DNA of 64,000 nucleotides from Candidatus Latescibacterota bacterium (GCA_965248435.1 OZ252100.1:1664001-1728000); one strand, 5' to 3'; positions 1 to 64,000 are shown, numbered from the stretch's first letter. The notes: generated from the letters alone by a model not told the origin. A program made the numbers and translations.

Positions 1-610
1 CGCAGGATCTTCGATCTCAGTCATAGACGGCGTGCAACACGTCTTCAAGGACAGCATCGCCGTAGGGGAAGTCGCCACGCGGCGGCTCGCGATCTCCCCC
101 GACGGAAGTCGAATCTACTCTGCAACCCGGGGAGCTTCGGGCATACAACTCATCGCCGTGGACCCGATAGCTAGAGCGGTTGTGGACTCGCTGATTGTTG
201 GTGAGCCCACTGATCTGGATGTGAGCGTGAGCGATTTGGCAGTCTCGGAGGAGACCGGGTTCCTCCACGCGACGATCCAACGCCTTGCGCCCCTCCCATC
301 CGATCTCGTTACATTTCAATTCGTGGGGGAACTGCTTATTGTCGACGGTGAATCATTTCAGGAGATCGGGAACGTGGAAATCGGAGAAATCGTTGCGAAC
401 TTGGGAGTAACCCCAGATGGGAGGACGGCCTACGTAGGAGCCGTTGAATCAGTTGTTCTGGATCCAATCCAACAAGTATTCATCGTGGACCTCGAAAATC
501 GTGAGAAAATCGGCTCCCTTAGAGGATTCGAGCTTCCAGCGGACTTGAAGCCTAGGGCAGAAAAACCGGCCTTCCCACTAATGGACTTCCTGGAGATCAT
601 TCTCTTCTGA
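1..610 (+). CDS. YncE/YVTN-like beta-propeller repeat protein, 5'-partial
   Basis: Blade-like repeats (LAISPDGSRIY, LGVTPDGRTAYV); the frame runs off the window start. Confidence 0.65.
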   Translation, partial: AGSSISVIDGVQHVFKDSIAVGEVATRRLAISPDGSRIYSATRGASGIQLIAVDPIARAVVDSLIVGEPTDLDVSVSDLAVSEETGFLHATIQRLAPLPSDLVTFQFVGELLIVDGESFQEIGNVEIGEIVANLGVTPDGRTAYVGAVESVVLDPIQQVFIVDLENREKIGSLRGFELPADLKPRAEKPAFPLMDFLEIILF

Positions 611-647
611 CAAGAGAATTTACGAGGCGACCAAGCCGAAATTGGGG

Positions 648-676
648 TTGACCGACCCATTCCAAAGCATTAAATT
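648..676 (+). promoter_or_regulatory. Putative sigma70 promoter
   Basis: TTGACC-17 bp-TAAATT upstream of the ATG at 733. Confidence 0.55.
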
Positions 677-732
677 CTCATAAGACCTAAGTGTCTGCCC
701 AAACGAATCCCACTACCAGATGTTGAGGCCAC

Positions 733-1782
733 ATGCTTGCATCACTTCTGCTGGAACCGGGTCGCCTCGAGCTTCGAGACATCGAGACACCGAAGGCGGG
801 GCCTGGAGAAGTCGTGGTCAGGGTCCGAACGGCCCTGACCTGCGGAACCGACCTGAAAACCTTCCGGCGGGGTCACCCCAAGATCCCGATGCCGGGACCT
901 TTCGGTCACGAATTCGCCGGAGACGTCTGTGAAGTCGGCGAAGGCGTCAAGGAATTCAAAGTTGGCGATCAGGTCATGGCAGCCCCGACCGCCCCCTGCG
1001 GAGAGTGCTTTTACTGTAAGAAGGGCCAGGAGAACCTCTGTAGCCTGGTCATGGACGCGATGATCTTTGGCGCCTACGCTGAGTACGTGAGGGTGCCCGA
1101 ACATGTCGTGAAAAACAACATGTTCAAGAAGCCGGCCCACCTCTCCTACGGTGAGGCGGCCATGCTGGAACCCCTTTCTTGCGTCGTTTATGGTATGGAC
1201 CAGTTGAATGTCACTCCTGAAGACACAGTCTTGGTCATCGGGGCGGGCGCTATCGGACTGATGCACATCATGGTTGCTCGCATTCTCGGGGCCAAGCAAA
1301 TCATCGTGGCCGGCCATCGTGACCACAGGCTGAAGCTCGCCCTCGCGCTGGGTGCCGATGCCGCCATAGATGCCGAGTCCGAAGGCACCTTCGACCGTGT
1401 CAAGGAACTGACCGGCGGGATAGGCGCGGACATCGTCATCGAATGCACCGGGCAGCTCGCGGTGTGGGAAGACGCCCCCGACCTCGTTCGAAAAGGTGGG
1501 ACAGTCGTCCTTTTTGGAGGTCTTCCGTCAGGGACGCGTGCCACCTTTGACACAACACGCCTCCACTATGATCAGATCACCCTCAAGGGCGTCTTCCACT
1601 ACAGCAGAAGCGCTGTAAAGAAGGCATACCAGCTCCTTGCCGAAAAGAAGATACAGGTCCGCAGTCTCATCTCCGGCACTTACCCCCTCTCCGAGCTCAA
1701 ACAGGTCTTTGACCTCCTGATGGCGAAGGGCAGCGACATCAAGTTCGCGGTGGAACCGCCCGAGCCCAGCGAGGCAGGATAG
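733..1782 (+). CDS. Zn-dependent alcohol dehydrogenase (MDR family, sorbitol/iditol-DH-like)
   Basis: CGTD, GHE, CGECFYCxxxxxxxC Zn loop, GAGAIG Rossmann motif. Confidence 0.9.
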   Translation: MLASLLLEPGRLELRDIETPKAGPGEVVVRVRTALTCGTDLKTFRRGHPKIPMPGPFGHEFAGDVCEVGEGVKEFKVGDQVMAAPTAPCGECFYCKKGQENLCSLVMDAMIFGAYAEYVRVPEHVVKNNMFKKPAHLSYGEAAMLEPLSCVVYGMDQLNVTPEDTVLVIGAGAIGLMHIMVARILGAKQIIVAGHRDHRLKLALALGADAAIDAESEGTFDRVKELTGGIGADIVIECTGQLAVWEDAPDLVRKGGTVVLFGGLPSGTRATFDTTRLHYDQITLKGVFHYSRSAVKKAYQLLAEKKIQVRSLISGTYPLSELKQVFDLLMAKGSDIKFAVEPPEPSEAG

Positions 1783-1792
1783 GCATCACCCG

Positions 1793-2863
1793 ATGCGCGT
1801 GGCTCGCCTCTACGACTTCGGAGATATCCGAATCGAGGAGCAGCCGGTTCCCCGTATCGGTCCGCACGAAGCCCTGGTGAAGATGGCGGTCTGCGGCATC
1901 TGCACCAGTGACACCCTTCCCTGGTATGTGCGCCGCAAAGCCCCTATCGTCCTCGGGCACGAACCTTCCGGCACGCTCATAGAAGTCGGTCAGGAAGTCG
2001 ACGGGTTTTCAGCCGGTCAAAGAGTCTTTGTTCATCATCACGCCCCCTGTCTGGTCTGTCGATTCTGCCGGCGGGGGCGTTATTCTATGTGCCCAACCTG
2101 GAAGGCATCCGCTCTCGACCCGGGTGGCCTGGCCGAATACGTTCGTATACCAGCCATCAATCTCCGTAACGATACCCTCCTGCTTCCAGAGTCCCTCACC
2201 TTTGAAGATGGCGCTCTCGTAGAACCAACGGCCTGTGCGGTCCAGGCGCTGAAGCGGCGAGCTCGGATGCAGAGCGGTGATCGCGTTCTCATCATAGGCA
2301 TGGGGGTGATGGGACAGATCCTTGCCCTCGTCGCCAAGCATTATGGTGCCAGCCAGGTTATCGCCGCGGACAGGATCCCCTACCGGCTGCAAAAGGCCCT
2401 CGCGCTCGGAGCCGATCTGGCCGTGGACGTCTCGAAGGAAGACCTTGAAAATCGAGTCCGTGTTGCCACGGCAGGTGAAATGACCGACCTCGTCGTTGTG
2501 GGTCCAGGAACGATTCCCGCTATGCAGTCCGGCCTGGCCTGCCTCGGCGTCGGTTCAACCCTCCTCCTTTTTACACCGACTGAGCCGGGCCAGATGCTTC
2601 CGGTCAGCCCCTACGATCTTTACTCCAAAGACAACGCGATAGTCACCAGCTATTCCTGTGGACCGCCGGACACGCGGGAGGCACTCGACCTGATTGCCTC
2701 CGGGGCGCTCTCTGCCCAAATGCTGGTCACACACCGCTTTCCACTCGATCGGGCAGCGGACGCCTTCTCCACTGTTGCCGAGGCGAAGGCGTCGATCAAG
2801 ACCCTCGTCGTCATCGATGAAAGTGTGCCCCAAGAAGGGGGTGGCCAGTCCAATTCGGGGTAG
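1793..2863 (+). CDS. Zn-dependent alcohol dehydrogenase (MDR family), second paralog
   Basis: GICTSD, LGHE, CLVCRFCxxxxxxxC, GMGVMG. Confidence 0.9.
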   Translation: MRVARLYDFGDIRIEEQPVPRIGPHEALVKMAVCGICTSDTLPWYVRRKAPIVLGHEPSGTLIEVGQEVDGFSAGQRVFVHHHAPCLVCRFCRRGRYSMCPTWKASALDPGGLAEYVRIPAINLRNDTLLLPESLTFEDGALVEPTACAVQALKRRARMQSGDRVLIIGMGVMGQILALVAKHYGASQVIAADRIPYRLQKALALGADLAVDVSKEDLENRVRVATAGEMTDLVVVGPGTIPAMQSGLACLGVGSTLLLFTPTEPGQMLPVSPYDLYSKDNAIVTSYSCGPPDTREALDLIASGALSAQMLVTHRFPLDRAADAFSTVAEAKASIKTLVVIDESVPQEGGGQSNSG

Positions 2864-2970
2864 CGGGCCAGGTTACAGGCCCGACGACAAAAAGCGACCA
2901 CATCGTCGTGGCTTGCAACTTGACGGAACCGACTGAGCAGCAAAGGGTCCAAGTATGGCCAGGTTGAACC

Positions 2971-2999
2971 TTGACAGGCGCGGCGCGGCAAGCTATATT
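2971..2999 (+). promoter_or_regulatory. sigma70 promoter for the TPR-mdh operon
   Basis: TTGACA-17 bp-TATATT; AAGGAG RBS before 3074. Confidence 0.7.
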
Positions 3000-3073
3000 G
3001 CGAAACTTCTTCGAGCGCTTCGGTTACCATTTCACCAATTCAAGGTTCGAGGCGGAGGGAAGGAGCGAGAAAA

Positions 3074-4318
3074 ATGAAGACACTCATGAAATATCGATAC
3101 CGCAATCGGCTCCTGATAGTCCTGTCCGTTCTGTTCTGCCTATCGGCCGTTAACACCACGGCCGTTCGGGCACAGAAACAGATCAATGTGGGCGTCGCAA
3201 AGCGATCGGCGAAACTCTACATGTCCCAGAGGCTGCGTGATAAGGCCATCGAGAGGCTTCAAGAATGCGCGGAAGCCAAGCCCGACGACGCAGAAGTACA
3301 TTTCATGTTGGGGGCGCTCTATGCGGAGAAGGGCATGATAGAGGAGATGAACCGGTCTTTTGCCACCTGTCTGGACCTCAAAAAAGGCAAAAAGTATCTA
3401 AAGAAGGGGGTCAAGATAGGCAACGCTTCGGCCTTCGTTCGTCAGGGGATCAACTACTCGAAGCAAGAAATGTGGTGGCGATTCATGGATCGTGGTGCGG
3501 CGGCCTTCAATGCGGAGGATCACAAGACCTCCACTCGCTATTTTCAATTGGCAATCTCGATCATACCGGACAGCTCTATCACATACAAGAACCTTTCGGA
3601 CACCTACATCCAGATGGAGGACTACGAGGGCGCAATAGGGGCACTTCGAAGCGCGATCCAGTATGACAGCACCAGTGCCATGGTATACATGAATCTGGGC
3701 ATCGCGATCATCAATCACGGGGAACCCGCAGAAGCCCTTCCTTACATCGAAAAGGCCGACCAACTTCAGCCGGGCAACCTTTCCGTCCTGAAGAACTTGG
3801 CGATTGCTTACCAGCGTTCCGGAGACCGTGAAGGTGCGCTCGAGACCGCCGAGAAGGCACTCGAGATAGACCCCGAAGACGCAGGTGTGGCCAACATGGC
3901 GGGCGAGATTTACCTGCGACAGGGAAACTACGAAAAGGCCGTCGGGTTCCTAGAAATGGTCACTGAACGGAAGCCGGAGCTTATTGACGCAGTGTTCAAT
4001 CTTGCTGCGGCCTACAAGGGGATGGGACAAGAAGCAAAGGCGGAAGGTCTGTTCACGCGGAACGTGGAGGCCAATCCTGAAGACTCGGAAGCATGGTACC
4101 AACTCGGGCTTATTTACAACCGAGATAAATCTTTCGACAAAGCCATCTCTGCTTTTCAGAAGGTCGTCGACCTGCAACCGAAGGATGTCCAGGCATGGAA
4201 GGCGCTCTACAAGGTCTATGCGCGAAAATCGAACATGGTTGAGGGGGAAGAAGCAGCCAAGTATGTACGCAGAGCCGAAGAGGCGCTTAGCATGGTAGAG
4301 ACCCTAGAGGGCCAATAA
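3074..4318 (+). CDS. Exported tetratricopeptide-repeat protein
   Basis: Basic-hydrophobic N-terminal signal ending VRA-Q; many TPR helices (AWYQLGLIY, AVFNLAAAY). Confidence 0.85.
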   Translation: MKTLMKYRYRNRLLIVLSVLFCLSAVNTTAVRAQKQINVGVAKRSAKLYMSQRLRDKAIERLQECAEAKPDDAEVHFMLGALYAEKGMIEEMNRSFATCLDLKKGKKYLKKGVKIGNASAFVRQGINYSKQEMWWRFMDRGAAAFNAEDHKTSTRYFQLAISIIPDSSITYKNLSDTYIQMEDYEGAIGALRSAIQYDSTSAMVYMNLGIAIINHGEPAEALPYIEKADQLQPGNLSVLKNLAIAYQRSGDREGALETAEKALEIDPEDAGVANMAGEIYLRQGNYEKAVGFLEMVTERKPELIDAVFNLAAAYKGMGQEAKAEGLFTRNVEANPEDSEAWYQLGLIYNRDKSFDKAISAFQKVVDLQPKDVQAWKALYKVYARKSNMVEGEEAAKYVRRAEEALSMVETLEGQ

Positions 4319-4326
4319 GGAGAGAG

Positions 4327-5337
4327 ATGTACCTGACGAATGAGAAGGTGGCCGTCTTGGGGGCGGCCGGGGCGATCGGATCCAACCTGGCACAAACCCT
4401 GCTCTCTTCGCGAACGGCAAGCCGGGTGGCCATGTATGATCCGTTCGAGAAGGGCCTGCAAGGGGCCGCCGAAGAGCTCTATCACTGTGCGTTTCCCGAG
4501 TCGGAAGTCACCTGGACAACAGACGTAGGCGAGGCCCTCACCGACACATCCTACATCATCACCTCAGGCGGCGCACCCCGAAAAGAAGGTATGACCCGGG
4601 AGGATCTAACACGGGACAATGCCAAAATCGCACAGCAACTGGGAATGGACATTGCGAAATTCTGCCCGAATTGCAAACTCGCAATCGTCATCTTCAACCC
4701 TGCGGACATCACGGGGTTGACGGCCCTGGTATACTCCGGACTGCCTCCGACCCGGGTCAGCACGCTCGCGGCGCTCGACAGCACACGCCTGCAAACCGCC
4801 CTCTCCCAGCACTTCGGCCTGCGTCAGGACCGCGTAACAGGCTGCAGGACCTACGGCGGGCACGGAGAGCAGATGGCCGTCTTCAAGGGAGGCGTCCGAA
4901 TCGACGGAATCTCAATGGAAGAGATCCTGGACGGCGCGCAGGTAAACGGAATCGGCTTGAGCGCGGAAGACTGGAAGCAGATTCAAGAACACGTCAAGGG
5001 GGGAGGGGCCAAGATCATTGAGTTGAGGGGTCGCTCCTCCTTCCAATCCCCCTCACAGCAGAGCGTCGACATGCTTAGAGGCGTCCTCGGTCAGCCCTAT
5101 GAGTGGCCCTGCGGAGCCTATGTCAGCTCTGAGGAGTTCAACCACATTATGATGGGCATGCCTGCGACGCTCTCCTCCGAAGGCGTGACCTGGAGCATGC
5201 CCGAAGGAACGGACGAGGACCTGGCCACACTCCGTGAGTCCTACAACCACGTGGTCAGCCTTCGCGACCAGATCATCGCCGATGGCATTCTTCCTCCGCT
5301 CTCCGAGTGGAAGGAGACGAATCCGAACCTCAGTTGA
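4327..5337 (+). CDS. mdh: Malate dehydrogenase
   Basis: GAAGAIG, GAPRKEGMTREDL, NPAD, LDSTR and GGHGE motifs. Confidence 0.85.
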   Translation: MYLTNEKVAVLGAAGAIGSNLAQTLLSSRTASRVAMYDPFEKGLQGAAEELYHCAFPESEVTWTTDVGEALTDTSYIITSGGAPRKEGMTREDLTRDNAKIAQQLGMDIAKFCPNCKLAIVIFNPADITGLTALVYSGLPPTRVSTLAALDSTRLQTALSQHFGLRQDRVTGCRTYGGHGEQMAVFKGGVRIDGISMEEILDGAQVNGIGLSAEDWKQIQEHVKGGGAKIIELRGRSSFQSPSQQSVDMLRGVLGQPYEWPCGAYVSSEEFNHIMMGMPATLSSEGVTWSMPEGTDEDLATLRESYNHVVSLRDQIIADGILPPLSEWKETNPNLS

Positions 5338-5361
5338 ATGGTCTGATAGTCTTGGCTTTAA

Positions 5362-5402
5362 GGGGCGGTTGCGGCCTGATGCAATCGTCCCGATTCTGTT
5401 TT
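5362..5402 (+). terminator. Possible intrinsic terminator hairpin after mdh
   Basis: GGGGCGGTTGC / GCAATCGTCCC stem with G-U pairs, followed by ATTCTGTTTT. Confidence 0.45.
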
Positions 5403-5413
5403 AGGCAGCGCCT

Positions 5414-6571
5414 GTGATGGAAACGAAACCCAAATACGATCTGCTCCTACGCGGAGGTACAGTCATCGATCCGGCACAGGGGCTGCACGAGGTCCGCGAC
5501 GTTGGCATCTCCGGTGGTAGAATCGCCGAAATCTCGGACGAGATATTCGAGGAAGAGGCAGAGAACGTGATCGATGTCTCCGGTAAACTCGTCACACCGG
5601 GGCTGATAGACCTGCACGTCCATATCTGGTGGGGTGTTTCCCACTACGGGATAGAGCCCGATCCCTATTGTGTGGCCCGCGGGGTCACGACCGCATTCGA
5701 CGCCGGCTCCGCAGGGGCAGATACCTTCCCAGGGCTCAAGAAATACGTCATCGATGTAAGCGTGACCGAGATCAAGGCGTTTTTGCATATTTCGTCGCAG
5801 GGCATGCTGTCTCAAGAGATCGGGGAATTGACAGACCTCCGCTACGCCGATGTAAAGCGGGCGATCGCGATGTGTGAGGCCAACCGGAAAGACATCGTCG
5901 GCGTAAAGATCAGAATGACCACGAATCTGGTTGGGGAAAACGGTAAAGAAGGGCTGAAACGGGCCCGTGAAGTCTCTGAGGCAACCGGTCTGCCCCTGAT
6001 GATTCACCCCAACGCAAGCCCCTTGACCTTTTCGGACATGCTCAACGAGTTGCGCTCAGGAGACATCGTTACACATTGCTTCCACCGAAGCGATACTGGT
6101 ATCCTGGACAGCGAAGGCAGTCTTCGGAAGGAGGCCAGGAAGGCGGCCGAGGATGGGATCCTGTTCGACGTCGGTCACGGGAAGGGGAGCTTCGACTTCA
6201 AAGTGGCCGAGGCCGCTATAGCACAGAATTTCAAACCGGGAACGATCTCAAGCGATCTACACAAATATAATGTCGATGGCCCGGTCTATGACCTCGTCAC
6301 AACCGTCTCCAAGTTCCACCACCTCGGTCTCTCCCTGGACGAATGTTTAGAAAGAGTCACGGCCGCGCCCGCACGCGCGATGGGCATGCTGGGTGAGATC
6401 GGAACTCTCCAGCCCGGGGCCCGGGCAGACATCGCCGTCCTTGAACTCAAACAGGGTCGATTTGAAATGACCGACACCCACAACGTAACCCGAACTGTCG
6501 ACACCGAGTTAGCGACCGTTTCCACCATCAAGGGCGGTCGACTCTACGCCCCCTCAGCCTTCGATCACTAG
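5414..6571 (+). CDS. Amidohydrolase/deacetylase family metallohydrolase (dihydroorotase-like)
   Basis: PGLIDLHVH, DAGSAG, GVKIR, THCFH, DVGHG, ISSDLH. Confidence 0.85.
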   Translation: MMETKPKYDLLLRGGTVIDPAQGLHEVRDVGISGGRIAEISDEIFEEEAENVIDVSGKLVTPGLIDLHVHIWWGVSHYGIEPDPYCVARGVTTAFDAGSAGADTFPGLKKYVIDVSVTEIKAFLHISSQGMLSQEIGELTDLRYADVKRAIAMCEANRKDIVGVKIRMTTNLVGENGKEGLKRAREVSEATGLPLMIHPNASPLTFSDMLNELRSGDIVTHCFHRSDTGILDSEGSLRKEARKAAEDGILFDVGHGKGSFDFKVAEAAIAQNFKPGTISSDLHKYNVDGPVYDLVTTVSKFHHLGLSLDECLERVTAAPARAMGMLGEIGTLQPGARADIAVLELKQGRFEMTDTHNVTRTVDTELATVSTIKGGRLYAPSAFDH

Positions 6572-6636
6572 GGCTGACTTCGCTTCTTCTGCAAGTTAGT
6601 TTCCACTCGATTCTTCCTCCCACCCCTCCTGAACTC

Positions 6637-6813
6637 GGCAAATTGTTCCAGGTGTCGGCTCCAACTTCCGCTGTTCCCCTCCTTTGTATATATCTTACTT
6701 CTTTGTTTATAATATGTTTACGCGTAATGTATTTCCTACAGGTCGCGTGGCATGTCCCTTGCTCGAAACGTTTTGTCGTGATCGACTGAACCCCACCTAT
6801 ATCGAGCCGATAT
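6637..6813 (+). promoter_or_regulatory. Regulatory cassette copy 1 (enhancer-like palindrome, AT-rich box, sigma54 box, sigma28-like box)
   Basis: GGCAAATTGTTCC 6637; TATAATAT 6708; TGGCATGTCCCTTGCT (GG 6749, GC 6761); TGAA-N15-GCCGATAT 6787-6813. Confidence 0.65.
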
Positions 6814-6821
6814 AAAGAGGG

Positions 6822-7103
6822 ATGGCCATTCCAATGGACTTCGTTCTGTTTTTGCTGATCTCCGCTTCTGTGCTCGGCCTGCTCTGCCTGGTCGTTCTGG
6901 AATACCAGAACAGCCGTACGCGAAAAATGATGCGCCTCTGGCCGGAGCAGCAACCCCCCTCATCGGCCGACCGCGCCCGGCCCGCCGAACCCCCGCCGGA
7001 GATCCAGATTCAATTCCCGCCACCGGAAAAAGGCTTGACCCCGGGTCCGACCCATCCTAGATTAACGCAGAAGCCCCCAAAACGACAAGCCGTTGCAAAA
7101 TAA
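6822..7103 (+). CDS. Small single-pass membrane protein with proline-rich tail
   Basis: Hydrophobic N-terminal helix (FVLFLLISASVLGLLCLVVL); purine-rich AAAGAGGG directly upstream; dedicated promoter cassette. Confidence 0.55.
   Translation: MAIPMDFVLFLLISASVLGLLCLVVLEYQNSRTRKMMRLWPEQQPPSSADRARPAEPPPEIQIQFPPPEKGLTPGPTHPRLTQKPPKRQAVAK
7035..7063 (+). promoter_or_regulatory. Putative sigma70 promoter for the epimerase operon
   Basis: TTGACC-17 bp-TAGATT inside the 3' end of the small ORF. Confidence 0.5.
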
Positions 7104-7172
7104 TGTGTTATTGACGAATTTGCGCGGGCATCTCGCCTGCCCGTGTCATCAGCCTGAAGGAGCGAATACTCC

Positions 7173-8108
7173 ATGAAGTGTCTCGTGACAGGCGGAGCAG
7201 GATTCATCGGCTCTAATCTCATCAAGGCCCTCCTCGACCGAGGTGACGAAGTTTCCGTCCTCGACAATTTCTCGACCGGCAAGCGGGAAAACTTGGGCCC
7301 TTTTCAGAACAGGGTTAACGTCATCGAGGGTGATCTGCGAAGTTACCACATCGTCCTGGAAGCTGCCAGGGGAGTCGAGGTGATCTTCCACCAGGGCGCG
7401 CTCCCTTCGGTTCCTCGCTCCATCAATGACCCAATCACGACCAACCAGGTGAGCGTTGAAGGCACCCTCAACATTCTGGACGCGGCCAAAGACACTGGGG
7501 TAAGACGTGTGGTCTATGCGTCTTCCTCATCCATCTACGGACAGAACGCACGCCTGCCAAAACGAGAAGACATGACACCGGCGCCGATTTCACCTTATGC
7601 CGTCGCAAAGCTGGCAGGTGAGAACTATTGCCAGGTCTTCACACGAACCTACGGACTTGAAACCGTCTGCCTCCGCTACTTCAACGTTTTTGGACCCAGG
7701 CAAGACCCCAGATCTGAATACTCTGCCGTCATTCCCCTGTTCGTCACCGCTTTCCTCGACGGAGGCCGGATTACGGTCTACGGAGACGGGGAACAGTCCC
7801 GTGACTTCACCCACGTGGACAACGTCGTCCAGGCCAACCTTCTTGCCGCTGAAGCAGCCGATGCCGCAGGCGAAGTCCTTAACGTCGCCTGTGGCGAACA
7901 GACGAGCCTGAATCAGATGCTGGATGCCCTCCGCCGTCTTTCCAAGGTAGACGTAGAGGTCGTCTATAAACAGCAGCGTGCGGGAGACGTCAAACATTCT
8001 CTCGCAGACATCGAAAGAGCCCGGAAGGTCCTGGGCTATACCCCGAAGGTCTTCGCCGAAGAAGGGCTTGAAAAGAGCCTGGAGTGGTATCGAACCGCAC
8101 GGAAGTGA
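7173..8108 (+). CDS. NAD-dependent NDP-sugar 4-epimerase (WbpP-like)
   Basis: TGGAGFIGS, ALPSVPRS, YAVAK, RYFNVFGPRQDP. Confidence 0.88.
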   Translation: MKCLVTGGAGFIGSNLIKALLDRGDEVSVLDNFSTGKRENLGPFQNRVNVIEGDLRSYHIVLEAARGVEVIFHQGALPSVPRSINDPITTNQVSVEGTLNILDAAKDTGVRRVVYASSSSIYGQNARLPKREDMTPAPISPYAVAKLAGENYCQVFTRTYGLETVCLRYFNVFGPRQDPRSEYSAVIPLFVTAFLDGGRITVYGDGEQSRDFTHVDNVVQANLLAAEAADAAGEVLNVACGEQTSLNQMLDALRRLSKVDVEVVYKQQRAGDVKHSLADIERARKVLGYTPKVFAEEGLEKSLEWYRTARK

Positions 8109-8147
8109 CAATGCGGGCGCAACTCGGTCCCAAAAGGTGAACCAGCC

Positions 8148-9644
8148 TTGAGCCGAAAGGTCCTCCTCATCGGTCTCGACTCGGCCCCCCCCGAGCTCCT
8201 CTTCGACCGATTCCTGAACGATCTTCCCAACATTCGCTCCCTGATTCAATCAGGCGTCTACGGCGACCTGAACAGCACGGTTCCTCCCATCACTGTCCCG
8301 GCCTGGATGAGTATGATGACCGGGAAAGACCCCGGCACGCTCGGATTCTACGGCCTCCGAAACCGGGCGGACCGTTCTTACTCCAGGATGACGATCGCCA
8401 ATTCCCAACTCGTGAAAGAAGATACCCTCTGGGATATTCTTGGCGCCGCTGGCAAAAAGGTAATCCTGGTCGGCGTCCCCCAAACCTACCCACCCAGGTC
8501 CGTGAATGGCTGTCTCATTTCTTCCTTCCTCACGCCAGGTACCAGTTCCCAGTACACATACCCATCGGACCTCAAGTCAGAGGTCGAACGGGTCTCAGGA
8601 GGGTATATCCTGGACGTGCCAAACTTCCGCACGGAAGACAAGGCCGTTCTGCTGCAGCAGATGTATGAAATGACCGAAAAGCGGTTTCGAGTCACTGAAC
8701 ATCTGATGCAGACACGCCCGTGGGACTTTATCGCACACGTCGAAATCGGAACGGACCGCATTAACCACGCGTTCTGGCGGTTCCTGGATGAAACCCACAG
8801 GCGCTACGAGCCGGATTCCATCCACAAAAGCGTCATCCTTGATTACTACCGGTTCATCGATCGAGAGATCGGAAAATTCGTCGAACTTGCTGGAGACGAC
8901 ACAGCGATTTTGCTCGTGTCGGATCACGGGGCCAAACGGATCGATGGCGGAATCTGCGTGAACGAATGGCTTGCGAGGGAGGGGTATCTCGCCCTCGAAT
9001 CTTCGCCGTCCGGGCCTGCCCTGCTAGAGGAAGTGGGCGTCGACTGGGACCGGACGACCGCCTGGGGCGAGGGCGGATACTACGCCCGAATCTTCTTGAA
9101 CGTGAAGGGTCGGGAGCCGCGGGGCACGGTCAGCCCGGAGGCCTTCGAGTCCCTCCGGGACGAGTTAGCGACGAGGCTGGCGGCCATCCCGGACGAATCG
9201 GGGGCTGAGATCGGCACGCAGGTCTTCAAGCCGCAGGACGTCTACCAGACGTGCAACGGCGTTCCTCCGGACCTGATCGTGTATTTCGGGAACCTGCTCT
9301 GGCGATCTGTCGGGACGGTCGGCACTGGAGAGATCCACGCACGCGAGAACGACACAGGTCCTGACGATGCGAACCACGCTGAGAAGGGTGTGTTCATCGC
9401 CCGCGCGAAGGGTTTCGAATCAGGCCGGAAACTCGAAGGTCTGGACATCCTCGACATCGCTCCGACCGTGCTGTCGATTATGGACGTTCCCGTGCCCCAG
9501 GATATACGACATCACAGCATTCTGGAAACAACGGAAAAGGAAAGAGGCCCAAAGCAGAGGAGAGGGTCTGGAACCGAGGAAGTCTATTCAGCAGAGGAGA
9601 GGGCCGCAATAGAAGACAGACTGAGGGCCTTGGGTTACCTTTAG
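8148..9644 (+). CDS. Alkaline phosphatase superfamily protein (type I phosphodiesterase/nucleotide pyrophosphatase)
   Basis: IGLDS, STVPPITVPAW (Thr nucleophile), SDHG, C-terminal RLRALGYL. Confidence 0.85.
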   Translation: MSRKVLLIGLDSAPPELLFDRFLNDLPNIRSLIQSGVYGDLNSTVPPITVPAWMSMMTGKDPGTLGFYGLRNRADRSYSRMTIANSQLVKEDTLWDILGAAGKKVILVGVPQTYPPRSVNGCLISSFLTPGTSSQYTYPSDLKSEVERVSGGYILDVPNFRTEDKAVLLQQMYEMTEKRFRVTEHLMQTRPWDFIAHVEIGTDRINHAFWRFLDETHRRYEPDSIHKSVILDYYRFIDREIGKFVELAGDDTAILLVSDHGAKRIDGGICVNEWLAREGYLALESSPSGPALLEEVGVDWDRTTAWGEGGYYARIFLNVKGREPRGTVSPEAFESLRDELATRLAAIPDESGAEIGTQVFKPQDVYQTCNGVPPDLIVYFGNLLWRSVGTVGTGEIHARENDTGPDDANHAEKGVFIARAKGFESGRKLEGLDILDIAPTVLSIMDVPVPQDIRHHSILETTEKERGPKQRRGSGTEEVYSAEERAAIEDRLRALGYL

Positions 9645-9655
9645 GGGGAAGAGGA

Positions 9656-10399
9656 ATGACGAGCGCGATTTCTGAATCGGCTGTTTTGGGAACGGGCACC
9701 CTGGTCGGCGAATATACGGTGATCATGGAGAACGTCCGAATCGGCGTCCACTGCCAGGTCGGTCACCACGTCGTCATCCATCCTGATACGGTCATCGGCG
9801 ATAACGCGCGAATCGATGATCACGCTGTACTCGGCAAGCCGCCGCTGCGATCACCAGCGATGGCGACGCCCCAAGGTGGGAACCTTCCTCCTCTGGAACT
9901 GGCGGAGGGCGTTCTGGTTGGTACTGGTGCGATTCTGTTCAGGGGCGCGAGAATCGAATCCGGCGTCCTCATCGGAGACGGCGCTTCCGTCCGGGAAGAG
10001 AGCTCGGTGGGGGTGGGCTCGATCGTCGGGCGGTCCGTCGTGATCGAGGACAAAGTGGCGGTTGGAAACGGGTGCAAAATCGAGACAGGTGCGTTCATCG
10101 CCGCGATGTCTCAGATCGGCAATGGGTGCTTTGTTGCGCCAGAAGTCACCGTGACCAATGACAACTACCTCGGCCGGACAGAGGAGCGGAAGAGGCACTT
10201 CAAGGGAATCACGATAAGAGATGGCGGGCGAATCGGGGCCAATGCGACGATTTTGCCCGGAATCACCATCCATCAGGATGGCGTCGCAGCCGCAGGAGCC
10301 GTGGTTACGAGAGATGTTCCAGCCTGTCAGGTCGTCGTTGGCGTTCCGGCGAAATTCCTCCGTGAAGTCCCGCAAGATCAGCTTTTGGAAAATCGGTAA
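9656..10399 (+). CDS. Hexapeptide-repeat acyltransferase (WbpD-like sugar N-acetyltransferase)
   Basis: Extensive left-handed beta-helix repeats, VTND, IGANATILPG, VVGVPA. Confidence 0.85.
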   Translation: MTSAISESAVLGTGTLVGEYTVIMENVRIGVHCQVGHHVVIHPDTVIGDNARIDDHAVLGKPPLRSPAMATPQGGNLPPLELAEGVLVGTGAILFRGARIESGVLIGDGASVREESSVGVGSIVGRSVVIEDKVAVGNGCKIETGAFIAAMSQIGNGCFVAPEVTVTNDNYLGRTEERKRHFKGITIRDGGRIGANATILPGITIHQDGVAAAGAVVTRDVPACQVVVGVPAKFLREVPQDQLLENR

Positions 10400-10514
10400 T
10401 CAATCCCTCCTCTTCAGCCAGAAAAACCAAATGCCTTTCTCAGCTCGCTCTTTCTGAGCTGTTTAGGACCTTCCTCGCCTATCCTGCTCCTCTCGATGAA
10501 ATTTCCCGTATAAC

Positions 10515-10735
10515 GGAATAAATTTCCCTTCCGAGTTTTGATTCCTAGTGGTTGCGACCCTGCAATTCTCCCACGTGAGTTCCTATAACATACTAAAAAT
10601 AATAAAATTAACTAAGACTCTGCGATCGATTCCGTGGTGCATTTCTAGAGTGATCAGAAAGGGCATAGGAATTGCGTCTAGAGTCCAAAGATGCTGACGG
10701 GAACGGGCTAATCCTCACGCGAGAATTGCCGATTA
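10515..10735 (+). promoter_or_regulatory. Regulatory cassette copy 2, at the head of the glycan locus
   Basis: GGAATAAATTTCC 10515; TATAACAT 10584; GGCATAGGAATTGC (GG 10662, GC 10674); TAAT-N15-GCCGATTA 10709-10735. Confidence 0.7.
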
Positions 10736-10899
10736 AATAAGTAAAAGATCAAGTAGTTGCCTCATCCCCCTCTGCCCCGCCGCAATTCTCTCCACTTGTG
10801 CCATCCCCTTATGACCCCGGAGACTCTCGGGCGATCAGATAGAACAGCAGCTAACCTCAGCTTATCTGAAAACCTCCATTAAACTATCGCTAGTAGGAG

Positions 10900-12753
10900 A
10901 TGGGTCCTGCAATGCGGCCTCAGGGATTTCAAGAATTGATTCGGATCTTGGGAACACACGCAAAGCCGTATCGGGTTCAGATTGGCCTATCTCTGATGCT
11001 GGGGGTCTTGCTGGCTTTGCTGGAAGGAGTCGGACTGGGGCTTTTGGTACCCATTCTTCAAGGGTTAACCGACAATGCATCCGTCATATCTGGCAATCCA
11101 GTAATAGACTGGATCAGCCGTCCATTTGCTGATGTTCCTACGCAAGCGCGTCTCCAGATCTTGATGGCCGTTCTACTTGGCGTAACTGTGTTGAAAAACG
11201 GAGCGGCCTATGGTCATACGGTCTTAAACGAGTGGCTCCGCCTGAACCTGATGCGTCGCCTCAGATGCAAGATCTTCGATCAGTTACTCCACGTAGGTTG
11301 CGAGTTTTTGGCCGAACGACGAAGTGGAGATCTATGGAACGAGTTGACAACTGAGACGAATCGGACCGCCCAGTTGGCGGTTACATTGGTTCAGCAGGCG
11401 GCCATTCTTTTTGTTACCGCAGTGTGTGTGGGGCTTTTGTTCTTGATCTCGTGGCCACTAACGCTCCTAGCTGGGATGACATTAGGCATTCTTTCTCTCC
11501 TTCTACGCACCTTTATCAAGAGATCTCGCGAAGCAGGCAAACGAATCAGCAGAGCCTATGCGGACAGCTCCTCCGTTGGAGTAGAAGCCCTGGGTGCCAT
11601 GAAGGTGATTCGTCTTTTTGGGCGAGAGAAATTTGAGAGAGACCGCTTTGACGCGATGGTAATGCACGCAAACCAGGCCGACATGTATTCGGCTAAGATC
11701 AGAGCCCTTGTAACCCCGATTTCAGAACTTTTTACAATGGGCATGTTCGCTCTCACGGTTGTATTGGCTGCAGGGCACTTTGTACAACCCGTCGATGCCT
11801 TTCTCCCCCTTCTTCTCACTTTTCTCTTTATCCTTTATCGACTCATGCCGCGCGTGACACGATTTAACAGTAACAGGACGATCATCGCGAACAATACACC
11901 GGCGCTCGCCGCTGTTGCCAATGCCCTTTCTTCTGCGGACAAACCATTCGTGAAAACCGGTACTCAACCGTTTGTTCGACTGTGTAAGGCAATTCAATTT
12001 GAGCATGTTTCGTTTTCGTACAATGGCAGGGCTCTACCAGCGCTGAACAACGTAAATCTCGAGATTCCATACGGCAAAACCACAGCGATCGTTGGGGCCT
12101 CGGGCGCGGGAAAATCCACGCTTGCAGATCTGATCCCCCGTCTCTACGATCCGGGTGACGGCCGCATCATGGCCGATGAGATCGATATTCGCGACCTGGA
12201 CCTCACTGACTGGCGCTCCGCCATCGGCGTCGTTAGCCAGGAAACTTTTGTGTTTCACGCCTCTATTAGAGACAACATTCGATATGGGAGGTTGGATGCT
12301 ACCGAGGTGGAAATCGAAGACTCAAGCCGCCGTGCAAATGCCTATGAGTTTATTTCACAGATGCCTAAAGGATTTGATACCGTGGTGGGTGACCGGGGGA
12401 TGAGGCTTTCAGGCGGGCAGAGACAGCGGATAGCAATAGCCAGGGCTATCCTGAGGAATCCTCAAATATTGATCCTTGATGAAGCCACGAGTGCTTTGGA
12501 TACGGCCTCTGAGAGACTCGTACAAGAGGCCCTTGAGGACCTGAGCGAGAACCGAACGGTAGTCATAGTTGCCCACCGTCTTTCGACGATATCGAAAGCT
12601 GATCAAGTAATCGTTCTACAGGATGGTACGGTCGCTGAAATAGGGACGCACGAGGAACTCATGGGTAAGAAGGGAGTATACTGGCGATATCATTCCCTGC
12701 AATTCGATTCCTCTGTCGCATACTCTGGAGAACTACAAAATGCCTATCAATGA
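10900..12753 (+). CDS. ABC transporter, fused permease-ATPase (MsbA/PglK-like glycan flippase)
   Basis: N-terminal TM domain; GASGAGKS, LSGGQRQR, ILILDEATS. Confidence 0.9.
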   Translation: MGPAMRPQGFQELIRILGTHAKPYRVQIGLSLMLGVLLALLEGVGLGLLVPILQGLTDNASVISGNPVIDWISRPFADVPTQARLQILMAVLLGVTVLKNGAAYGHTVLNEWLRLNLMRRLRCKIFDQLLHVGCEFLAERRSGDLWNELTTETNRTAQLAVTLVQQAAILFVTAVCVGLLFLISWPLTLLAGMTLGILSLLLRTFIKRSREAGKRISRAYADSSSVGVEALGAMKVIRLFGREKFERDRFDAMVMHANQADMYSAKIRALVTPISELFTMGMFALTVVLAAGHFVQPVDAFLPLLLTFLFILYRLMPRVTRFNSNRTIIANNTPALAAVANALSSADKPFVKTGTQPFVRLCKAIQFEHVSFSYNGRALPALNNVNLEIPYGKTTAIVGASGAGKSTLADLIPRLYDPGDGRIMADEIDIRDLDLTDWRSAIGVVSQETFVFHASIRDNIRYGRLDATEVEIEDSSRRANAYEFISQMPKGFDTVVGDRGMRLSGGQRQRIAIARAILRNPQILILDEATSALDTASERLVQEALEDLSENRTVVIVAHRLSTISKADQVIVLQDGTVAEIGTHEELMGKKGVYWRYHSLQFDSSVAYSGELQNAYQ

Positions 12754-13714
12754 CAAAGTCATCTTCCTTACCGGAGGAACAGGGTCCTTCGGAAGAAAGT
12801 TTGTCCAAATCGCTCTCCGCGATTTCAACCCGAGCAAAGTGATCGTCTTCAGTCGAGACGAACTGAAGCAGCACGAGATGCGGGAAGAGCTTTCGGACCG
12901 GCGCCTGCGGTTCTTCCTTGGAGATATCCGTGATCGGGAGCGACTCCAACGGGCGATGAAAGGCGTCGATATCGTGATTCACGCGGCTGCATTAAAGCAG
13001 GTACCCGCGTGCGAATACAATCCGATGGAGGCGATCCTGACAAACGTCATGGGAACCCGAAATGTCATCGAGGCGGCCCTGGATACCGGCGTCAAGAAGG
13101 CAGTTGCTTTGAGCACTGACAAAGCCGTGAACCCGGTAAATCTGTATGGCGCCACGAAGCTCTGTGCTGAAAAGCTGTTTATCCAAAGTAATTCTTATTC
13201 GGGCGACTACGGAACTCGTTTCTGCTGCGTTCGATACGGCAACGTTGTTGGCAGTCGTGGGAGCGTGATCCCACTGTTCTTGAACCAGAGAAAGAATGGG
13301 CGAGTGACCGTAACTGACAGGCGTATGACACGGTTCTGGATCACACTCGAACAGGGCGTCAAGTTCGTGATCCGATGTCTGGGCCAGATGCACGGAGGCG
13401 AGGTCTTCGTGCCCAAGATCCCGAGCACCAACATGATCAATCTCACAAAGGCAGTGGTGCCCGAATGTGCAATCGAAGAGATCGGGATTCGCCCCGGCGA
13501 AAAGCTTCATGAGGTACTTATCTCGGAAGACGAGGCCAGAAACGCCTTGGATCTCGACGACATGTTCATCGTTCAGCCTGTCTATCCGTGGTGGTTCAAA
13601 GGGAACTGGGGAAACGGCAGGCCCTTGAAGGACGGATACAAATACGACAGTGACACGAACGAAAAGTCCCTCTCCGCGGATGAAATCCGCGACATCGTTG
13701 AGGAGATCGTTTGA
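12740..13714 (+). CDS. pseB: UDP-GlcNAc 4,6-dehydratase (inverting)
   Basis: GGTGSFG, SRDELKQ, AALKQVP, STDKA, YGATK, GNVVGSRGS, MTRFWI, GIRPGEK. Confidence 0.93.
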   Translation: MPINDKVIFLTGGTGSFGRKFVQIALRDFNPSKVIVFSRDELKQHEMREELSDRRLRFFLGDIRDRERLQRAMKGVDIVIHAAALKQVPACEYNPMEAILTNVMGTRNVIEAALDTGVKKAVALSTDKAVNPVNLYGATKLCAEKLFIQSNSYSGDYGTRFCCVRYGNVVGSRGSVIPLFLNQRKNGRVTVTDRRMTRFWITLEQGVKFVIRCLGQMHGGEVFVPKIPSTNMINLTKAVVPECAIEEIGIRPGEKLHEVLISEDEARNALDLDDMFIVQPVYPWWFKGNWGNGRPLKDGYKYDSDTNEKSLSADEIRDIVEEIV

Positions 13715-14897
13715 AAACGATCACAGAAGCTCCGTCGACAGCACCGGACCCTACGGGTATGCTTCCTTACGGTCGTCAGTGGGTGGACGAAGAGGATATC
13801 CAGGCCGTGGTCGACGTTCTCCGGTCCGACTGGCTCACGACAGGGCCAAATGTAGAAAGATTTGAAAGGGCTTTCGCCGAGTTTGTTGGAGTCCGCGAAG
13901 CGGTTGCGGTCTCGAGCGGAACGGCCGCATTACACGCGGCTGTCTACGCCGCTGGAATCGGACCTGATGATGAAGTAATCGTCCCTGCCCTGACTTTTGC
14001 TGCGTCTGCCAACTGTGTCGTCTTCCAGGGAGGTACGCCCGTTTTTGCCGACGTATGCCGAGACACGCTTTTGGTGGACCCAGAAAACGTCAAGGCCCTG
14101 ATCACCCCGCGGACAAAGGCCATAATTGCAGTCGACTATGCCGGCCATCCAAGCGACTACGATGATCTATCTGAGTTGTGTGAACAATACGGCTTAGCGT
14201 TGATCGCTGACGGATGCCACTCCCTTGGGGCAACTTATCGAAACCGTCCGATAGGAAGCATTGCCGACTTAAGTGCGTTCAGTTTCCATCCTGTAAAACA
14301 TATTGCGACGGGTGAGGGAGGTATGGTTACCACAGACGATACCAACTTTGCGAGAAGGATTAGAAGGTTCCGCAACCACGGAGTTGATTCCGATTCGAGA
14401 GAGAGGGCAAAGAACGGCCAGTTCTACTATGAAATGGTCGACTTGGGCTACAATTACAGACTCAGCGACCTACAGTGCGCGCTGGGCCTCAGTCAACTCC
14501 GAAAATTGCCAAAGTTTCTTTCCAGGCGCAGGAGCATGCAGGCCGGTACGACGAAGCACTCTCTGAGTTTCCGTTTGTGTCCCCCCTAAGTGTGCGAAGT
14601 GACGTCTCTCACGCATATCACCTCTATCCCGTGCTATTCAATCCTGAATTTCTTGGGAAGCCTAGGGAGTGGGTCTTCTCGGAACTTCGCCGCCAGAACA
14701 TCGGTGTGAACGTCCACTATCTTCCGGTCTATATGCACCCCTACTATGAGAACCTCCTCGGCGACCTGCGCGGACAATGTCCCGTCGCAGAGTCTGCCTA
14801 CAAGAATCTGATCAGCCTTCCGCTCTTTCCACAGATGACACCTTCGGACTTGGAGACTGTTTTGGAGGCGATTCGAAACCTCAGGGGGCGAGCATGA
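13711..14897 (+). pseudogene. pseC: PseC aminotransferase split by an apparent 1-bp frameshift near 14525-14530
   Basis: ORF 13711-14589 has PYGRQ, SFHPVK, LGYNYR; the C-terminus (VNVHY, SLPLFP) continues in the -1 frame to 14897, overlapping the next ATG. Confidence 0.8.
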
Positions 14898-15631
14898 GGA
14901 CTATATGCATCATTCAGGCACGAACCAATTCCCGAAGGTTTCCGGGAAAAGTATTGATGGATCTCTGCGGTAAACCAATGCTGATCCAGCAAATCCGTCG
15001 GTTGAAGCGCTGTACACAGCTTGATGAGATCGTCATCGCAACCACACGACACTCGACAGACGAACCGCTCGTCCATCTGGCAGATGAAGAACACGTCGGG
15101 TGGTTTCGAGGAAGCGAGCAAGACGTCTTGAGCCGTTTTGTTGGGGCGGCGAAAGAATTCAATGCTGAAGTCATTGTGCGAATAACAGCGGACTGTCCAT
15201 TGATCGATCCAGATGTTACGGATCTGGTCATTCAAGAATTGGTCAGCAAACCAAACGAGTTTGACTATGGAAGCAATGTTCAGGAGCGTACCTATCCTCG
15301 CGGTCTGGATACAGAAGTCTTCTTCCTCGATACCCTACTCCGCATGGGTAGACTCGCTGACTCAGAATGTGCACGCGAACACGTCACGATCCTCCCACGA
15401 TCAGAACGTCCAGATCTGTTTCTCTGCAAATCAGTGACTGATGACGAAGACAACTCTGACCTGAGGTGGACGGTCGACACGGTCGCCGATCTGGAGTTGA
15501 TTCGCCAGCTTTATCGCCGCCTGTCACTTGACTCTAAACACGTGCCATATCGGGAGATACTTTCGCACATCCGTCTTAACACCGATCTGGTCGGCTTGAA
15601 CACAGGTATTGAAACTTGGACACCAGCCTGA
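14894..15631 (+). CDS. pseF: Acylneuraminate cytidylyltransferase (SpsF/PseF type), copy 1
   Basis: IIQARTNSRRFPGK, RGSEQDVL, RITADCP, REHVT, RWTVD; ATGA overlap with the pseC stop. Confidence 0.8.
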   Translation: MRTICIIQARTNSRRFPGKVLMDLCGKPMLIQQIRRLKRCTQLDEIVIATTRHSTDEPLVHLADEEHVGWFRGSEQDVLSRFVGAAKEFNAEVIVRITADCPLIDPDVTDLVIQELVSKPNEFDYGSNVQERTYPRGLDTEVFFLDTLLRMGRLADSECAREHVTILPRSERPDLFLCKSVTDDEDNSDLRWTVDTVADLELIRQLYRRLSLDSKHVPYREILSHIRLNTDLVGLNTGIETWTPA

Positions 15632-17160
15632 TCCCTCCAGCAGTCTTTCGGGTGGACAGCTCCCCGGCAATCGGCAGCGGCCACCTGATGCGATGCCTGG
15701 CACTCGCTCAAAACTGGCAGGCAAGGGGAGGTCACGTGACCTTCCTGAGCGCCTGCCGGAACAAGGAGCTCGAATCACGGCTCACTCGCTGCGGCGTGAC
15801 ATTCAAACGCCTCAAATCTGGTCTGCCACTCATCGATGACCTACAGCGGACCCTGGAGTTCCTCGGGCGCAGCGCGCCTGATGCTCGTGTTATTTTAGAT
15901 GGGTACCACTTCGATTCAGATTACCAAAGGGCACTGCGGAGACACGGGTTCCAAACACTGGTCATTGAAGACACGGTTCGCTTTCCGCACTACTATGCCG
16001 ATCTTCTGCTGAATCAGAACGACACCTCGGGGGAACGTGGATTTGTCTGTGACACTGACACCACCATCCTTTGCGGGTCTCGCTTTTCCCTGCTGCGGTC
16101 TGAATTTCTAAACGCGAAGCTTTCGACGAAAGAGATCCCATCTCGAGCCAAGAGACTCCTGGTAACTTTCGGCGGAAGTGATCCCGGAAACATTACGCTA
16201 GAGGTCATCAAATCCTTGGGGACGAGCGGGCTGTCGGACCTTGACATCAAGGTCCTAGTCGGAGCCGCGAATCAGAATCGGGAAAGCCTAAAAAAAGTAG
16301 CTGGCAGCCTGGGCATGGAAATACACCTGTTGACTCACGTGGCGGATATGGTGGGCCTCCTATCCTGGGCTGACTTGGCTGTGACTGCAGGAGGGACAAC
16401 GTGCTGGGAGTTGGCCCTTATGGGCGTCCCTGCACTTGTTCTCCAAACCGCAGAAAATCAGTCGGGAGTAATTGACACGCTCTCCCAGTTTGGAATATCT
16501 GTCAATATGGGATCCGCCGACAGCCTAAATCGGGAGAGATTGAAGAAAGAGATCGTCCAGCTCAGCGCCGATCAAGAGTGCCGCTTGCGAATGAGCAAGC
16601 TTGGCCGCTTGCTCATTGACGGAAATGGCGCGGATCGAGTCGTTGAGGCTTTCTTGGACGAGCACAGATCATCGCGCACCGACATCAGACCAGCTACGCT
16701 AGGGGATGCGCGAATCATCTGGAATTGGAGAAACGATCCGTTGGTTCGACAAAGCGCATTCAATTCAGACTCTATTTCATGGGAGAATCATCTTGCCTGG
16801 TATGTTGACAAGCTGAACTCCTCGGATACCAAAATCTGGATGCTTGATTACGGAAATTGCCCAGTGGGATGCATCCGCTACGATCGCGATGATACTGATT
16901 CTGCACAAATCAGCTTTGTTGTGGACCCAGAGCATCGAGGCAAAGGTTTCGGGACGATGCTTATCGAGAAGACGATACAACGGGCTTTCGTGGCGTTCAG
17001 TGTTCCCAGAGTAAAAGGTATCTCCTTTGTAAGCAACTTGGCTTCCTCAAAGGTATTCGCAAAAGCCGGCTTCATTAAGTCCTGCGAACGGGTCATCGCC
17101 GGTACGCAGTGCACAGTATTCGAACGAGACCGCGAAGATGGTCATGGAGCGCTTAATTGA
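15616..17160 (+). CDS. pseG: PseG hydrolase fused to a PseH-like GNAT N-acetyltransferase
   Basis: IGSGHLMRC, LDGY, TFGGSD, AGGTTCWE, AENQ; C-terminal WRNDP...HLAW...RGKGFG GNAT domain. Confidence 0.85.
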   Translation: MDTSLIPPAVFRVDSSPAIGSGHLMRCLALAQNWQARGGHVTFLSACRNKELESRLTRCGVTFKRLKSGLPLIDDLQRTLEFLGRSAPDARVILDGYHFDSDYQRALRRHGFQTLVIEDTVRFPHYYADLLLNQNDTSGERGFVCDTDTTILCGSRFSLLRSEFLNAKLSTKEIPSRAKRLLVTFGGSDPGNITLEVIKSLGTSGLSDLDIKVLVGAANQNRESLKKVAGSLGMEIHLLTHVADMVGLLSWADLAVTAGGTTCWELALMGVPALVLQTAENQSGVIDTLSQFGISVNMGSADSLNRERLKKEIVQLSADQECRLRMSKLGRLLIDGNGADRVVEAFLDEHRSSRTDIRPATLGDARIIWNWRNDPLVRQSAFNSDSISWENHLAWYVDKLNSSDTKIWMLDYGNCPVGCIRYDRDDTDSAQISFVVDPEHRGKGFGTMLIEKTIQRAFVAFSVPRVKGISFVSNLASSKVFAKAGFIKSCERVIAGTQCTVFERDREDGHGALN

Positions 17161-18209
17161 CTAACCTGGAAGTAAACGGACGTAAGATCGGAGTCGGTAA
17201 GAGAGTTTATATAATCGCCGAGATGTCCGCCAACCACAATCAGGACCTAGACAATGCCATCCGGATTCTCAATGCTGCCAAAGAAGCCGGCGCCGACGCA
17301 GTCAAGCTTCAAACTTACACTCCTGACACACTCACGTTGAACTGCCGAAATCACTATTTCCGGATCCGTGATACACTCTGGCACGACCGGTTTCTGTACG
17401 ATCTTTACAGCGAAGCGTGCACACCTTGGGAATGGCAGCCAAAGCTCAAAGAGATCGCTGACGATGTCGGCCTGGACCTGTTCTCTACCCCTTTCGATTC
17501 GTCTGCAGTTGACTTCCTTGAAAGCATCGACGTTCCCGCTTACAAGATTGCGTCATTCGAAAATGTGGATCTCCCTTTACTACGGAAAGTCGCCCGAACT
17601 GGAAAGCCGATCATCGTGTCAACCGGCATGGCGACGCTTGCAGAGGTGGACGAAGCCGTACAGACGCTCAGGAGGGCAGGCTGCCAACAATTGTGCCTCC
17701 TTAAGTGCACGAGCTCCTACCCTGCGGATCCGAAGGAGATCAACCTTCGGACAATCCCCCACCTTTCGGAGGCCTTTCGGGTGCCGGTAGGACTGTCTGA
17801 TCACACGGTAGGGATCGCGGTTCCCGTAGCCGCGGTCTCACTTGGCGCGTGTGTAATTGAGAAGCATTTTACGCTGTCACGGAGTGATGGGGGACCGGAC
17901 AGCGCTTTCTCCTTGGAACCACACGAGTTCGAAGCCCTTGTCAAGGCAGTTCGCGTGGCCGAAGATGCTTTGGGTGAAGTTCGATATGGCGTCACCGAGG
18001 AAGAGAAGAAGAGTCGGGTATTTCGACGGTCGCTCTTTGCCGCAGACTCCATCAAATCCGGAGAGGCTTTTACTGCCGATAACCTCCGATCTGTTAGACC
18101 GGGACACGGCCTCCATCCGCGATTTATGGACGCTATTATAGGACGGCGTGCGAGGCAAGATATTGAATTCGGAACTCCTCTAGATTGGGCAATGGTCTCC
18201 GACGAATGA
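17157..18209 (+). CDS. pseI: Pseudaminic acid synthase
   Basis: IIAEMSANHN, KLQTYTPD, KIASFE, KCTSSYP, SDHT, EKHF, GGPDSAFS, C-terminal SAF domain. Confidence 0.92.
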   Translation: MTNLEVNGRKIGVGKRVYIIAEMSANHNQDLDNAIRILNAAKEAGADAVKLQTYTPDTLTLNCRNHYFRIRDTLWHDRFLYDLYSEACTPWEWQPKLKEIADDVGLDLFSTPFDSSAVDFLESIDVPAYKIASFENVDLPLLRKVARTGKPIIVSTGMATLAEVDEAVQTLRRAGCQQLCLLKCTSSYPADPKEINLRTIPHLSEAFRVPVGLSDHTVGIAVPVAAVSLGACVIEKHFTLSRSDGGPDSAFSLEPHEFEALVKAVRVAEDALGEVRYGVTEEEKKSRVFRRSLFAADSIKSGEAFTADNLRSVRPGHGLHPRFMDAIIGRRARQDIEFGTPLDWAMVSDE

Positions 18210-18251
18210 AGACAAAAACAGGAAATTTCCGAATCTCAAGGAGCAACAACC

Positions 18252-19001
18252 GTGAAAGTTGTATGCACCATTGAGGCAAGGATGACTTCATCGAGGCTTC
18301 CAGGGAAAGTGCTGGCTCCGATCATGGGTCGACCAATGCTCGACCTAATGATCGAGCGACTGCATCGGTCTAGAACTGTCGATGAGATCGTCGTTGCCAC
18401 GACTGTGAATTCGGCCGATCAGCCGATTGCGGATCTGGCTGATGATTTAGGAGTATCCTGCTTTCGAGGAAGCGAGGAGGATGTCCTTGATCGCGTCTTA
18501 GAGGCAGCAAGACAAGCAGGTGCCGACGTCATTGTGGAAACGACCGGCGACTGTCCTCTCATCGACCCAAAAATTGTCGATCGGGTCGTAGAAACCTTGT
18601 TGAGAAATAGTGTCGACTACTGCTCTAATGCAGTTCGAAGAACCTATCCACGAGGAATGGATGTGGAGGTCTTCTGGTTCCACCACCTTGAGGAAATCGC
18701 TCAACTTACGAACGATCCGGTCGACCGAGAGCACGTGTCTACTTTCTTCCATCGATTCCCTGATCGGTATCGCTTGCTGAACGTGACAAGCTCTTTGCCC
18801 TCTCACACTCTCAGCCTTAGGCTAACCGTTGATACACAGGAAGACCTGGATATGGTTTCAAGCATTTTTGAATCTCTCTATATGCGGAATCCAGAGTTCG
18901 AACTAGAGGATATCCTGGATCTGCTTGCTGAAAATCCATCTCTTGCAGGGACAAACCGTCACGTCAAACATAAAACGGTGTTCAGCAAGATCTCTCTTTG
19001 A
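18252..19001 (+). CDS. SpsF-type cytidylyltransferase, copy 2
   Basis: IEARMTSSRLPGK, RGSEEDVL, TGDCP, REHV, RLTVD. Confidence 0.85.
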   Translation: MKVVCTIEARMTSSRLPGKVLAPIMGRPMLDLMIERLHRSRTVDEIVVATTVNSADQPIADLADDLGVSCFRGSEEDVLDRVLEAARQAGADVIVETTGDCPLIDPKIVDRVVETLLRNSVDYCSNAVRRTYPRGMDVEVFWFHHLEEIAQLTNDPVDREHVSTFFHRFPDRYRLLNVTSSLPSHTLSLRLTVDTQEDLDMVSSIFESLYMRNPEFELEDILDLLAENPSLAGTNRHVKHKTVFSKISL

Positions 19002-19041
19002 CCGCGCAATCGGTCTCGTACTAGCTTCGAGGAGGATTGGT

Positions 19042-20256
19042 ATGGAGTATTGCAGTAAGTGTGTGTATCCCTCGAATTCAGCAGTCAACCTGAATTTCGA
19101 CGAAGATGGAGTTTGCTCAGGCTGCTCGTACTTCGAAGAGATAGACAACATCGACTGGAAGGAGCGGGAAAAGACACTTGGTGATCTGCTCCAGAAATAT
19201 CGAAACCCTGAAGCACCTTATGATTGCATTATTCCTGTTAGTGGTGGAAAAGATAGCCATTTTCAAACATATCTCATCAAAGAGGTCTTTGGTCTGAAGC
19301 CGCTCCTCGTGACCTTTAACCATATCTGCAGTCCCTTGATTGGCCTGAAGAATATGGCCAATATTGTAGAGAGATTTGGTGTCGACCACGTACGGTTCAG
19401 CCCGAACCCCGTTCTAATCCGAAAGCTGATGAAATACACCCTTGAGAAGAGAGGAGATGCTTGCTGGTTCTGCCAGGGTGGCGTCGTCACAGTACCTATC
19501 CAGGTAGCTATCCAGTACAAAATTCCCTTGATTATCTGGGGTGAACACGGCTGGTCGCATTTGGCAGGGAAAAACAGCCTGGATGACATGGTCGAGTTCA
19601 GTGTAGAAGAGCGTTCAGAACTTTTCATGCGCGGATTATCCATCGAAAAGGTTCTAAAGGACAACCCAGACTTGGAGCGCCGGGATCTAAGCTGGTTGGA
19701 ATATCCCAGCACTGAGGAAATCGAGAGCGTAGGCGTTCGAGGAATCTATTTGGGCAACTACTATAAGTGGAACCAGAAGGCCCTAACGGAATTCGTAATT
19801 GACAAGTTTGGCTTTACCACAAGACCCAAAGCCAGGACCTACAACACGTATGCCGATGTCGACTGTCAGCTTTGCTCCGGCACAAATGACTACCTCAAGT
19901 ATCTGAAGTTTGGTTACGGTCGTACCACCGACCACGCAAGCCAGGACATCAGAGAAGGTCGAATCACGCGCGAAGAAGGCATTAAGCTTGTGAAAAATTA
20001 CGACCACAGGAAACCTGAAGACTTAGACACCTTTCTAGAAGAATTGGACCTGGACGAGGAGGAGTTTTACAAGATCGTTGATAGGTTCAGAGATCCTGAT
20101 GTTTGGGAACGGAATAACGATGGCGAGTGGGTCCGGAAGCCTTCCGCCGACATCGACCCTATCATCGACTCCTCCGGAGCCGACGAGATCGAAGATCGGA
20201 TGGCCTTTGTCAAGAATTGGACTGAAGACGAGGTCGATGGTCGCTGGTACTTCTAA
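19042..20256 (+). CDS. N-acetyl sugar amidotransferase (WbuX/PseA family), copy 1
   Basis: N-terminal CxxC...CxxC, PP-loop SGGKDS, WGE, KFGYGRTTD; GGAGG RBS before the ATG at 19042. Confidence 0.88.
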   Translation: MEYCSKCVYPSNSAVNLNFDEDGVCSGCSYFEEIDNIDWKEREKTLGDLLQKYRNPEAPYDCIIPVSGGKDSHFQTYLIKEVFGLKPLLVTFNHICSPLIGLKNMANIVERFGVDHVRFSPNPVLIRKLMKYTLEKRGDACWFCQGGVVTVPIQVAIQYKIPLIIWGEHGWSHLAGKNSLDDMVEFSVEERSELFMRGLSIEKVLKDNPDLERRDLSWLEYPSTEEIESVGVRGIYLGNYYKWNQKALTEFVIDKFGFTTRPKARTYNTYADVDCQLCSGTNDYLKYLKFGYGRTTDHASQDIREGRITREEGIKLVKNYDHRKPEDLDTFLEELDLDEEEFYKIVDRFRDPDVWERNNDGEWVRKPSADIDPIIDSSGADEIEDRMAFVKNWTEDEVDGRWYF

Positions 20257-20262
20257 TCTTCT

Positions 20263-21057
20263 ATGGATCAAAAACGCCTTATGGCCCAAGCATCGCGAAA
20301 GATCGTCTCTCAGAGTTTGAGCTCGAAAACGAACACGACTTCGGATTTCAATTACTTAGACCAGCTCGAGGACTATTTCTTCCAAACTGATGGCACTTAC
20401 GCCGAGAAGATTGCAGCGTTCCCAAAATATGTTCCCCGCCAGAGACTGACCGACTTCCTTTCCCTTTACGAAATCTTTAAAAGGGTCCTCTCGGTCCAGG
20501 GTTCGGTGATAGACTGCGGGGTTTACCGCGGCAGATCGTTGATGACCTACGCCCAGCTTAGTGCTATTCTCGAACCCATGAACTATCAGCGACAAATCGT
20601 GGGATTCGACACTTTCAGGGGATTCCTTAGCTTATCGGAAGAGGATAGCTTGGGAACACACGATCAAACAAAAGCTGGTGGCTTCAAGGCGGATTCCTAC
20701 AATGAGCTTCTTGAGTGCATTCGACTATATGACGCGAACCGGTTTCTGAATCACATGCCGAAAGTGATTCTCGTAAAGGGAGACATCGTAGAAACAGCAC
20801 CTGCGTTTCTACAAAAGAACCCACACACCGTCGTAAGTCTCCTTTCTCTGGACCTTAGCCTATACGAGCCAACCAAAGCGGCGTTAAAAGCTTTCCTGCC
20901 TCGAATGCCGAAGGGCGCGGTCATCACTTTCTCGGAAATGAACTGTACAGACTTCAGCGGCGAGGTGCCGGCGGTAATCGAAGAGCTGGGCATCCGCAAC
21001 CTCCGGATCGAGCGGAATCCCTTTGACACCGTAGCTTCATTTGCAGTTCTGGAGTAG
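20263..21057 (+). CDS. TylF/MycF/NovP-like O-methyltransferase family protein
   Basis: DCGVYRG, GFDTFRGF, VKGDI, LDLSLYEPT, MPKG. Confidence 0.7.
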   Translation: MDQKRLMAQASRKIVSQSLSSKTNTTSDFNYLDQLEDYFFQTDGTYAEKIAAFPKYVPRQRLTDFLSLYEIFKRVLSVQGSVIDCGVYRGRSLMTYAQLSAILEPMNYQRQIVGFDTFRGFLSLSEEDSLGTHDQTKAGGFKADSYNELLECIRLYDANRFLNHMPKVILVKGDIVETAPAFLQKNPHTVVSLLSLDLSLYEPTKAALKAFLPRMPKGAVITFSEMNCTDFSGEVPAVIEELGIRNLRIERNPFDTVASFAVLE

Positions 21058-22398
21058 TTGAAAGGTTTTTTGTCTATGCGCGCATTCCACGTTGAAGATC
21101 ACAATGTCCGCACCATGTGGACCCTTGCCGAAGAGCTTGTCCCGATCTATCGGACGCTGGTTTCACCTGGATTTGAGGAATCCCTTGGCCTGGTACAGAA
21201 TCGGCTACCCCTCAACATCAAGCGGTACCCTTCGGGAGGAAAGGTTTTCGACTGGACCATCCCACAGTCCTGGACCGTTCGTGAGGCCTATCTGGCGGAC
21301 ACGCAAGGCCGCAGGATCATCGAATACGCCAATGAACCTCTGTTCGTAGGGCCTTACAGCCAGCCGTTTTCAGGTGTCGTGGAAAAACAGGACCTCATGC
21401 CCCACCTTAACTCCCTATCTCACCTTCCTGATGCGATTCCGCTATGCCCTTCCTACTATGCGAAAGATTGGAAACTTGGGATTCCAGATGCGCTGAAGAA
21501 GCGGCTCAACGAAGACCGCTATAGGGTGCACATAGACTCGAGACTCGAGGACGGGAACCTTTGCATTGGGGAAGCATATCTACCCGGAAGGTCTGAGAAG
21601 GAGATAATCCTGACGACCTATATGTGTCATCCCGTGATGGCGAACGACAATATCTCCGGAGTTGCTGTGGCGTCGGAGCTTTTTCGGATTCTGTCGAGTT
21701 TTCCCGAAAGGAACTTCTCATACCGGCTCATCATCATCCCTGAGACAATCGGATCGATCACATTCCTTTACCACCATCAGCCCGAACTCAAAAACGTCAT
21801 CGGCGGCTACAATCTGACCTGCTGTGGAGATCCGGGAAAAATCCACTTCAAGCAATCCTGGTCCGGCGATTCACTACTCGACCGAGCCGCCCGGAAAGTC
21901 CTGATGGATAGAGAGCAGGATCATCGTATTCTGCCATACTACTTGAGTGGTTCTGACGAGCGGCAATTTAACGCCCCAGGCTTCCGCATTCCCATGCCGA
22001 CCATCATGAGAACGCCGCCTGCTCAGTTCCCGGAGTATCATTCCTCCTTTGACAACCTGAAGTTCATAACCCCGGACGCACTTCGAGACACACTACAGTT
22101 CGTTTTGGACACCCTATTCGTCGTGGATAACAACAGGACATACAAAAACATCTATCGGGCTGAGCCCTTTCTCTCGGATAAAGGAATCTTCACCCAGGTC
22201 CACGTGGGTCCGTACGGAGTCTTTAACAAGGGAAAGGCGGGCGTGGATCCGGGATATCTGAACCAGATTGTCATCCACGAAACAGATGGCCGCCAAGACC
22301 TTCTTTCTATAGCAGAGAAGTGGTCTTGTCCATTTCCAGAACTCCTGCACGCCTCCGAGAAGTTCAAGCGGGTCGATCTTGTCAACCTAGTAGAATAG
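21058..22398 (+). CDS. DUF4910 family protein (M28 peptidase-like with C-terminal winged helix)
   Basis: FDWTIP, CHPVMANDNISG, PETIGSI, GSDERQF, FPEYHSS, DG..DLLSIA. Confidence 0.8.
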   Translation: MKGFLSMRAFHVEDHNVRTMWTLAEELVPIYRTLVSPGFEESLGLVQNRLPLNIKRYPSGGKVFDWTIPQSWTVREAYLADTQGRRIIEYANEPLFVGPYSQPFSGVVEKQDLMPHLNSLSHLPDAIPLCPSYYAKDWKLGIPDALKKRLNEDRYRVHIDSRLEDGNLCIGEAYLPGRSEKEIILTTYMCHPVMANDNISGVAVASELFRILSSFPERNFSYRLIIIPETIGSITFLYHHQPELKNVIGGYNLTCCGDPGKIHFKQSWSGDSLLDRAARKVLMDREQDHRILPYYLSGSDERQFNAPGFRIPMPTIMRTPPAQFPEYHSSFDNLKFITPDALRDTLQFVLDTLFVVDNNRTYKNIYRAEPFLSDKGIFTQVHVGPYGVFNKGKAGVDPGYLNQIVIHETDGRQDLLSIAEKWSCPFPELLHASEKFKRVDLVNLVE

Positions 22399-24713
22399 AC
22401 CTATAATCAATCATCTATAATGTATCCTTTCGATGCCTCCGAAGTAGAGGCGGCCATCGCGGCGCTTCTCGATGAAAATCACGATACTATCGTGATCCAT
22501 TCGAACATCTGCTCATTTGGGTACATTGAGAATCCTCTGAAGACAATAGCTGAATCCGTCTGCAAGGCAGCCTCTCCCGATCGGACTGTGCTTTTACCTA
22601 CCTTTACTCCCTCCTTCTGCCGCACCGGATGGTTCGACAGGGAAGAGACCCCATCCGAAACGGGAGCCCTGAGCGAACATTTCAGGAATCTGCCGAATGC
22701 CGTTCGAACTCCCTGCCCAATCAATTCCTTCGCTGTGTTCGGCCCCGATGCGGGCGCATTTATGGAGTACGAGGCCTCCGCGACATGCTGGGGGCCCGGA
22801 TCGATCTATGAAGAGATCTACAATAAGAACGCACTCATTGTCGGTCTGGGCGAGCCTCTTGCCCTCACTGCTTCCATCTTTCACCACGCCGAGGAACTCG
22901 TCGGTGTTCCCTATCGGTTCTTCAAAACGTTTTCGGGTCACGTCAACGCCGACGAATTGGTCACCAGTGTCTCAAAACGGCTGTATGTAAGGCGACTCGA
23001 CCTACCGGTCGAATACAGCTATCGCGTAGCCACCGATCGCCTTAAAGAGGCTGGGAAACTTTGCCGAGTTCCGCTTGGGACTTCTTTCGTGGAAGCCTTT
23101 TCAGCGAAGGAGGGCGTCGATACTCTGATGGAAATCCTTCACAACGACCCTCTCGCCACACTCACAAACCGGGAAATCTATCTGACTGCCAATGCGCAGC
23201 GCTCCAGCGTTTTTCTAGGAAGCACCAACCTCGAATTGACCGGGAAGACGTTCGCACGAGAATTCGAGCGGTTGACTGGCGAAGACTGCAGATTCGTAAA
23301 AACGGAATTTGGCAGATTTCGACAGGAGATCTTGGACCCAGAAAGTCAGCTTCGAACTGCCAATCCGGACTATGTGGTGTTTCTTGAGCGGGCTGAAGAG
23401 GTCCTTGGGAGCCAGATGGAAGGTTCGTTCAACGGAGATGGAGAACTCAGGGCCGAAATTGAAAGCCGAGTCAAACACTATCTACAAACGATTCGCGAGG
23501 CACGTTCGGCACTGTCAGGAACCTTCTTTGTTGCCAACCTGCAGTTCCTCACGTCCTCACCGTTCGGAAACGCCGATGCCACATTTGCTGCCGGCGACGC
23601 ATCCGTACTAGACATCGCAAATTCGATTTTGCGGGAAGCAGTGCAGGAGCTTGAGGATACATATATCCTCGATTTTTGTCAGGTCGCCAGGCGCTTTGGT
23701 ACAGAAAGAGTCCACCCAGGAAAGTACTGGTACGTCGGCAGAATTCCCTTTTGCAAGGAGTTCACAATCGAGCTCGCCGAAGTCCTTACAGGGATGGCGC
23801 TCGCCGCAGAAGAGAAGACAATACGTCTGATCGTGGTAGACCTCGATCAGACACTCTGGGGCGGAGTGGTAGGCGAGGATGGTGTCGAGGGAATAGCTCT
23901 CGGTGGAGATTTTCCTGGTAATGTCTATTCCGATATTCAGCGCTACCTAAAGGCGCTCACAAAACGCGGCATTGCTCTGGCCGTTTGCAGCAAAAACACT
24001 GAGGAAATTGCTCTCAAGACGATTCGCACTCACCCCGAAATGATCCTCGACGAAAGCGACTTCGTGGAGATGCGGATCAACTGGAAGGATAAAGCCACCA
24101 ACATCCGGTCCATCTCCCAGGCACTATCGCTGCGGCCGGCCTCGGTGATGTTTATCGATGACAACCCGATCGAGCGAGAGTGGGTCCGTAGGAACATTTC
24201 TGAATGCACCGTCCCGGAACTGCCCAAGGATCCTGCTGAATGGGTCGGATTTCTCTCCAAATTACCTTGTCTACAGACCGTCCGGATAACATCCGAAGAC
24301 CTCGGACGGACGAAGCAGTACGTGGGTCGGAAGAAGGCGAAGGACTTTGAAATGACGTGTGAGTCCATCGATGAATTCCTCTCGGAACTCAAAATGTGCG
24401 TCTACCTGGAGAAACTCAACGAGTTCAACGTCTCCCGAGTATGTCAACTGTTGACCAAGACCAACCAGTTCAACACGACCACCAAGCGTTATCGCAAATC
24501 TAACCTACGCTTGCTCATCGAGTCGCAGGATGCGGAGGTTTTCGCTGTTGGCCTGGAGGACGGGTTTACAGAGCGTGAAATCATAGGAGTTTTCATCCTG
24601 GTACCAACCGAAGAGACCCTGTTGATCGATTCGTTCTTGCTCAGCTGTCGCGTTTTGGGAAGAAATGTGGAGTCCGCTCTGCTCGGTTGGATTTCCACCC
24701 ACGCAATCAACAA

Positions 24714-25768
24714 GCTGGATTCAATGACTAAGTGCAACACTTGGACTTGAAGACTTCAGCTGGTGTTTTGAAGTTAAGACATTTTCTTGGTCGGTTGTTG
24801 ATCCGGTTCTGAATTTTCTTTAACTCGTGTTTGCTGACCTTTGAGAAGTCTGTCTTCTTGGGGAGGTATCTGCGGACCAGACCGATAGCGTTTTCCACAG
24901 CGCCTCGCTCCCAGCTGTGGAACGGTTTGCAGAAATAGGATTTGGTGCCAAGCACCTCGTTGACCCGTTGATGTTGGCCGTTTTCGGATCCGTTGTCATA
25001 TGTGATGCTCTTCCTCATGTGGGGAGGATGTCGCCCAAGGCGTCGATTAATCGCTTCGGCGACCTCCGAGGGTCCGTTCTTTGCCAGCTTAGCCAGGTGT
25101 AGGTATCTCGACGATCGCTCAAGACAAGCGCCAACGGCCTGTTTGCTCTCACGAGAGATGATGGTGTCGGATTCCCAGTGGCCAGGTTGTTTCCGTTTTT
25201 CGATGTAACGGGGACGTCGATCGATCGAAATACGGCCTGGAATGTGGCTTTCCCGGTGTTTTCGGGTATGCCACCGCGGCTTTCGTTTTTTGTGAGCTCG
25301 GGATAAGCAAGCAACCAGATCCCGCTGCTTGTGCACCTTTGGATCGTAGATATACTGGTAGATGGCTTCGTGGCTGATACCCGCGCTCGGACGCTCCTCG
25401 GGAAGCCTCCCAGCGATCAACTCGGGAGACCATCCTTGCTTGAGTTTGGTCTCGACATATCGCCGGATAACCGGATTCTTCAGCCGTTTCCGCTTGCCGG
25501 CCTCCCGCTTACGTTTCTCAGCCCTTCTGTGAGCCTGGAGGCCCGAGTAACTCTCAGCTATCGGGGACGGATTACGTTTCAACTCTCTTGAAATCGTGCT
25601 GGCGCTCCGGTCAAGGGCCTTGGCAATATCTCTAAGGCTTGCACCAGTGGCTCGACAAAGCGCAATCTGCTCGCGTTCGTCTATCGTAAGATGCTTGTAA
25701 TTGTTTCCCATACACTTAGGATAGGACAGTTGCTACCCTAAGTGTTGCACTTCCTTATTGAACTCGGG
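24714..25768 (-). mobile_element. IS30-family insertion sequence, copy 1 (1055 bp)
   Basis: Imperfect terminal IRs CCCGAGTTCAATAAGGAAGTGCAACACTT / GCTGGATTCAATGACTAAGTGCAACACTT; CAA target duplication at 24711-24713 and 25769-25771. Confidence 0.95.
24728..25711 (-). CDS. IS30-family transposase
   Basis: HTH (STISRELKRN), WSPE, GHWESD, DNGSE, WERGAVEN, NNRPRKCL. Confidence 0.95.
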   Translation of the reverse strand: MGNNYKHLTIDEREQIALCRATGASLRDIAKALDRSASTISRELKRNPSPIAESYSGLQAHRRAEKRKREAGKRKRLKNPVIRRYVETKLKQGWSPELIAGRLPEERPSAGISHEAIYQYIYDPKVHKQRDLVACLSRAHKKRKPRWHTRKHRESHIPGRISIDRRPRYIEKRKQPGHWESDTIISRESKQAVGACLERSSRYLHLAKLAKNGPSEVAEAINRRLGRHPPHMRKSITYDNGSENGQHQRVNEVLGTKSYFCKPFHSWERGAVENAIGLVRRYLPKKTDFSKVSKHELKKIQNRINNRPRKCLNFKTPAEVFKSKCCT

Positions 25769-25956
25769 CAAGGGATTTCGACAACTTGTCGGATTGTTCG
25801 AGGCCACCCCGAGAAACGAACCGGTCGCCTCGCTCTATTCTCGACACGGATTCAGGCCGGTGACTGATCGCGAGTTCCGTCTCGACCTTGACAGCGTCCG
25901 CGTTGAGATTCCTGATTACTTCACGGTTTCCGAAAGCGGAGTGGATGAGGACCACG

Positions 25957-26433
25957 ATGAATCTGAAAAAGAGCGCAGAAGTTTCCACGTATACACTTGA
26001 TGAACTCACCGAGGGAATGTCGGCGCACTACACTGTGATGCTGGGCGGGCGGGAAGTGGGTCAGTTTGCCGGCACCTCTGGGGACTTGAGTCCCCTCCAC
26101 GTGGATGAGGAGTTTGGCAAGAATTCAGAATTCGGCTCTAATCTGGTCCACGGCATGTTGATCGCTTCACACTTCTCTACGCTCATCGGCGTCCATCTAC
26201 CAGGCCGAAATGCCCTACTTGCTGGAATAGATTTCGCCTTCGAGAAGCCCGTTCCCGTTGGCTCTGAAGTAACGGTTTCAGCCTCCATACTGGCGGTGCA
26301 GAAAGCCAACAGGATGGTTAAGCTGAACCTTTTGGCTTACTGGAATCGAGAGATTTGCGTTAGGGGTACGGCCAGCGTAAAGATCCAAAACGATCTGTCT
26401 AATCGCCCAGCGCAATCGGAGTCTTCCACATGA
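25957..26433 (+). CDS. MaoC-family (R)-specific hydratase/dehydratase
   Basis: SGDLSPLHVD hydratase motif, VHGML, FEKPV. Confidence 0.85.
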   Translation: MNLKKSAEVSTYTLDELTEGMSAHYTVMLGGREVGQFAGTSGDLSPLHVDEEFGKNSEFGSNLVHGMLIASHFSTLIGVHLPGRNALLAGIDFAFEKPVPVGSEVTVSASILAVQKANRMVKLNLLAYWNREICVRGTASVKIQNDLSNRPAQSESST

Positions 26434-27548
26434 CTCAAACAACAATCCACGACCCGTCAAAGCCTGGTGTCGCACTTGTGTCGGGTGGAACCGGCAGCCT
26501 TGGACAGGAAGTCGTGCGTGCACTGGCTGCGGCGGGATGGACTGTAGCATTTCAGTACAATAGGTCCGAAAAAACAGCCCGGAATTTGACGGAGGAAGTG
26601 CACAGGGCCCGTGGAACCGCCCATCCATTCCAGTTCGCCTTCGAATCAGGTTTGAGATCCCCAGAGGCCTTTATAAAGGAGATCTCCGATCAACTAGGAT
26701 TCATCCGCGCGTTTATCCACTGCTGCACACCCGTGTTCAGGCTATCGGATTATCGATCCAACTGGATGGATGTATTCAATGATATGGTGTCCCTCAACCT
26801 CGAAATGTTCCTAGGAATGGCCAATGCCTGCTTGCCACCGATGATGTTTCGGCAAGACGGAACCGTGGTTACAATTTTGTCCGATGCAGTAAGGCCTGAC
26901 AGGATCCCGCAGTTTTCCGCTTACGCTGCGGCAAAATTGGCGCAAGCCTCCCTTGTCAAAGATTTGTCTGAATCCGTCGAGGGTGCCGGAGTTCGGGTCG
27001 CCGGTTTGCTGCCAGGCGCGTTCGTCCAAGATCAAGGCAAGGAGAAGAATGAATTACCAGGCCCTGTAATCAATGCAATACGATCCCGCTGGCCAGTCGG
27101 CCTACCCCCGGTCAGATTGGCGCACGTCATCGAGAAAGCGATTCGACCCGATTCAGATCTTCAAAACGGACAGTTCCTTTCCATCGACGCGATGGGTGGG
27201 AAACTTGATGTGACACTCAGCGGATTCTTTGCTGGAGAGGCAAAGGATCCATCGCCATCCGTATCCCCAGAGCAAGCCCATGCCCTGGCCCCAGATACAG
27301 AATCCAATGATGCGTTGCGTTCGGATCTCAAGGAAGTCTTTCAAGAGGCCCTGGAACTCAACGGGAAAGAGGATCTGGAGGATGTCAGACTCGGCATAGG
27401 AGCGTGGGATTCCCTTCAGCATCTGGATCTCTTGATGTCGATCGAACACAAACTGAACGTAGATTTTGGAGACATATCGGGAGATTCGTTGACCAGCTTC
27501 CTGGACATCCTGGCGGCGGTTCGTCGCCTCAAAGCAGAGAGTCGATGA
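26430..27548 (+). CDS. SDR/FabG-like ketoreductase fused to a C-terminal acyl carrier protein
   Basis: GGTGSLG and YAAAK, then a Pro/Ser linker, then WDSLQHLDLLMSIE phosphopantetheine motif. Confidence 0.8.
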   Translation: MTQTTIHDPSKPGVALVSGGTGSLGQEVVRALAAAGWTVAFQYNRSEKTARNLTEEVHRARGTAHPFQFAFESGLRSPEAFIKEISDQLGFIRAFIHCCTPVFRLSDYRSNWMDVFNDMVSLNLEMFLGMANACLPPMMFRQDGTVVTILSDAVRPDRIPQFSAYAAAKLAQASLVKDLSESVEGAGVRVAGLLPGAFVQDQGKEKNELPGPVINAIRSRWPVGLPPVRLAHVIEKAIRPDSDLQNGQFLSIDAMGGKLDVTLSGFFAGEAKDPSPSVSPEQAHALAPDTESNDALRSDLKEVFQEALELNGKEDLEDVRLGIGAWDSLQHLDLLMSIEHKLNVDFGDISGDSLTSFLDILAAVRRLKAESR

Positions 27549-28774
27549 CCATGATCTCCGATAACACCGAGGGTCACTTTGATTCGCTCGCGTTCGAGCG
27601 GTTTCCTTTCATCACTGGGATGCGAACGGACCCGGAGCCGCTGAAGGGAATTCCCTCATTTCTTCCATTCCACCTCAACTACGAACCGCGTGGGGGTTTT
27701 GCGGCCCAAAAGGCAGGTCCCGGTGTGCGCGCGGCCCTTCTGATGGCTTACAAGACAGGATCCATGTTGTCGACGCCCCTCGGCGAAGGGAGTTTAAACG
27801 ACGCGCTCTCTCGTGAAATCCTAGCGCTCATTGCCGAAGCCTGTGGCGGGATCGGTGGGCGCAGGTTCTTTGAGCCGGGCTGTGGGAGAGGGGCGTTGCT
27901 CAAATCACTTCTGGACGAGGGTGCTTCTGCGGCTGACGGCTGCGAGCCAGGCCTTCAGGCGAAGGAGATCACGCAGCGAGAAAGTATGCGTGTCCAGCGG
28001 GAGTTCTTCGGAGAATCCGTCTACAAATCGGATTACGACTGTATATTTCACTATGGCGTGCTTGAGCACGTGGAAGAGCCGGCGGATTTCCTCTACGCGA
28101 ACGCACAGCTTCTAAAGACCGGTGGAACGGTCTTTGTGGCCGTCCCAGGATGCGAGCTGGACTTCGCACTGGGGAATTTCATGGTATTGGCTCACGAACA
28201 CTTGTCATATTTCACTGAATATTCCCTTCGTAGGATGATGTCGGCCGTCGGACTGCAGAACATCAGAACATGCACACTTTCATACAGTCACGGCATACTA
28301 TGTGCGTGGGGAGTACACGGGGATGATCCACGCCCTTCTCGGATCCTTACTTCCATGAACCACGAAGATTCCAGCCTCTTCCAAACATTCGTTCAGAAAA
28401 GCAAGACCCTTCTTGAAAAGCTTCAGAGTCGAGCAAACGCGCTTGCCGCCCGGGGCAAAACACTTGGCCTCTACGGCGTACCTCGCGCTCTACCGGGTCT
28501 ATTGGAGACCGGTGTTCCGCCAAGAATCTTCGACGGTGACTCTGCTAAACACGGAGCCTACTTCAGTGGCTCGCCAAACCCAGTAGAACCGCCCGATGAG
28601 TTGATACAGAACCCTGTCGATGAGCTCTGGATCCTGCCGATCCATCACGATCGAGCAATCCGCGACTACCTGGACGATGAGATTCTCCCCAATGCCAAAA
28701 TAAGTGTATTGTCCGTAATGGACTTCGCCAAAATGATCCGAGATAATCGACTTCCGGAGAGCACCTATGTCTGA
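27545..28774 (+). CDS. Class I SAM-dependent methyltransferase (sugar C/O-methyltransferase-like)
   Basis: EPGCGRG, VLEHV, HEHLSYF; ATGA overlap with the upstream stop. Confidence 0.75.
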   Translation: MTMISDNTEGHFDSLAFERFPFITGMRTDPEPLKGIPSFLPFHLNYEPRGGFAAQKAGPGVRAALLMAYKTGSMLSTPLGEGSLNDALSREILALIAEACGGIGGRRFFEPGCGRGALLKSLLDEGASAADGCEPGLQAKEITQRESMRVQREFFGESVYKSDYDCIFHYGVLEHVEEPADFLYANAQLLKTGGTVFVAVPGCELDFALGNFMVLAHEHLSYFTEYSLRRMMSAVGLQNIRTCTLSYSHGILCAWGVHGDDPRPSRILTSMNHEDSSLFQTFVQKSKTLLEKLQSRANALAARGKTLGLYGVPRALPGLLETGVPPRIFDGDSAKHGAYFSGSPNPVEPPDELIQNPVDELWILPIHHDRAIRDYLDDEILPNAKISVLSVMDFAKMIRDNRLPESTYV

Positions 28775-29870
28775 CTACGGAAAACCTCTGTATGTGGATA
28801 GGCTGAATTACTGCAAGCGCTGCTGCCTTCCTGAGACGGTCGAGGGCATCAAGTTCGATGAGATGGGCTTCTGTCAGGCCTGCCAGTCCTCCGAGCACAA
28901 GATGCACATGGACTGGACTGAAAGGGAGAAAGCTTTGCGGGAAATTCTGGAGTTCCACAAATCGCGGAGCGGAACCAACTACGATTGCATTGTCCCCGTT
29001 AGTGGCGGAAAGGACAGCGCTTTCCAACTTCACGTAATCGTTAAGGTCTACGGAATGAAACCGCTGGCCGTCACCCACAACCAGGGCCACGGGTGGCAGT
29101 CGGAAATCGGTAAGTTCAATCTCGAAAACATCCTCACAAAACTCAATGTCGATCACATTATGTTTACTCCTAGCTCGGACCTGGTTCGAAGAATCTCGCG
29201 AAGATCACTGGACACGATCGGCGATGCATGCTGGCATTGTCACGCAGGGATCGGAGCCTTCCCCTTACAGATCGCGGTCAAGTTCAACATCCCACTCATC
29301 ATCTGGGGGGAATCGGTCGCCGAGACGTCAGGGCGGGCGACCCATCTCGATCCGATCAAGTTCGACAGAGACTATTTGATGCGAGAGTCAATCAAGGTTG
29401 TGCCCAAGAAGATGGCTTGCGCGGACCTGTCTGAACGCGACCTGTCGCCCTACAACCTTCCATCGGCTGAAGAACTGGAAAGGGTCGGCGTCACTGGAAT
29501 CTATCTGGGCAATTACATCTTTTGGGACGAGGAGAGGCAGATGGAATTCCTGCAGGCCGAGTACGGCTGGCGGGACGGCTACGTCGAGGGCGCCTACAAA
29601 AGGTACAAGAGTGTGGAATGCCGGATGGCGGGCATCCACGACTATACGAAATTTCTGAAGCGCGGCTTCGGTCGCGGCACTGACCAGGCGAGTCTAGATG
29701 TGAGGAATGGACTTCTGACACAGGAAGAAGGTTTCGAGCTGGCCAAGAAGGTCGACGCAGAAAAACCTGGGATGCTTAAAGAATATCTGAAGATCGTGGA
29801 TCTCGAAGAGAGAGAGCTAGAGCACATCATCAAGAGCCAGAGAACCGGTAAAGCGAAACTCCTGCCTTGA
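28767..29870 (+). CDS. N-acetyl sugar amidotransferase (WbuX/PseA family), copy 2
   Basis: CKRC...CQAC, SGGKDS, CWHC, WGE, KRGFGRGTD. Confidence 0.88.
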   Translation: MSDYGKPLYVDRLNYCKRCCLPETVEGIKFDEMGFCQACQSSEHKMHMDWTEREKALREILEFHKSRSGTNYDCIVPVSGGKDSAFQLHVIVKVYGMKPLAVTHNQGHGWQSEIGKFNLENILTKLNVDHIMFTPSSDLVRRISRRSLDTIGDACWHCHAGIGAFPLQIAVKFNIPLIIWGESVAETSGRATHLDPIKFDRDYLMRESIKVVPKKMACADLSERDLSPYNLPSAEELERVGVTGIYLGNYIFWDEERQMEFLQAEYGWRDGYVEGAYKRYKSVECRMAGIHDYTKFLKRGFGRGTDQASLDVRNGLLTQEEGFELAKKVDAEKPGMLKEYLKIVDLEERELEHIIKSQRTGKAKLLP

Positions 29871-29879
29871 GATATCCGA

Positions 29880-31241
29880 ATGTCTGAACCCTGCCTCCAA
29901 TCGGCAAAGGATCTGATCGACCAGGTCTGTTCCCACAGGATGAGCGTTCGAGAAGTGGTCGAATCCCATCTTGATCGGATATCGCTGCTTGACGAGTCTG
30001 TCGAGGCCTGGGCGTGGTTGGATACGAACAGAGCCCTGGTCAACGCCGATAGAATTGACAGAGAAATCGCTGACGGATCCTTTCGAGGTGACCTCTTCGG
30101 AGTTCCTGTTGGGATCAAAGATATCTTCAATACTGAGGATATGCCGACCGGGATGGGAAGTCCCATTTGGGAGGGATTTACTGCTGGTAACGATGCCAGA
30201 GTGGTGTTCTACCTTCGGCGTCAAGGAGGCATCTTTCCTGGAAAGACGGTAACGGCAGAGTTTGCCGTTCAAGCCCCCGGAAAGACGAGGAATCCACATA
30301 ATTCTGAATATTCACCGGGCACCTCGTCGAGCGGCTCTGCCGCAGCCGTAGCAAGCTGCATGGTCCCGTTGGCTATCGGCACCCAGACCGCCGGATCTAT
30401 CTGCCGTCCCGCCAGCTATTGTGGCGTCTATGGATTCAAGCCTTCCTTCGGTCTGGTTCCGCGAACCGGTGTCCTGAAGACAACCGACACAATGGATACC
30501 GTCGGGGGCTTCGCTAGAACGCCCGAGGACCTTCGCATCCTGTTTGATGTCATTCGGGTGCACGGGGCAAACTTCCCCATCGGCTTCGAGGCCTTATCCG
30601 ATCCATCACGCCAGGAAAGAGGAGATCGTCCGTGGCGGATTGCCGTCGATTCACACTTGAATGAGCGTTTCAGCCTTCCTTACGCTTACGAAGCCCTCCT
30701 ATTGCTGCTGGACGAAATCGAAGGCCACCCGGAAGTCGAACTCTACGAAAGGCCTCTGCCGGAGCTGTTCAATCATGCCCACGAAATCCATACAACCATC
30801 TACGAAAAGTGCCTCTCCTACTACTTCAAGAAGGAGTTTGGCGACACAGAATTCATAAGCCCCATTATCCACGAGATGATCGATCGCGGAAGCTGCGTGT
30901 CCGTGGAAGACTATGAACGGGCGCTGTCACGTCAGATCGAAATGTCGCGAATGCTGGACGAGTATTTCTCAGACATCGACGCGATTCTCACGCTTACGAC
31001 TCAGGGCATCGCTCCAAAGTACTCGGAGCCGGACCTCCCTGATACCTGTTTGACGTGGACGCTGTGCGGTGCGCCGGTCGCAAGCATTCCGATCTTTCGG
31101 GGCCCCGACTCCATGCCATTTGGCCTTCAAGCCGTCGGCAGGAAGTATAACGACTACCTGCTGCTCAAGTTCGCTGAGTTTGCATCCACAATCAGGCCTG
31201 CGCTGGAGCCAATCATTGCGAACACGACGGCGGCTGCATAA
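29880..31241 (+). CDS. Amidase-signature family enzyme (GatA-like)
   Basis: VGIKD, PGTSSSGSAAAVA, GTQTAGSICRPAS (Lys-cisSer-Ser triad). Confidence 0.88.
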   Translation: MSEPCLQSAKDLIDQVCSHRMSVREVVESHLDRISLLDESVEAWAWLDTNRALVNADRIDREIADGSFRGDLFGVPVGIKDIFNTEDMPTGMGSPIWEGFTAGNDARVVFYLRRQGGIFPGKTVTAEFAVQAPGKTRNPHNSEYSPGTSSSGSAAAVASCMVPLAIGTQTAGSICRPASYCGVYGFKPSFGLVPRTGVLKTTDTMDTVGGFARTPEDLRILFDVIRVHGANFPIGFEALSDPSRQERGDRPWRIAVDSHLNERFSLPYAYEALLLLLDEIEGHPEVELYERPLPELFNHAHEIHTTIYEKCLSYYFKKEFGDTEFISPIIHEMIDRGSCVSVEDYERALSRQIEMSRMLDEYFSDIDAILTLTTQGIAPKYSEPDLPDTCLTWTLCGAPVASIPIFRGPDSMPFGLQAVGRKYNDYLLLKFAEFASTIRPALEPIIANTTAAA

Positions 31242-31262
31242 ACCGCTGTAGAAGAGGAGCCG

Positions 31263-31814
31263 ATGGATTTAAAGTTCCTGGAGACCCAACGTCTGATTCT
31301 ACGGGGCCTTTGTTCTACCGATGCAAATCAGGAGTACCTTGCCTGGTTGAACGACCCCGACGTCCTGAGGTTCCGTGGGCCAAAGGCCTATCCAAGTGAC
31401 ATCGATGGACTCAAAGCATACATCGAGGGTATATCAGGCCGCGGCGATCTGGTGCTTGCCATCTGTCTCAAGAGCGGCGGAAGACACATCGGGAATATCG
31501 CTCTGAATACGATTCAGTGGATTCACCGATCGGCAGAATTGTCTATGATGATCGGTGCGAAAGATGTATGGGGTCAGGGTTATGCAAAGGAGGCGATTCA
31601 CGCAGTGTGTGGTCACGCGATCTTGTCAATGGGACTGTGTCGGGTTTGGGCGGAATCACCGAATCCAGCGTTCAATCGAGCCGTTGAATCCCTAGGCTGG
31701 AAGCACGAAGGAACGAAGCGAGACGCCTTCCTTCTGGACGGCAAGCTTATCAATATCAAGTGCTACAGTATCCTGAAGCGGGAGTTTGCTCCTCGGCCTG
31801 AGTTCGCTCCATGA
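31263..31814 (+). CDS. GNAT N-acyltransferase (RimJ/RimL type)
   Basis: ETQRLILR, WLNDP, HIGNI, WGQGYA, EG..R. Confidence 0.85.
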   Translation: MDLKFLETQRLILRGLCSTDANQEYLAWLNDPDVLRFRGPKAYPSDIDGLKAYIEGISGRGDLVLAICLKSGGRHIGNIALNTIQWIHRSAELSMMIGAKDVWGQGYAKEAIHAVCGHAILSMGLCRVWAESPNPAFNRAVESLGWKHEGTKRDAFLLDGKLINIKCYSILKREFAPRPEFAP

Positions 31815-33385
31815 TTACGACCACGATCGATGGCGGCTGTTTCGCTGGTCACGATACAGAAACGGGATTCACCTACCCGGTAGATGCCCTGCTGAGGGAC
31901 TTCGACCGCATTGGAATTTCCAGCGGGCTAGTCTCATCTTATCGAAGCATTTATTACGACATTTGGGAGGGGAATCGCGAAGCTGCGCGATGGGCGGACA
32001 AGGCCGGAGGTCGACTGCTCCCGCTAGGTGTCGTTAATCCCTGCCAATACGGTCATCCTCCTGAAAAGATCCTTGCCTGGCTGAAGCAAGAATTGAAATG
32101 CCCAGCGGTATCGGTACTGAATATTGCGCGAGAGTCCGCTATAGACTGGGAGTCTCCCGCCGTTCGCGCCATAGGGGAAGCTGCAGAGCGACTGAAGATC
32201 CCCCTGCAGGCTGGAATCCAATCTGAGCGTGAGCTTGCTGGCGTGGAGCGTTCCTGGGGAAGCCTTAATATTCCGGTCTTGATCCGCTGGATGGCGGGAC
32301 ACAGGTACAAGTCGATCGCTTCTGAGTTGGCCGTTGCACACTCGTGCGCGAATTTCCTTTTCGATGTTGGCAATCTGAGTTCAAATGGATCCCTAGAGTT
32401 CATGGCCGATCAGATCGGGACGAACCGACTTTTCTGGGCTTCAAACGCCCCACACAATATACCGGACTGCCCGGCTGCCATGCTTAAGGAAGCAGACCTC
32501 GCGGCCTCGCAGCGGATGGAGATCGGATGCGGGACGTTGTCGACTGCACTTGGCCTCGATTCGCTCACTCCCTCGCTCGCTTGTCGCGAAGACGTAGCCA
32601 GCTGGGAGCGAATCCTGAACACGCCAAAAGTTGACATCCACTGGCACCCAGACCACTGGAACCTGGGCGAGCCGCATCTGGCAGACGAGGACCAGATCGC
32701 AACCTTCGATCGATATGCATATCAAAAGGTGATCCTTTTCTCCATCCTCGGACTCACATATGATTTCCAGGCTGGAAACAGGCAAAGCGAAACCTGGTTT
32801 GAAAAGGACCCTCGCGTATTCGGGCTCGTTGTCGTCAACCCAAAGCATCCGCGAGAGAGCATACAAGAGATCTATCGGCGTTCAAAGCATCCCCGATTCG
32901 TGGGTATCAAGACGATCCAAGACGTCTTCGGCCTGACCCTTGACGACCCGGAATATGGCCCGATTCTGGATGCGGCTGCCGATGTGAACCTCCCTATTCT
33001 GGCCCATCTCCCTGGTTTGGGTCGGTCTGCTCAGCGTTATCCAGAAGTAACATTCGTGGCCGCCCATTCGAACTGGGGCCGAGCGCAGAATCTGATTCCA
33101 TTAAAGAATGTTTGTTTCGATTTTTCGACAGGACACGCGCTACGCCACGAGAGCCAGCTACGGCGTTTTATTGATTCCGTCGGTCCACGCCGTGTACTTT
33201 TCGGTTCCGACGGGCAAGTCGTTGCCCCTCAATGGTCTCTAGCGAAGTTGAAATCTGCGAATCTTCCTCCTGAAGAGGAGTCTTTGATCCTCCGGGAGAA
33301 TGCCTACCGCATCTTTCCGAAACTTCGGGCAATCGGAAGATCCAAATCTGCCTGTCTGCATCCTGGGCTGTTATCCTCTAGCTAG
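31811..33385 (+). CDS. Tandem-domain amidohydrolase-2 family protein
   Basis: Two similar TIM-barrel halves; the C-terminal half has VDIHWH, LAH, AAH, LFGSD, ENA. Confidence 0.7.
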   Translation: MITTTIDGGCFAGHDTETGFTYPVDALLRDFDRIGISSGLVSSYRSIYYDIWEGNREAARWADKAGGRLLPLGVVNPCQYGHPPEKILAWLKQELKCPAVSVLNIARESAIDWESPAVRAIGEAAERLKIPLQAGIQSERELAGVERSWGSLNIPVLIRWMAGHRYKSIASELAVAHSCANFLFDVGNLSSNGSLEFMADQIGTNRLFWASNAPHNIPDCPAAMLKEADLAASQRMEIGCGTLSTALGLDSLTPSLACREDVASWERILNTPKVDIHWHPDHWNLGEPHLADEDQIATFDRYAYQKVILFSILGLTYDFQAGNRQSETWFEKDPRVFGLVVVNPKHPRESIQEIYRRSKHPRFVGIKTIQDVFGLTLDDPEYGPILDAAADVNLPILAHLPGLGRSAQRYPEVTFVAAHSNWGRAQNLIPLKNVCFDFSTGHALRHESQLRRFIDSVGPRRVLFGSDGQVVAPQWSLAKLKSANLPPEEESLILRENAYRIFPKLRAIGRSKSACLHPGLLSSS

Positions 33386-33413
33386 TTCTCTTACCTAGTC
33401 CTGGCCTACTATC

Positions 33414-34133
33414 ATGAACCGCATTGGACTCCTGACTACCCGAAGTAACCCGTTAATACCCTATTTTCTAGAAAAGTTTGAGGATTTATCGGACTTCGAG
33501 CCTGTGCTTATTTTCGATAAGAAAGGCTTTTCCGAAAAGGACAGTGAGATCTTTAGAGGCCGTACGCAAGGTAGGTTCCCCGAGCAACCTATCGACCCTT
33601 ATCTCAGAAAGTACCATTGGTGCACGGTCCCGAATCATAACGGAAAGATTTGCAGGACACAGATTAGGGAACTTGAACTAGGTCTCCTCGTGAATGCGGG
33701 TACGCCTCGAATTCTAAAATCTGATCTACTTGAAAATTTGTCCATCGGTGTTCTCAACGTCCACCCTGGAATCCTCCCGAAATACCGCGGAGCCACGTGC
33801 TGTGAGTGGGCAATCTACTACGACGATCCAGTGGGTGTTACCGCCCATTTCATGGATTCTGGAATCGACACCGGTGCGATCATCTTGATCCGTGAATTGC
33901 CAATGACAAGAAAGCAGAATTACTCCGACCTGAGAGCCTCACTATACCATCTTGCTCACGATGTTCGAATAGAAGCAATTCAGAAGATCTTCGCAGAAAA
34001 GCTCACTCCCGAAAGACTCTCTCCCCAGCCTTCGGGTTCATCGTTCAAGCCAATTCCCGACTCCCTGTTAGAGGTCGTGAAAGAAAAGGTGGCTACGGGA
34101 GAATATCAACCGATTCGGGCCGATGTAATATGA
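33414..34133 (+). CDS. Formyltransferase family protein (sugar N-formyltransferase-like)
   Basis: LNVHPGILPKYRG, GVTAHFMDSGIDTG. Confidence 0.8.
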   Translation: MNRIGLLTTRSNPLIPYFLEKFEDLSDFEPVLIFDKKGFSEKDSEIFRGRTQGRFPEQPIDPYLRKYHWCTVPNHNGKICRTQIRELELGLLVNAGTPRILKSDLLENLSIGVLNVHPGILPKYRGATCCEWAIYYDDPVGVTAHFMDSGIDTGAIILIRELPMTRKQNYSDLRASLYHLAHDVRIEAIQKIFAEKLTPERLSPQPSGSSFKPIPDSLLEVVKEKVATGEYQPIRADVI

Positions 34134-35200
34134 AGATACTTGTTGGGGCCGGTGATGCAGGAGGTGCCCGTGCCGTAGAGCCAGTGATCGAATATCTGCG
34201 GTCCGCACAGAGGGCTCGCGTCGACTGCGGTGCCTATCGGGCCGCCTACAGATTATGGTCTGATGCCGGTCTAAATCCGTTGCAAATGGCCGGATTCGAC
34301 CCGAGAAGCTACGACCGCATCCTCGTTGGCACCTCCGTCTCATCCGAACAATTGGAACTGGAGTTGATCCGAAGGGCTTCCAGATGTGGAGTCCGGACTC
34401 TCAGCGTGCTCGACTTCTGGTCAAATTATCGCGAAAGGTTCACAGATTCGGAAGGGCAGTGCGTATTACCGGACGCTATTGCTGTAATGGATTCACAATC
34501 TCAGAAGGCCATGGTCCGGGAAGGATTTCCCTCCGATCGCCTCCACGTCACGGGTAATCCTGCCTTCGACGATCTGGTCAGGTTCCAAATTTCTGGAGCC
34601 AGGGAATTGTCTAGAAAGAGGATCCGATCGATTGCGGGATGTGCTTCTAACTCCGTTTGTTTGCTCTTTGTCTCACAGCCTTTGTCTGAATTGTACCCAA
34701 AAGGGGAGCTGGGATTCCAAGAAGAGGAAGTCCTGAGGGATGTCGTGAATCAGTTGGATCGAATTTTTTCCGAACGGACGTTGAACGGCGTTTTGCTTTT
34801 AAAGCCTCATCCAAGGGAAGCTGAATACTACTCCTTGCCGCCTTTGAGTCCGACCTCGCACCTTAAGGTTAAGGTGCTGCGGAATCCAGATGTTGGGTCG
34901 CGAGAAGCAACCCTGGGATGCGATCTAGTCGTAGGAATGAATTCGATGGTACTGATGGAAGCCTGCCTGCTCGGTCGACCCGTCGTGAGCTATCAACCCG
35001 GATTGAAAGTGCCAGATCTATTGCCTTCGAACGCTTTGGGCTGGAGCCGGGCGATCTACTGTCGAGATTCCCTGCATGACGCCCTGGTCGCTGAACTCGA
35101 ATCCAGCCAAACGCCCGGCACGCCCAGGCAAACCTTGCCGGGTTCGCCTCCATTAGGTACATCAACCCTTAACGTGGCAAACCTACTTCTCCACAACTGA
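34130..35200 (+). CDS. GT-B-fold glycan biosynthesis protein (possible ulosonate transferase)
   Basis: DAGGA, LDFWSNY, VTGNPAFD, KPHPRE, SMVLMEA; the HP motif is typical of CMP-sugar-using GT-B enzymes. Confidence 0.55.
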   Translation: MKILVGAGDAGGARAVEPVIEYLRSAQRARVDCGAYRAAYRLWSDAGLNPLQMAGFDPRSYDRILVGTSVSSEQLELELIRRASRCGVRTLSVLDFWSNYRERFTDSEGQCVLPDAIAVMDSQSQKAMVREGFPSDRLHVTGNPAFDDLVRFQISGARELSRKRIRSIAGCASNSVCLLFVSQPLSELYPKGELGFQEEEVLRDVVNQLDRIFSERTLNGVLLLKPHPREAEYYSLPPLSPTSHLKVKVLRNPDVGSREATLGCDLVVGMNSMVLMEACLLGRPVVSYQPGLKVPDLLPSNALGWSRAIYCRDSLHDALVAELESSQTPGTPRQTLPGSPPLGTSTLNVANLLLHN

Positions 35201-35210
35201 TAGGATCGCT

Positions 35211-36470
35211 ATGAGCGCGAAGCATCTGGCCATTCTGGGCGGCAGCCCGATTCGAACCAAACCGTTCCCAGCCTACAATACGATTGGACCCGAGGAGAAA
35301 CAGGCCGTCAACAGGGTTCTTGACAGTGGCGTTCTCTCAGAATTTCTCGGCACCTGGAGCTCTGGCTTCTACGGCGGTCCCTACGTACGGAAACTTGAGG
35401 AGGAGTGGGCTGCAAGGTTTGGAGTCAAACACGCGATCAGCGTCAACTCCGCAACCTCCGGACTCTACGCGGCAGTGGCAGCCTCAGGTGTGGGCCCCGG
35501 TGACGAAGTCATTGTATCACCATACACAATGTCGTCCTCTGCCGTTGGGGCTCTAATCTACGGGGCGACACCAGTATTTGCCGATATCGACCCCGAGACC
35601 TACTGCATCTCAGCCGACACGATCCGTAAGGTGCTCACTCCGCGAACCAAAGCGGTCATAGTCGTTGACCTGTTTGGCCATCCTGCTGACTATGACGAAA
35701 TCAATCAGATCGCTCGGGAGCAGAACCTGGTGGTCATTGAAGATGCCGCGCAGGCACCGGCAGCGAGCTACAAAGGCCGTTGGGCTGGGTGTCTGGGGCA
35801 TATCGGGGTGTTCAGTCTGAATTACCACAAGACAATACAATGCGGTGAAGGCGGAATCGTCGTTACGAACGACGACAAACTCGCAGACCGCGTTTGCCTG
35901 GTCCGCAACCACGGAGAGACAGTCGTTGAGGACAAAGGTGCAACCGATCTGGCCAATCTGATCGGATACAACTACCGGATGACGGAAATCGAAGCGGCAA
36001 TCTCCGCCGAGCAATTAAAGAAGCTCGATTATCTCACGGAACGCCGGGTTGAAGCGGCACAGTGGCTTTCCGATCGGTGGGGGGACATCCCAGGAATCAC
36101 ACCTGCCTCTGTACGAAAAGACTGTCGCCACGTGTATTACCTCCTCGCACTCCAGTTCGAAGAGGAAGTTGTGGGTGTTCCTAGAGACCGCTTCGTAGAG
36201 GCGGTGTGTGCTGAGGGGGTCCCATTCTCCGTCGGTTACGTCAAACCCCTTTACCTTCAGCCGATCTACCAACAGCGAGCCTTCCACTCTGGACGAGACG
36301 CCGGGTCAGTTTCCTACGACCCGGGGATCTGTCCGACCGCAGAAGCTATGCACTACGACAAGGTGATGTATACCATGATGATCCACGCGAATCTCTCCCG
36401 GTTGGACCTGGAAGATGTCGCGCGGGCCGTTGAAAAGGTCGCACTTGAGTCCAGATCGCTTGCGGCTTAG
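35211..36470 (+). CDS. DegT/DnrJ/EryC1/StrS PLP aminotransferase
   Basis: NSATSGL, EDAAQA, SLNYHKTIQCGEGG, GYNYRM. Confidence 0.9.
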   Translation: MSAKHLAILGGSPIRTKPFPAYNTIGPEEKQAVNRVLDSGVLSEFLGTWSSGFYGGPYVRKLEEEWAARFGVKHAISVNSATSGLYAAVAASGVGPGDEVIVSPYTMSSSAVGALIYGATPVFADIDPETYCISADTIRKVLTPRTKAVIVVDLFGHPADYDEINQIAREQNLVVIEDAAQAPAASYKGRWAGCLGHIGVFSLNYHKTIQCGEGGIVVTNDDKLADRVCLVRNHGETVVEDKGATDLANLIGYNYRMTEIEAAISAEQLKKLDYLTERRVEAAQWLSDRWGDIPGITPASVRKDCRHVYYLLALQFEEEVVGVPRDRFVEAVCAEGVPFSVGYVKPLYLQPIYQQRAFHSGRDAGSVSYDPGICPTAEAMHYDKVMYTMMIHANLSRLDLEDVARAVEKVALESRSLAA

Positions 36471-36490
36471 CGTAAAGGAACGTTCGAGCC

Positions 36491-38371
36491 TTGGCTACGA
36501 ATCTCATCGTCTATAGGTATTTGGGGCCGAAACAGGTCCGCGAGGCTAGGAGGAAGCTAAGACAGAGCTGGCGAGTTTGCTACCTGCAAGCGGATCCCAA
36601 AGTTGCTAGCAAAGAATTCGAAGCGCTTCCAAAACCTCGGGGGATTTGGCCCGGCGCACCCCTGATTAGCCTTGTTGAGTCTCTTTGCCAAGATTTGGTG
36701 AATGGGAGTCGACATCTCCGGTGGGCCGAACGCCAGTATGGTTCAAAGGAAATCGGAATCGCCTTTCGGCGTCGAATCATGGAGGGCCTCCTGAAACTCT
36801 TCCGAGTTCTGGACAGCATCCAGCAGGTTGCTCCGGAGCCTGACACGACGATTCACCTCCGCGCAAACGGGCTCCGGCAGTCGAAGTCTTGGGACCCTCT
36901 GATCCCTCAGTTCCTTGATCTCGTCCGTTCCGGTAGCCTGGGCATCAGCCCCGAAATTCCTCTGCCGCTTTCCGACCTCGTTCACCGGCTATGGGTGGCT
37001 GAAGCTCCCGCTTGGCAGCGACTCCTTGCCGATCTTGCCATCTCGACAACTTTTCTTGTTCGTCGTGTGAGACTCAGAAACATGCCCCGCAAGCATTTTC
37101 ATCTTGCAATAAAGACTTCTCTCCACGACTGGGGCGTATCGGAAGAGTGCTCACAACCCCGATCCCGCGTGGTCGACTTTATCTGCGATGGGGAGTCTTT
37201 TCACCCCAACAACACGATGATCTGGGCGGAGGGAGATGTTCCAACGGCTCGGCTTGCTGCACTTCGAAGCAGGGGATATGAGGTGGCTTCGGCCTCAAAC
37301 ATCTGTTTTGATCCAAGAGTAGCAGTGCAAGCCCTTCCCGTACTGTTTCGATTCCTCCTTTACCGATTGGCCTCCGGATTCAGTCGTTCGTTCGCCTGTC
37401 TGGCATGTCGCGATCTCTACCAAGCCTATCTTCAAACGGTTGCACTTGGTGAATACTTCTCACCGAAATACCTTCTGGTTTACAACGACCTGACAACCGC
37501 TTCTGTAGCAAGAACGCTGGTCCTTCGAAAAACGGGTTGCAGGTCTGTATTTTACGAGCATTCCAGTCATAGCTTGATCCAAGGCGTTGAGCCCGACTTG
37601 TCTTACCTGCTCTACGACGCGGTCGCTACGTGGGGTCCAGCTATGAGTCGGTACTTCCAAAGACCGCCGGGGAACTTCGGTGAAACCTGGGAAGTGGGGT
37701 GCATATGGTCTGAGCATGCCCGAAGGCTTCGCGAGGACGATGATCTTAGGAAGATTCACACAGATGTTGCCTCCAGTCTCAAGGGTCTGTGCGGTCCTTC
37801 CAGAGGTCCAGTCGTAAGCATCTTTGATACAAACCCGAATCCTGTGATATTCCATCGTTCAGACCTGGTCCAGCTTCTCAATGACATCGAATGGTTGGCC
37901 TCTGAGTTCCCTGAGTTGACATTTCTCTACAAACCAAAGCTTGATGCGACGTACTTACACGATAAATTCAGCGTCGACGTAAATGTGAAGCTTAGGGACC
38001 TTCAGGCTGTCTCCAATATTGTGGTCCTCTCAGCCCAGTTCGAAACATCAGCCGCAGTTGCTTTGGCGGATCTTACCATCTCTACATGTTTCACATCCAC
38101 GGCCGTTGAATCCATCGGATGTGGAGTCAAGGCGCTGTATTACGACATCTTCGACAGGAGTGGTCCGGAAAGTGAATGGGGTGCATTCTGGCATAAATTC
38201 CCTGAATTCGTGTGCCGAAATAGAGATCAACTTAAGGCACGAATCCATAAGTTGATGTATGAAATGACGGATAAGGAATATCAGACGTACCTGAATCGTT
38301 ACCTGGATGATGTGGAGGGTTTTTTCGATGGCCGCGCGATCACACGTCTTCGGAAGAAGCTGTCCGCCTAA
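36491..38371 (+). CDS. Polysaccharide biosynthesis protein, PFTS-motif-like (putative ulosonate transferase)
   Basis: C-terminal GT-B-like region with YEHS, YKPK, STCFTSTAVE, FDG.A..RLR. Confidence 0.55.
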   Translation: MATNLIVYRYLGPKQVREARRKLRQSWRVCYLQADPKVASKEFEALPKPRGIWPGAPLISLVESLCQDLVNGSRHLRWAERQYGSKEIGIAFRRRIMEGLLKLFRVLDSIQQVAPEPDTTIHLRANGLRQSKSWDPLIPQFLDLVRSGSLGISPEIPLPLSDLVHRLWVAEAPAWQRLLADLAISTTFLVRRVRLRNMPRKHFHLAIKTSLHDWGVSEECSQPRSRVVDFICDGESFHPNNTMIWAEGDVPTARLAALRSRGYEVASASNICFDPRVAVQALPVLFRFLLYRLASGFSRSFACLACRDLYQAYLQTVALGEYFSPKYLLVYNDLTTASVARTLVLRKTGCRSVFYEHSSHSLIQGVEPDLSYLLYDAVATWGPAMSRYFQRPPGNFGETWEVGCIWSEHARRLREDDDLRKIHTDVASSLKGLCGPSRGPVVSIFDTNPNPVIFHRSDLVQLLNDIEWLASEFPELTFLYKPKLDATYLHDKFSVDVNVKLRDLQAVSNIVVLSAQFETSAAVALADLTISTCFTSTAVESIGCGVKALYYDIFDRSGPESEWGAFWHKFPEFVCRNRDQLKARIHKLMYEMTDKEYQTYLNRYLDDVEGFFDGRAITRLRKKLSA

Positions 38372-38538
38372 ACGGAGCAATCAGATTTAATGACGGTCTG
38401 GGCATGTGCATGGAGAAGTATGCTCTGATTCAGGGAGTCGGCCGATTGCTGCTCAGACAATCGAACGAGTAAACTGATCATCGACATCGCAAGGCTACGC
38501 CCAGGCAACAATTGCGAGTCTGAAGGAAGCATAGAAAC

Positions 38539-39591
38539 ATGAGGGATACAGTCAGAATCGGAATACGGGAGGTTGGTGAACACAACCCGTGCTTCATCAT
38601 AGCCGAAGCAGGTGTGAACCACAATGGTGACCTTCAACTGGCTAGGCATCTTGTAGATGTTGCCGCAGCGGCCGGCGCGGATGCCGTGAAATTTCAAACA
38701 TTCAAGGCGACAGGCGTAGCATCATCTGATGCGCCTAAAGCGGCTTATCAGCACGCAACGACAGATGGCTCTGAATCCCAGCTGCAAATGCTGAGACGTC
38801 TGGAGCTTTCCCTAAATGACCATCGTGAACTCATGAACCACTGCCGCGAGCGCAATATCCTTTTTATGTCCACCCCATTCGACTACGAAAGTGCTGACAT
38901 CTTGTCCGATTTGGACATGCCGGTCACAAAAGTTGGTTCAGGTGAAGTGAACAACCTTCCCTTTCTCTCTCACGTGGCCAAGAAGGGAAAACCTGTCATC
39001 CTTTCTACGGGCATGTCATACCTGGGCGAGGTCGACCGGGCGATACAAACAATTCTTGCGACTGGTAACGATAAAATCATCCTTCTCCATTGTGTTACGA
39101 ATTATCCTGCGGATCCCGCCGATGCGAACTTGAAAGCGATGCAGACAATGGCGTCTGCGTTTCGGTGCCCCGTGGGGTATTCCGACCATACCGAGGGTAT
39201 GGAAATTCCAATAGCCGCCGTTGCCCTCGGTGCATCTGTCATTGAAAAGCACATCACACTAGACAGGAACCTTCCTGGACCCGACCACGCAAGTTCTATG
39301 GAACCTGACGCGTTCGAATCACTCGTGGCCAAGATACGCATTGTTGAAGCCGGGCTCGGTCTTGGAGAAAAGCGACCCGCCACCTCTGAGGCAGAAACGA
39401 GAAAAATCGTGCGCCGCAGCCTTGCAGTTTGTAACGACGTGGAGACGGGGGCGATCCTCCGAGAAGGCGACCTTACAGCGCTGCGCCCTGGGACTGGAAT
39501 TCCCCCGGAGTTCGTTGGACAAGTCGTCGGTCGACGTCTCGCGCGATCTGTCGATGCGGGCTCTCTTTTGACTTGGAATGATCTGATATGA
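38539..39591 (+). CDS. neuB: N-acetylneuraminate/legionaminate synthase
   Basis: IIAEAGVNHNG, KFQTF, STPFD, LHCVTNYP, GYSDHT, PGPDH, RPGTG. Confidence 0.92.
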   Translation: MRDTVRIGIREVGEHNPCFIIAEAGVNHNGDLQLARHLVDVAAAAGADAVKFQTFKATGVASSDAPKAAYQHATTDGSESQLQMLRRLELSLNDHRELMNHCRERNILFMSTPFDYESADILSDLDMPVTKVGSGEVNNLPFLSHVAKKGKPVILSTGMSYLGEVDRAIQTILATGNDKIILLHCVTNYPADPADANLKAMQTMASAFRCPVGYSDHTEGMEIPIAAVALGASVIEKHITLDRNLPGPDHASSMEPDAFESLVAKIRIVEAGLGLGEKRPATSEAETRKIVRRSLAVCNDVETGAILREGDLTALRPGTGIPPEFVGQVVGRRLARSVDAGSLLTWNDLI

Positions 39592-39735
39592 GAACGATCG
39601 GCATCGTCACCGGTGCACGCTCTGATTATGGGATCTTCCTCCCTCTTTTGAAGGCGATTAAAAGGGATCCAGAGCTAGAGATGTGCTTGATCGTAACCGG
39701 CACACATCTCCTTCCTGAATTCGGGTATTCCGTAA

Positions 39736-40790
39736 CCCGAGTTCAATAAGGAAGTGCAACACTTAGGGTAGCAACTGTCCTATCCTAAGTGTATGGGAAA
39801 CAATTACAAGCATCTTACGATAGACGAACGCGAGCAGATTGCGCTTTGTCGAGCCACTGGTGCAAGCCTTAGAGATATTGCCAAGGCCCTTGACCGGAGC
39901 GCCAGCACGATTTCAAGAGAGTTGAAACGTAATCCGTCCCCGATAGCTGAGAGTTACTCGGGCCTCCAGGCTCACAGAAGGGCTGAGAAACGTAAGCGGG
40001 AGGCCGGCAAGCGGAAACGGCTGAAGAATCCGGTTATCCGGCGATATGTCGAGACCAAACTCAAGCAAGGATGGTCTCCCGAGTTGATCGCTGGGAGGCT
40101 TCCCGAGGAGCGTCCGAGCGCGGGTATCAGCCACGAAGCCATCTACCAGTATATCTACGATCCAAAGGTGCACAAGCAGCGGGATCTGGTTGCTTGCTTA
40201 TCCCGAGCTCACAAAAAACGAAAGCCGCGGTGGCATACCCGAAAACACCGGGAAAGCCACATTCCAGGCCGTATTTCGATCGATCGACGTCCCCGTTACA
40301 TCGAAAAACGGAAACAACCTGGCCACTGGGAATCCGACACCATCATCTCTCGTGAGAGCAAACAGGCCGTTGGCGCTTGTCTTGAGCGATCGTCGAGATA
40401 CCTACACCTGGCTAAGCTGGCAAAGAACGGACCCTCGGAGGTCGCCGAAGCGATTAATCGACGCCTTGGGCGACATCCTCCCCACATGAGGAAGAGCATC
40501 ACATATGACAACGGATCCGAAAACGGCCAACATCAACGGGTCAACGAGGTGCTTGGCACCAAATCCTATTTCTGCAAACCGTTCCACAGCTGGGAGCGAG
40601 GCGCTGTGGAAAACGCTATCGGTCTGGTCCGCAGATACCTCCCCAAGAAGACAGACTTCTCAAAGGTCAGCAAACACGAGTTAAAGAAAATTCAGAACCG
40701 GATCAACAACCGACCAAGAAAATGTCTTAACTTCAAAACACCAGCTGAAGTCTTCAAGTCCAAGTGTTGCACTTAGTCATTGAATCCAGC
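39736..40790 (+). mobile_element. IS30-family insertion sequence, copy 2 (1055 bp, inverted relative to copy 1)
   Basis: Same IRs and same transposase translation as copy 1; TAA target duplication at 39733-39735 and 40791-40793. Confidence 0.95.
39793..40776 (+). CDS. IS30-family transposase
   Basis: 327-aa translation identical to that of 24728-25711. Confidence 0.95.
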   Translation: MGNNYKHLTIDEREQIALCRATGASLRDIAKALDRSASTISRELKRNPSPIAESYSGLQAHRRAEKRKREAGKRKRLKNPVIRRYVETKLKQGWSPELIAGRLPEERPSAGISHEAIYQYIYDPKVHKQRDLVACLSRAHKKRKPRWHTRKHRESHIPGRISIDRRPRYIEKRKQPGHWESDTIISRESKQAVGACLERSSRYLHLAKLAKNGPSEVAEAINRRLGRHPPHMRKSITYDNGSENGQHQRVNEVLGTKSYFCKPFHSWERGAVENAIGLVRRYLPKKTDFSKVSKHELKKIQNRINNRPRKCLNFKTPAEVFKSKCCT

Positions 40791-41831
40791 TAAAGGAAAT
40801 CGAGCGCGACGGATTCGAGATTGCGGAACGGGTCGAGATGTTGCTCGCGTCGGATATGCCTGAGGGTATTGCGAAATCCATGGGATTGGGCACAATCGAA
40901 TTCGCCCAGATATTCAGGCGAATTCGGCCAGACATTCTGCTTCTACTGGGAGACCGCCTGGAGATGCACGCTGCAGCAGTGGCCTCACTCCCTTTCAAAA
41001 TCCCGCTCGCTCACATCCATGGTGGGGAATCCACCGAAGGTGCGATGGATGAAGCCCTTCGGCATTCTCTCACAAAATTCAGCCACCTGCACTTCACCTC
41101 CGCCCAGGAATATCACGATCGCATTGTCCAGATGGGTGAGGAGCCCTGGCGCGTTACTGTCAGCGGCGCTCCGTGTCTGGACAACCTCAATGATCTGTCC
41201 CTGATTTCCAGCGAGAAGCTGCAGGCCAGACACGACATTAGCTTTGAAGAACCTCCTCTCTTGGTGACATATCACCCTGTTACACTTGAGTACGAACAGA
41301 CGGAGTGGCAGGTCTCCGAACTCATGGCCGCTCTTGAGAATGCAGACAGACCGGTGATTTTTACCTACCCTAACGCTGACACCTACGGGCGGCGAATTAT
41401 CAAGGCCATTCATTCCTATGAGACCGCCCATCCTAATGCGAAAGCTGTGAAAAATCTTGGAACGCGCGACTATTTCAGCCTAATGAACATTTCTGCCGCG
41501 ATGGTAGGGAATTCCTCCAGTGGGATTCTGGAGGCCGCCTCCTTCAAACTGCCGGTCGTAAACATTGGTAGTCGTCAGCGTGGGAGAATTCGTAGCCCAA
41601 ACGTCATCGATGTAGACTACACAGAGGACGCCATTTTGAAAGGCATTCGAAGAGCTCTCTCGTCTGAGTTTCGAGCCAAACTGAGAGACCTTCGAAATCC
41701 CTACGGAGATGGCCGATCCACTGAACGAATCCTCGGAGTTTTGAAGACAGCTCAGATGAACGACAGGTTGATGCAGAAGCGGTTCTACAGATTACCGTCA
41801 CCCAAACCCAATCAATCCTGATTCACAGGCT

Positions 41832-42473
41832 TTGCGAATGGATTCTATACGCATCATCGGATTGGGAGCTGGCGGGCACGCTAAACTCGTGATCGATACA
41901 ATTCAGTCAACTGGCAAGTATGATATTGTTGGCCTTTTGGACCCAGACCCAAAGTTGTGGAATGCCAAGGTTCTTGGAATTGATGTACTAGGTGGGGATG
42001 ACAGACTTTTAGAAAGCTACGCCGAGGGTATCAGACACGCATTTGTGGGAATTGGAAGCGTAGGTGATACATCGCTTCGACGACGGGTCCACGAGAAAAT
42101 CGTAGAGATGGGTTTCACACCCGTTTCTGCGGTTCACACGGGCGCGCAAACGGCTCCTTCGGCCCTGATCGGTCTTGGAACTTTTGTAATGGCGGGAGCC
42201 GTAGTCGGTCCCGATGCACGCTTAGGTAAGAATGTTTCGGTCAATTCGGGGGCGATCATAGAGCACGATTGCACCGTAGGTGATCACGTGCAGCTTTCTA
42301 CGGGAGCAAAACTCGCGGGGAATGTGAGCGTCGAGGCGGGTGCCCACATCGGAATCGGCGCTTCGGTCAAGGAGGGCATCTCTATAGGTGAACGCGCTGT
42401 CGTGGGAGGTGGCGCGATGGTCGTCCGTGACGTGGCTCCCGGAAAGACTGTGGTCGGTGTCCCTGCCAAGTGA
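41832..42473 (+). CDS. neuD: NeuD/PglD-type sugar acetyltransferase
   Basis: GAGGHA, IEHDC, hexapeptide repeats, VGVPA. Confidence 0.85.
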   Translation: MRMDSIRIIGLGAGGHAKLVIDTIQSTGKYDIVGLLDPDPKLWNAKVLGIDVLGGDDRLLESYAEGIRHAFVGIGSVGDTSLRRRVHEKIVEMGFTPVSAVHTGAQTAPSALIGLGTFVMAGAVVGPDARLGKNVSVNSGAIIEHDCTVGDHVQLSTGAKLAGNVSVEAGAHIGIGASVKEGISIGERAVVGGGAMVVRDVAPGKTVVGVPAK

Positions 42474-42645
42474 GTCAATCGCTGAGGGGATATCCCTATC
42501 TGCAACAACCCGCCAAAGGCCTTTTCAAAATCTCAGACTGAACAGATTCGGGACCCTGTTAGAATCCTCTCTGCAAGACGGGTACCCTCCCGTGATCCAA
42601 AACCCTCCGCACTCCTTGAGTTGATCCCGCAAATTTCCTCCAGGT

Positions 42646-42864
42646 GGAAGAATTTTCCCTCCAGCCCCTTGAGGGCCGTTTGCCCGTTGTGTGCTCCCAT
42701 TGGTCAATTTCATTATAACATATTGATAATACTAGATGTATATAATCTAACCCGAGCGGGGGACAACCCGGGGCCACCTCCAGGAAACTGGTATAGAAAT
42801 TGCCAATGTTCAAAGTATAGAAAGCCGCAGAAACCAATCAAGCGACCCCTACAGCTGCCGATGT
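42646..42864 (+). promoter_or_regulatory. Regulatory cassette copy 3 (internal)
   Basis: GGAAGAATTTTCC 42646; TATAACAT 42714; TGGTATAGAAATTGC (GG 42790, GC 42802); TCAAG-N14-GCCGATGT 42838-42864. Confidence 0.7.
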
Positions 42865-42944
42865 TTACTAAAGAAAGGATGATTCCCAACATCCCACCTG
42901 ATAGCATCCCTCCTCTGCATCCATCCCAGCCCATCTGAGTTGAC

Positions 42945-44006
42945 ATGAACGATCTCAAATACATTCTGGTTTCTCCAACCCAAAGCGTCCGCGAGGCCCT
43001 GGAGTGCATGAACCAAAACTCCAAGGGGATCGTACTGGTTGTGGATGAGTCAAACCGACTCTTAGGCACCGTTACGGACGGGAATATCCGCCGAGCGATC
43101 CTGGAAGGGATCCCACTGGAAGCGCAGCTCTCCAATCTCATAGGAACGGATCCGACCTACCCAAATCCGGTCACTGCAAACGAGGGAGCTAGTCCTTCTG
43201 AACTTCTGGCCCTCTTGAGAGAATATCAAATCCATCAGATCCCTCTTCTGGACGGCGATAGACGAGTTGTCGATCTGGTTACGGTAGATGATCTCACCCC
43301 AAAGAACCATCTGCCGGTAACAGCCGTAGTTATGGCCGGAGGCCTAGGTACAAGACTCCGGCCCCTAACCAACGAAACGCCAAAGCCGATGCTCCCCGTC
43401 GGCGGACGGCCGCTAATGGAACATATCATCGAGGGACTGCGTGAGGTAGGCATCACACAGGTCAACGTAACCACCCATTATAAACCAGAAGTTATCACAA
43501 ATCACTTCGGAGATGGAACCGACTTTGGTGTGAGCATAGAATATGTTGCAGAAGAACAGCCACTGGGTACAGCAGGAGCTTTGGGACTGTTGGATGTATC
43601 GGCGGGGCCCAGGCTTGTGATCAATGGTGATATTCTCACTAAAGTCGACTACAGGGCTATGCTCGCGTTTCATCGGGAAAATGAGGCAGACCTCACTATT
43701 GGTGTGCGAGGTCTCGATGTCAAAGTCCCATACGGCGTAGTGGAGACCAACGGTGCCACAGTCCGGAAATTGAAGGAAAAGCCTGTAATTAGCTTCTTTG
43801 TGAATGCAGGAATCTATCTACTTGACCCAGGTGTTTCCGAGTTTATCCCTAATGGCCAGCACATGGACATGACCGACCTGATCCAAAAGCTACTGTTGAA
43901 TGAACGGCAGGTGATCAGCTTCCCCATCAGTGAGTATTGGATCGATATTGGTCAACGTGAAGATTATGATCAGGCGCTTTTAGACCTCGCAACGGAGGGA
44001 ACCTAG
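42945..44006 (+). CDS. CBS-domain sugar-1-phosphate nucleotidyltransferase (PtmE/LegX-like)
   Basis: N-terminal CBS pair (GTVTDGNIRR); MAGGLGTRLRPLT..PKPM, PLGTAG, NGD, WIDIG. Confidence 0.88.
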   Translation: MNDLKYILVSPTQSVREALECMNQNSKGIVLVVDESNRLLGTVTDGNIRRAILEGIPLEAQLSNLIGTDPTYPNPVTANEGASPSELLALLREYQIHQIPLLDGDRRVVDLVTVDDLTPKNHLPVTAVVMAGGLGTRLRPLTNETPKPMLPVGGRPLMEHIIEGLREVGITQVNVTTHYKPEVITNHFGDGTDFGVSIEYVAEEQPLGTAGALGLLDVSAGPRLVINGDILTKVDYRAMLAFHRENEADLTIGVRGLDVKVPYGVVETNGATVRKLKEKPVISFFVNAGIYLLDPGVSEFIPNGQHMDMTDLIQKLLLNERQVISFPISEYWIDIGQREDYDQALLDLATEGT

Positions 44007-44009
44007 CCC

Positions 44010-44978
44010 ATGCGGGTTTTGGTTACCGGTGGGGCGGGATACCTGGGATCGACTCTGACTTCAGTCCTGTTGGCCAATGATCATTTCGTCAAAGTTCTGG
44101 ACACCGTGAATCACGGTGGACAGTCTCTCCTGGGTTTCTGGAGCCATCCCAATTTTGAGTTTGTACTCGGAGACATATGTCAGGGCGACGTTTTAAGAAA
44201 TGTCTTGGCTGATGTTGATACCGTTGTACACCTCGCGGCAATTGTCGGTGACCCGGCCTGTGCTCGCCAGCCTGACCTTTCACGAAAGGTCAACGTTTCC
44301 GGATCGCTGGAGCTGTTGGACTTTTGCCAAAGGCTGGGCATCGATCGATTCGTATTCGCCTCTACGTGCAGCAACTACGGTTGTTTGACCGATCAAACTC
44401 AACCGGTCTCCGAAACCGCAGAGTTGAGGCCTGTGTCACTCTATGCCCAGACAAAAGTGGCAGTCGAGCTGGAAATATTGAAATCTAAAACACCTCATGA
44501 TTTCTGTCCTACGATACTTCGGTTCTCAACCCTATACGGTGTGTCACCCCGTATGCGATTCAATCTGACAGTCAATGAGTTTGCTGCGGATATGTTCACG
44601 AAGAGGCATTTGGTGGTCTACGGAGAGCAGACCTGGAGGCCTTATCTGCACGTCAGGGATGCTGCCAGGGGGATTCTTGCAGTTTTGCAGGCTCCCAAAC
44701 AGAAGGTTTCTGGCGAAGTGATGAACCTGGGCGACAATTCGGAGAACTACAGAAAGGTCGACTTAGTGGAAATGCTACAGAAACGGATACCGGACGGAAC
44801 GGTAGAGTACGTTAAGAAGAATGAGGACCCAAGAAACTATCGCGTCGACTTCAATAAGATCGCTAAGATACTCAACTACAGAATCACCAGAACCATCGAG
44901 GACGGCATAGACGAGGTGATTTCTACTATCCGACAGGGAGTGATTACGGATCTTGGCAACCCTTGTTATCGGAACTGA
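44010..44978 (+). CDS. NAD-dependent epimerase/dehydratase
   Basis: GGAGYLGS, HLAAIVGDP, ASTCSNYG, YAQTK, SPRMRF. Confidence 0.85.
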   Translation: MRVLVTGGAGYLGSTLTSVLLANDHFVKVLDTVNHGGQSLLGFWSHPNFEFVLGDICQGDVLRNVLADVDTVVHLAAIVGDPACARQPDLSRKVNVSGSLELLDFCQRLGIDRFVFASTCSNYGCLTDQTQPVSETAELRPVSLYAQTKVAVELEILKSKTPHDFCPTILRFSTLYGVSPRMRFNLTVNEFAADMFTKRHLVVYGEQTWRPYLHVRDAARGILAVLQAPKQKVSGEVMNLGDNSENYRKVDLVEMLQKRIPDGTVEYVKKNEDPRNYRVDFNKIAKILNYRITRTIEDGIDEVISTIRQGVITDLGNPCYRN

Positions 44979-46188
44979 CAACGAGGTCAGAAAACCAGGC
45001 TCGGGCACCGCAGCGCTGAGCGCACCTGACTTTATCCCTCTCTGCGTCCCAAGAATCTCTGGAAACGCCTGGGTCTACGTGAAGGAGTGCCTCGATACGG
45101 GCTGGGTCTCCTCCGCGGGCAACTTCGTGGATAGATTCGAAGAGGAATTGGGAAAGCAGCTTGGAGTTCAGCATGTGGTTGCGACGATGAATGGGACTTC
45201 TGCCCTCCATCTTTCTTTGCTCGTCGCCGGAGTGCGTCCTGAGGATGAGGTGTTGACCCCCACCCTGACATTTGTCTCTCCTGCGAACGCGATTCGCTAT
45301 TGTGGCGCCTGGCCCGTGTTTATGGATGTCGACCCAAACTGTTGGCAGATGGATCCAGAGAAAGCTGAGCAGTTCCTTGAAAACGAATGCGAATGGCGTG
45401 AGGGCGCACTATGGAACAGAATTACTGGGAGAAGGGTTCGGGCGATACTGCCAGTTCACGTCCTTGGACATCCGTGCGATATGGACCCTATCCTCCAGGT
45501 GGCCTCCAAATACAACCTAGGCGTTATCGAGGACGCAAGCGAGGGTCTTGGCGCCAAGTATGCTGGCCATTCGATCGGTACCCTGGGAGATATCGGCTGC
45601 CTGAGCTTCAACGGAAACAAAGTTATTACCACCGGTGGCGGGGGTGCACTCCTTACAGACAACGAGTCGTGGGCGATGCGCGCACGCCACCTTAGCACTC
45701 AGGCAAAGGAAGATGGCATCGAATACAGCCACGATGAAATCGGCTACAACTATCGGATGGTTAATCTGTTGGCGGCGCTGGGATGTGCCCAGCTCGAACA
45801 CCTCAATGCTTTCATAGAACGCAAAAGAAAAATCGCGACCAGATACCGCCAAGCCCTAAATGATTTGCCAGCAATTTCATTCTTGAAGACGGCGGAATGG
45901 GCAGAGCCGATCGAATGGCTCTTCACAGTCTATCTGAATCCCGGCAGTCGATGCAACAGGCGTAAGTTGATGCAAGAATTAAGGACACGTAACATCGAGA
46001 CCAGGCCCATCTGGACCCCGCTCCATCGCCTTCCAATCTACGCCGAGGCACAAAGTTACAGAATCGAAGTGGCGGACAGACTTCACGCGGGATGTCTGAG
46101 CCTCCCTTGCTCGGCGTCGCTGAGTGAACAGGACCAGCAAAGGGTCATAGACACCTGCCGTCGAATCTTACTTGAGAAAGGACAATAA
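44953..46188 (+). CDS. legC: LegC-family aminotransferase
   Basis: GWVSSAG, NGTSALH, SFNGNKVITTGGGG, GYNYRM, TRPIW, SLPCS. Confidence 0.85.
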   Translation: MATLVIGTDNEVRKPGSGTAALSAPDFIPLCVPRISGNAWVYVKECLDTGWVSSAGNFVDRFEEELGKQLGVQHVVATMNGTSALHLSLLVAGVRPEDEVLTPTLTFVSPANAIRYCGAWPVFMDVDPNCWQMDPEKAEQFLENECEWREGALWNRITGRRVRAILPVHVLGHPCDMDPILQVASKYNLGVIEDASEGLGAKYAGHSIGTLGDIGCLSFNGNKVITTGGGGALLTDNESWAMRARHLSTQAKEDGIEYSHDEIGYNYRMVNLLAALGCAQLEHLNAFIERKRKIATRYRQALNDLPAISFLKTAEWAEPIEWLFTVYLNPGSRCNRRKLMQELRTRNIETRPIWTPLHRLPIYAEAQSYRIEVADRLHAGCLSLPCSASLSEQDQQRVIDTCRRILLEKGQ

Positions 46189-46191
46189 GAT

Positions 46192-47340
46192 ATGAACTTC
46201 TCATTCTGGCTAAAGACCGACGTGCGCATCGGCCCAGGTTCAGCGGCTTCGGTATTGGACTATATCGAGAAGCGTGCCGTCGAAAAGGTTGCTGTAATCG
46301 TAGATTCTGGCCTGCACGGGAATACTCATCTTCAGCAGCTTGTTGATGGACTTCGGTCCAGTGCAAAACATGTTCAGGTTGTAGAGAATGACGCCTATGA
46401 GCCAACCTATGGCTATCTGGAGGAATTCAAGAAGACATTCGATTCTGGTCTGGATCTTATTGTCGGTATCGGCGGAGGAAGTACGCTCGATCTGACGAAG
46501 GCTGTCTCTGTCTTACTTACCAACCCTGGACCGGCGATTAGCTACCGAGGGTTCGACAAAATCAAAAATCCTGGTGTGCCAGTTATTGCGGTTCCGACGA
46601 CCGCTGGGACAGGAAGTGAAGTGACCCCAAACGCCGTATTCACCGACGCGGACGAGCAGCGAAAGCTGGGGATCAATACTACTTTATACGTGCCTGTAAT
46701 GGCTGTCTTGGATCCCTTCTTAACAGTCTCTTGCCCGAGGGTTGTTACGGTTTCGTCAGGAATAGATGCTCTGGTACACGCGGTTGAAACCTACGTTTCC
46801 AAGGGCGCAACACCAGTTTCTCGAGTACTATCTAAAGAGGCGTTTAGGCTGGTCATGACGAACCTGCCAGCAGTTGTTGACAGAGCCGACGACCTCGATG
46901 CCCGATCGGCAATGCAGGTAGCCGCTCTATATGGGGGAATCGCCCTGATAAACTCCGGTGGAGGAATTACTGGAGCGTTGTCTTACCCCCTAGGCGTTCG
47001 ATTCAAAGTGCCACACGGCCTTGCAGGCGGCATCTTTCTGGCTACTGCATCGCGGCACAACGTCGCGCTGGGCGCACACCAGTATGGCGATCTTTACGAT
47101 ATGCTCGAAGGTGCCCCTGCCCTTTCAGATGCCCAGGAGCGGTCCGAAGCCGTCTGTGCTGCGTTGGATAATCTAGCTGACCGACTGGAGTTGCCCAGGA
47201 GTCTTAAAGTATTCGGTGTAGATGAATCGGATCTGGATAGACTCGCTGAAGAGACCTTTCTGCTGACCGGATCCGTTCAGCAGAATCCCGTGGAGCTTTC
47301 AAAGGAAGATGTTCTAAAGATTATCGAAACTATCGCTTAG
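46192..47340 (+). CDS. Iron-containing alcohol dehydrogenase (KdnB-like)
   Basis: GGGSTLD, PTTAGTGSE, DALVHAVE, PHG. Confidence 0.85.
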   Translation: MNFSFWLKTDVRIGPGSAASVLDYIEKRAVEKVAVIVDSGLHGNTHLQQLVDGLRSSAKHVQVVENDAYEPTYGYLEEFKKTFDSGLDLIVGIGGGSTLDLTKAVSVLLTNPGPAISYRGFDKIKNPGVPVIAVPTTAGTGSEVTPNAVFTDADEQRKLGINTTLYVPVMAVLDPFLTVSCPRVVTVSSGIDALVHAVETYVSKGATPVSRVLSKEAFRLVMTNLPAVVDRADDLDARSAMQVAALYGGIALINSGGGITGALSYPLGVRFKVPHGLAGGIFLATASRHNVALGAHQYGDLYDMLEGAPALSDAQERSEAVCAALDNLADRLELPRSLKVFGVDESDLDRLAEETFLLTGSVQQNPVELSKEDVLKIIETIA

Positions 47341-47355
47341 GGAAAGGGAATACAG

Positions 47356-48528
47356 GTGCCGGGATTCGAACTCGTAGGAGAGGAAGAACGCGCAGCAGTC
47401 AATGAGATCTTCGACGAAGGGGGTATCCTCTTCCGCCACGGCTTTGATACTCTCAGGAAAAACGGACGATTTCGCGTCGTGGAATTTGAAGAGGCGTTTG
47501 CTGACTATGTCGGGTCAGGTGATGCCTTAGCGGTATCGTCCGGCACCGCGGCCCTCAAGACAGGCCTGAAGGCTCTTGGGATCCAACCCGGAGACGAGGT
47601 GATTACTCAGGCCTTTACATTTATAGCGACCGTTGAAGCCATCGTAGACGTAGGCGCCATACCAGTTGTCGTAAACGTAGACGATACGCTGAACATGGAC
47701 CCCGACGATCTGGAACGCCATATCACCCCAAAGACACGAGCAATCATCCCCGTGCCCATGCTTGGAGTATCTCCGAGAATGGATCAAATCATGCCCATTG
47801 CGAGAGAAAACAACCTCCTCGTACTTGAAGACAACTGCGAGTCCCTTGGAGCAACCTACGATGGCCGTTTTTTGGGGACTTTCGGAGATATGGGCGCCTT
47901 CAGTTTTGACTTCGGAAAGGTCATCACGACCGGCGAGGGAGGGATGCTGGTCTCCACCAATCCTGAATATATCAAATTGGCGCGAGAGTATCACGACCAC
48001 GGGCACGAAAACAACCCAAAGCTTCCCAGAGGCCGAGATACCCACCGAATTTTCGGCTTCAATTATCGGATAGGAGAACTGCAGGCAGCGGTCGGCTTAG
48101 CGCAGCTAAGAAAGCTCAACTACATAGTCGACCAGAATAGAGCTCATCATAAGACCATGAAACAGGCTCTTAGACAAATAGAGGGGCTTCGTTTTCGGGC
48201 GATTCCACCTAAGAGTGACAGCCTTTGCGACACCCTGATTCTCGAGCTTCCTACGGCCGAACTTGCGAGCGAATTCGTCGCTCGCATGGGGGCAGTTGAG
48301 CTCGGTACAAAGAATCTTCCTGACGCGATCGAATGGCATTTCGCAGGTTACTGGGATCACATATTTAACCTATTTGATATGAACAAGCAGCAACTGTGGG
48401 ACTCCCTCTATCCGAGCTACGCTCGTCTGTCCCGATGTGTCGCACTACCGATAATGGTGAAGTACACTTCCGACCGTATCGACTTCATGATCGACAACAT
48501 ATCACGTATAGCCGACGATCTGCTCTGA
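47356..48528 (+). CDS. DegT-family aminotransferase resembling KdnA (8-amino-Kdo transaminase)
   Basis: MPGFELVG start, SSGTAAL, SFDFGKVITTGEGG, HDHGH, C-terminal WHF..W; these match my recollection of KdnA features and are not search-verified. Confidence 0.75.
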   Translation: MPGFELVGEEERAAVNEIFDEGGILFRHGFDTLRKNGRFRVVEFEEAFADYVGSGDALAVSSGTAALKTGLKALGIQPGDEVITQAFTFIATVEAIVDVGAIPVVVNVDDTLNMDPDDLERHITPKTRAIIPVPMLGVSPRMDQIMPIARENNLLVLEDNCESLGATYDGRFLGTFGDMGAFSFDFGKVITTGEGGMLVSTNPEYIKLAREYHDHGHENNPKLPRGRDTHRIFGFNYRIGELQAAVGLAQLRKLNYIVDQNRAHHKTMKQALRQIEGLRFRAIPPKSDSLCDTLILELPTAELASEFVARMGAVELGTKNLPDAIEWHFAGYWDHIFNLFDMNKQQLWDSLYPSYARLSRCVALPIMVKYTSDRIDFMIDNISRIADDLL

Positions 48529-48538
48529 TTTCCCTACT

Positions 48539-50428
48539 ATGAAAAATCTGGTTATCTGCGAGTTTCCCTGGCAGGTTCAACTGATAAAGCCCAGGATATC
48601 AGAAGACGACATTGTTATCTCGTTCAATGCGGAAACAAATTACGAATTGGAGAGAAACGGCATCAATTTCTCCGACGCGCGGGACTATTATGACCACTGC
48701 CACATCTGGAGCCAGTATCCAGACTTCACGCATCGGACGGCTCGTATATGCAACCGACTGGATCAAATCTTCTGGAAGGTTGACCCGGAGTTAGGGGGAA
48801 AGCAACTCAAGCTATCTGACCTCCTGTTCTACCAACTCAAGATTGCCATTGGCCAAGCCTTTTACAAGATCCACGTCTCGCGCGAGATCTTGAGAAGACA
48901 CGCACCAACGGGCAGAGTGACGATCGCATCTGCGGCCGAGACCCCAATCCTGACCAATTTCCTGTTGTTTGACGGGGAGTCCAGCATCCTCAGCTGGATA
49001 TTTGGAGCCCTACAAAGTGAAATGGGATATCAGATCCAGTTCCTTGAGACCCCAGAAACTCGACCTAATAGCCATCAAGGAACAAGATCTCGTCTGACAA
49101 AAGGGATTGGTAAGGCCATACGCAAACTGCAGCGCCTTAAAGCTGCGCGTTTCCCGTTTCCAAAAACTCCCCCTCCCGATAAGATCAACGTCCGTCTTCT
49201 TTCGGTAAACTGCCCGGAGCTGGACACGCTTAAAGGGCCACTCCTTGCCGACAAGATTTGCGTGGAAACTTACCAGGGTGAGATGTTCCATTTGACCACC
49301 AGAACCTACCCGTGCTCCACCGATATCATCGAAGCCATCGAGCAAGACGCCACCATTAAAGATCAACTTACCTTTGAAGGGCTTAATGCCTCTCAGCTCA
49401 TATTCCCAATTCTATCCAAGTTCGTCAAGACTCTGGACCGCTTTCTGGAACACTACAAAGAAATGGAACAACTCCTGGATGCAACCAAGCCGGACTGTGT
49501 TTTCGTTCAGAGCTTGGCCCCGTTCCATCTGTCCAATATCCTTCTCGCTCAAATTTGTGACCGGCGAAACATACCTCTTGTCTGCTGGATGCACGGAGGT
49601 TACGGCGCCTATCACTCCTTGACGGGTTATGACGTGACTGACTTCAGATTGGGCATCAATCATTTTGTCTACGGAAAGGCCGTAAGCGACATTTTGGCTT
49701 CTGAGAAGTGCGTATTAAACCAACTCGGCTTCAACGGACACAATCTCTACGTTAGCGGGGCGCCAGCAATCGAGCAGAAATATCGTACTTATGTGAAGCC
49801 GAAGAACAGTAGGAAGAGAGTATTACTCCCGGTAGGGAATCTCTCGACCTACAATCAATTCCACTTTGGATACAACCGACGGAACGCGGAATACTGCAGT
49901 TGGGAGTATCACAGGGTCATTATAGAGCTTTTTGTAAGATATCAAGATAGATATGAATTCGTAATCAAGGACTATCCAAATCCAAAAGTTAACATGAAGG
50001 ACACATGGTCATCTCTGCTGAAGGATCTCGGCGGCCGGAAAATAAGGCTCGTTACTGACGAAGAGCGATTCGAGGACCTTCTTGTGAAATCCGACTTGTG
50101 TGTCTTTACCTGGGTGAGTACTACCTTTATCGAGAGCCTACTGACAGACGCCGATATCTTCCTATTGGACGACAGTGATATTACGGACGAAGCTAGAGCG
50201 CTATTCGAGGCCTACATAGAATTCAGCGACAACATTCCACAATTCGTTGCAAAACTTGACCGATACCTGGATGTTGGAAGGTTCTACTCACAGGACAAGG
50301 GGCTGCTGCGTGACTATTTTGTTGATTACAGTCATAAGGATGACCGACCTGAGACGGTAGCCAGAATGATAGATCAGATCGTCGATAGGCCTGAGGCAGG
50401 AACTGTCCCAGGCAACCTCACGGGTTGA
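48539..50428 (+). CDS. Large glycan biosynthesis protein (putative ulosonate GT-B transferase)
   Basis: WMHGG, FVYG, IKDYP, STTFIE; same architecture as 36491 and 57539. Confidence 0.5.
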   Translation: MKNLVICEFPWQVQLIKPRISEDDIVISFNAETNYELERNGINFSDARDYYDHCHIWSQYPDFTHRTARICNRLDQIFWKVDPELGGKQLKLSDLLFYQLKIAIGQAFYKIHVSREILRRHAPTGRVTIASAAETPILTNFLLFDGESSILSWIFGALQSEMGYQIQFLETPETRPNSHQGTRSRLTKGIGKAIRKLQRLKAARFPFPKTPPPDKINVRLLSVNCPELDTLKGPLLADKICVETYQGEMFHLTTRTYPCSTDIIEAIEQDATIKDQLTFEGLNASQLIFPILSKFVKTLDRFLEHYKEMEQLLDATKPDCVFVQSLAPFHLSNILLAQICDRRNIPLVCWMHGGYGAYHSLTGYDVTDFRLGINHFVYGKAVSDILASEKCVLNQLGFNGHNLYVSGAPAIEQKYRTYVKPKNSRKRVLLPVGNLSTYNQFHFGYNRRNAEYCSWEYHRVIIELFVRYQDRYEFVIKDYPNPKVNMKDTWSSLLKDLGGRKIRLVTDEERFEDLLVKSDLCVFTWVSTTFIESLLTDADIFLLDDSDITDEARALFEAYIEFSDNIPQFVAKLDRYLDVGRFYSQDKGLLRDYFVDYSHKDDRPETVARMIDQIVDRPEAGTVPGNLTG

Positions 50429-50432
50429 CGCG

Positions 50433-51206
50433 ATGTGTAGACATGAAGTAGACGCTATCGTTCGGGCCAGGATGAATGCCTCGAGGCTCCCAGGCAAGGT
50501 GCTTCTCCCTGCTGCGGGCAAGCCTCTGCTTTTGCACATGATCGAGCGACTGAGTCGAAGTCGCACCTTGAGGCAAATCGTCGTGGCGACGTCGAGCGAT
50601 CCATCAGATGACGCGATTGAAAACATGTGCCTGGAAGAGGACATCCTGTGCTACAGGGGCAACTCAGAGGATGTGTTGGACAGATACTACAAGTGCGCTA
50701 TCGCGTATGACATGAAACATATGGCTTTGCTCGGAGCAGATAATCCGTTGATCGATCCGATGGTCTGTGATGATTCTTGTGACGCATATCTACAATCTCC
50801 GGGGGAGTTCGATTTTGTATCCAATCACCACCCCCCGACCTATCCCGACGGCCAGGAAATTGAAATCTGCTCCTTCAAGGCCATCGAGTCAGCGTGGCGA
50901 GAGGCGAATAAACAGTTTCAGAGGGAGCACGGGACGCCCTTCATATGGGATCAACCCCAGCGTTTCCGCTGTTTCAACATTACGATGAAACCCAACCTCC
51001 AATGCGAACGTTGGACCCTCGACTATCCCGAGGACTATGATTTCCTTAAGAGCATATTTGATGGCCTATATCTCACAAAACCCGATTTTTCGATGTGGGA
51101 TATCGTCTCCTTTCTTGATGCACATCCGGCATTGCGAAGGATTAACGCGGCCCATTCAGGAAGTAAGTGGTATTCTGAACAAGCTGACGAGCTCAGCACA
51201 GTTTAG
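50433..51206 (+). CDS. SpsF-type cytidylyltransferase, copy 3
   Basis: ARMNASRLPGK, RGNSEDVLDRY, ADNP, REH, RWTLDYPED. Confidence 0.85.
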   Translation: MCRHEVDAIVRARMNASRLPGKVLLPAAGKPLLLHMIERLSRSRTLRQIVVATSSDPSDDAIENMCLEEDILCYRGNSEDVLDRYYKCAIAYDMKHMALLGADNPLIDPMVCDDSCDAYLQSPGEFDFVSNHHPPTYPDGQEIEICSFKAIESAWREANKQFQREHGTPFIWDQPQRFRCFNITMKPNLQCERWTLDYPEDYDFLKSIFDGLYLTKPDFSMWDIVSFLDAHPALRRINAAHSGSKWYSEQADELSTV

Positions 51207-51230
51207 ATCCCCAACAATCGAAAGCGACGA

Positions 51231-52238
51231 ATGATGAAGCGATTTCTCGTTACAGGCGGTGCCGGATTTATCGGTTCCCACATCGCGAGGCGACTCCTGC
51301 AGGAGGGCGCTCGTGTCTGGGTACTCGACAACTTCCTGACAGGGAGTCCCGACAACCTTCCCAAAGGTGTCGGCCTCATCGAAGGTGACATCACTTCAGA
51401 GAGTGTCTACCCCATCCTACCGAAGGAACCCTTCGACGCTGTCTTCCATCTGGCGGGCCAGTCCTCAGGTCCCATTTCGGGAAAGGATCCCGTCCAGGAC
51501 CTCGATATAAACGCCAAAGGAACGCTCTTACTGTTGCAGTGGTGCGCCGAAAGAGAGATTCCAAGGTTTTTGTATGCGAGTTCCCAGGCAGTTTACGGTG
51601 ATACCGGCGGAATCCCTGTGGGAGAGAACCATCCTTGCGCGCCTCGCTCTTTCTACGGTGTCACGAAACTGGCTGCAGAGGGTTATGTCAGAATTTTCAA
51701 TAGCCATGGTCTGTCTGTAACCGCCTTCAGAATGAGCAATGTCTATGGACCGGGCCAAAACCTGGACAACCTCCTGCAGGGCATGGTTAGCATATACATG
51801 GCATACCTGCTGCGAGGGGAACCCATTCTCGTCATGGGATCCTTGGATCGATACCGAGATCTGATTTATGTGGACGATGTCGTGGAAGCGTGGATTGCCG
51901 CACTCAACGATCCGATCACAAAGGGGAAAACCTACAATCTGGGAAGCGGCCACAGAACGACAGTCGGTGACTTGCTTGACGCGGAAATCTCGGCATTCGG
52001 CTACGATCCGGAGACCTATAGGGTCATCTGTGAAGGAACGACTCACGGCGACATCTTTGGCCTACAAGTAGACATCTCCCTCCTGACGAAAGACTTGAAA
52101 TGGTCTCCTGAAATCACCGTTCATGAGGGCATTTTGAGGATGTCCGAGTGGGTAAAACAATCTAACAGCTATAAATCCTGCAAACACACCTATCAGCCCA
52201 CCCCCGTGCAAGCCAGAAATCGCCCTAGAAATCTCTGA
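51231..52238 (+). CDS. NAD-dependent epimerase/dehydratase
   Basis: GGAGFIGS, HLAGQSS, YGVTK, NVYGPGQ. Confidence 0.88.
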   Translation: MMKRFLVTGGAGFIGSHIARRLLQEGARVWVLDNFLTGSPDNLPKGVGLIEGDITSESVYPILPKEPFDAVFHLAGQSSGPISGKDPVQDLDINAKGTLLLLQWCAEREIPRFLYASSQAVYGDTGGIPVGENHPCAPRSFYGVTKLAAEGYVRIFNSHGLSVTAFRMSNVYGPGQNLDNLLQGMVSIYMAYLLRGEPILVMGSLDRYRDLIYVDDVVEAWIAALNDPITKGKTYNLGSGHRTTVGDLLDAEISAFGYDPETYRVICEGTTHGDIFGLQVDISLLTKDLKWSPEITVHEGILRMSEWVKQSNSYKSCKHTYQPTPVQARNRPRNL

Positions 52239-52326
52239 GCATCTCTTCCGAAACGAGATGGGTTAAGTAACAGCTTGTCGGTATTAACCAATGCACATAT
52301 AGATCCTACAAAGATGGGAGAACAAC

Positions 52327-53412
52327 ATGCAGTGCCTCGAAGATGATGACAAATTACTTAAAACAATGATGAACGACTATTGGAACCAAGACAAACAATA
52401 TCAAGCTGACACATTTTGGAAGAACTATGAAAATTGGAACTTACAGGTGTTATACGATTATGGGTTGTCAAATTTTCTGGCCAGACCAAACTCCTTCGGA
52501 AATGCCATTACGTCCAAATTCATTCTTCCTAAACGCATCACTCTACGACTCAATAAGGTACTGAGGAGAATTGCGAATTTTTGTCGAAAGGTAAACGTAA
52601 GAACTCACCCCTTCAATGTGTACGACTGGGTGAAGGATAATCCTGCGCGCATCAGACAGATGTATGGAGGGTTGATGTGTGAAGCCTTGTTTTCGTTACC
52701 CAACGGAAATAGACTCATTGAATTGCATGATGAATTGATTGGAACCCCTCGTGAAGTATTTGAAGTAGGAGGCAAAAGGTTTAGTCTCAGCTTTATGAGA
52801 TACTTTTATAAAGCATTGATGATGGAAAAATATCTAAAGATTTCGAGTTCTACCTTCTTTTTTGAAATAGGTGCAGGCTATGGCGGACAGGCTCAAGTTC
52901 TCTTAAAGATGTTTCCACATCTACGAATATGTCTAACTGATTTGCCTCCTCAATTATATGTTATCGAACAATATCTTAAGGCAGTGTTCCCAGGCGAGGT
53001 CTTAGGATACACAGAAACAAGAAGCATGCAGACCATTGATAGAAACATTCTAGGAGAAAATAGGATTGTCATAGTGGCCCCATGGGAGCTCAATAAAATT
53101 GATGACGACGCTTTTGAAAATTTCACTAATCAGGCAAGCTTCCAGGAAATGAGTCACGGAACCGTCAAGAGATATTGTGATGAACTACATAGGCTTATAA
53201 CGAATGGGATCTTTCTGTATCAACAGAGAGAGGGTTGTGGAGGTGTCGAAAATCCCGTTACAAGAGATGACTATGTAGACTATTTATCTGAATTCAAGCT
53301 CGCTCATGAAATGACGACTTTGTTGGCAGCACATCCAAACGGACATCCCAACAAACTTTTGAATCATAATGATATCTATGTCTTTAAAAGAGAAACTGGG
53401 AGTTTCGCCTGA
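52327..53412 (+). CDS. Putative sugar O-methyltransferase (AT-rich gene)
   Basis: EIGAGYG, DLPPQL, NQASFQEM. Confidence 0.7.
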   Translation: MQCLEDDDKLLKTMMNDYWNQDKQYQADTFWKNYENWNLQVLYDYGLSNFLARPNSFGNAITSKFILPKRITLRLNKVLRRIANFCRKVNVRTHPFNVYDWVKDNPARIRQMYGGLMCEALFSLPNGNRLIELHDELIGTPREVFEVGGKRFSLSFMRYFYKALMMEKYLKISSSTFFFEIGAGYGGQAQVLLKMFPHLRICLTDLPPQLYVIEQYLKAVFPGEVLGYTETRSMQTIDRNILGENRIVIVAPWELNKIDDDAFENFTNQASFQEMSHGTVKRYCDELHRLITNGIFLYQQREGCGGVENPVTRDDYVDYLSEFKLAHEMTTLLAAHPNGHPNKLLNHNDIYVFKRETGSFA

Positions 53413-53486
53413 TCTCCTCCTGGACTAGAATATGGAATTCAGAGGATGTCCAAACGGGCAAGAGAATCGGCTTGAGGTGAAGACTC

Positions 53487-54587
53487 GTGTCAAACAATAC
53501 TAGAATACTATTGTGCGGTGCAGGAAACCGGGCATTACCGAAGAATCCCGAAGGGTCTAATTTCGCGGGATGGGTAGAGATGATTCAGAAATCCACCTGC
53601 GCCGATCTGGTCGCCGCGCAGGACATCGAGGGGAAAAACCTACAGCGAATCGAAAGCTCTGGCGTCCTCCACTCAGATCAGCTGTTTACCGATCTGGAAG
53701 AAGCTCTTGAAAGTGTCCCGTGCGACGCCGTGCTCGTCTGTCCTATGGTAGAGGCTCACGCAGACTGCATTCGCAGGGCCTTGAAGTCGGGACGCCACGT
53801 CCTGGTCGAGAAACCTCTTGTGAGTAGACTTTCTGATGCGGTCGCACTCGCCAGGCAGGCGAAGCAGCGAGGGTTGACCGTTGGAGTCGTTCAGAATTGG
53901 CGGGGAAAGTCTGTTGGACAGGCCCTCAGAGAGGCGATCTCAGATCGGCAGATAGGAAGAGTCGGAAACATCTTCTTTCGCTACGTCCGCAATCGCGAAT
54001 ATATACATCTGCCAAGCTATCTCTTTGAGGAACCGTATCCCCTGCTTTACGCCATGGGGATACATCACCTTGACCTGTTCCGCTATATCCTGGGCGAGAA
54101 CATCGTTTCGGTATCTGGAACAGGATTCCGTCCACCATGGACCGGCTACAGTTCCTACCCGGGAGTTGCACTTAACATGGTCACTGAGAGCGGCGTGCAT
54201 ATCTCTTATGCAGGAACGTTTTCCTCGAAAGGCCAGCACACAGCCCTCGAGAATCTCCTCGTCGATGGTGAATTCGGTACATTGACCAACGAATCGGACT
54301 GGGGCGACCCCCCACTGATGCTCTCGACCACCGACTCACCCGAGGCGCGGGATCTGACGGCCGATGTCACGGCCCGGGACATCCGTTCTCAGTACGACCT
54401 GTCAGATACCCACATTCTCCAAGACTTCTGCGACTCAATTCGCCTGGGTCGCCCTCCCCTCTGCCCCATTGAAGACAATCTGTGGACTTTGGCCGCCCTG
54501 GAAGCCTCTGTAGAAGCCTGTGAAACCGAAGGGGAAGTCCAGGTCAGCAACGTCCTGGCTCGAGCAGGCCTGAACGGAGGTGTTTGA
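53487..54587 (+). CDS. Gfo/Idh/MocA family oxidoreductase
   Basis: N-terminal Rossmann fold, HVLVEKP, IHHLD. Confidence 0.85.
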   Translation: MSNNTRILLCGAGNRALPKNPEGSNFAGWVEMIQKSTCADLVAAQDIEGKNLQRIESSGVLHSDQLFTDLEEALESVPCDAVLVCPMVEAHADCIRRALKSGRHVLVEKPLVSRLSDAVALARQAKQRGLTVGVVQNWRGKSVGQALREAISDRQIGRVGNIFFRYVRNREYIHLPSYLFEEPYPLLYAMGIHHLDLFRYILGENIVSVSGTGFRPPWTGYSSYPGVALNMVTESGVHISYAGTFSSKGQHTALENLLVDGEFGTLTNESDWGDPPLMLSTTDSPEARDLTADVTARDIRSQYDLSDTHILQDFCDSIRLGRPPLCPIEDNLWTLAALEASVEACETEGEVQVSNVLARAGLNGGV

Positions 54588-55477
54588 AAATGGCGCGTGA
54601 ACCTGTCTGTCGGATTTGTGACTCTCCTGAGTCCGTAATCGTTTCAGAGGAAGTCTCCGGGGCGCCGGAGGCGAAGGTCTTCCAGTGCGTAGCGTGTGAC
54701 ATGGTCTACCTGCATCCCATCATGGGTGCTGACGAAGAATCAGATTTTTACGAACAGGACTTTCCGTCATACATGGAAGCTCGAAATGCGCCTGAGGGAG
54801 CCGAAGCCGCATCAAACTTCATTTCGAATCTTCCAGAAGCTGAACGCAGAATTGAGCTTATCCGACCCCATCTGGATGAAGCGATGTCAATCCTGGAGAT
54901 TGGAAGCTCCACCGGCCACTTTCTCTTTTCGCTCCAGGGTTATGTGGATTCGGTAACCGGGGTCGAACCAGGCCGAGCCTTCGCCGATTATGCCCGGTGT
55001 CTGGGAATTCGTACTTTCGAGAAGCTCGGAGACATCCAAAACGAGCAATTCGACGTCATTCTTCTCTATTATGTCCTCGAGCACATGCGCGATCCGATCG
55101 GCTTCCTCTCCGAAGTCCGAACCTACCTGAAGCCACACGGTAAGCTTCTGCTCGAGGTTCCTAATGTAGACGACGTGCTCTTCTCTACTTACGACATCCC
55201 TTCTTTTGGCCCGTTCTATTTCCAGAAGGCGCACTACTACAACTTCTCACGAATCACCCTGGAAGCCGTCATGGAAAAGAGTGGCTACAGACCTCAGATT
55301 CTTCCGGAGCAGCGCTACGATCTCTCGAACCACCTCCACTGGATGATGGCGGGGCGTCCCGGAGGAAAAGGCAAGTACTCGGAAGTATTCTCCAATACGC
55401 TGGAATCTGCGTATGCGGAAACGTTGAAACATCACTGGCTCTGCGATACCCTGTTCGGAGTCGGCTCAACATCTTGA
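54584..55477 (+). CDS. Class I SAM-dependent methyltransferase with N-terminal Zn ribbon
   Basis: CRIC...CVAC, EIGSSTG, VLEH, EVPN. Confidence 0.82.
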   Translation: MKMAREPVCRICDSPESVIVSEEVSGAPEAKVFQCVACDMVYLHPIMGADEESDFYEQDFPSYMEARNAPEGAEAASNFISNLPEAERRIELIRPHLDEAMSILEIGSSTGHFLFSLQGYVDSVTGVEPGRAFADYARCLGIRTFEKLGDIQNEQFDVILLYYVLEHMRDPIGFLSEVRTYLKPHGKLLLEVPNVDDVLFSTYDIPSFGPFYFQKAHYYNFSRITLEAVMEKSGYRPQILPEQRYDLSNHLHWMMAGRPGGKGKYSEVFSNTLESAYAETLKHHWLCDTLFGVGSTS

Positions 55478-55487
55478 GCGTGGATCG

Positions 55488-56240
55488 ATGAAATTCGACG
55501 GAATCGAGGGAAAGCGGGTCCTCGTCACGGGATCCAGCAGAGGAATTGGAGCAGAGACAGCGGTTGCCTTTGCCGAGGCGGGTGCTGTGGTGGGGCTGCA
55601 CTGTAGAAACCGTAAGAATGGCGCAGAAACAGTCCTGAAACGCATACGGTCTACAGGCGCCACCGCCGATCTGTTTCAGGGCGATCTTCTGGATGTGGAG
55701 AATGCCTCCCAACTCATTGAAGCATTCGTCGAGCGATTCGGCGGAATAGACGTCCTCGTCAACAACGCCGGTTCTCCGATTCACACCAGACACGCCCTCG
55801 ACGTTGATGTGGGGACTTTCGAAGACACCCTAAGACTAAACACCTTGTCCCCTTTCTTCGTCGCGCAGAAGGCGATTTCCCAAATGAAACTACAGGGAAA
55901 CGCTGGAAGAATCATCAACGTCAGTTCAATTGGCGTCAAGTACGCGGGGTCAGATACGACATTGCACTACACCGCTGCGAAGGCGGCTTTGGAGACCATC
56001 ACGCGCAGCCTCGCCAAGATTGTCGCTCCTTGTAACATCCTGGTCAATGCGGTTCGACCGGGCGTTACCGATACCGATGCCGTTGAACACTATGTAAGCG
56101 ACAAACATGAAAGAGTGAGTCAGATCCCGTTGAAACGAATGGCCCATCCCAGTGAGATCTCGAACATGATCCTGTTCCTGGCTTCCAGTGCAGGCGACTT
56201 CATCACGGGACAGATTATTGCGGTGAGTGGAGGCGACTGA
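55488..56240 (+). CDS. Classical SDR oxidoreductase (FabG-like)
   Basis: TGSSRGIG, NNAG, YTAAK, PG..T, ITGQ..VSGG. Confidence 0.88.
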   Translation: MKFDGIEGKRVLVTGSSRGIGAETAVAFAEAGAVVGLHCRNRKNGAETVLKRIRSTGATADLFQGDLLDVENASQLIEAFVERFGGIDVLVNNAGSPIHTRHALDVDVGTFEDTLRLNTLSPFFVAQKAISQMKLQGNAGRIINVSSIGVKYAGSDTTLHYTAAKAALETITRSLAKIVAPCNILVNAVRPGVTDTDAVEHYVSDKHERVSQIPLKRMAHPSEISNMILFLASSAGDFITGQIIAVSGGD

Positions 56241-56299
56241 GGCCCTGAACTCACTCCATTGGCCCAGGTTTTGCGCCGCAGTGCAAAATGGTTCCAACC

Positions 56300-56462
56300 G
56301 GCAGAAACTTCCCTCCTTCCGCGTTTCTCGCACGCCTCTATAGCCCAAACCCTCCAAACATTATTCATATAACATCATATTTTACCGGATCTTAGTTGTG
56401 CCTTCCTCGTACCCAGGACCCGGTATAGATATTGCTAAGGCTAAGTCTAAAGGTGCCGATAA
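56300..56462 (+). promoter_or_regulatory. Regulatory cassette copy 4 (internal)
   Basis: GGCAGAAACTTCC 56300; TATAACAT 56368; CGGTATAGATATTGCT (GG 56422, GC 56434); TAAG-N15-GCCGATAA 56436-56462. Confidence 0.72.
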
Positions 56463-56601
56463 GTTACGTAGAAACCTGTAATTCCCTTTGCCATCCCCAT
56501 CCTCACCAGTTGTCGTATCCCCACCCAGTCTCAACCGGTCCCTGCAACGCCATCGGGCCAACCCAAGCAGAATTCAAGTCAGAAGACCAAGAGGTTCAAG
56601 A

Positions 56602-57558
56602 GTGAAAGTGTGTGTGTTTGGCGGTTCAGGTTTTGTAGGCAGTCACGTTTCGGAGGCGCTCGATAACGCTGGACACGAAGTTACAATCTTCGATCGACGC
56701 GACACAGAGTTCCGCCGCCCCCGCCAGCAATTCGTATCAGGGAACATTCTTGATCAGGATGCCGTTCTGGACGTTGTGCAGGGGAAGGACGTGGTCTACA
56801 ACTTTGCTGGGATCGCGGATATCGAGGAAGCACGCCAGCGGCCGCTCGATACGGCAAACGTCAACTTCATCGGAAACGCGACGCTTCTGGATGTATGTCG
56901 TCAAACCGGCATAAAGAGATATGTGTTCGCCAGCACGATCTATGTTTACAGTCGCTCGGGATCGTTTTACAGAGCAAGCAAACACGCCTCGGAACTCTAC
57001 ATCGAAGAGTATCAACGACAATACGGCCTGGACTATACGATTCTCAGATACGGCACGCTCTACGGACGTCGAGCCAACCTTCGAAACAACATTTACCGCT
57101 GCCTTCAGCAAGCCCTCGTACACAGAAAGATCGTCTATCGTGGAGATGGAGAGGACATCCGGGAGTATATCCACGTTGAAGACGCAGCCCAAAGCAGTGT
57201 AGATATCCTCTCGGATGAATTCAAGAATGAACACGTGATCCTCACAGGTCATCAGCCAATGAAAGTGAAAGACATGCTGGTGATGATCAGAGAAGTCGTC
57301 GGGGCTGATGTGGAAATCGAGTATGATGAACCGGATCACGAAAACTGGCATTACAAGGTCACGCCCTACTCCTTTACTCCGAAGATTGGAAAGAAGCTGA
57401 TTCGACACCACTACCTCGACCTGGGGCAGGGTCTGCTCGATTGCCTGGAAGAGATCCACGGCAGGCAGGTTCATTCGAAGGAACAAACAACATCCGATAG
57501 GAAAATTGCCTCTCTGAAACCTCTTCCGGTTGGTGGAAATGGCAAAGAAGACATCTAG
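56602..57558 (+). CDS. NAD-dependent epimerase/dehydratase
   Basis: GGSGFVG, YRASK, RYGTLYG, REYIHV; GTG start at 56602 after GAGG. Confidence 0.85.
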   Translation: MKVCVFGGSGFVGSHVSEALDNAGHEVTIFDRRDTEFRRPRQQFVSGNILDQDAVLDVVQGKDVVYNFAGIADIEEARQRPLDTANVNFIGNATLLDVCRQTGIKRYVFASTIYVYSRSGSFYRASKHASELYIEEYQRQYGLDYTILRYGTLYGRRANLRNNIYRCLQQALVHRKIVYRGDGEDIREYIHVEDAAQSSVDILSDEFKNEHVILTGHQPMKVKDMLVMIREVVGADVEIEYDEPDHENWHYKVTPYSFTPKIGKKLIRHHYLDLGQGLLDCLEEIHGRQVHSKEQTTSDRKIASLKPLPVGGNGKEDI

Positions 57559-59494
57559 ATCCGACTCGGAAAACAAGGAATTACACCAAAGCCCTTGTTT
57601 AATCCTTACCGACGGTTACAGCATTGATCGCCTCGTGAAACTCGTCTCATCCTTGCCGATTGAGCGATGGATCTACCTCGGACACAATGCCATCACTCGA
57701 TTACATCTGGAGAAAGCTTTCGGCGGCGGGATTCCCAGAACCTCAATCGTCGAGACGATGGACAAGATAACAAAAAGGCTAAAGCCTGAATTCCTGAACC
57801 TGATAGGAAAGCTCGCACTTCGGAATTCATCCCCCTTGTGGTGGAGCACGAAGCTGGCCGCAAAGGATCCGCACCATTCCGCACTCTTTCCTGAGATCTG
57901 TCTAATGAGCCTGGGAAAGAACCTGCTGCGGCAATCTAAAGGTCGTCCCTCCGCGATCCTGGTGGAGAACCCTACAGTCTGGGAGTCGCTGAAAGATTTC
58001 GCAGAAGAAGCAAATGTTCCCGTTCGGAATTATTCTTCTGCAAGGAGTCGCTGGCGGAGGCCATTGGTACGATGTCTAAGAGGTGTAAGGCGACATCTCT
58101 GGATGTGGCGCCAGATCCGATCCAGGCAGCGCGAACTGATCAGACGTGGCCTGAGGACAATTCCCGCGTTCTCGGGTGAGAGAACGGCACTCCTTTTCAC
58201 GTGGGTTGACCATAGGAACTTCACGGATTCAGGTGAGTATCAAGACCCACACTTTGGCCCGCTTCCGAACCACCTGCAAAAGCGTGGATATCGGCTGGTC
58301 TACGTTGCACGACTGCTCAATTCTGTTGAGTTCGGTCCCACATTAGACCGACTTCAACAAACCGGGGAGTCATTCATCTATCCGGAAGCAGCCCTAGGAA
58401 AAGCTCAAATCCTGCGCACTATGTGGCAGGCGCTCAGATATCGCCCCACGCTGCCAGATCCAATCTCCCTTGACGGAATGGAAGTCACAGACCTGGTTCG
58501 GCAGCACGTGCGTGACGAGTGGGAGACGACCTCTCACGCGACAGCAATGACATCTTACTATGCAATGCAGATTCTCGCTGATCTTGGTGTTCAACCCGAG
58601 ACTATCTTCTACACGCACGAAGGCCACAACTGGAGTCACGCCATGGGGCTGGGCGTAAAGAGCTTTATGCCCAACACCCATATCACGGCGTTCGTGAACC
58701 TTATATCTGCTCCGATGCTGCTCTCGCTCCACGCGTCTCGAGACGAACTCAGCTGTATGCCCCTCGCGGAAAAGTACGTCACTCACGGTCCCCATTCAGC
58801 CCAAGAGTTGAAACAGGAGGGATACCCCAAAAACCGAGTCCTTGATGGAGCCGCAATTCGGCATGACTACATTTGGAAACGTCCCGCAAGGACAACTGCT
58901 CCCGTCTTGGCCGGCAAAGCGCGGGTTCTGATCGTACCCCATATCGACATGGCGGATGCAGTCGAGCTCGTAGTCAAAGCCTCAAAGGCATTTTCTGGCC
59001 TTCCCGACTATGATCTCATCGCAAAGTGTCACCCCGCTGTCCAGACAGAAGCGCTCGTGAGAGAGCTCGATCGGCATCTCGACAGCATCGACATTGAGTT
59101 TTCCGATGCCCCCATAGCAGAACTCCTGCCACAGGTGAATGTACTCTTGTACACATACACTTCTGTCTGCTTTGAAGCGCTTGCGCACGGCGTCCCGCCC
59201 GTATACGTCCATCCCGAAAACTGGCTGTGCATGGATCAACTGAGTGGCTCCCCTGACTGTCGGTGGACGGCTACGAGCCCCGAGGAGCTTCGAAACACCG
59301 TCGCTCAGGTTTTGGATATGTCGGAAGCATCTTGGAAGGTGTGGTACACGCGGGCAAGGCAGGAGCTAGAGACGTATCTACCTCCTGTGACCGAAGATCG
59401 ACTCGACCGTTTCCTCTTCAATCATGGCCAAGCAGATTCCCATTCCTTCACTTCCAAAAGTTCCAAAGCCTTCAGAAAAATAGGAAATTCCTGA
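57539..59494 (+). CDS. Large surface-carbohydrate biosynthesis protein (putative ulosonate GT-B transferase)
   Basis: WWST..A.K, D.HFG, HEG..W, GA.R, KCHP, TSVCFEAL..G.P. Confidence 0.6.
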   Translation: MAKKTSRSDSENKELHQSPCLILTDGYSIDRLVKLVSSLPIERWIYLGHNAITRLHLEKAFGGGIPRTSIVETMDKITKRLKPEFLNLIGKLALRNSSPLWWSTKLAAKDPHHSALFPEICLMSLGKNLLRQSKGRPSAILVENPTVWESLKDFAEEANVPVRNYSSARSRWRRPLVRCLRGVRRHLWMWRQIRSRQRELIRRGLRTIPAFSGERTALLFTWVDHRNFTDSGEYQDPHFGPLPNHLQKRGYRLVYVARLLNSVEFGPTLDRLQQTGESFIYPEAALGKAQILRTMWQALRYRPTLPDPISLDGMEVTDLVRQHVRDEWETTSHATAMTSYYAMQILADLGVQPETIFYTHEGHNWSHAMGLGVKSFMPNTHITAFVNLISAPMLLSLHASRDELSCMPLAEKYVTHGPHSAQELKQEGYPKNRVLDGAAIRHDYIWKRPARTTAPVLAGKARVLIVPHIDMADAVELVVKASKAFSGLPDYDLIAKCHPAVQTEALVRELDRHLDSIDIEFSDAPIAELLPQVNVLLYTYTSVCFEALAHGVPPVYVHPENWLCMDQLSGSPDCRWTATSPEELRNTVAQVLDMSEASWKVWYTRARQELETYLPPVTEDRLDRFLFNHGQADSHSFTSKSSKAFRKIGNS

Positions 59495-59495
59495 C

Positions 59496-60425
59496 GTGAT
59501 CAAACAGACCCTGAGGAGAGGCTGGTACACATTCTTTGCTGCCCACCCATTGAGCTATCCAGCCCGTTTCATTCTTTGGACTATGTCTTCGAAGCATCGG
59601 TCTGAATACCTGGGCGGCTTTCTTTCCGGCAATGAAAAACGGTGGCCCCGGCTGGACAAGATGATCAGGAAAGAGGTATGCAGGCAGTACTACTCCAAAC
59701 CTGATGGAGAAATCAGAAAACTCAACAGAGAAAAGTTCTGGGGAGCGTCAACTGGAAAACAGTGGCACCAGGCCAAAAGAGAGAGTTACAACGATCCGGG
59801 TCGATTCCTTAAGATCAGGGGCATCCTGGTCTCCCAGCTCTCTGAGTTGCTCTCAGAAGATTCTAGCTACGATACAATCATTGAGATAGGCACTGGAAAT
59901 GGAATGTTCATCCAACATCTCTCCAAAAAGTTCCCCGACGTTAAGAACTTCATCGGTATCGATCTTAATGAGGAACAGATCTTAGAAAACAAAGCCACCT
60001 ACAAGGATTCAAATATACACTTCGTTCACGACGAGGTAACGGATTGGGTACGCAAGAATGACATTCAAAACAGCATATTTGTTTCCTGTGGAACGTTTGA
60101 ATACTTTACCCAAACCGAACTTCAGGAGCTCCTTGAATTCATTCAGAACACTTCGCGTCCATCGGCCTTTGCCATTTGCGAGCCTGTTAACATTGACCTG
60201 AGCCGTGAACTGGTTTCGCAGCCTAGAGGAAACATCGCCTTCAGCCACAACTATCCATACCTGTTTAGGTGTCATCACTATGGGGTATTCCGACAAAACG
60301 TTGTACAAATTCGTTCGGATGTCCCCTTCTATAACAATGTGATCATGGTATCGAGATCTCAGTTTGTACCTGAAATGACACGCTCGATTACCCAAAAGCA
60401 GTGTTGCTTGGACGCAACAACATAG
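59496..60425 (+). CDS. Class I SAM-dependent methyltransferase
   Basis: EIGTGNG, IGIDL, SHNY. Confidence 0.72.
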   Translation: MIKQTLRRGWYTFFAAHPLSYPARFILWTMSSKHRSEYLGGFLSGNEKRWPRLDKMIRKEVCRQYYSKPDGEIRKLNREKFWGASTGKQWHQAKRESYNDPGRFLKIRGILVSQLSELLSEDSSYDTIIEIGTGNGMFIQHLSKKFPDVKNFIGIDLNEEQILENKATYKDSNIHFVHDEVTDWVRKNDIQNSIFVSCGTFEYFTQTELQELLEFIQNTSRPSAFAICEPVNIDLSRELVSQPRGNIAFSHNYPYLFRCHHYGVFRQNVVQIRSDVPFYNNVIMVSRSQFVPEMTRSITQKQCCLDATT

Positions 60426-60536
60426 CGGGACCCACATTTCACCTCTGCCTTTTTGGCAGTTAATCCTAGCTGCGATGTCAACTCAAAGTCTTGCCTTTCG
60501 ACCGCATCATAATATCACAAACCCTCTGGAACAACC

Positions 60537-61565
60537 ATGTTAGAATTTTCCCAAAGTAAAAAAGGCAGGGTAGTCTCTATCGTCGTACCTGTTCGCAATG
60601 AGCAAGAAAGTATTCCACAGCTCTATAACCGTGTGCAAGCAGTCATGGAGCAGGATGCGTTGCCGTTCGAACTGATTGTTGTTGATGATGGAAGTACGGA
60701 TCGATCGCTCGAGATCCTGAAGCGGCTTGAAAATCAGGATTCCCGTGTGAGGTACCTGAGTTTCTCCCGAAACTTTGGACATCAGAGTGCGATCCTCGCA
60801 GGCCTGGACCACAGCGTGGGCGATGCTGTGATTTCAATGGATGCCGATCTGCAGCATCCACCAGAGCTAATTCATAGGATGCTTGAGCTGTGGCGTCAGG
60901 GCTACGAGGTGGTCTACACAGTAAAGCGCGAGGACCACTCATTGAATCTTTTCAGGCGGGTGTTACACCGTCTCTTCTACTGGGTACTCAGCAAGTTGTC
61001 GGGGATGAAGCTTTCATTCGGTCAGACCGACTTTCGTTTGATGGATCGAAAGGCCGTGGACGCCATTTGCGGGATGCCGGAACGAAAGAAGTTCCTAAGA
61101 GGTTTGGTGAGCTGGATAGGATTCCGTCAAACTCAGGTCGAGTATGACGTCCCCACTCGATTTGCAGGCGAATCTAAGCTTCTGAGTTTGCGGCACCGAT
61201 TGGGATTTGCATTAGACGGAATTCTGGGCTTTTCAATCGTTCCACTAAGGGTCTTTATCTTCTTCGGTCTGTTCGTATCGAGCACAGCACTCCTTTACGG
61301 CACCTACGTGACAGGTCTTGCCCTACACGACCTGCTCACAGGCCACACAGGTCGCTTCGTGCTAGGCTGGGCAACGGTGGTTGCTGCCATACTGTTTATC
61401 GGCGGTGTGCAGTTGATTGGTCTAGGTGTTCTTGGAGAGTACCTCATTCGTGTCTTTGATGAAACCAAACAGCGCCCCCTCTACCTTGTCCGCCAAAAGT
61501 CGACAGGACTGGATGCATCGTTTCAAAAGACGGAGCAAGAGATCATTTCCACAACACTAAGTTGA
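60537..61565 (+). CDS. GT2 polyprenol-phosphate glycosyltransferase (GtrB/ArnC-like)
   Basis: VVPVRNE, VDDGSTD, SRNFGHQ, MDADLQHPP, DFRLMDR, two C-terminal TM helices, RPLY. Confidence 0.9.
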   Translation: MLEFSQSKKGRVVSIVVPVRNEQESIPQLYNRVQAVMEQDALPFELIVVDDGSTDRSLEILKRLENQDSRVRYLSFSRNFGHQSAILAGLDHSVGDAVISMDADLQHPPELIHRMLELWRQGYEVVYTVKREDHSLNLFRRVLHRLFYWVLSKLSGMKLSFGQTDFRLMDRKAVDAICGMPERKKFLRGLVSWIGFRQTQVEYDVPTRFAGESKLLSLRHRLGFALDGILGFSIVPLRVFIFFGLFVSSTALLYGTYVTGLALHDLLTGHTGRFVLGWATVVAAILFIGGVQLIGLGVLGEYLIRVFDETKQRPLYLVRQKSTGLDASFQKTEQEIISTTLS

Positions 61566-61632
61566 TGTTGGACCGAGACAAGCTACAGGCCAAAGCACTT
61601 ACCCACCTATATCTCCAACAAAATAATTTCTA

Positions 61633-63615
61633 ATGCATCGAATATTCAAGATCTTTCCGTGTTTCAGAAAGTCAAGCCAGGCTTGGAAACTCGAAGCCTT
61701 CACTCGCATTGCGGGAGTTCTGTTTCCGATTGGCGTGGTCTTGGCCTTTTGTTTTCCGCTAGTTCGTACCGGAGCTGACACCCTCTCAATGGTCAGATAT
61801 TTTGACCAGGATGAGTCTGTTCTTGTAGAGTTTGGCATGAGAATGTATGAAAACGGACTGCTCCCGGTTGAGTTTCCCTCGAGCTATCCGAAGTTTTTCT
61901 ACTACGTTTGCGGGATTTTTCTTTATCCATATACGTTTTTCTTTGGGCCAGATGCCCAGGTCATTACCATTACCCTTAGAATCGCAAACGTGCTTGCGAT
62001 GGTCCTAACGGTATTTTTCATCAATCGGATTTGCATAAGGGTATTTCGCTCACCTACTACAGGCATGCTTAGTTCAGTACTTTTTGTCTTTACTCCTGCG
62101 TTTCTTCATTGGGGAATCAACTCCCGCCCCCATCCATTTGAGTTGCTTTTGATCGTTCTGTCCGTGTACTACAGCCTCCTGGCCGTGACCACGAGGGAGG
62201 GAAAAACCCTATGGGTGGCGGTCATTCTTGCTGGCTTGGCGGCGGGTACAAAACTTGGGGGTCTTTTCATTATCCCAATGATTGTTGTTGTCTACGCCCA
62301 CCTGCTTTATGCAGATGACTCAGATGACCGCGTATTGCGCCTGAAGCCCCAAGTTGGAATTGGGAACGCTCTTTCTGCGCTTATGGGAATCCTGGGCTGT
62401 AGCATCCTGGGCATTGTTTTTTATACCATATTCAACGTACAGCGCAGCTCTACCGGAATAACTGTTGCAGAGGAAGTTGGCTGGCAGAGTGCAGCCTTGT
62501 CTTCTCCGTTCAATTTGGGTGTCGCCTCAGGGCTTTTATTAGTAGGCATCGGTACCCTCTTCCTTCTGTTTACCAAAAGCGTAGGGAAGTCGTATGCCAG
62601 CGCATCTATCGCCTCGAGTCGATGCCTGAATCGCAATTCTATTGCTAGTCTCCTTGCCCACAAAGGCGCGATCTTTGGAGCCAAGGTCTCTCTTGTTATA
62701 GCGTTTGTTTTCTTGATTACGAATCCGGATTTTTTGGTCTATCCAAAGGAAAGTATCTGGGTAACCATCAAACGGCTCTATATCTCATCCCACGGCACAG
62801 ACTTTCAGCGAGATCAGAACTATCTCGCCTGGCTTACCTTCTTTCATCGTACAAGTTGCATGGGGCTCGCAGGCGTGGCTATGGTAGGCTTCTACTTCGT
62901 GCTTGAGACGATGCACCTTCGCTCGAAAAACCACAACGCACATTCTCGTGACCTGTTTTGTCGACTGGCGCTTCTTTCCTATCCGGTCACTTTGGTAGGC
63001 TTTCTGAGCCTCGTGATTCAACACAGGCCGAATCATTACTTGTTGCCCGCAATTCTCTTCCTCTTCATTCTTGGTACAGATGCCCTTATCCGAGCGAACT
63101 GGAAAGTCAAGCGGGGGTACAAGCGCAGACTCTACCAGGGTTTGTGCGCATTATTGTTCTTGATTTGTCTTGGGGAAAGACTCCCGGAGTTCATGGAAAA
63201 CAGAGTGCGATTTGCGTCGCGCGACATCGATCCTGCAATTTCCGAGCTTGGCCCCTGGCTGACCTCCTCCTATCCAGATTCCACGGCGATAATGACGGAC
63301 AGCGTCAAAATGTACATTCCTGACTCTTTCATCAATCTCTACTATTGGAAAGGGATATGGAGAGAGTGGGGAAGGATGCCGGGAATCAGTGATGAATCAT
63401 ACCGCGGCATCGCCGAGGTTCCCCCTGCTATATTTATCCGAACGGATTTTGACGGTGTGAATCTGGATGGTGAGATTCCAAAACGTGAATTGGCATACTT
63501 GGAATCCAACTACACCCTCATAAAGAAAATTCCGTACGAACAACAAACACAGGCGTGGTACACCAGGGGTCAAGATATCAAAGTGTATGAGAGGAAACCT
63601 CAACTGTTGCAGTGA
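61633..63615 (+). CDS. Multi-pass GT-C (ArnT/PMT-like) glycosyltransferase
   Basis: DE motif after the first TM helix, YP, LAGLAAGTK, TNP, YLLP; many TM helices. Confidence 0.72.
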   Translation: MHRIFKIFPCFRKSSQAWKLEAFTRIAGVLFPIGVVLAFCFPLVRTGADTLSMVRYFDQDESVLVEFGMRMYENGLLPVEFPSSYPKFFYYVCGIFLYPYTFFFGPDAQVITITLRIANVLAMVLTVFFINRICIRVFRSPTTGMLSSVLFVFTPAFLHWGINSRPHPFELLLIVLSVYYSLLAVTTREGKTLWVAVILAGLAAGTKLGGLFIIPMIVVVYAHLLYADDSDDRVLRLKPQVGIGNALSALMGILGCSILGIVFYTIFNVQRSSTGITVAEEVGWQSAALSSPFNLGVASGLLLVGIGTLFLLFTKSVGKSYASASIASSRCLNRNSIASLLAHKGAIFGAKVSLVIAFVFLITNPDFLVYPKESIWVTIKRLYISSHGTDFQRDQNYLAWLTFFHRTSCMGLAGVAMVGFYFVLETMHLRSKNHNAHSRDLFCRLALLSYPVTLVGFLSLVIQHRPNHYLLPAILFLFILGTDALIRANWKVKRGYKRRLYQGLCALLFLICLGERLPEFMENRVRFASRDIDPAISELGPWLTSSYPDSTAIMTDSVKMYIPDSFINLYYWKGIWREWGRMPGISDESYRGIAEVPPAIFIRTDFDGVNLDGEIPKRELAYLESNYTLIKKIPYEQQTQAWYTRGQDIKVYERKPQLLQ

Positions 63616-63670
63616 GACGCACTCGGACTAAGTCCTCACAACTTGCCCCTTCCGGTATGGAGAATTCCTC

Positions 63671-64000
63671 TTGCTGTTTAACTCCTTCGATTTCGCGCTT
63701 TTCTTCCCAGCAGTTGTTGCGGTCTACTATTCGATCTCGGCCAAGCACCGTTGGGCCTTTCTCCTTCTTGCAAGCTACTACTTCTACGCCTGCTGGAAAC
63801 CGGAGTACGCACTACTTATCCTGTTCTCTACGAGCATCGACTATTTCGCAGCAATTTGCATGGAAAAGAAGGCTCATCGAAGTCAGAGAAGGCCGTATCT
63901 GATTCTCAGCCTGATCGTGAACATTGGGATTCTTTTCGCATTCAAATACTTTAACTTTTTCAGCAATTCCATTTCTGAGTCGCTAAACCGATTCAACATA
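63671..64000 (+). CDS. MBOAT O-acyltransferase (AlgI/DltB-like), 3'-partial
   Basis: My translation from TTG 63671: MLFNSFDFALFFP...LLLASYYFYACW...NIGILFAFKYFNFF; it runs off the window end and is absent from the ORF track. Confidence 0.88.
   Translation, partial: MLFNSFDFALFFPAVVAVYYSISAKHRWAFLLLASYYFYACWKPEYALLILFSTSIDYFAAICMEKKAHRSQRRPYLILSLIVNIGILFAFKYFNFFSNSISESLNRFNI

Follow-up and report, generated by a model that had tools for sequence, protein, structure and literature searches.

Polyketide pathways contain FkbH-type enzymes that load a glyceryl unit onto an acyl carrier protein (ACP), among them FK520 FkbH, OzmB and the tetronate enzymes Mad7/Mad14, and FkbH-DH-KR loading modules, as in bryostatin BryA and the FR901464-type pathways, provide a 'lactate starter'. 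FrbF, an enzyme of the AAC(3) fold, acetylates a CMP-linked amine. The closest described counterpart of the genes discussed here lies beside the pseudaminic acid (Pse) genes of Campylobacter jejuni NCTC 11168, in a locus which presumably also holds acpP2, acpP3, fabH2 and a methyltransferase gene. In this organism Cj1295 was reported to be needed for 5-N-(2,3-di-O-methylglyceroyl)-Pse7Ac, and cleavage of the N5 acetamido group was proposed (PMC3068675), while cj1302 has been described as an fkbH-domain gene (PMC7099621). Table 1 of the former report gives Cj1296/7 ('N-acetyltransferase') as out of frame in each of the two flagellin variants, one of which still made the dimethylglyceroyl sugar (PMC3068675), and the gene has also been called 'consistently OFF' (PMC13130089), so the AAC(3)-type enzyme may be dispensable in C. 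jejuni. For the Cj1295, Cj1296/7 and cj1302 genes, no enzyme assays were found in the searchable literature, and the genetic evidence concerns Cj1295 only. Two further glycans carry comparable groups: the capsule of Psychrobacter marincola KMM 277T contains Pse7Ac with a 5-N-(R)-2-hydroxypropanoyl substituent, Pse7Ac5(R)Lac (PMC7281560), and Tannerella forsythia makes Pse5Am7Gra, the genetic basis of which is stated to be unknown (PMC5378307). As far as the available text of these two reports goes, the literature ties no gene cluster to either structure.

The DNA analysed here (the window) is a stretch of 64,000 nucleotides from a Candidatus Latescibacterota bacterium (GCA_965248435.1 OZ252100.1:1664001-1728000). 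It holds a cassette inside a pseudaminic/legionaminic acid island, a surface-sugar locus of this marine bacterium. The most likely task of the cassette is to assemble a carrier-protein-bound three-carbon acid and to put it in place of the acetyl group of a sialic-acid-like sugar. From sequence comparison, it is reasonably probable that this is a ketosynthase-free ACP cassette replacing the N5-acetyl group of nucleotide-activated Pse by a three-carbon hydroxy-acyl group.

Gene content of the cassette and its state in the isolate

Directly upstream of the cassette lie PseB, PseC, PseF, PseG-PseH and PseI, and downstream follows a Leg-type gene set (NeuB at 38539, NeuC-like, PglD-like, CBS-nucleotidyltransferase and aminotransferases). 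The earlier note had drawn the cassette from 22420 to 28774, an extent that is too small, as the DUF4910 gene and the CalS11-like methyltransferase gene before it belong to it too (Table 1).

Table 1. Features of the cassette and its immediate neighbours, in window coordinates.
Position	Strand	Feature	Evidence
18925..20256	+	443-aa WbuX-like paralogue (unk443); conserved upstream neighbour of cassette	homology to L001, L091 ORFs
20263..21057	+	TylF/CalS11-like O-methyltransferase	PF05711, 31 bits
21058..22398	+	DUF4910/DUF2172/M28-like protein, C-terminal winged helix (Cj1295-like); putative N5 deacetylase	PF16254
22420-26000	+	AAC(3)-FkbH fusion gene	840 codons once IS30 removed
22420..23199	+	AAC(3)/FrbF-fold N-acyltransferase domain, aa 1-260 of fusion	PF02522
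23200..24713	+	FkbH part (FkbH_N, HAD-IIIC core, start of C-terminal transferase domain) to IS	TIGR01686, TIGR01681
24714..25768	-	IS30-family element, 1055 bp; transposase 24728-25711	NF033563
25772..26000	+	final 75 codons and stop of AAC(3)-FkbH gene	aligns to C-termini of intact fusions
25957..26433	+	MaoC-type (R)-hydratase/dehydratase, 158 aa from ATG at 25957	PF01575
26430..27548	+	SDR ketoreductase (S151, Y165, K169) fused to probable ACP	PF00106, profile A3
27545..28774	+	class I SAM methyltransferase with Methyltransf_14-type C-terminal domain (MT409)	PF13489, PF08484
28767..29870	+	WbuX-family N-acetyl sugar amidotransferase, 8-nt overlap with methyltransferase	TIGR03573, 345.9 vs 203.2 bits

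The open reading frame at 22420-24750 (776 aa) bears AAC(3), FkbH_N and FkbH/HAD-IIIC core matches in profile searches. Its first domain belongs to the Antibiotic_NAT/AAC(3) family by both profile and fold: PF02522 matches aa 26-240 with 90.1 bits (cut-off 25), the AlphaFold model has a pLDDT of 95.3, and Foldseek ranks FrbF (3sma) and AAC(3)-IVa/Xa highest (TM scores of 0.74-0.78), the top 10 all being FrbF, AAC(3) or YokD. H27, R96, S103, H155, E158 and K169 are invariant across 30 sequences, and the H-H-A-E motif aligns with its counterpart in AAC(3)-Xa. The domain does not score as an aminoglycoside resistance enzyme (NF033082, 48.4 vs 270 bits), every NCBIfam AAC(3) resistance subtype model falling far under its cut-off on the fusion. 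The remainder is a member of the FkbH (TIGR01686)/HAD-IIIC family by profile and motifs, with FkbH_N at aa 293-445, TIGR01686 at 240 bits (curated cut-off 146.65), TIGR01681 at 72.6 bits (cut-off 35.75) and a match to PDB 3slr (1.5e-39). Its translation contains V-D-L-D-Q-T-L-W (HAD motif I, DxDxT) and L-S-C-R-V-L-G-R; the DLDxT and S-C-R motifs are kept in alignments A1, A2 and A4, and the columns of HAD motif I and of the conserved Cys show no variation in A2 and next to none in A4. We take the role of this Cys in the C-terminal transferase domain to be the one known from OzmB.

The gene is split by an IS30-family element, identified by its transposase (NF033563, 279.5 bits; cut-off 80), inverted ends, a 3-bp target duplication 'caa' (24711-13 and 25769-71) and an empty site. 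Another copy, in inverted orientation, occupies 39736-40790 and is flanked by the repeat 'taa', ends and 3-bp repeats being readable in both copies, and the element has 36 matches across the genome. When the element and one repeat (1058 nt in all) are removed, the frame reads through as 764 + 1 + 75 = 840 codons with a stop at 25998-26000; alignment A1 places the two pieces end to end, a single residue being absent between them. A 9631-nt seawater metagenome contig joins 24710 to 25769, omitting exactly these 1058 nt, and differs from the window by 8 and 10 letters over ~1.1 and ~1.0 kb. An intact allele thus exists in seawater populations and the break is specific to this isolate, in which it leaves the acyl line dead. 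The 840-codon fusion described in the earlier note is borne out by the domain scores, the frame arithmetic and the empty-site contig. Considering also a frameshift in the pseC-like gene and the splitting of the NeuC-like gene by the second IS30 copy, the isolate probably lacks the product.

The genes that follow were likewise correctly described, and their translational coupling is read directly from ATGA overlaps at 26430-33 (MaoC/SDR-ACP) and 27545-48 (SDR-ACP/methyltransferase). The MaoC protein scores 57 bits against PF01575 and its translation contains a G-D-x-S-P-L-H motif. The SDR part scores 86.1 bits against PF00106 and 17.4 bits against the KR model PF08659, under the cut-off of 22.6. 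The motif of the probable ACP is W326-D327-S328-L329, with the Ser codon at 27411-27413; the C-terminal part alone gives 13 bits against PF00550 (PP-binding), under the cut-off of 20.8, stand-alone homologues in the same position give 25-31 bits, and profile A3, built from 9 positional homologues in which W-D-S never varies, matches solved PDB ACPs at 2.5e-10. One AcpS-type phosphopantetheinyl transferase is found in the genome. MT409 scores 58.5 bits against PF13489 and 23.9 bits against PF08484, and the CalS11-like enzyme matches solved CalS11 (TDP-rhamnose 3'-O-methyltransferase) at 9.1e-38. Both cassette methyltransferases are related to nucleotide-sugar methyltransferases. As the earlier note had also claimed, no ketosynthase is found in the window, PF00109 and PF08541 matching the genome solely outside it.

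The DUF4910 protein, 2.8 kb downstream of PseI, matches PF16254 (276.7 bits), PF09940 (77.6), PF04389 (29.4) and PDB 3K9T (1.3e-89), with HTH_47 at 22.3 bits under its cut-off of 27.1. By its architecture and its place beside nonulosonate genes, it appears to be of the Cj1295 type. No Pfam family matches the 443-aa paralogue, which, like the window's WbuX, is matched by one ORF each in loci L001 and L091 (8e-63 and 2e-207 for the paralogue). The WbuX gene after the methyltransferase is likely an acetamidino-forming neighbour outside the cassette core.

Recurrent fusions and the proposed transfer step

Across phyla, these parts turn up again in differently combined fusions. The best 150 representatives, which are clusters at 50% identity, include at least 70 full-length AAC(3)-FkbH fusions. 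Other arrangements are AAC(3)-FkbH-ACP (L004, PP-binding 31.5 bits; L002, with a weaker ACP match), AAC(3)-MaoC-FkbH (P0151) and AAC(3)-MT409 (P0211 and P0212, among the 21 non-self homologues of MT409), and in L054 an MT409 homologue adjoins AAC(3) and DUF4910. MaoC is fused to SDR in L001, L003, L006, L024, L035, L055, L098/L105, L113, L120 and L123, extending to MaoC-SDR-ACP in L001, L006, L113 and L120, and L092, L093, L095 and P0199 share the SDR-ACP fusion of the window. The closest relative, L091, retains the order unk443-TylF-DUF4910-AAC(3)-FkbH-MaoC, and the CalS11-like methyltransferase adjoins DUF4910 in L001, L002, L006, L091 and L123.

Among 160 FkbH-centred loci, which are partly dependent owing to near-duplicates (L098/L105, L092/L095, L123/L124), DUF4910 is present in 14 of the 21 with AAC(3) and in 2 of the 139 without (Fisher 2.8e-13), and MaoC in 15/21 and 28/139, respectively. 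Three of the seven AAC(3) loci without DUF4910 are contigs of 3-4.3 kb.

The AAC(3) domain might be an ordinary acyl-CoA N-acetyltransferase, serving for example in amine re-acetylation, with the acyl group delivered by the GNAT 2.5 kb downstream of the cassette (31263-31814; PF13302, 75.4 bits) or by the GNAT-like C-terminal domain of FkbH. To our knowledge, the AAC(3) enzymes characterised to date use acyl-CoA and not acyl-ACP donors, and every solved relative is CoA-dependent by structure title. Moreover, all five proteins tested for a GNAT-FkbH fusion (738-760 aa) have it, so FkbH has been repeatedly joined to N-acyltransferases of unrelated folds and other transferases are able to partner it; the out-of-frame Cj1296/7 in C. 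jejuni making the modified sugar (PMC3068675, Table 1) is consistent with the same idea. However, so many fusions would be surprising for an unrelated acetyltransferase, with FkbH in at least 70 clusters as well as with FkbH-ACP, MaoC-FkbH and the cassette methyltransferase, which makes a CoA-dependent role for the domain quite unlikely.

An FkbH, an ACP, a dehydratase, a reductase and a methyltransferase are described as typical of polyketide precursor pathways (PMC7489565), and would also be expected if the genes made a small secreted tetronate- or polyketide-like metabolite unrelated to the glycan locus. This is very improbable, given that the window contains no ketosynthase or FabH-like enzyme and that the cassette, which includes a fusion with an N-acyltransferase fold of the amino-sugar type, sits among nonulosonic-acid genes and DUF4910 and is found with them again in other loci. 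The linkage of six domains by many independent fusions, together with their co-occurrence in nonulosonic-acid loci, favours transfer from acyl-ACP. The earlier proposal that glyceryl- or lactyl-ACP, possibly O-methylated, is made and passed by AAC(3) to a nonulosonate amine gains partial, comparative support in this way; no enzymology of the cassette genes was found in the literature.

Predicted product and acceptor

Judging by family and motifs, FkbH would remove the phosphate from 1,3-bisphosphoglycerate and place the glyceryl unit on Ser328 of the SDR-fused ACP. By analogy with the FkbH-DH-KR lactate loading modules, MaoC would then, by dehydration, give the enol of pyruvoyl-ACP, which the SDR would probably reduce to lactyl-ACP. 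The DUF4910 protein, as a metallo-amidase, would strip the N5 acetyl group derived from UDP-GlcNAc, as in Hitchen's hypothesis for Cj1295, and the fusions suggest that the AAC(3)/FrbF-fold domain would pass the ACP-bound acyl group on to the deacetylated amine. The two methyltransferases may O-methylate the product, and the presence of the CalS11-like enzyme and DUF4910 in the cassette points to N5 acetyl replacement. The expected product class would be Pse7Ac (or 7Am) with N5-lactyl, O-methyl-lactyl or (O-methyl)glyceroyl.

Lactyl has only one hydroxyl, so a simple lactyl product does not account for two methyltransferases in addition to MaoC/SDR. As in C. jejuni, the acyl group delivered could be glyceroyl or (di-)O-methylglyceroyl, with MaoC and SDR serving another purpose or chain, a possibility to be taken seriously although we consider it rather unlikely. 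It departs from the preferred explanation in product only. The two methyltransferases would then match two O-methyl groups, L002, L005 and L054 have cassettes that lack MaoC/SDR, and the sole genetically tied product is, in the account of PMC3068675, di-O-methylglyceroyl-Pse. However, translational coupling ties MaoC and the SDR to the ACP in the window, the four MaoC-SDR-ACP loci named above carry all three as a single fusion, P0151 fuses MaoC to AAC(3)-FkbH in one case, and N5-(R)-lactyl-Pse is reported to occur in nature (PMC7281560).

As the cassette lies between Pse and Leg gene sets, the acceptor sugar is not fixed. The acyl group may be destined for N7 via a UDP-4-amino intermediate, for legionaminic acid or for another amino sugar: a full Leg-type gene set is present in the window, T. 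forsythia is reported to bear glyceroyl at N7 (PMC5378307), and no clear PseI likeness is seen in the NeuB homologues of L001 and L055. Such an acceptor is nevertheless unlikely, since the cassette comes directly after PseI, L006 and L035 hold PseI (55-58% identity) and PseG/PseH, and PseH already provides for N7 acetylation. In addition, the tight DUF4910 link fits the loss of a pre-existing acetyl group, found only on N5, and both known products of matching chemistry, as described, are N5-substituted Pse (PMC3068675, PMC7281560).

Comparison with known systems

The earlier note regarded the cassette as its best candidate for a new biosynthetic system. It is instead, by gene content, an apparent widespread counterpart of the C. 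jejuni Cj1295/Cj1296-7/cj1302 region, and the product classes predicted for it are glycans already known. Both have a DUF4910-type aminopeptidase-like protein beside Pse genes, a likeness of descriptions rather than sequences, and the C. jejuni locus, like the window, is described as having genes for an 'N-acetyltransferase' and for an fkbH-domain protein (PMC3068675, PMC7099621). Its reported product, CMP-7-acetamido-5-(2,3-di-O-methylglyceroyl)amino-Pse, carries an O-methylated three-carbon acyl group at N5 (PMC3068675). Unlike in C. jejuni, AAC(3) and FkbH form one polypeptide in the window, as do the SDR and the ACP, and there is a MaoC dehydratase and no FabH-like gene. The glycans of P. 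marincola and T. forsythia resemble the predicted product in being three-carbon hydroxy-acyl amides on Pse, although in T. forsythia the acyl group is at N7, whereas N5 is predicted for the cassette.

Like the polyketide loaders, the window has an FkbH exceeding the curated family cut-off, a probable dedicated ACP and, for later steps on a C3 unit, a dehydratase, a ketoreductase and a methyltransferase. However, there is no ketosynthase/acyltransferase-PKS context, and the proposed end point of the acyl group is a sugar amine and not the start or extension of a chain. With a MaoC hot-dog dehydratase, a classical SDR and no ketosynthase, the cassette is not a member of the PKS lactate-starter modules (FkbH-DH-KR-ACP), though it may work like one. 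With AAC(3) enzymes and FrbF, the window's domain shares PF02522 and the fold, and the CMP-linked amine accepted by FrbF parallels the proposed CMP-nonulosonate acceptor; it differs from them in being fused to FkbH and in its proposed donor, acyl-ACP rather than acetyl-CoA.

The fusion gene, its neighbours and the surrounding island

The reading frame entered in the table as AAC3-FkbH begins with an Antibiotic_NAT/AAC(3) region (PF02522; residues 26-240, 90.1 bits), followed by an FkbH_N region (residues 293-445) and an FkbH/HAD-IIIC core that scores well beyond the cut-offs of TIGR01686 (240 bits against 146.65) and TIGR01681 (72.6 against 35.75) and retains the D-L-D-Q-T HAD motif and the S-C-R motif. 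It runs into an IS30-family transposase on the minus strand (24728-25711; NF033563, 279.5 bits). The limits of the element were set by comparing the two copies in the window and reading both pairs of ends. Removal of the IS together with one repeat (1058 nt) leaves the gene in frame, with 764 codons, one junction codon and 75 further codons making 840 before a stop codon at 25998-26000. When aligned with ten intact fusions the two pieces adjoin, with exactly one residue absent between them. Frame arithmetic and alignment therefore agree on the 840-codon AAC(3)-FkbH fusion that the earlier note had described with the IS removed, and the stretch it reported was accurate.

Features of the cassette and the two IS30 copies in the window
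Feature	Position	Strand	Basis
TylF/CalS11-like methyltransferase	20263-21057	+	CalS11 (TDP-rhamnose 3'-O-methyltransferase) match, 9.1e-38
DUF4910/DUF2172/M28-like protein	21058-22398	+	PF16254, 276.7 bits; PDB 3K9T, 1.3e-89
AAC3-FkbH ORF, 776 aa	22420-24750	+	three domain regions, profile matches
IS30 element, 1055 bp	24714-25768	transposase -	3-bp target duplication 'caa', 24711-13 and 25769-71
MaoC	25957-26433	+	PF01575, 57 bits
SDR with C-terminal carrier-protein-like tail, 372 aa	26430-27548	+	
Class I methyltransferase MT409, 409 aa	27545-28774	+	Methyltransf_14-type C-terminal domain
Second IS30 copy, inverted	39736-40790		duplication 'taa'

Structure modelling of the N-terminal domain (pLDDT 95.3) gave FrbF (3sma), AAC(3)-IVa and AAC(3)-Xa as the best structural matches (TM 0.74-0.78), so that the predicted fold is that of AAC(3)/FrbF. 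H155 and E158 are invariant within an H-H-A-E motif which aligns to that of AAC(3)-Xa. The domain shares this fold with the AAC(3) resistance families but is not a member of them (48.4 versus 270 bits). A predicted complex between the AAC(3) and ACP domains scored 0.01, which is evidence neither way.

The genes downstream are as the earlier note had them: profile matches recover the MaoC, the SDR (whose tail is ACP-like) and the methyltransferase, and the translational coupling is visible in ATGA overlaps read directly at 26430-33 and 27545-48. The MaoC sequence contains a G-D-x-S-P-L-H motif and the SDR an S151/Y165/K169 triad with a glycine-rich motif. The tail of the SDR protein alone reaches 13 bits against a Pfam PP-binding cut-off of 20.8, and its positional homologues clear that cut-off, both as stand-alone ORFs of 76-97 aa in three FkbH-centred loci (L024, L033 and L055; 25-30 bits) and as the C-terminus of the fusion in a fourth, L004 (31.5 bits). 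A nine-sequence carrier profile, in which W-D-S is invariant, matches solved acyl carrier proteins at 2.5e-10. The putative carrier serine in the window is S328 (codon 27411-13). The genome encodes one phosphopantetheinyl transferase, of AcpS type. The claim that no ketosynthase is present also held, since in a genome search with the PF00109 and FabH-type PF08541 profiles matches were found only far outside the window and none within it.

The content assigned to 22420-28774 stood, and its extent did not: the CalS11-like methyltransferase and the DUF4910 gene directly upstream also belong to the cassette, the latter protein being a member of the family of Campylobacter jejuni Cj1295. The cassette lies in a nonulosonic-acid island. 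Upstream (12740-19001) are PseB-, PseC- and PseF-like genes, a PseG-PseH fusion, PseI and a second cytidylyltransferase. As PseH is present, N7 acetylation is provided for. Downstream is a Leg-type set with a second NeuB, a NeuC-like gene, a PglD-like acetyltransferase, a CBS-nucleotidyltransferase, dehydratases and aminotransferases. Several other genes of the island bear on tailoring. A WbuX amidotransferase, directly followed by a GatA-like amidase (PF01425, 244 bits; both within 28767-31241), could convert an acetamido to an acetamidino group, for which the ammonia might come from the amidase instead of the HisH/HisF-like pair that usually provides it. The ORF of 443 aa at 18925-20256 has no Pfam match and is a WbuX paralogue by cross-matches in two FkbH-centred loci (L001 and L091). 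The segment 31263-35200, with a GNAT (PF13302), a 524-aa Amidohydro_2 protein, a formyltransferase-like protein and a 356-aa ORF without family, may hold further N-acyl tailoring genes, and three ORFs with no or faint Pfam matches (36491-38371, 48539-50428 and 57530-59494; 626, 629 and 654 aa) are candidate transferases using nonulosonic acids.

Recurrence of the fusion and its partners

The AAC3-FkbH fusion is no isolated case: a word-indexed search returned 13 clusters of such proteins, the closest at 51% identity, and when 1.84 billion representatives were scanned in full by HMMER with an eight-fusion profile, 70 of the best 150 matches were full-length fusions (profile start at or before 50, end at or beyond 795, protein of at least 786 aa). 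A word-indexed search with the SDR-ACP protein yielded one non-self match, from which rarity cannot be read because generic SDRs fill its 8000 candidates; three more SDR-ACP fusions were found in metagenome loci.

Window proteins were then compared by phmmer (E <= 1e-3) with the ORFs of 160 FkbH-centred loci, 80 from species genomes and 80 from metagenomes. AAC3 was present in 21 of the 160, spread over groups as different as Alphaproteobacteria, Riflebacteria, Streptomyces, Planctomycetota, Bradyrhizobium, Roseateles, Woesearchaeota and Staskawiczbacteria. DUF4910 occurred in 14 of these 21 loci as against 2 of the 139 without AAC3 (Fisher 2.8e-13), and MaoC in 15 of 21 as against 28 of 139. 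Kinship inflates such co-occurrence tests, and independence of the loci is incomplete, the pairs L098/L105, L092/L095 and L123/L124 being near-duplicates. Of the seven AAC3 loci lacking DUF4910, three are contigs of only 3-4.3 kb. Pairing of DUF4910 with a formyltransferase-like protein was also considered and does not hold for this subtype (1 of 16 DUF4910 loci among the FkbH-centred loci).

The same parts recur in varying order and degree of fusion. L091, the closest relative at 52% identity, has its genes in the order of the window: the homologue of the 443-aa ORF, the CalS11-like methyltransferase (TylF), DUF4910, an intact 818-aa AAC3-FkbH and MaoC. L001 has AAC3-FkbH, MaoC-SDR-ACP, TylF and DUF4910, and L006 (Bradyrhizobium jicamae) likewise with the last two swapped; L002 has AAC3-FkbH-ACP, DUF4910 and TylF, the AAC3-FkbH-ACP form being found also in L004. 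The parts stand as AAC3, FkbH, ACP and MaoC-SDR in L024, as FkbH, ACP, MaoC and AAC3 in L033, and as FkbH, AAC3, MT409 and DUF4910 in L054. At protein level, P0151 is a single AAC3-MaoC-FkbH polypeptide, and in P0211 and P0212 AAC3 is fused to an MT409-type methyltransferase. Three MT409 homologues and three AAC3-FkbH fusions are on contigs of identical sizes (66303, 9869 and 630507), which suggests that they share contigs. L092 and L095 have AAC3-FkbH, MaoC, a B12-radical SAM gene, SDR-ACP and DUF4910; the B12-binding radical SAM enzyme, of 737 aa, lies between MaoC and SDR-ACP (9846-12059 in L092, a marine metagenome; also in L095), hinting at C-methylation of the carrier-bound acyl group. 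In a parallel family GNAT replaces AAC3 before FkbH (5 of 5 examined proteins of 738-760 aa: P0104, P0115, P0116, P0130 and P0140), and about 18 more listed proteins share their size and offset. Other FkbH fusions include a weak hexapeptide-repeat-FkbH (P0126) and a GT2-containing protein of 1308 aa (P0118).

Closer to home, the AAC3-FkbH fusion was absent in all 40 relatives searched, one of which (G005) has an FkbH at 38% identity, so that among these the cassette is not a lineage trait. Each of the 21 same-family genomes (G001-G021) has several ORFs, about 250-890 aa long, with matches to the AAC(3) domain (E 1e-8 to 1e-18) over about residues 8-170 or 8-250; FkbH is present in one genome only.

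Interruption by IS30 and other defects of the island

The IS30-family element has burst in this genome, with 36 matches over 5.67 Mb, of which about 32 span its full length and most show 100% identity; in the runs of the isolate its words have a depth of about 1200 versus about 38 in the flanks. Contigs of public sequencing runs were aligned to 23600-26800. In one group of runs (X1), where all sampled words are present, contigs run into the IS from either flank, but no contig spans it. One contig from a seawater metagenome (X6), 9631 nt long, connects 24710 directly to 25769 and so lacks 1058 nt; it has 8 and 10 letter differences on the two sides of the site. In another metagenome (X7) the loose end of a contig beginning at 25769 reads as the stretch that immediately precedes the IS. 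Marine populations therefore contain the uninterrupted gene, and the break is recent and strain-specific.

The second copy splits a UDP-GlcNAc 2-epimerase gene (NeuC/LegG-like) into an N-terminal part upstream of 39735 and the rest at 40838-41821. The pseC-like aminotransferase gene (13711-14897) is divided over two frames near 14530-14545, the first corresponding to residues 26-280 of an intact homologue and the second to residues 274-402; this could be a frameshift or a sequencing error. Taken with the two insertions, this split makes both nonulosonate pathways look, at the sequence level, disabled in the isolate.

A proposed acyl swap and its relation to known systems

Pseudaminic (Pse) and legionaminic (Leg) acids decorate flagella, capsules and S-layers, where the N-acyl groups they carry shape antigenicity as well as recognition by phages or the immune system. 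To our knowledge, few of the enzymes which install non-acetyl groups on them are known. In the pathway proposed here, FkbH would load a glyceryl group from 1,3-bisphosphoglycerate onto the ACP, as in the OzmB mechanism of FkbH-type loading. MaoC would then strip glyceryl-ACP of its 3-hydroxyl, leaving the enol of pyruvoyl-ACP, which the SDR would reduce to lactyl-ACP, by analogy with FkbH-DH-KR lactate loading modules. The model for the first step is the glyceryl loading described for FkbH-like enzymes of polyketide pathways (PMC7489565). The DUF4910 protein would remove the N5 acetyl, which derives from UDP-GlcNAc and is unavoidable in synthesis, a role that Hitchen et al. hypothesised for Cj1295 (PMC3068675). 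The AAC(3) domain would acylate the freed amine with the ACP as donor, and both methyltransferases would O-methylate, probably on the nucleotide sugar; MT409 carries the C-terminal domain of nucleotide-sugar C-methyltransferases and the other is CalS11-like. We infer the acceptor to be N5 of Pse, rather than Leg or N7. No single simple product accounts for MaoC/SDR together with two methyltransferases, given that lactyl offers just one hydroxyl; either one of the methyltransferases may have the sugar as its target, or the acyl group may be left as glyceroyl.

On this basis we suggest, tentatively and at slightly less than an even chance, that the AAC(3)/FrbF domain would be the first of its fold to depend on a carrier protein, that AAC3-FkbH, in some organisms with the ACP also fused, is a single load-and-transfer enzyme which with DUF4910 performs an N5 swap on CMP-Pse, and that the MaoC/SDR, SAM-methyltransferase and B12-radical-SAM add-ons form a tailoring toolkit giving lactyl, glyceroyl, O-methyl and perhaps C-methyl variants. 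If true, the AAC(3) fold gains a carrier-protein-dependent activity and tools for modified nonulosonic acids become available, and much of the variety of N-acyl groups on bacterial sialic-acid-like sugars that has lacked an explanation would be accounted for. The fusion network names a full and directly testable set (loader, carrier, dehydratase, reductase, deacetylase, transferase and methyltransferases), with genes linked to two known glycan structures, and its single-polypeptide forms should assay easily.

A search of the main texts of openly available papers found no assay of any enzyme of the cassette. FkbH was met in connection with pseudaminic acid only in a passing mention, with glyceroyl only in polyketide papers, and with lactyl-type products only in polyketide or unrelated work; the search found no paper combining HAD-IIIC, acyl carrier protein and polysaccharide, nor did it find functional work on cj1296-cj1303, for which supplements may hold C. 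jejuni gene tables. What is added here is a fusion network that joins transferase, loader, carrier, dehydratase and methyltransferase, a statistical link between AAC3 and DUF4910, a link to the N5-lactyl-Pse structure, and a documented IS30 knock-out with an intact allele in the sea.

The cassette works, as proposed, like an FkbH-DH-KR-ACP lactate loading module, yet it is not one, because its dehydratase is a MaoC, its reductase a classical SDR and no ketosynthase is present. Among known products, Pse7Ac with a 5-N-(R)-2-hydroxypropanoyl group in the capsule of Psychrobacter marincola was reported as the first lactyl-decorated Pse (PMC7281560), and the genetic basis of Pse5Am7Gra (Am, acetamidino) in Tannerella forsythia is called 'a major challenge' in PMC5378307. 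The whole set is the probable counterpart of the Cj1295 region of C. jejuni. Two acpP genes, fabH2 and a methyltransferase are further members of that locus. According to PMC3068675, C. jejuni 11168 makes CMP-7-acetamido-5-(2,3-di-O-methylglyceroyl)amino-Pse and needs Cj1295 for it; both flagellin variants had an out-of-frame Cj1296/7, and the modified sugar was made by one of them. A 2026 study describes Cj1296/7 as 'consistently OFF' (PMC13130089), and two 2026 papers assign Cj1296-Cj1310 no role. The AAC(3)-type protein may thus be dispensable in C. jejuni, or functional as two pieces.
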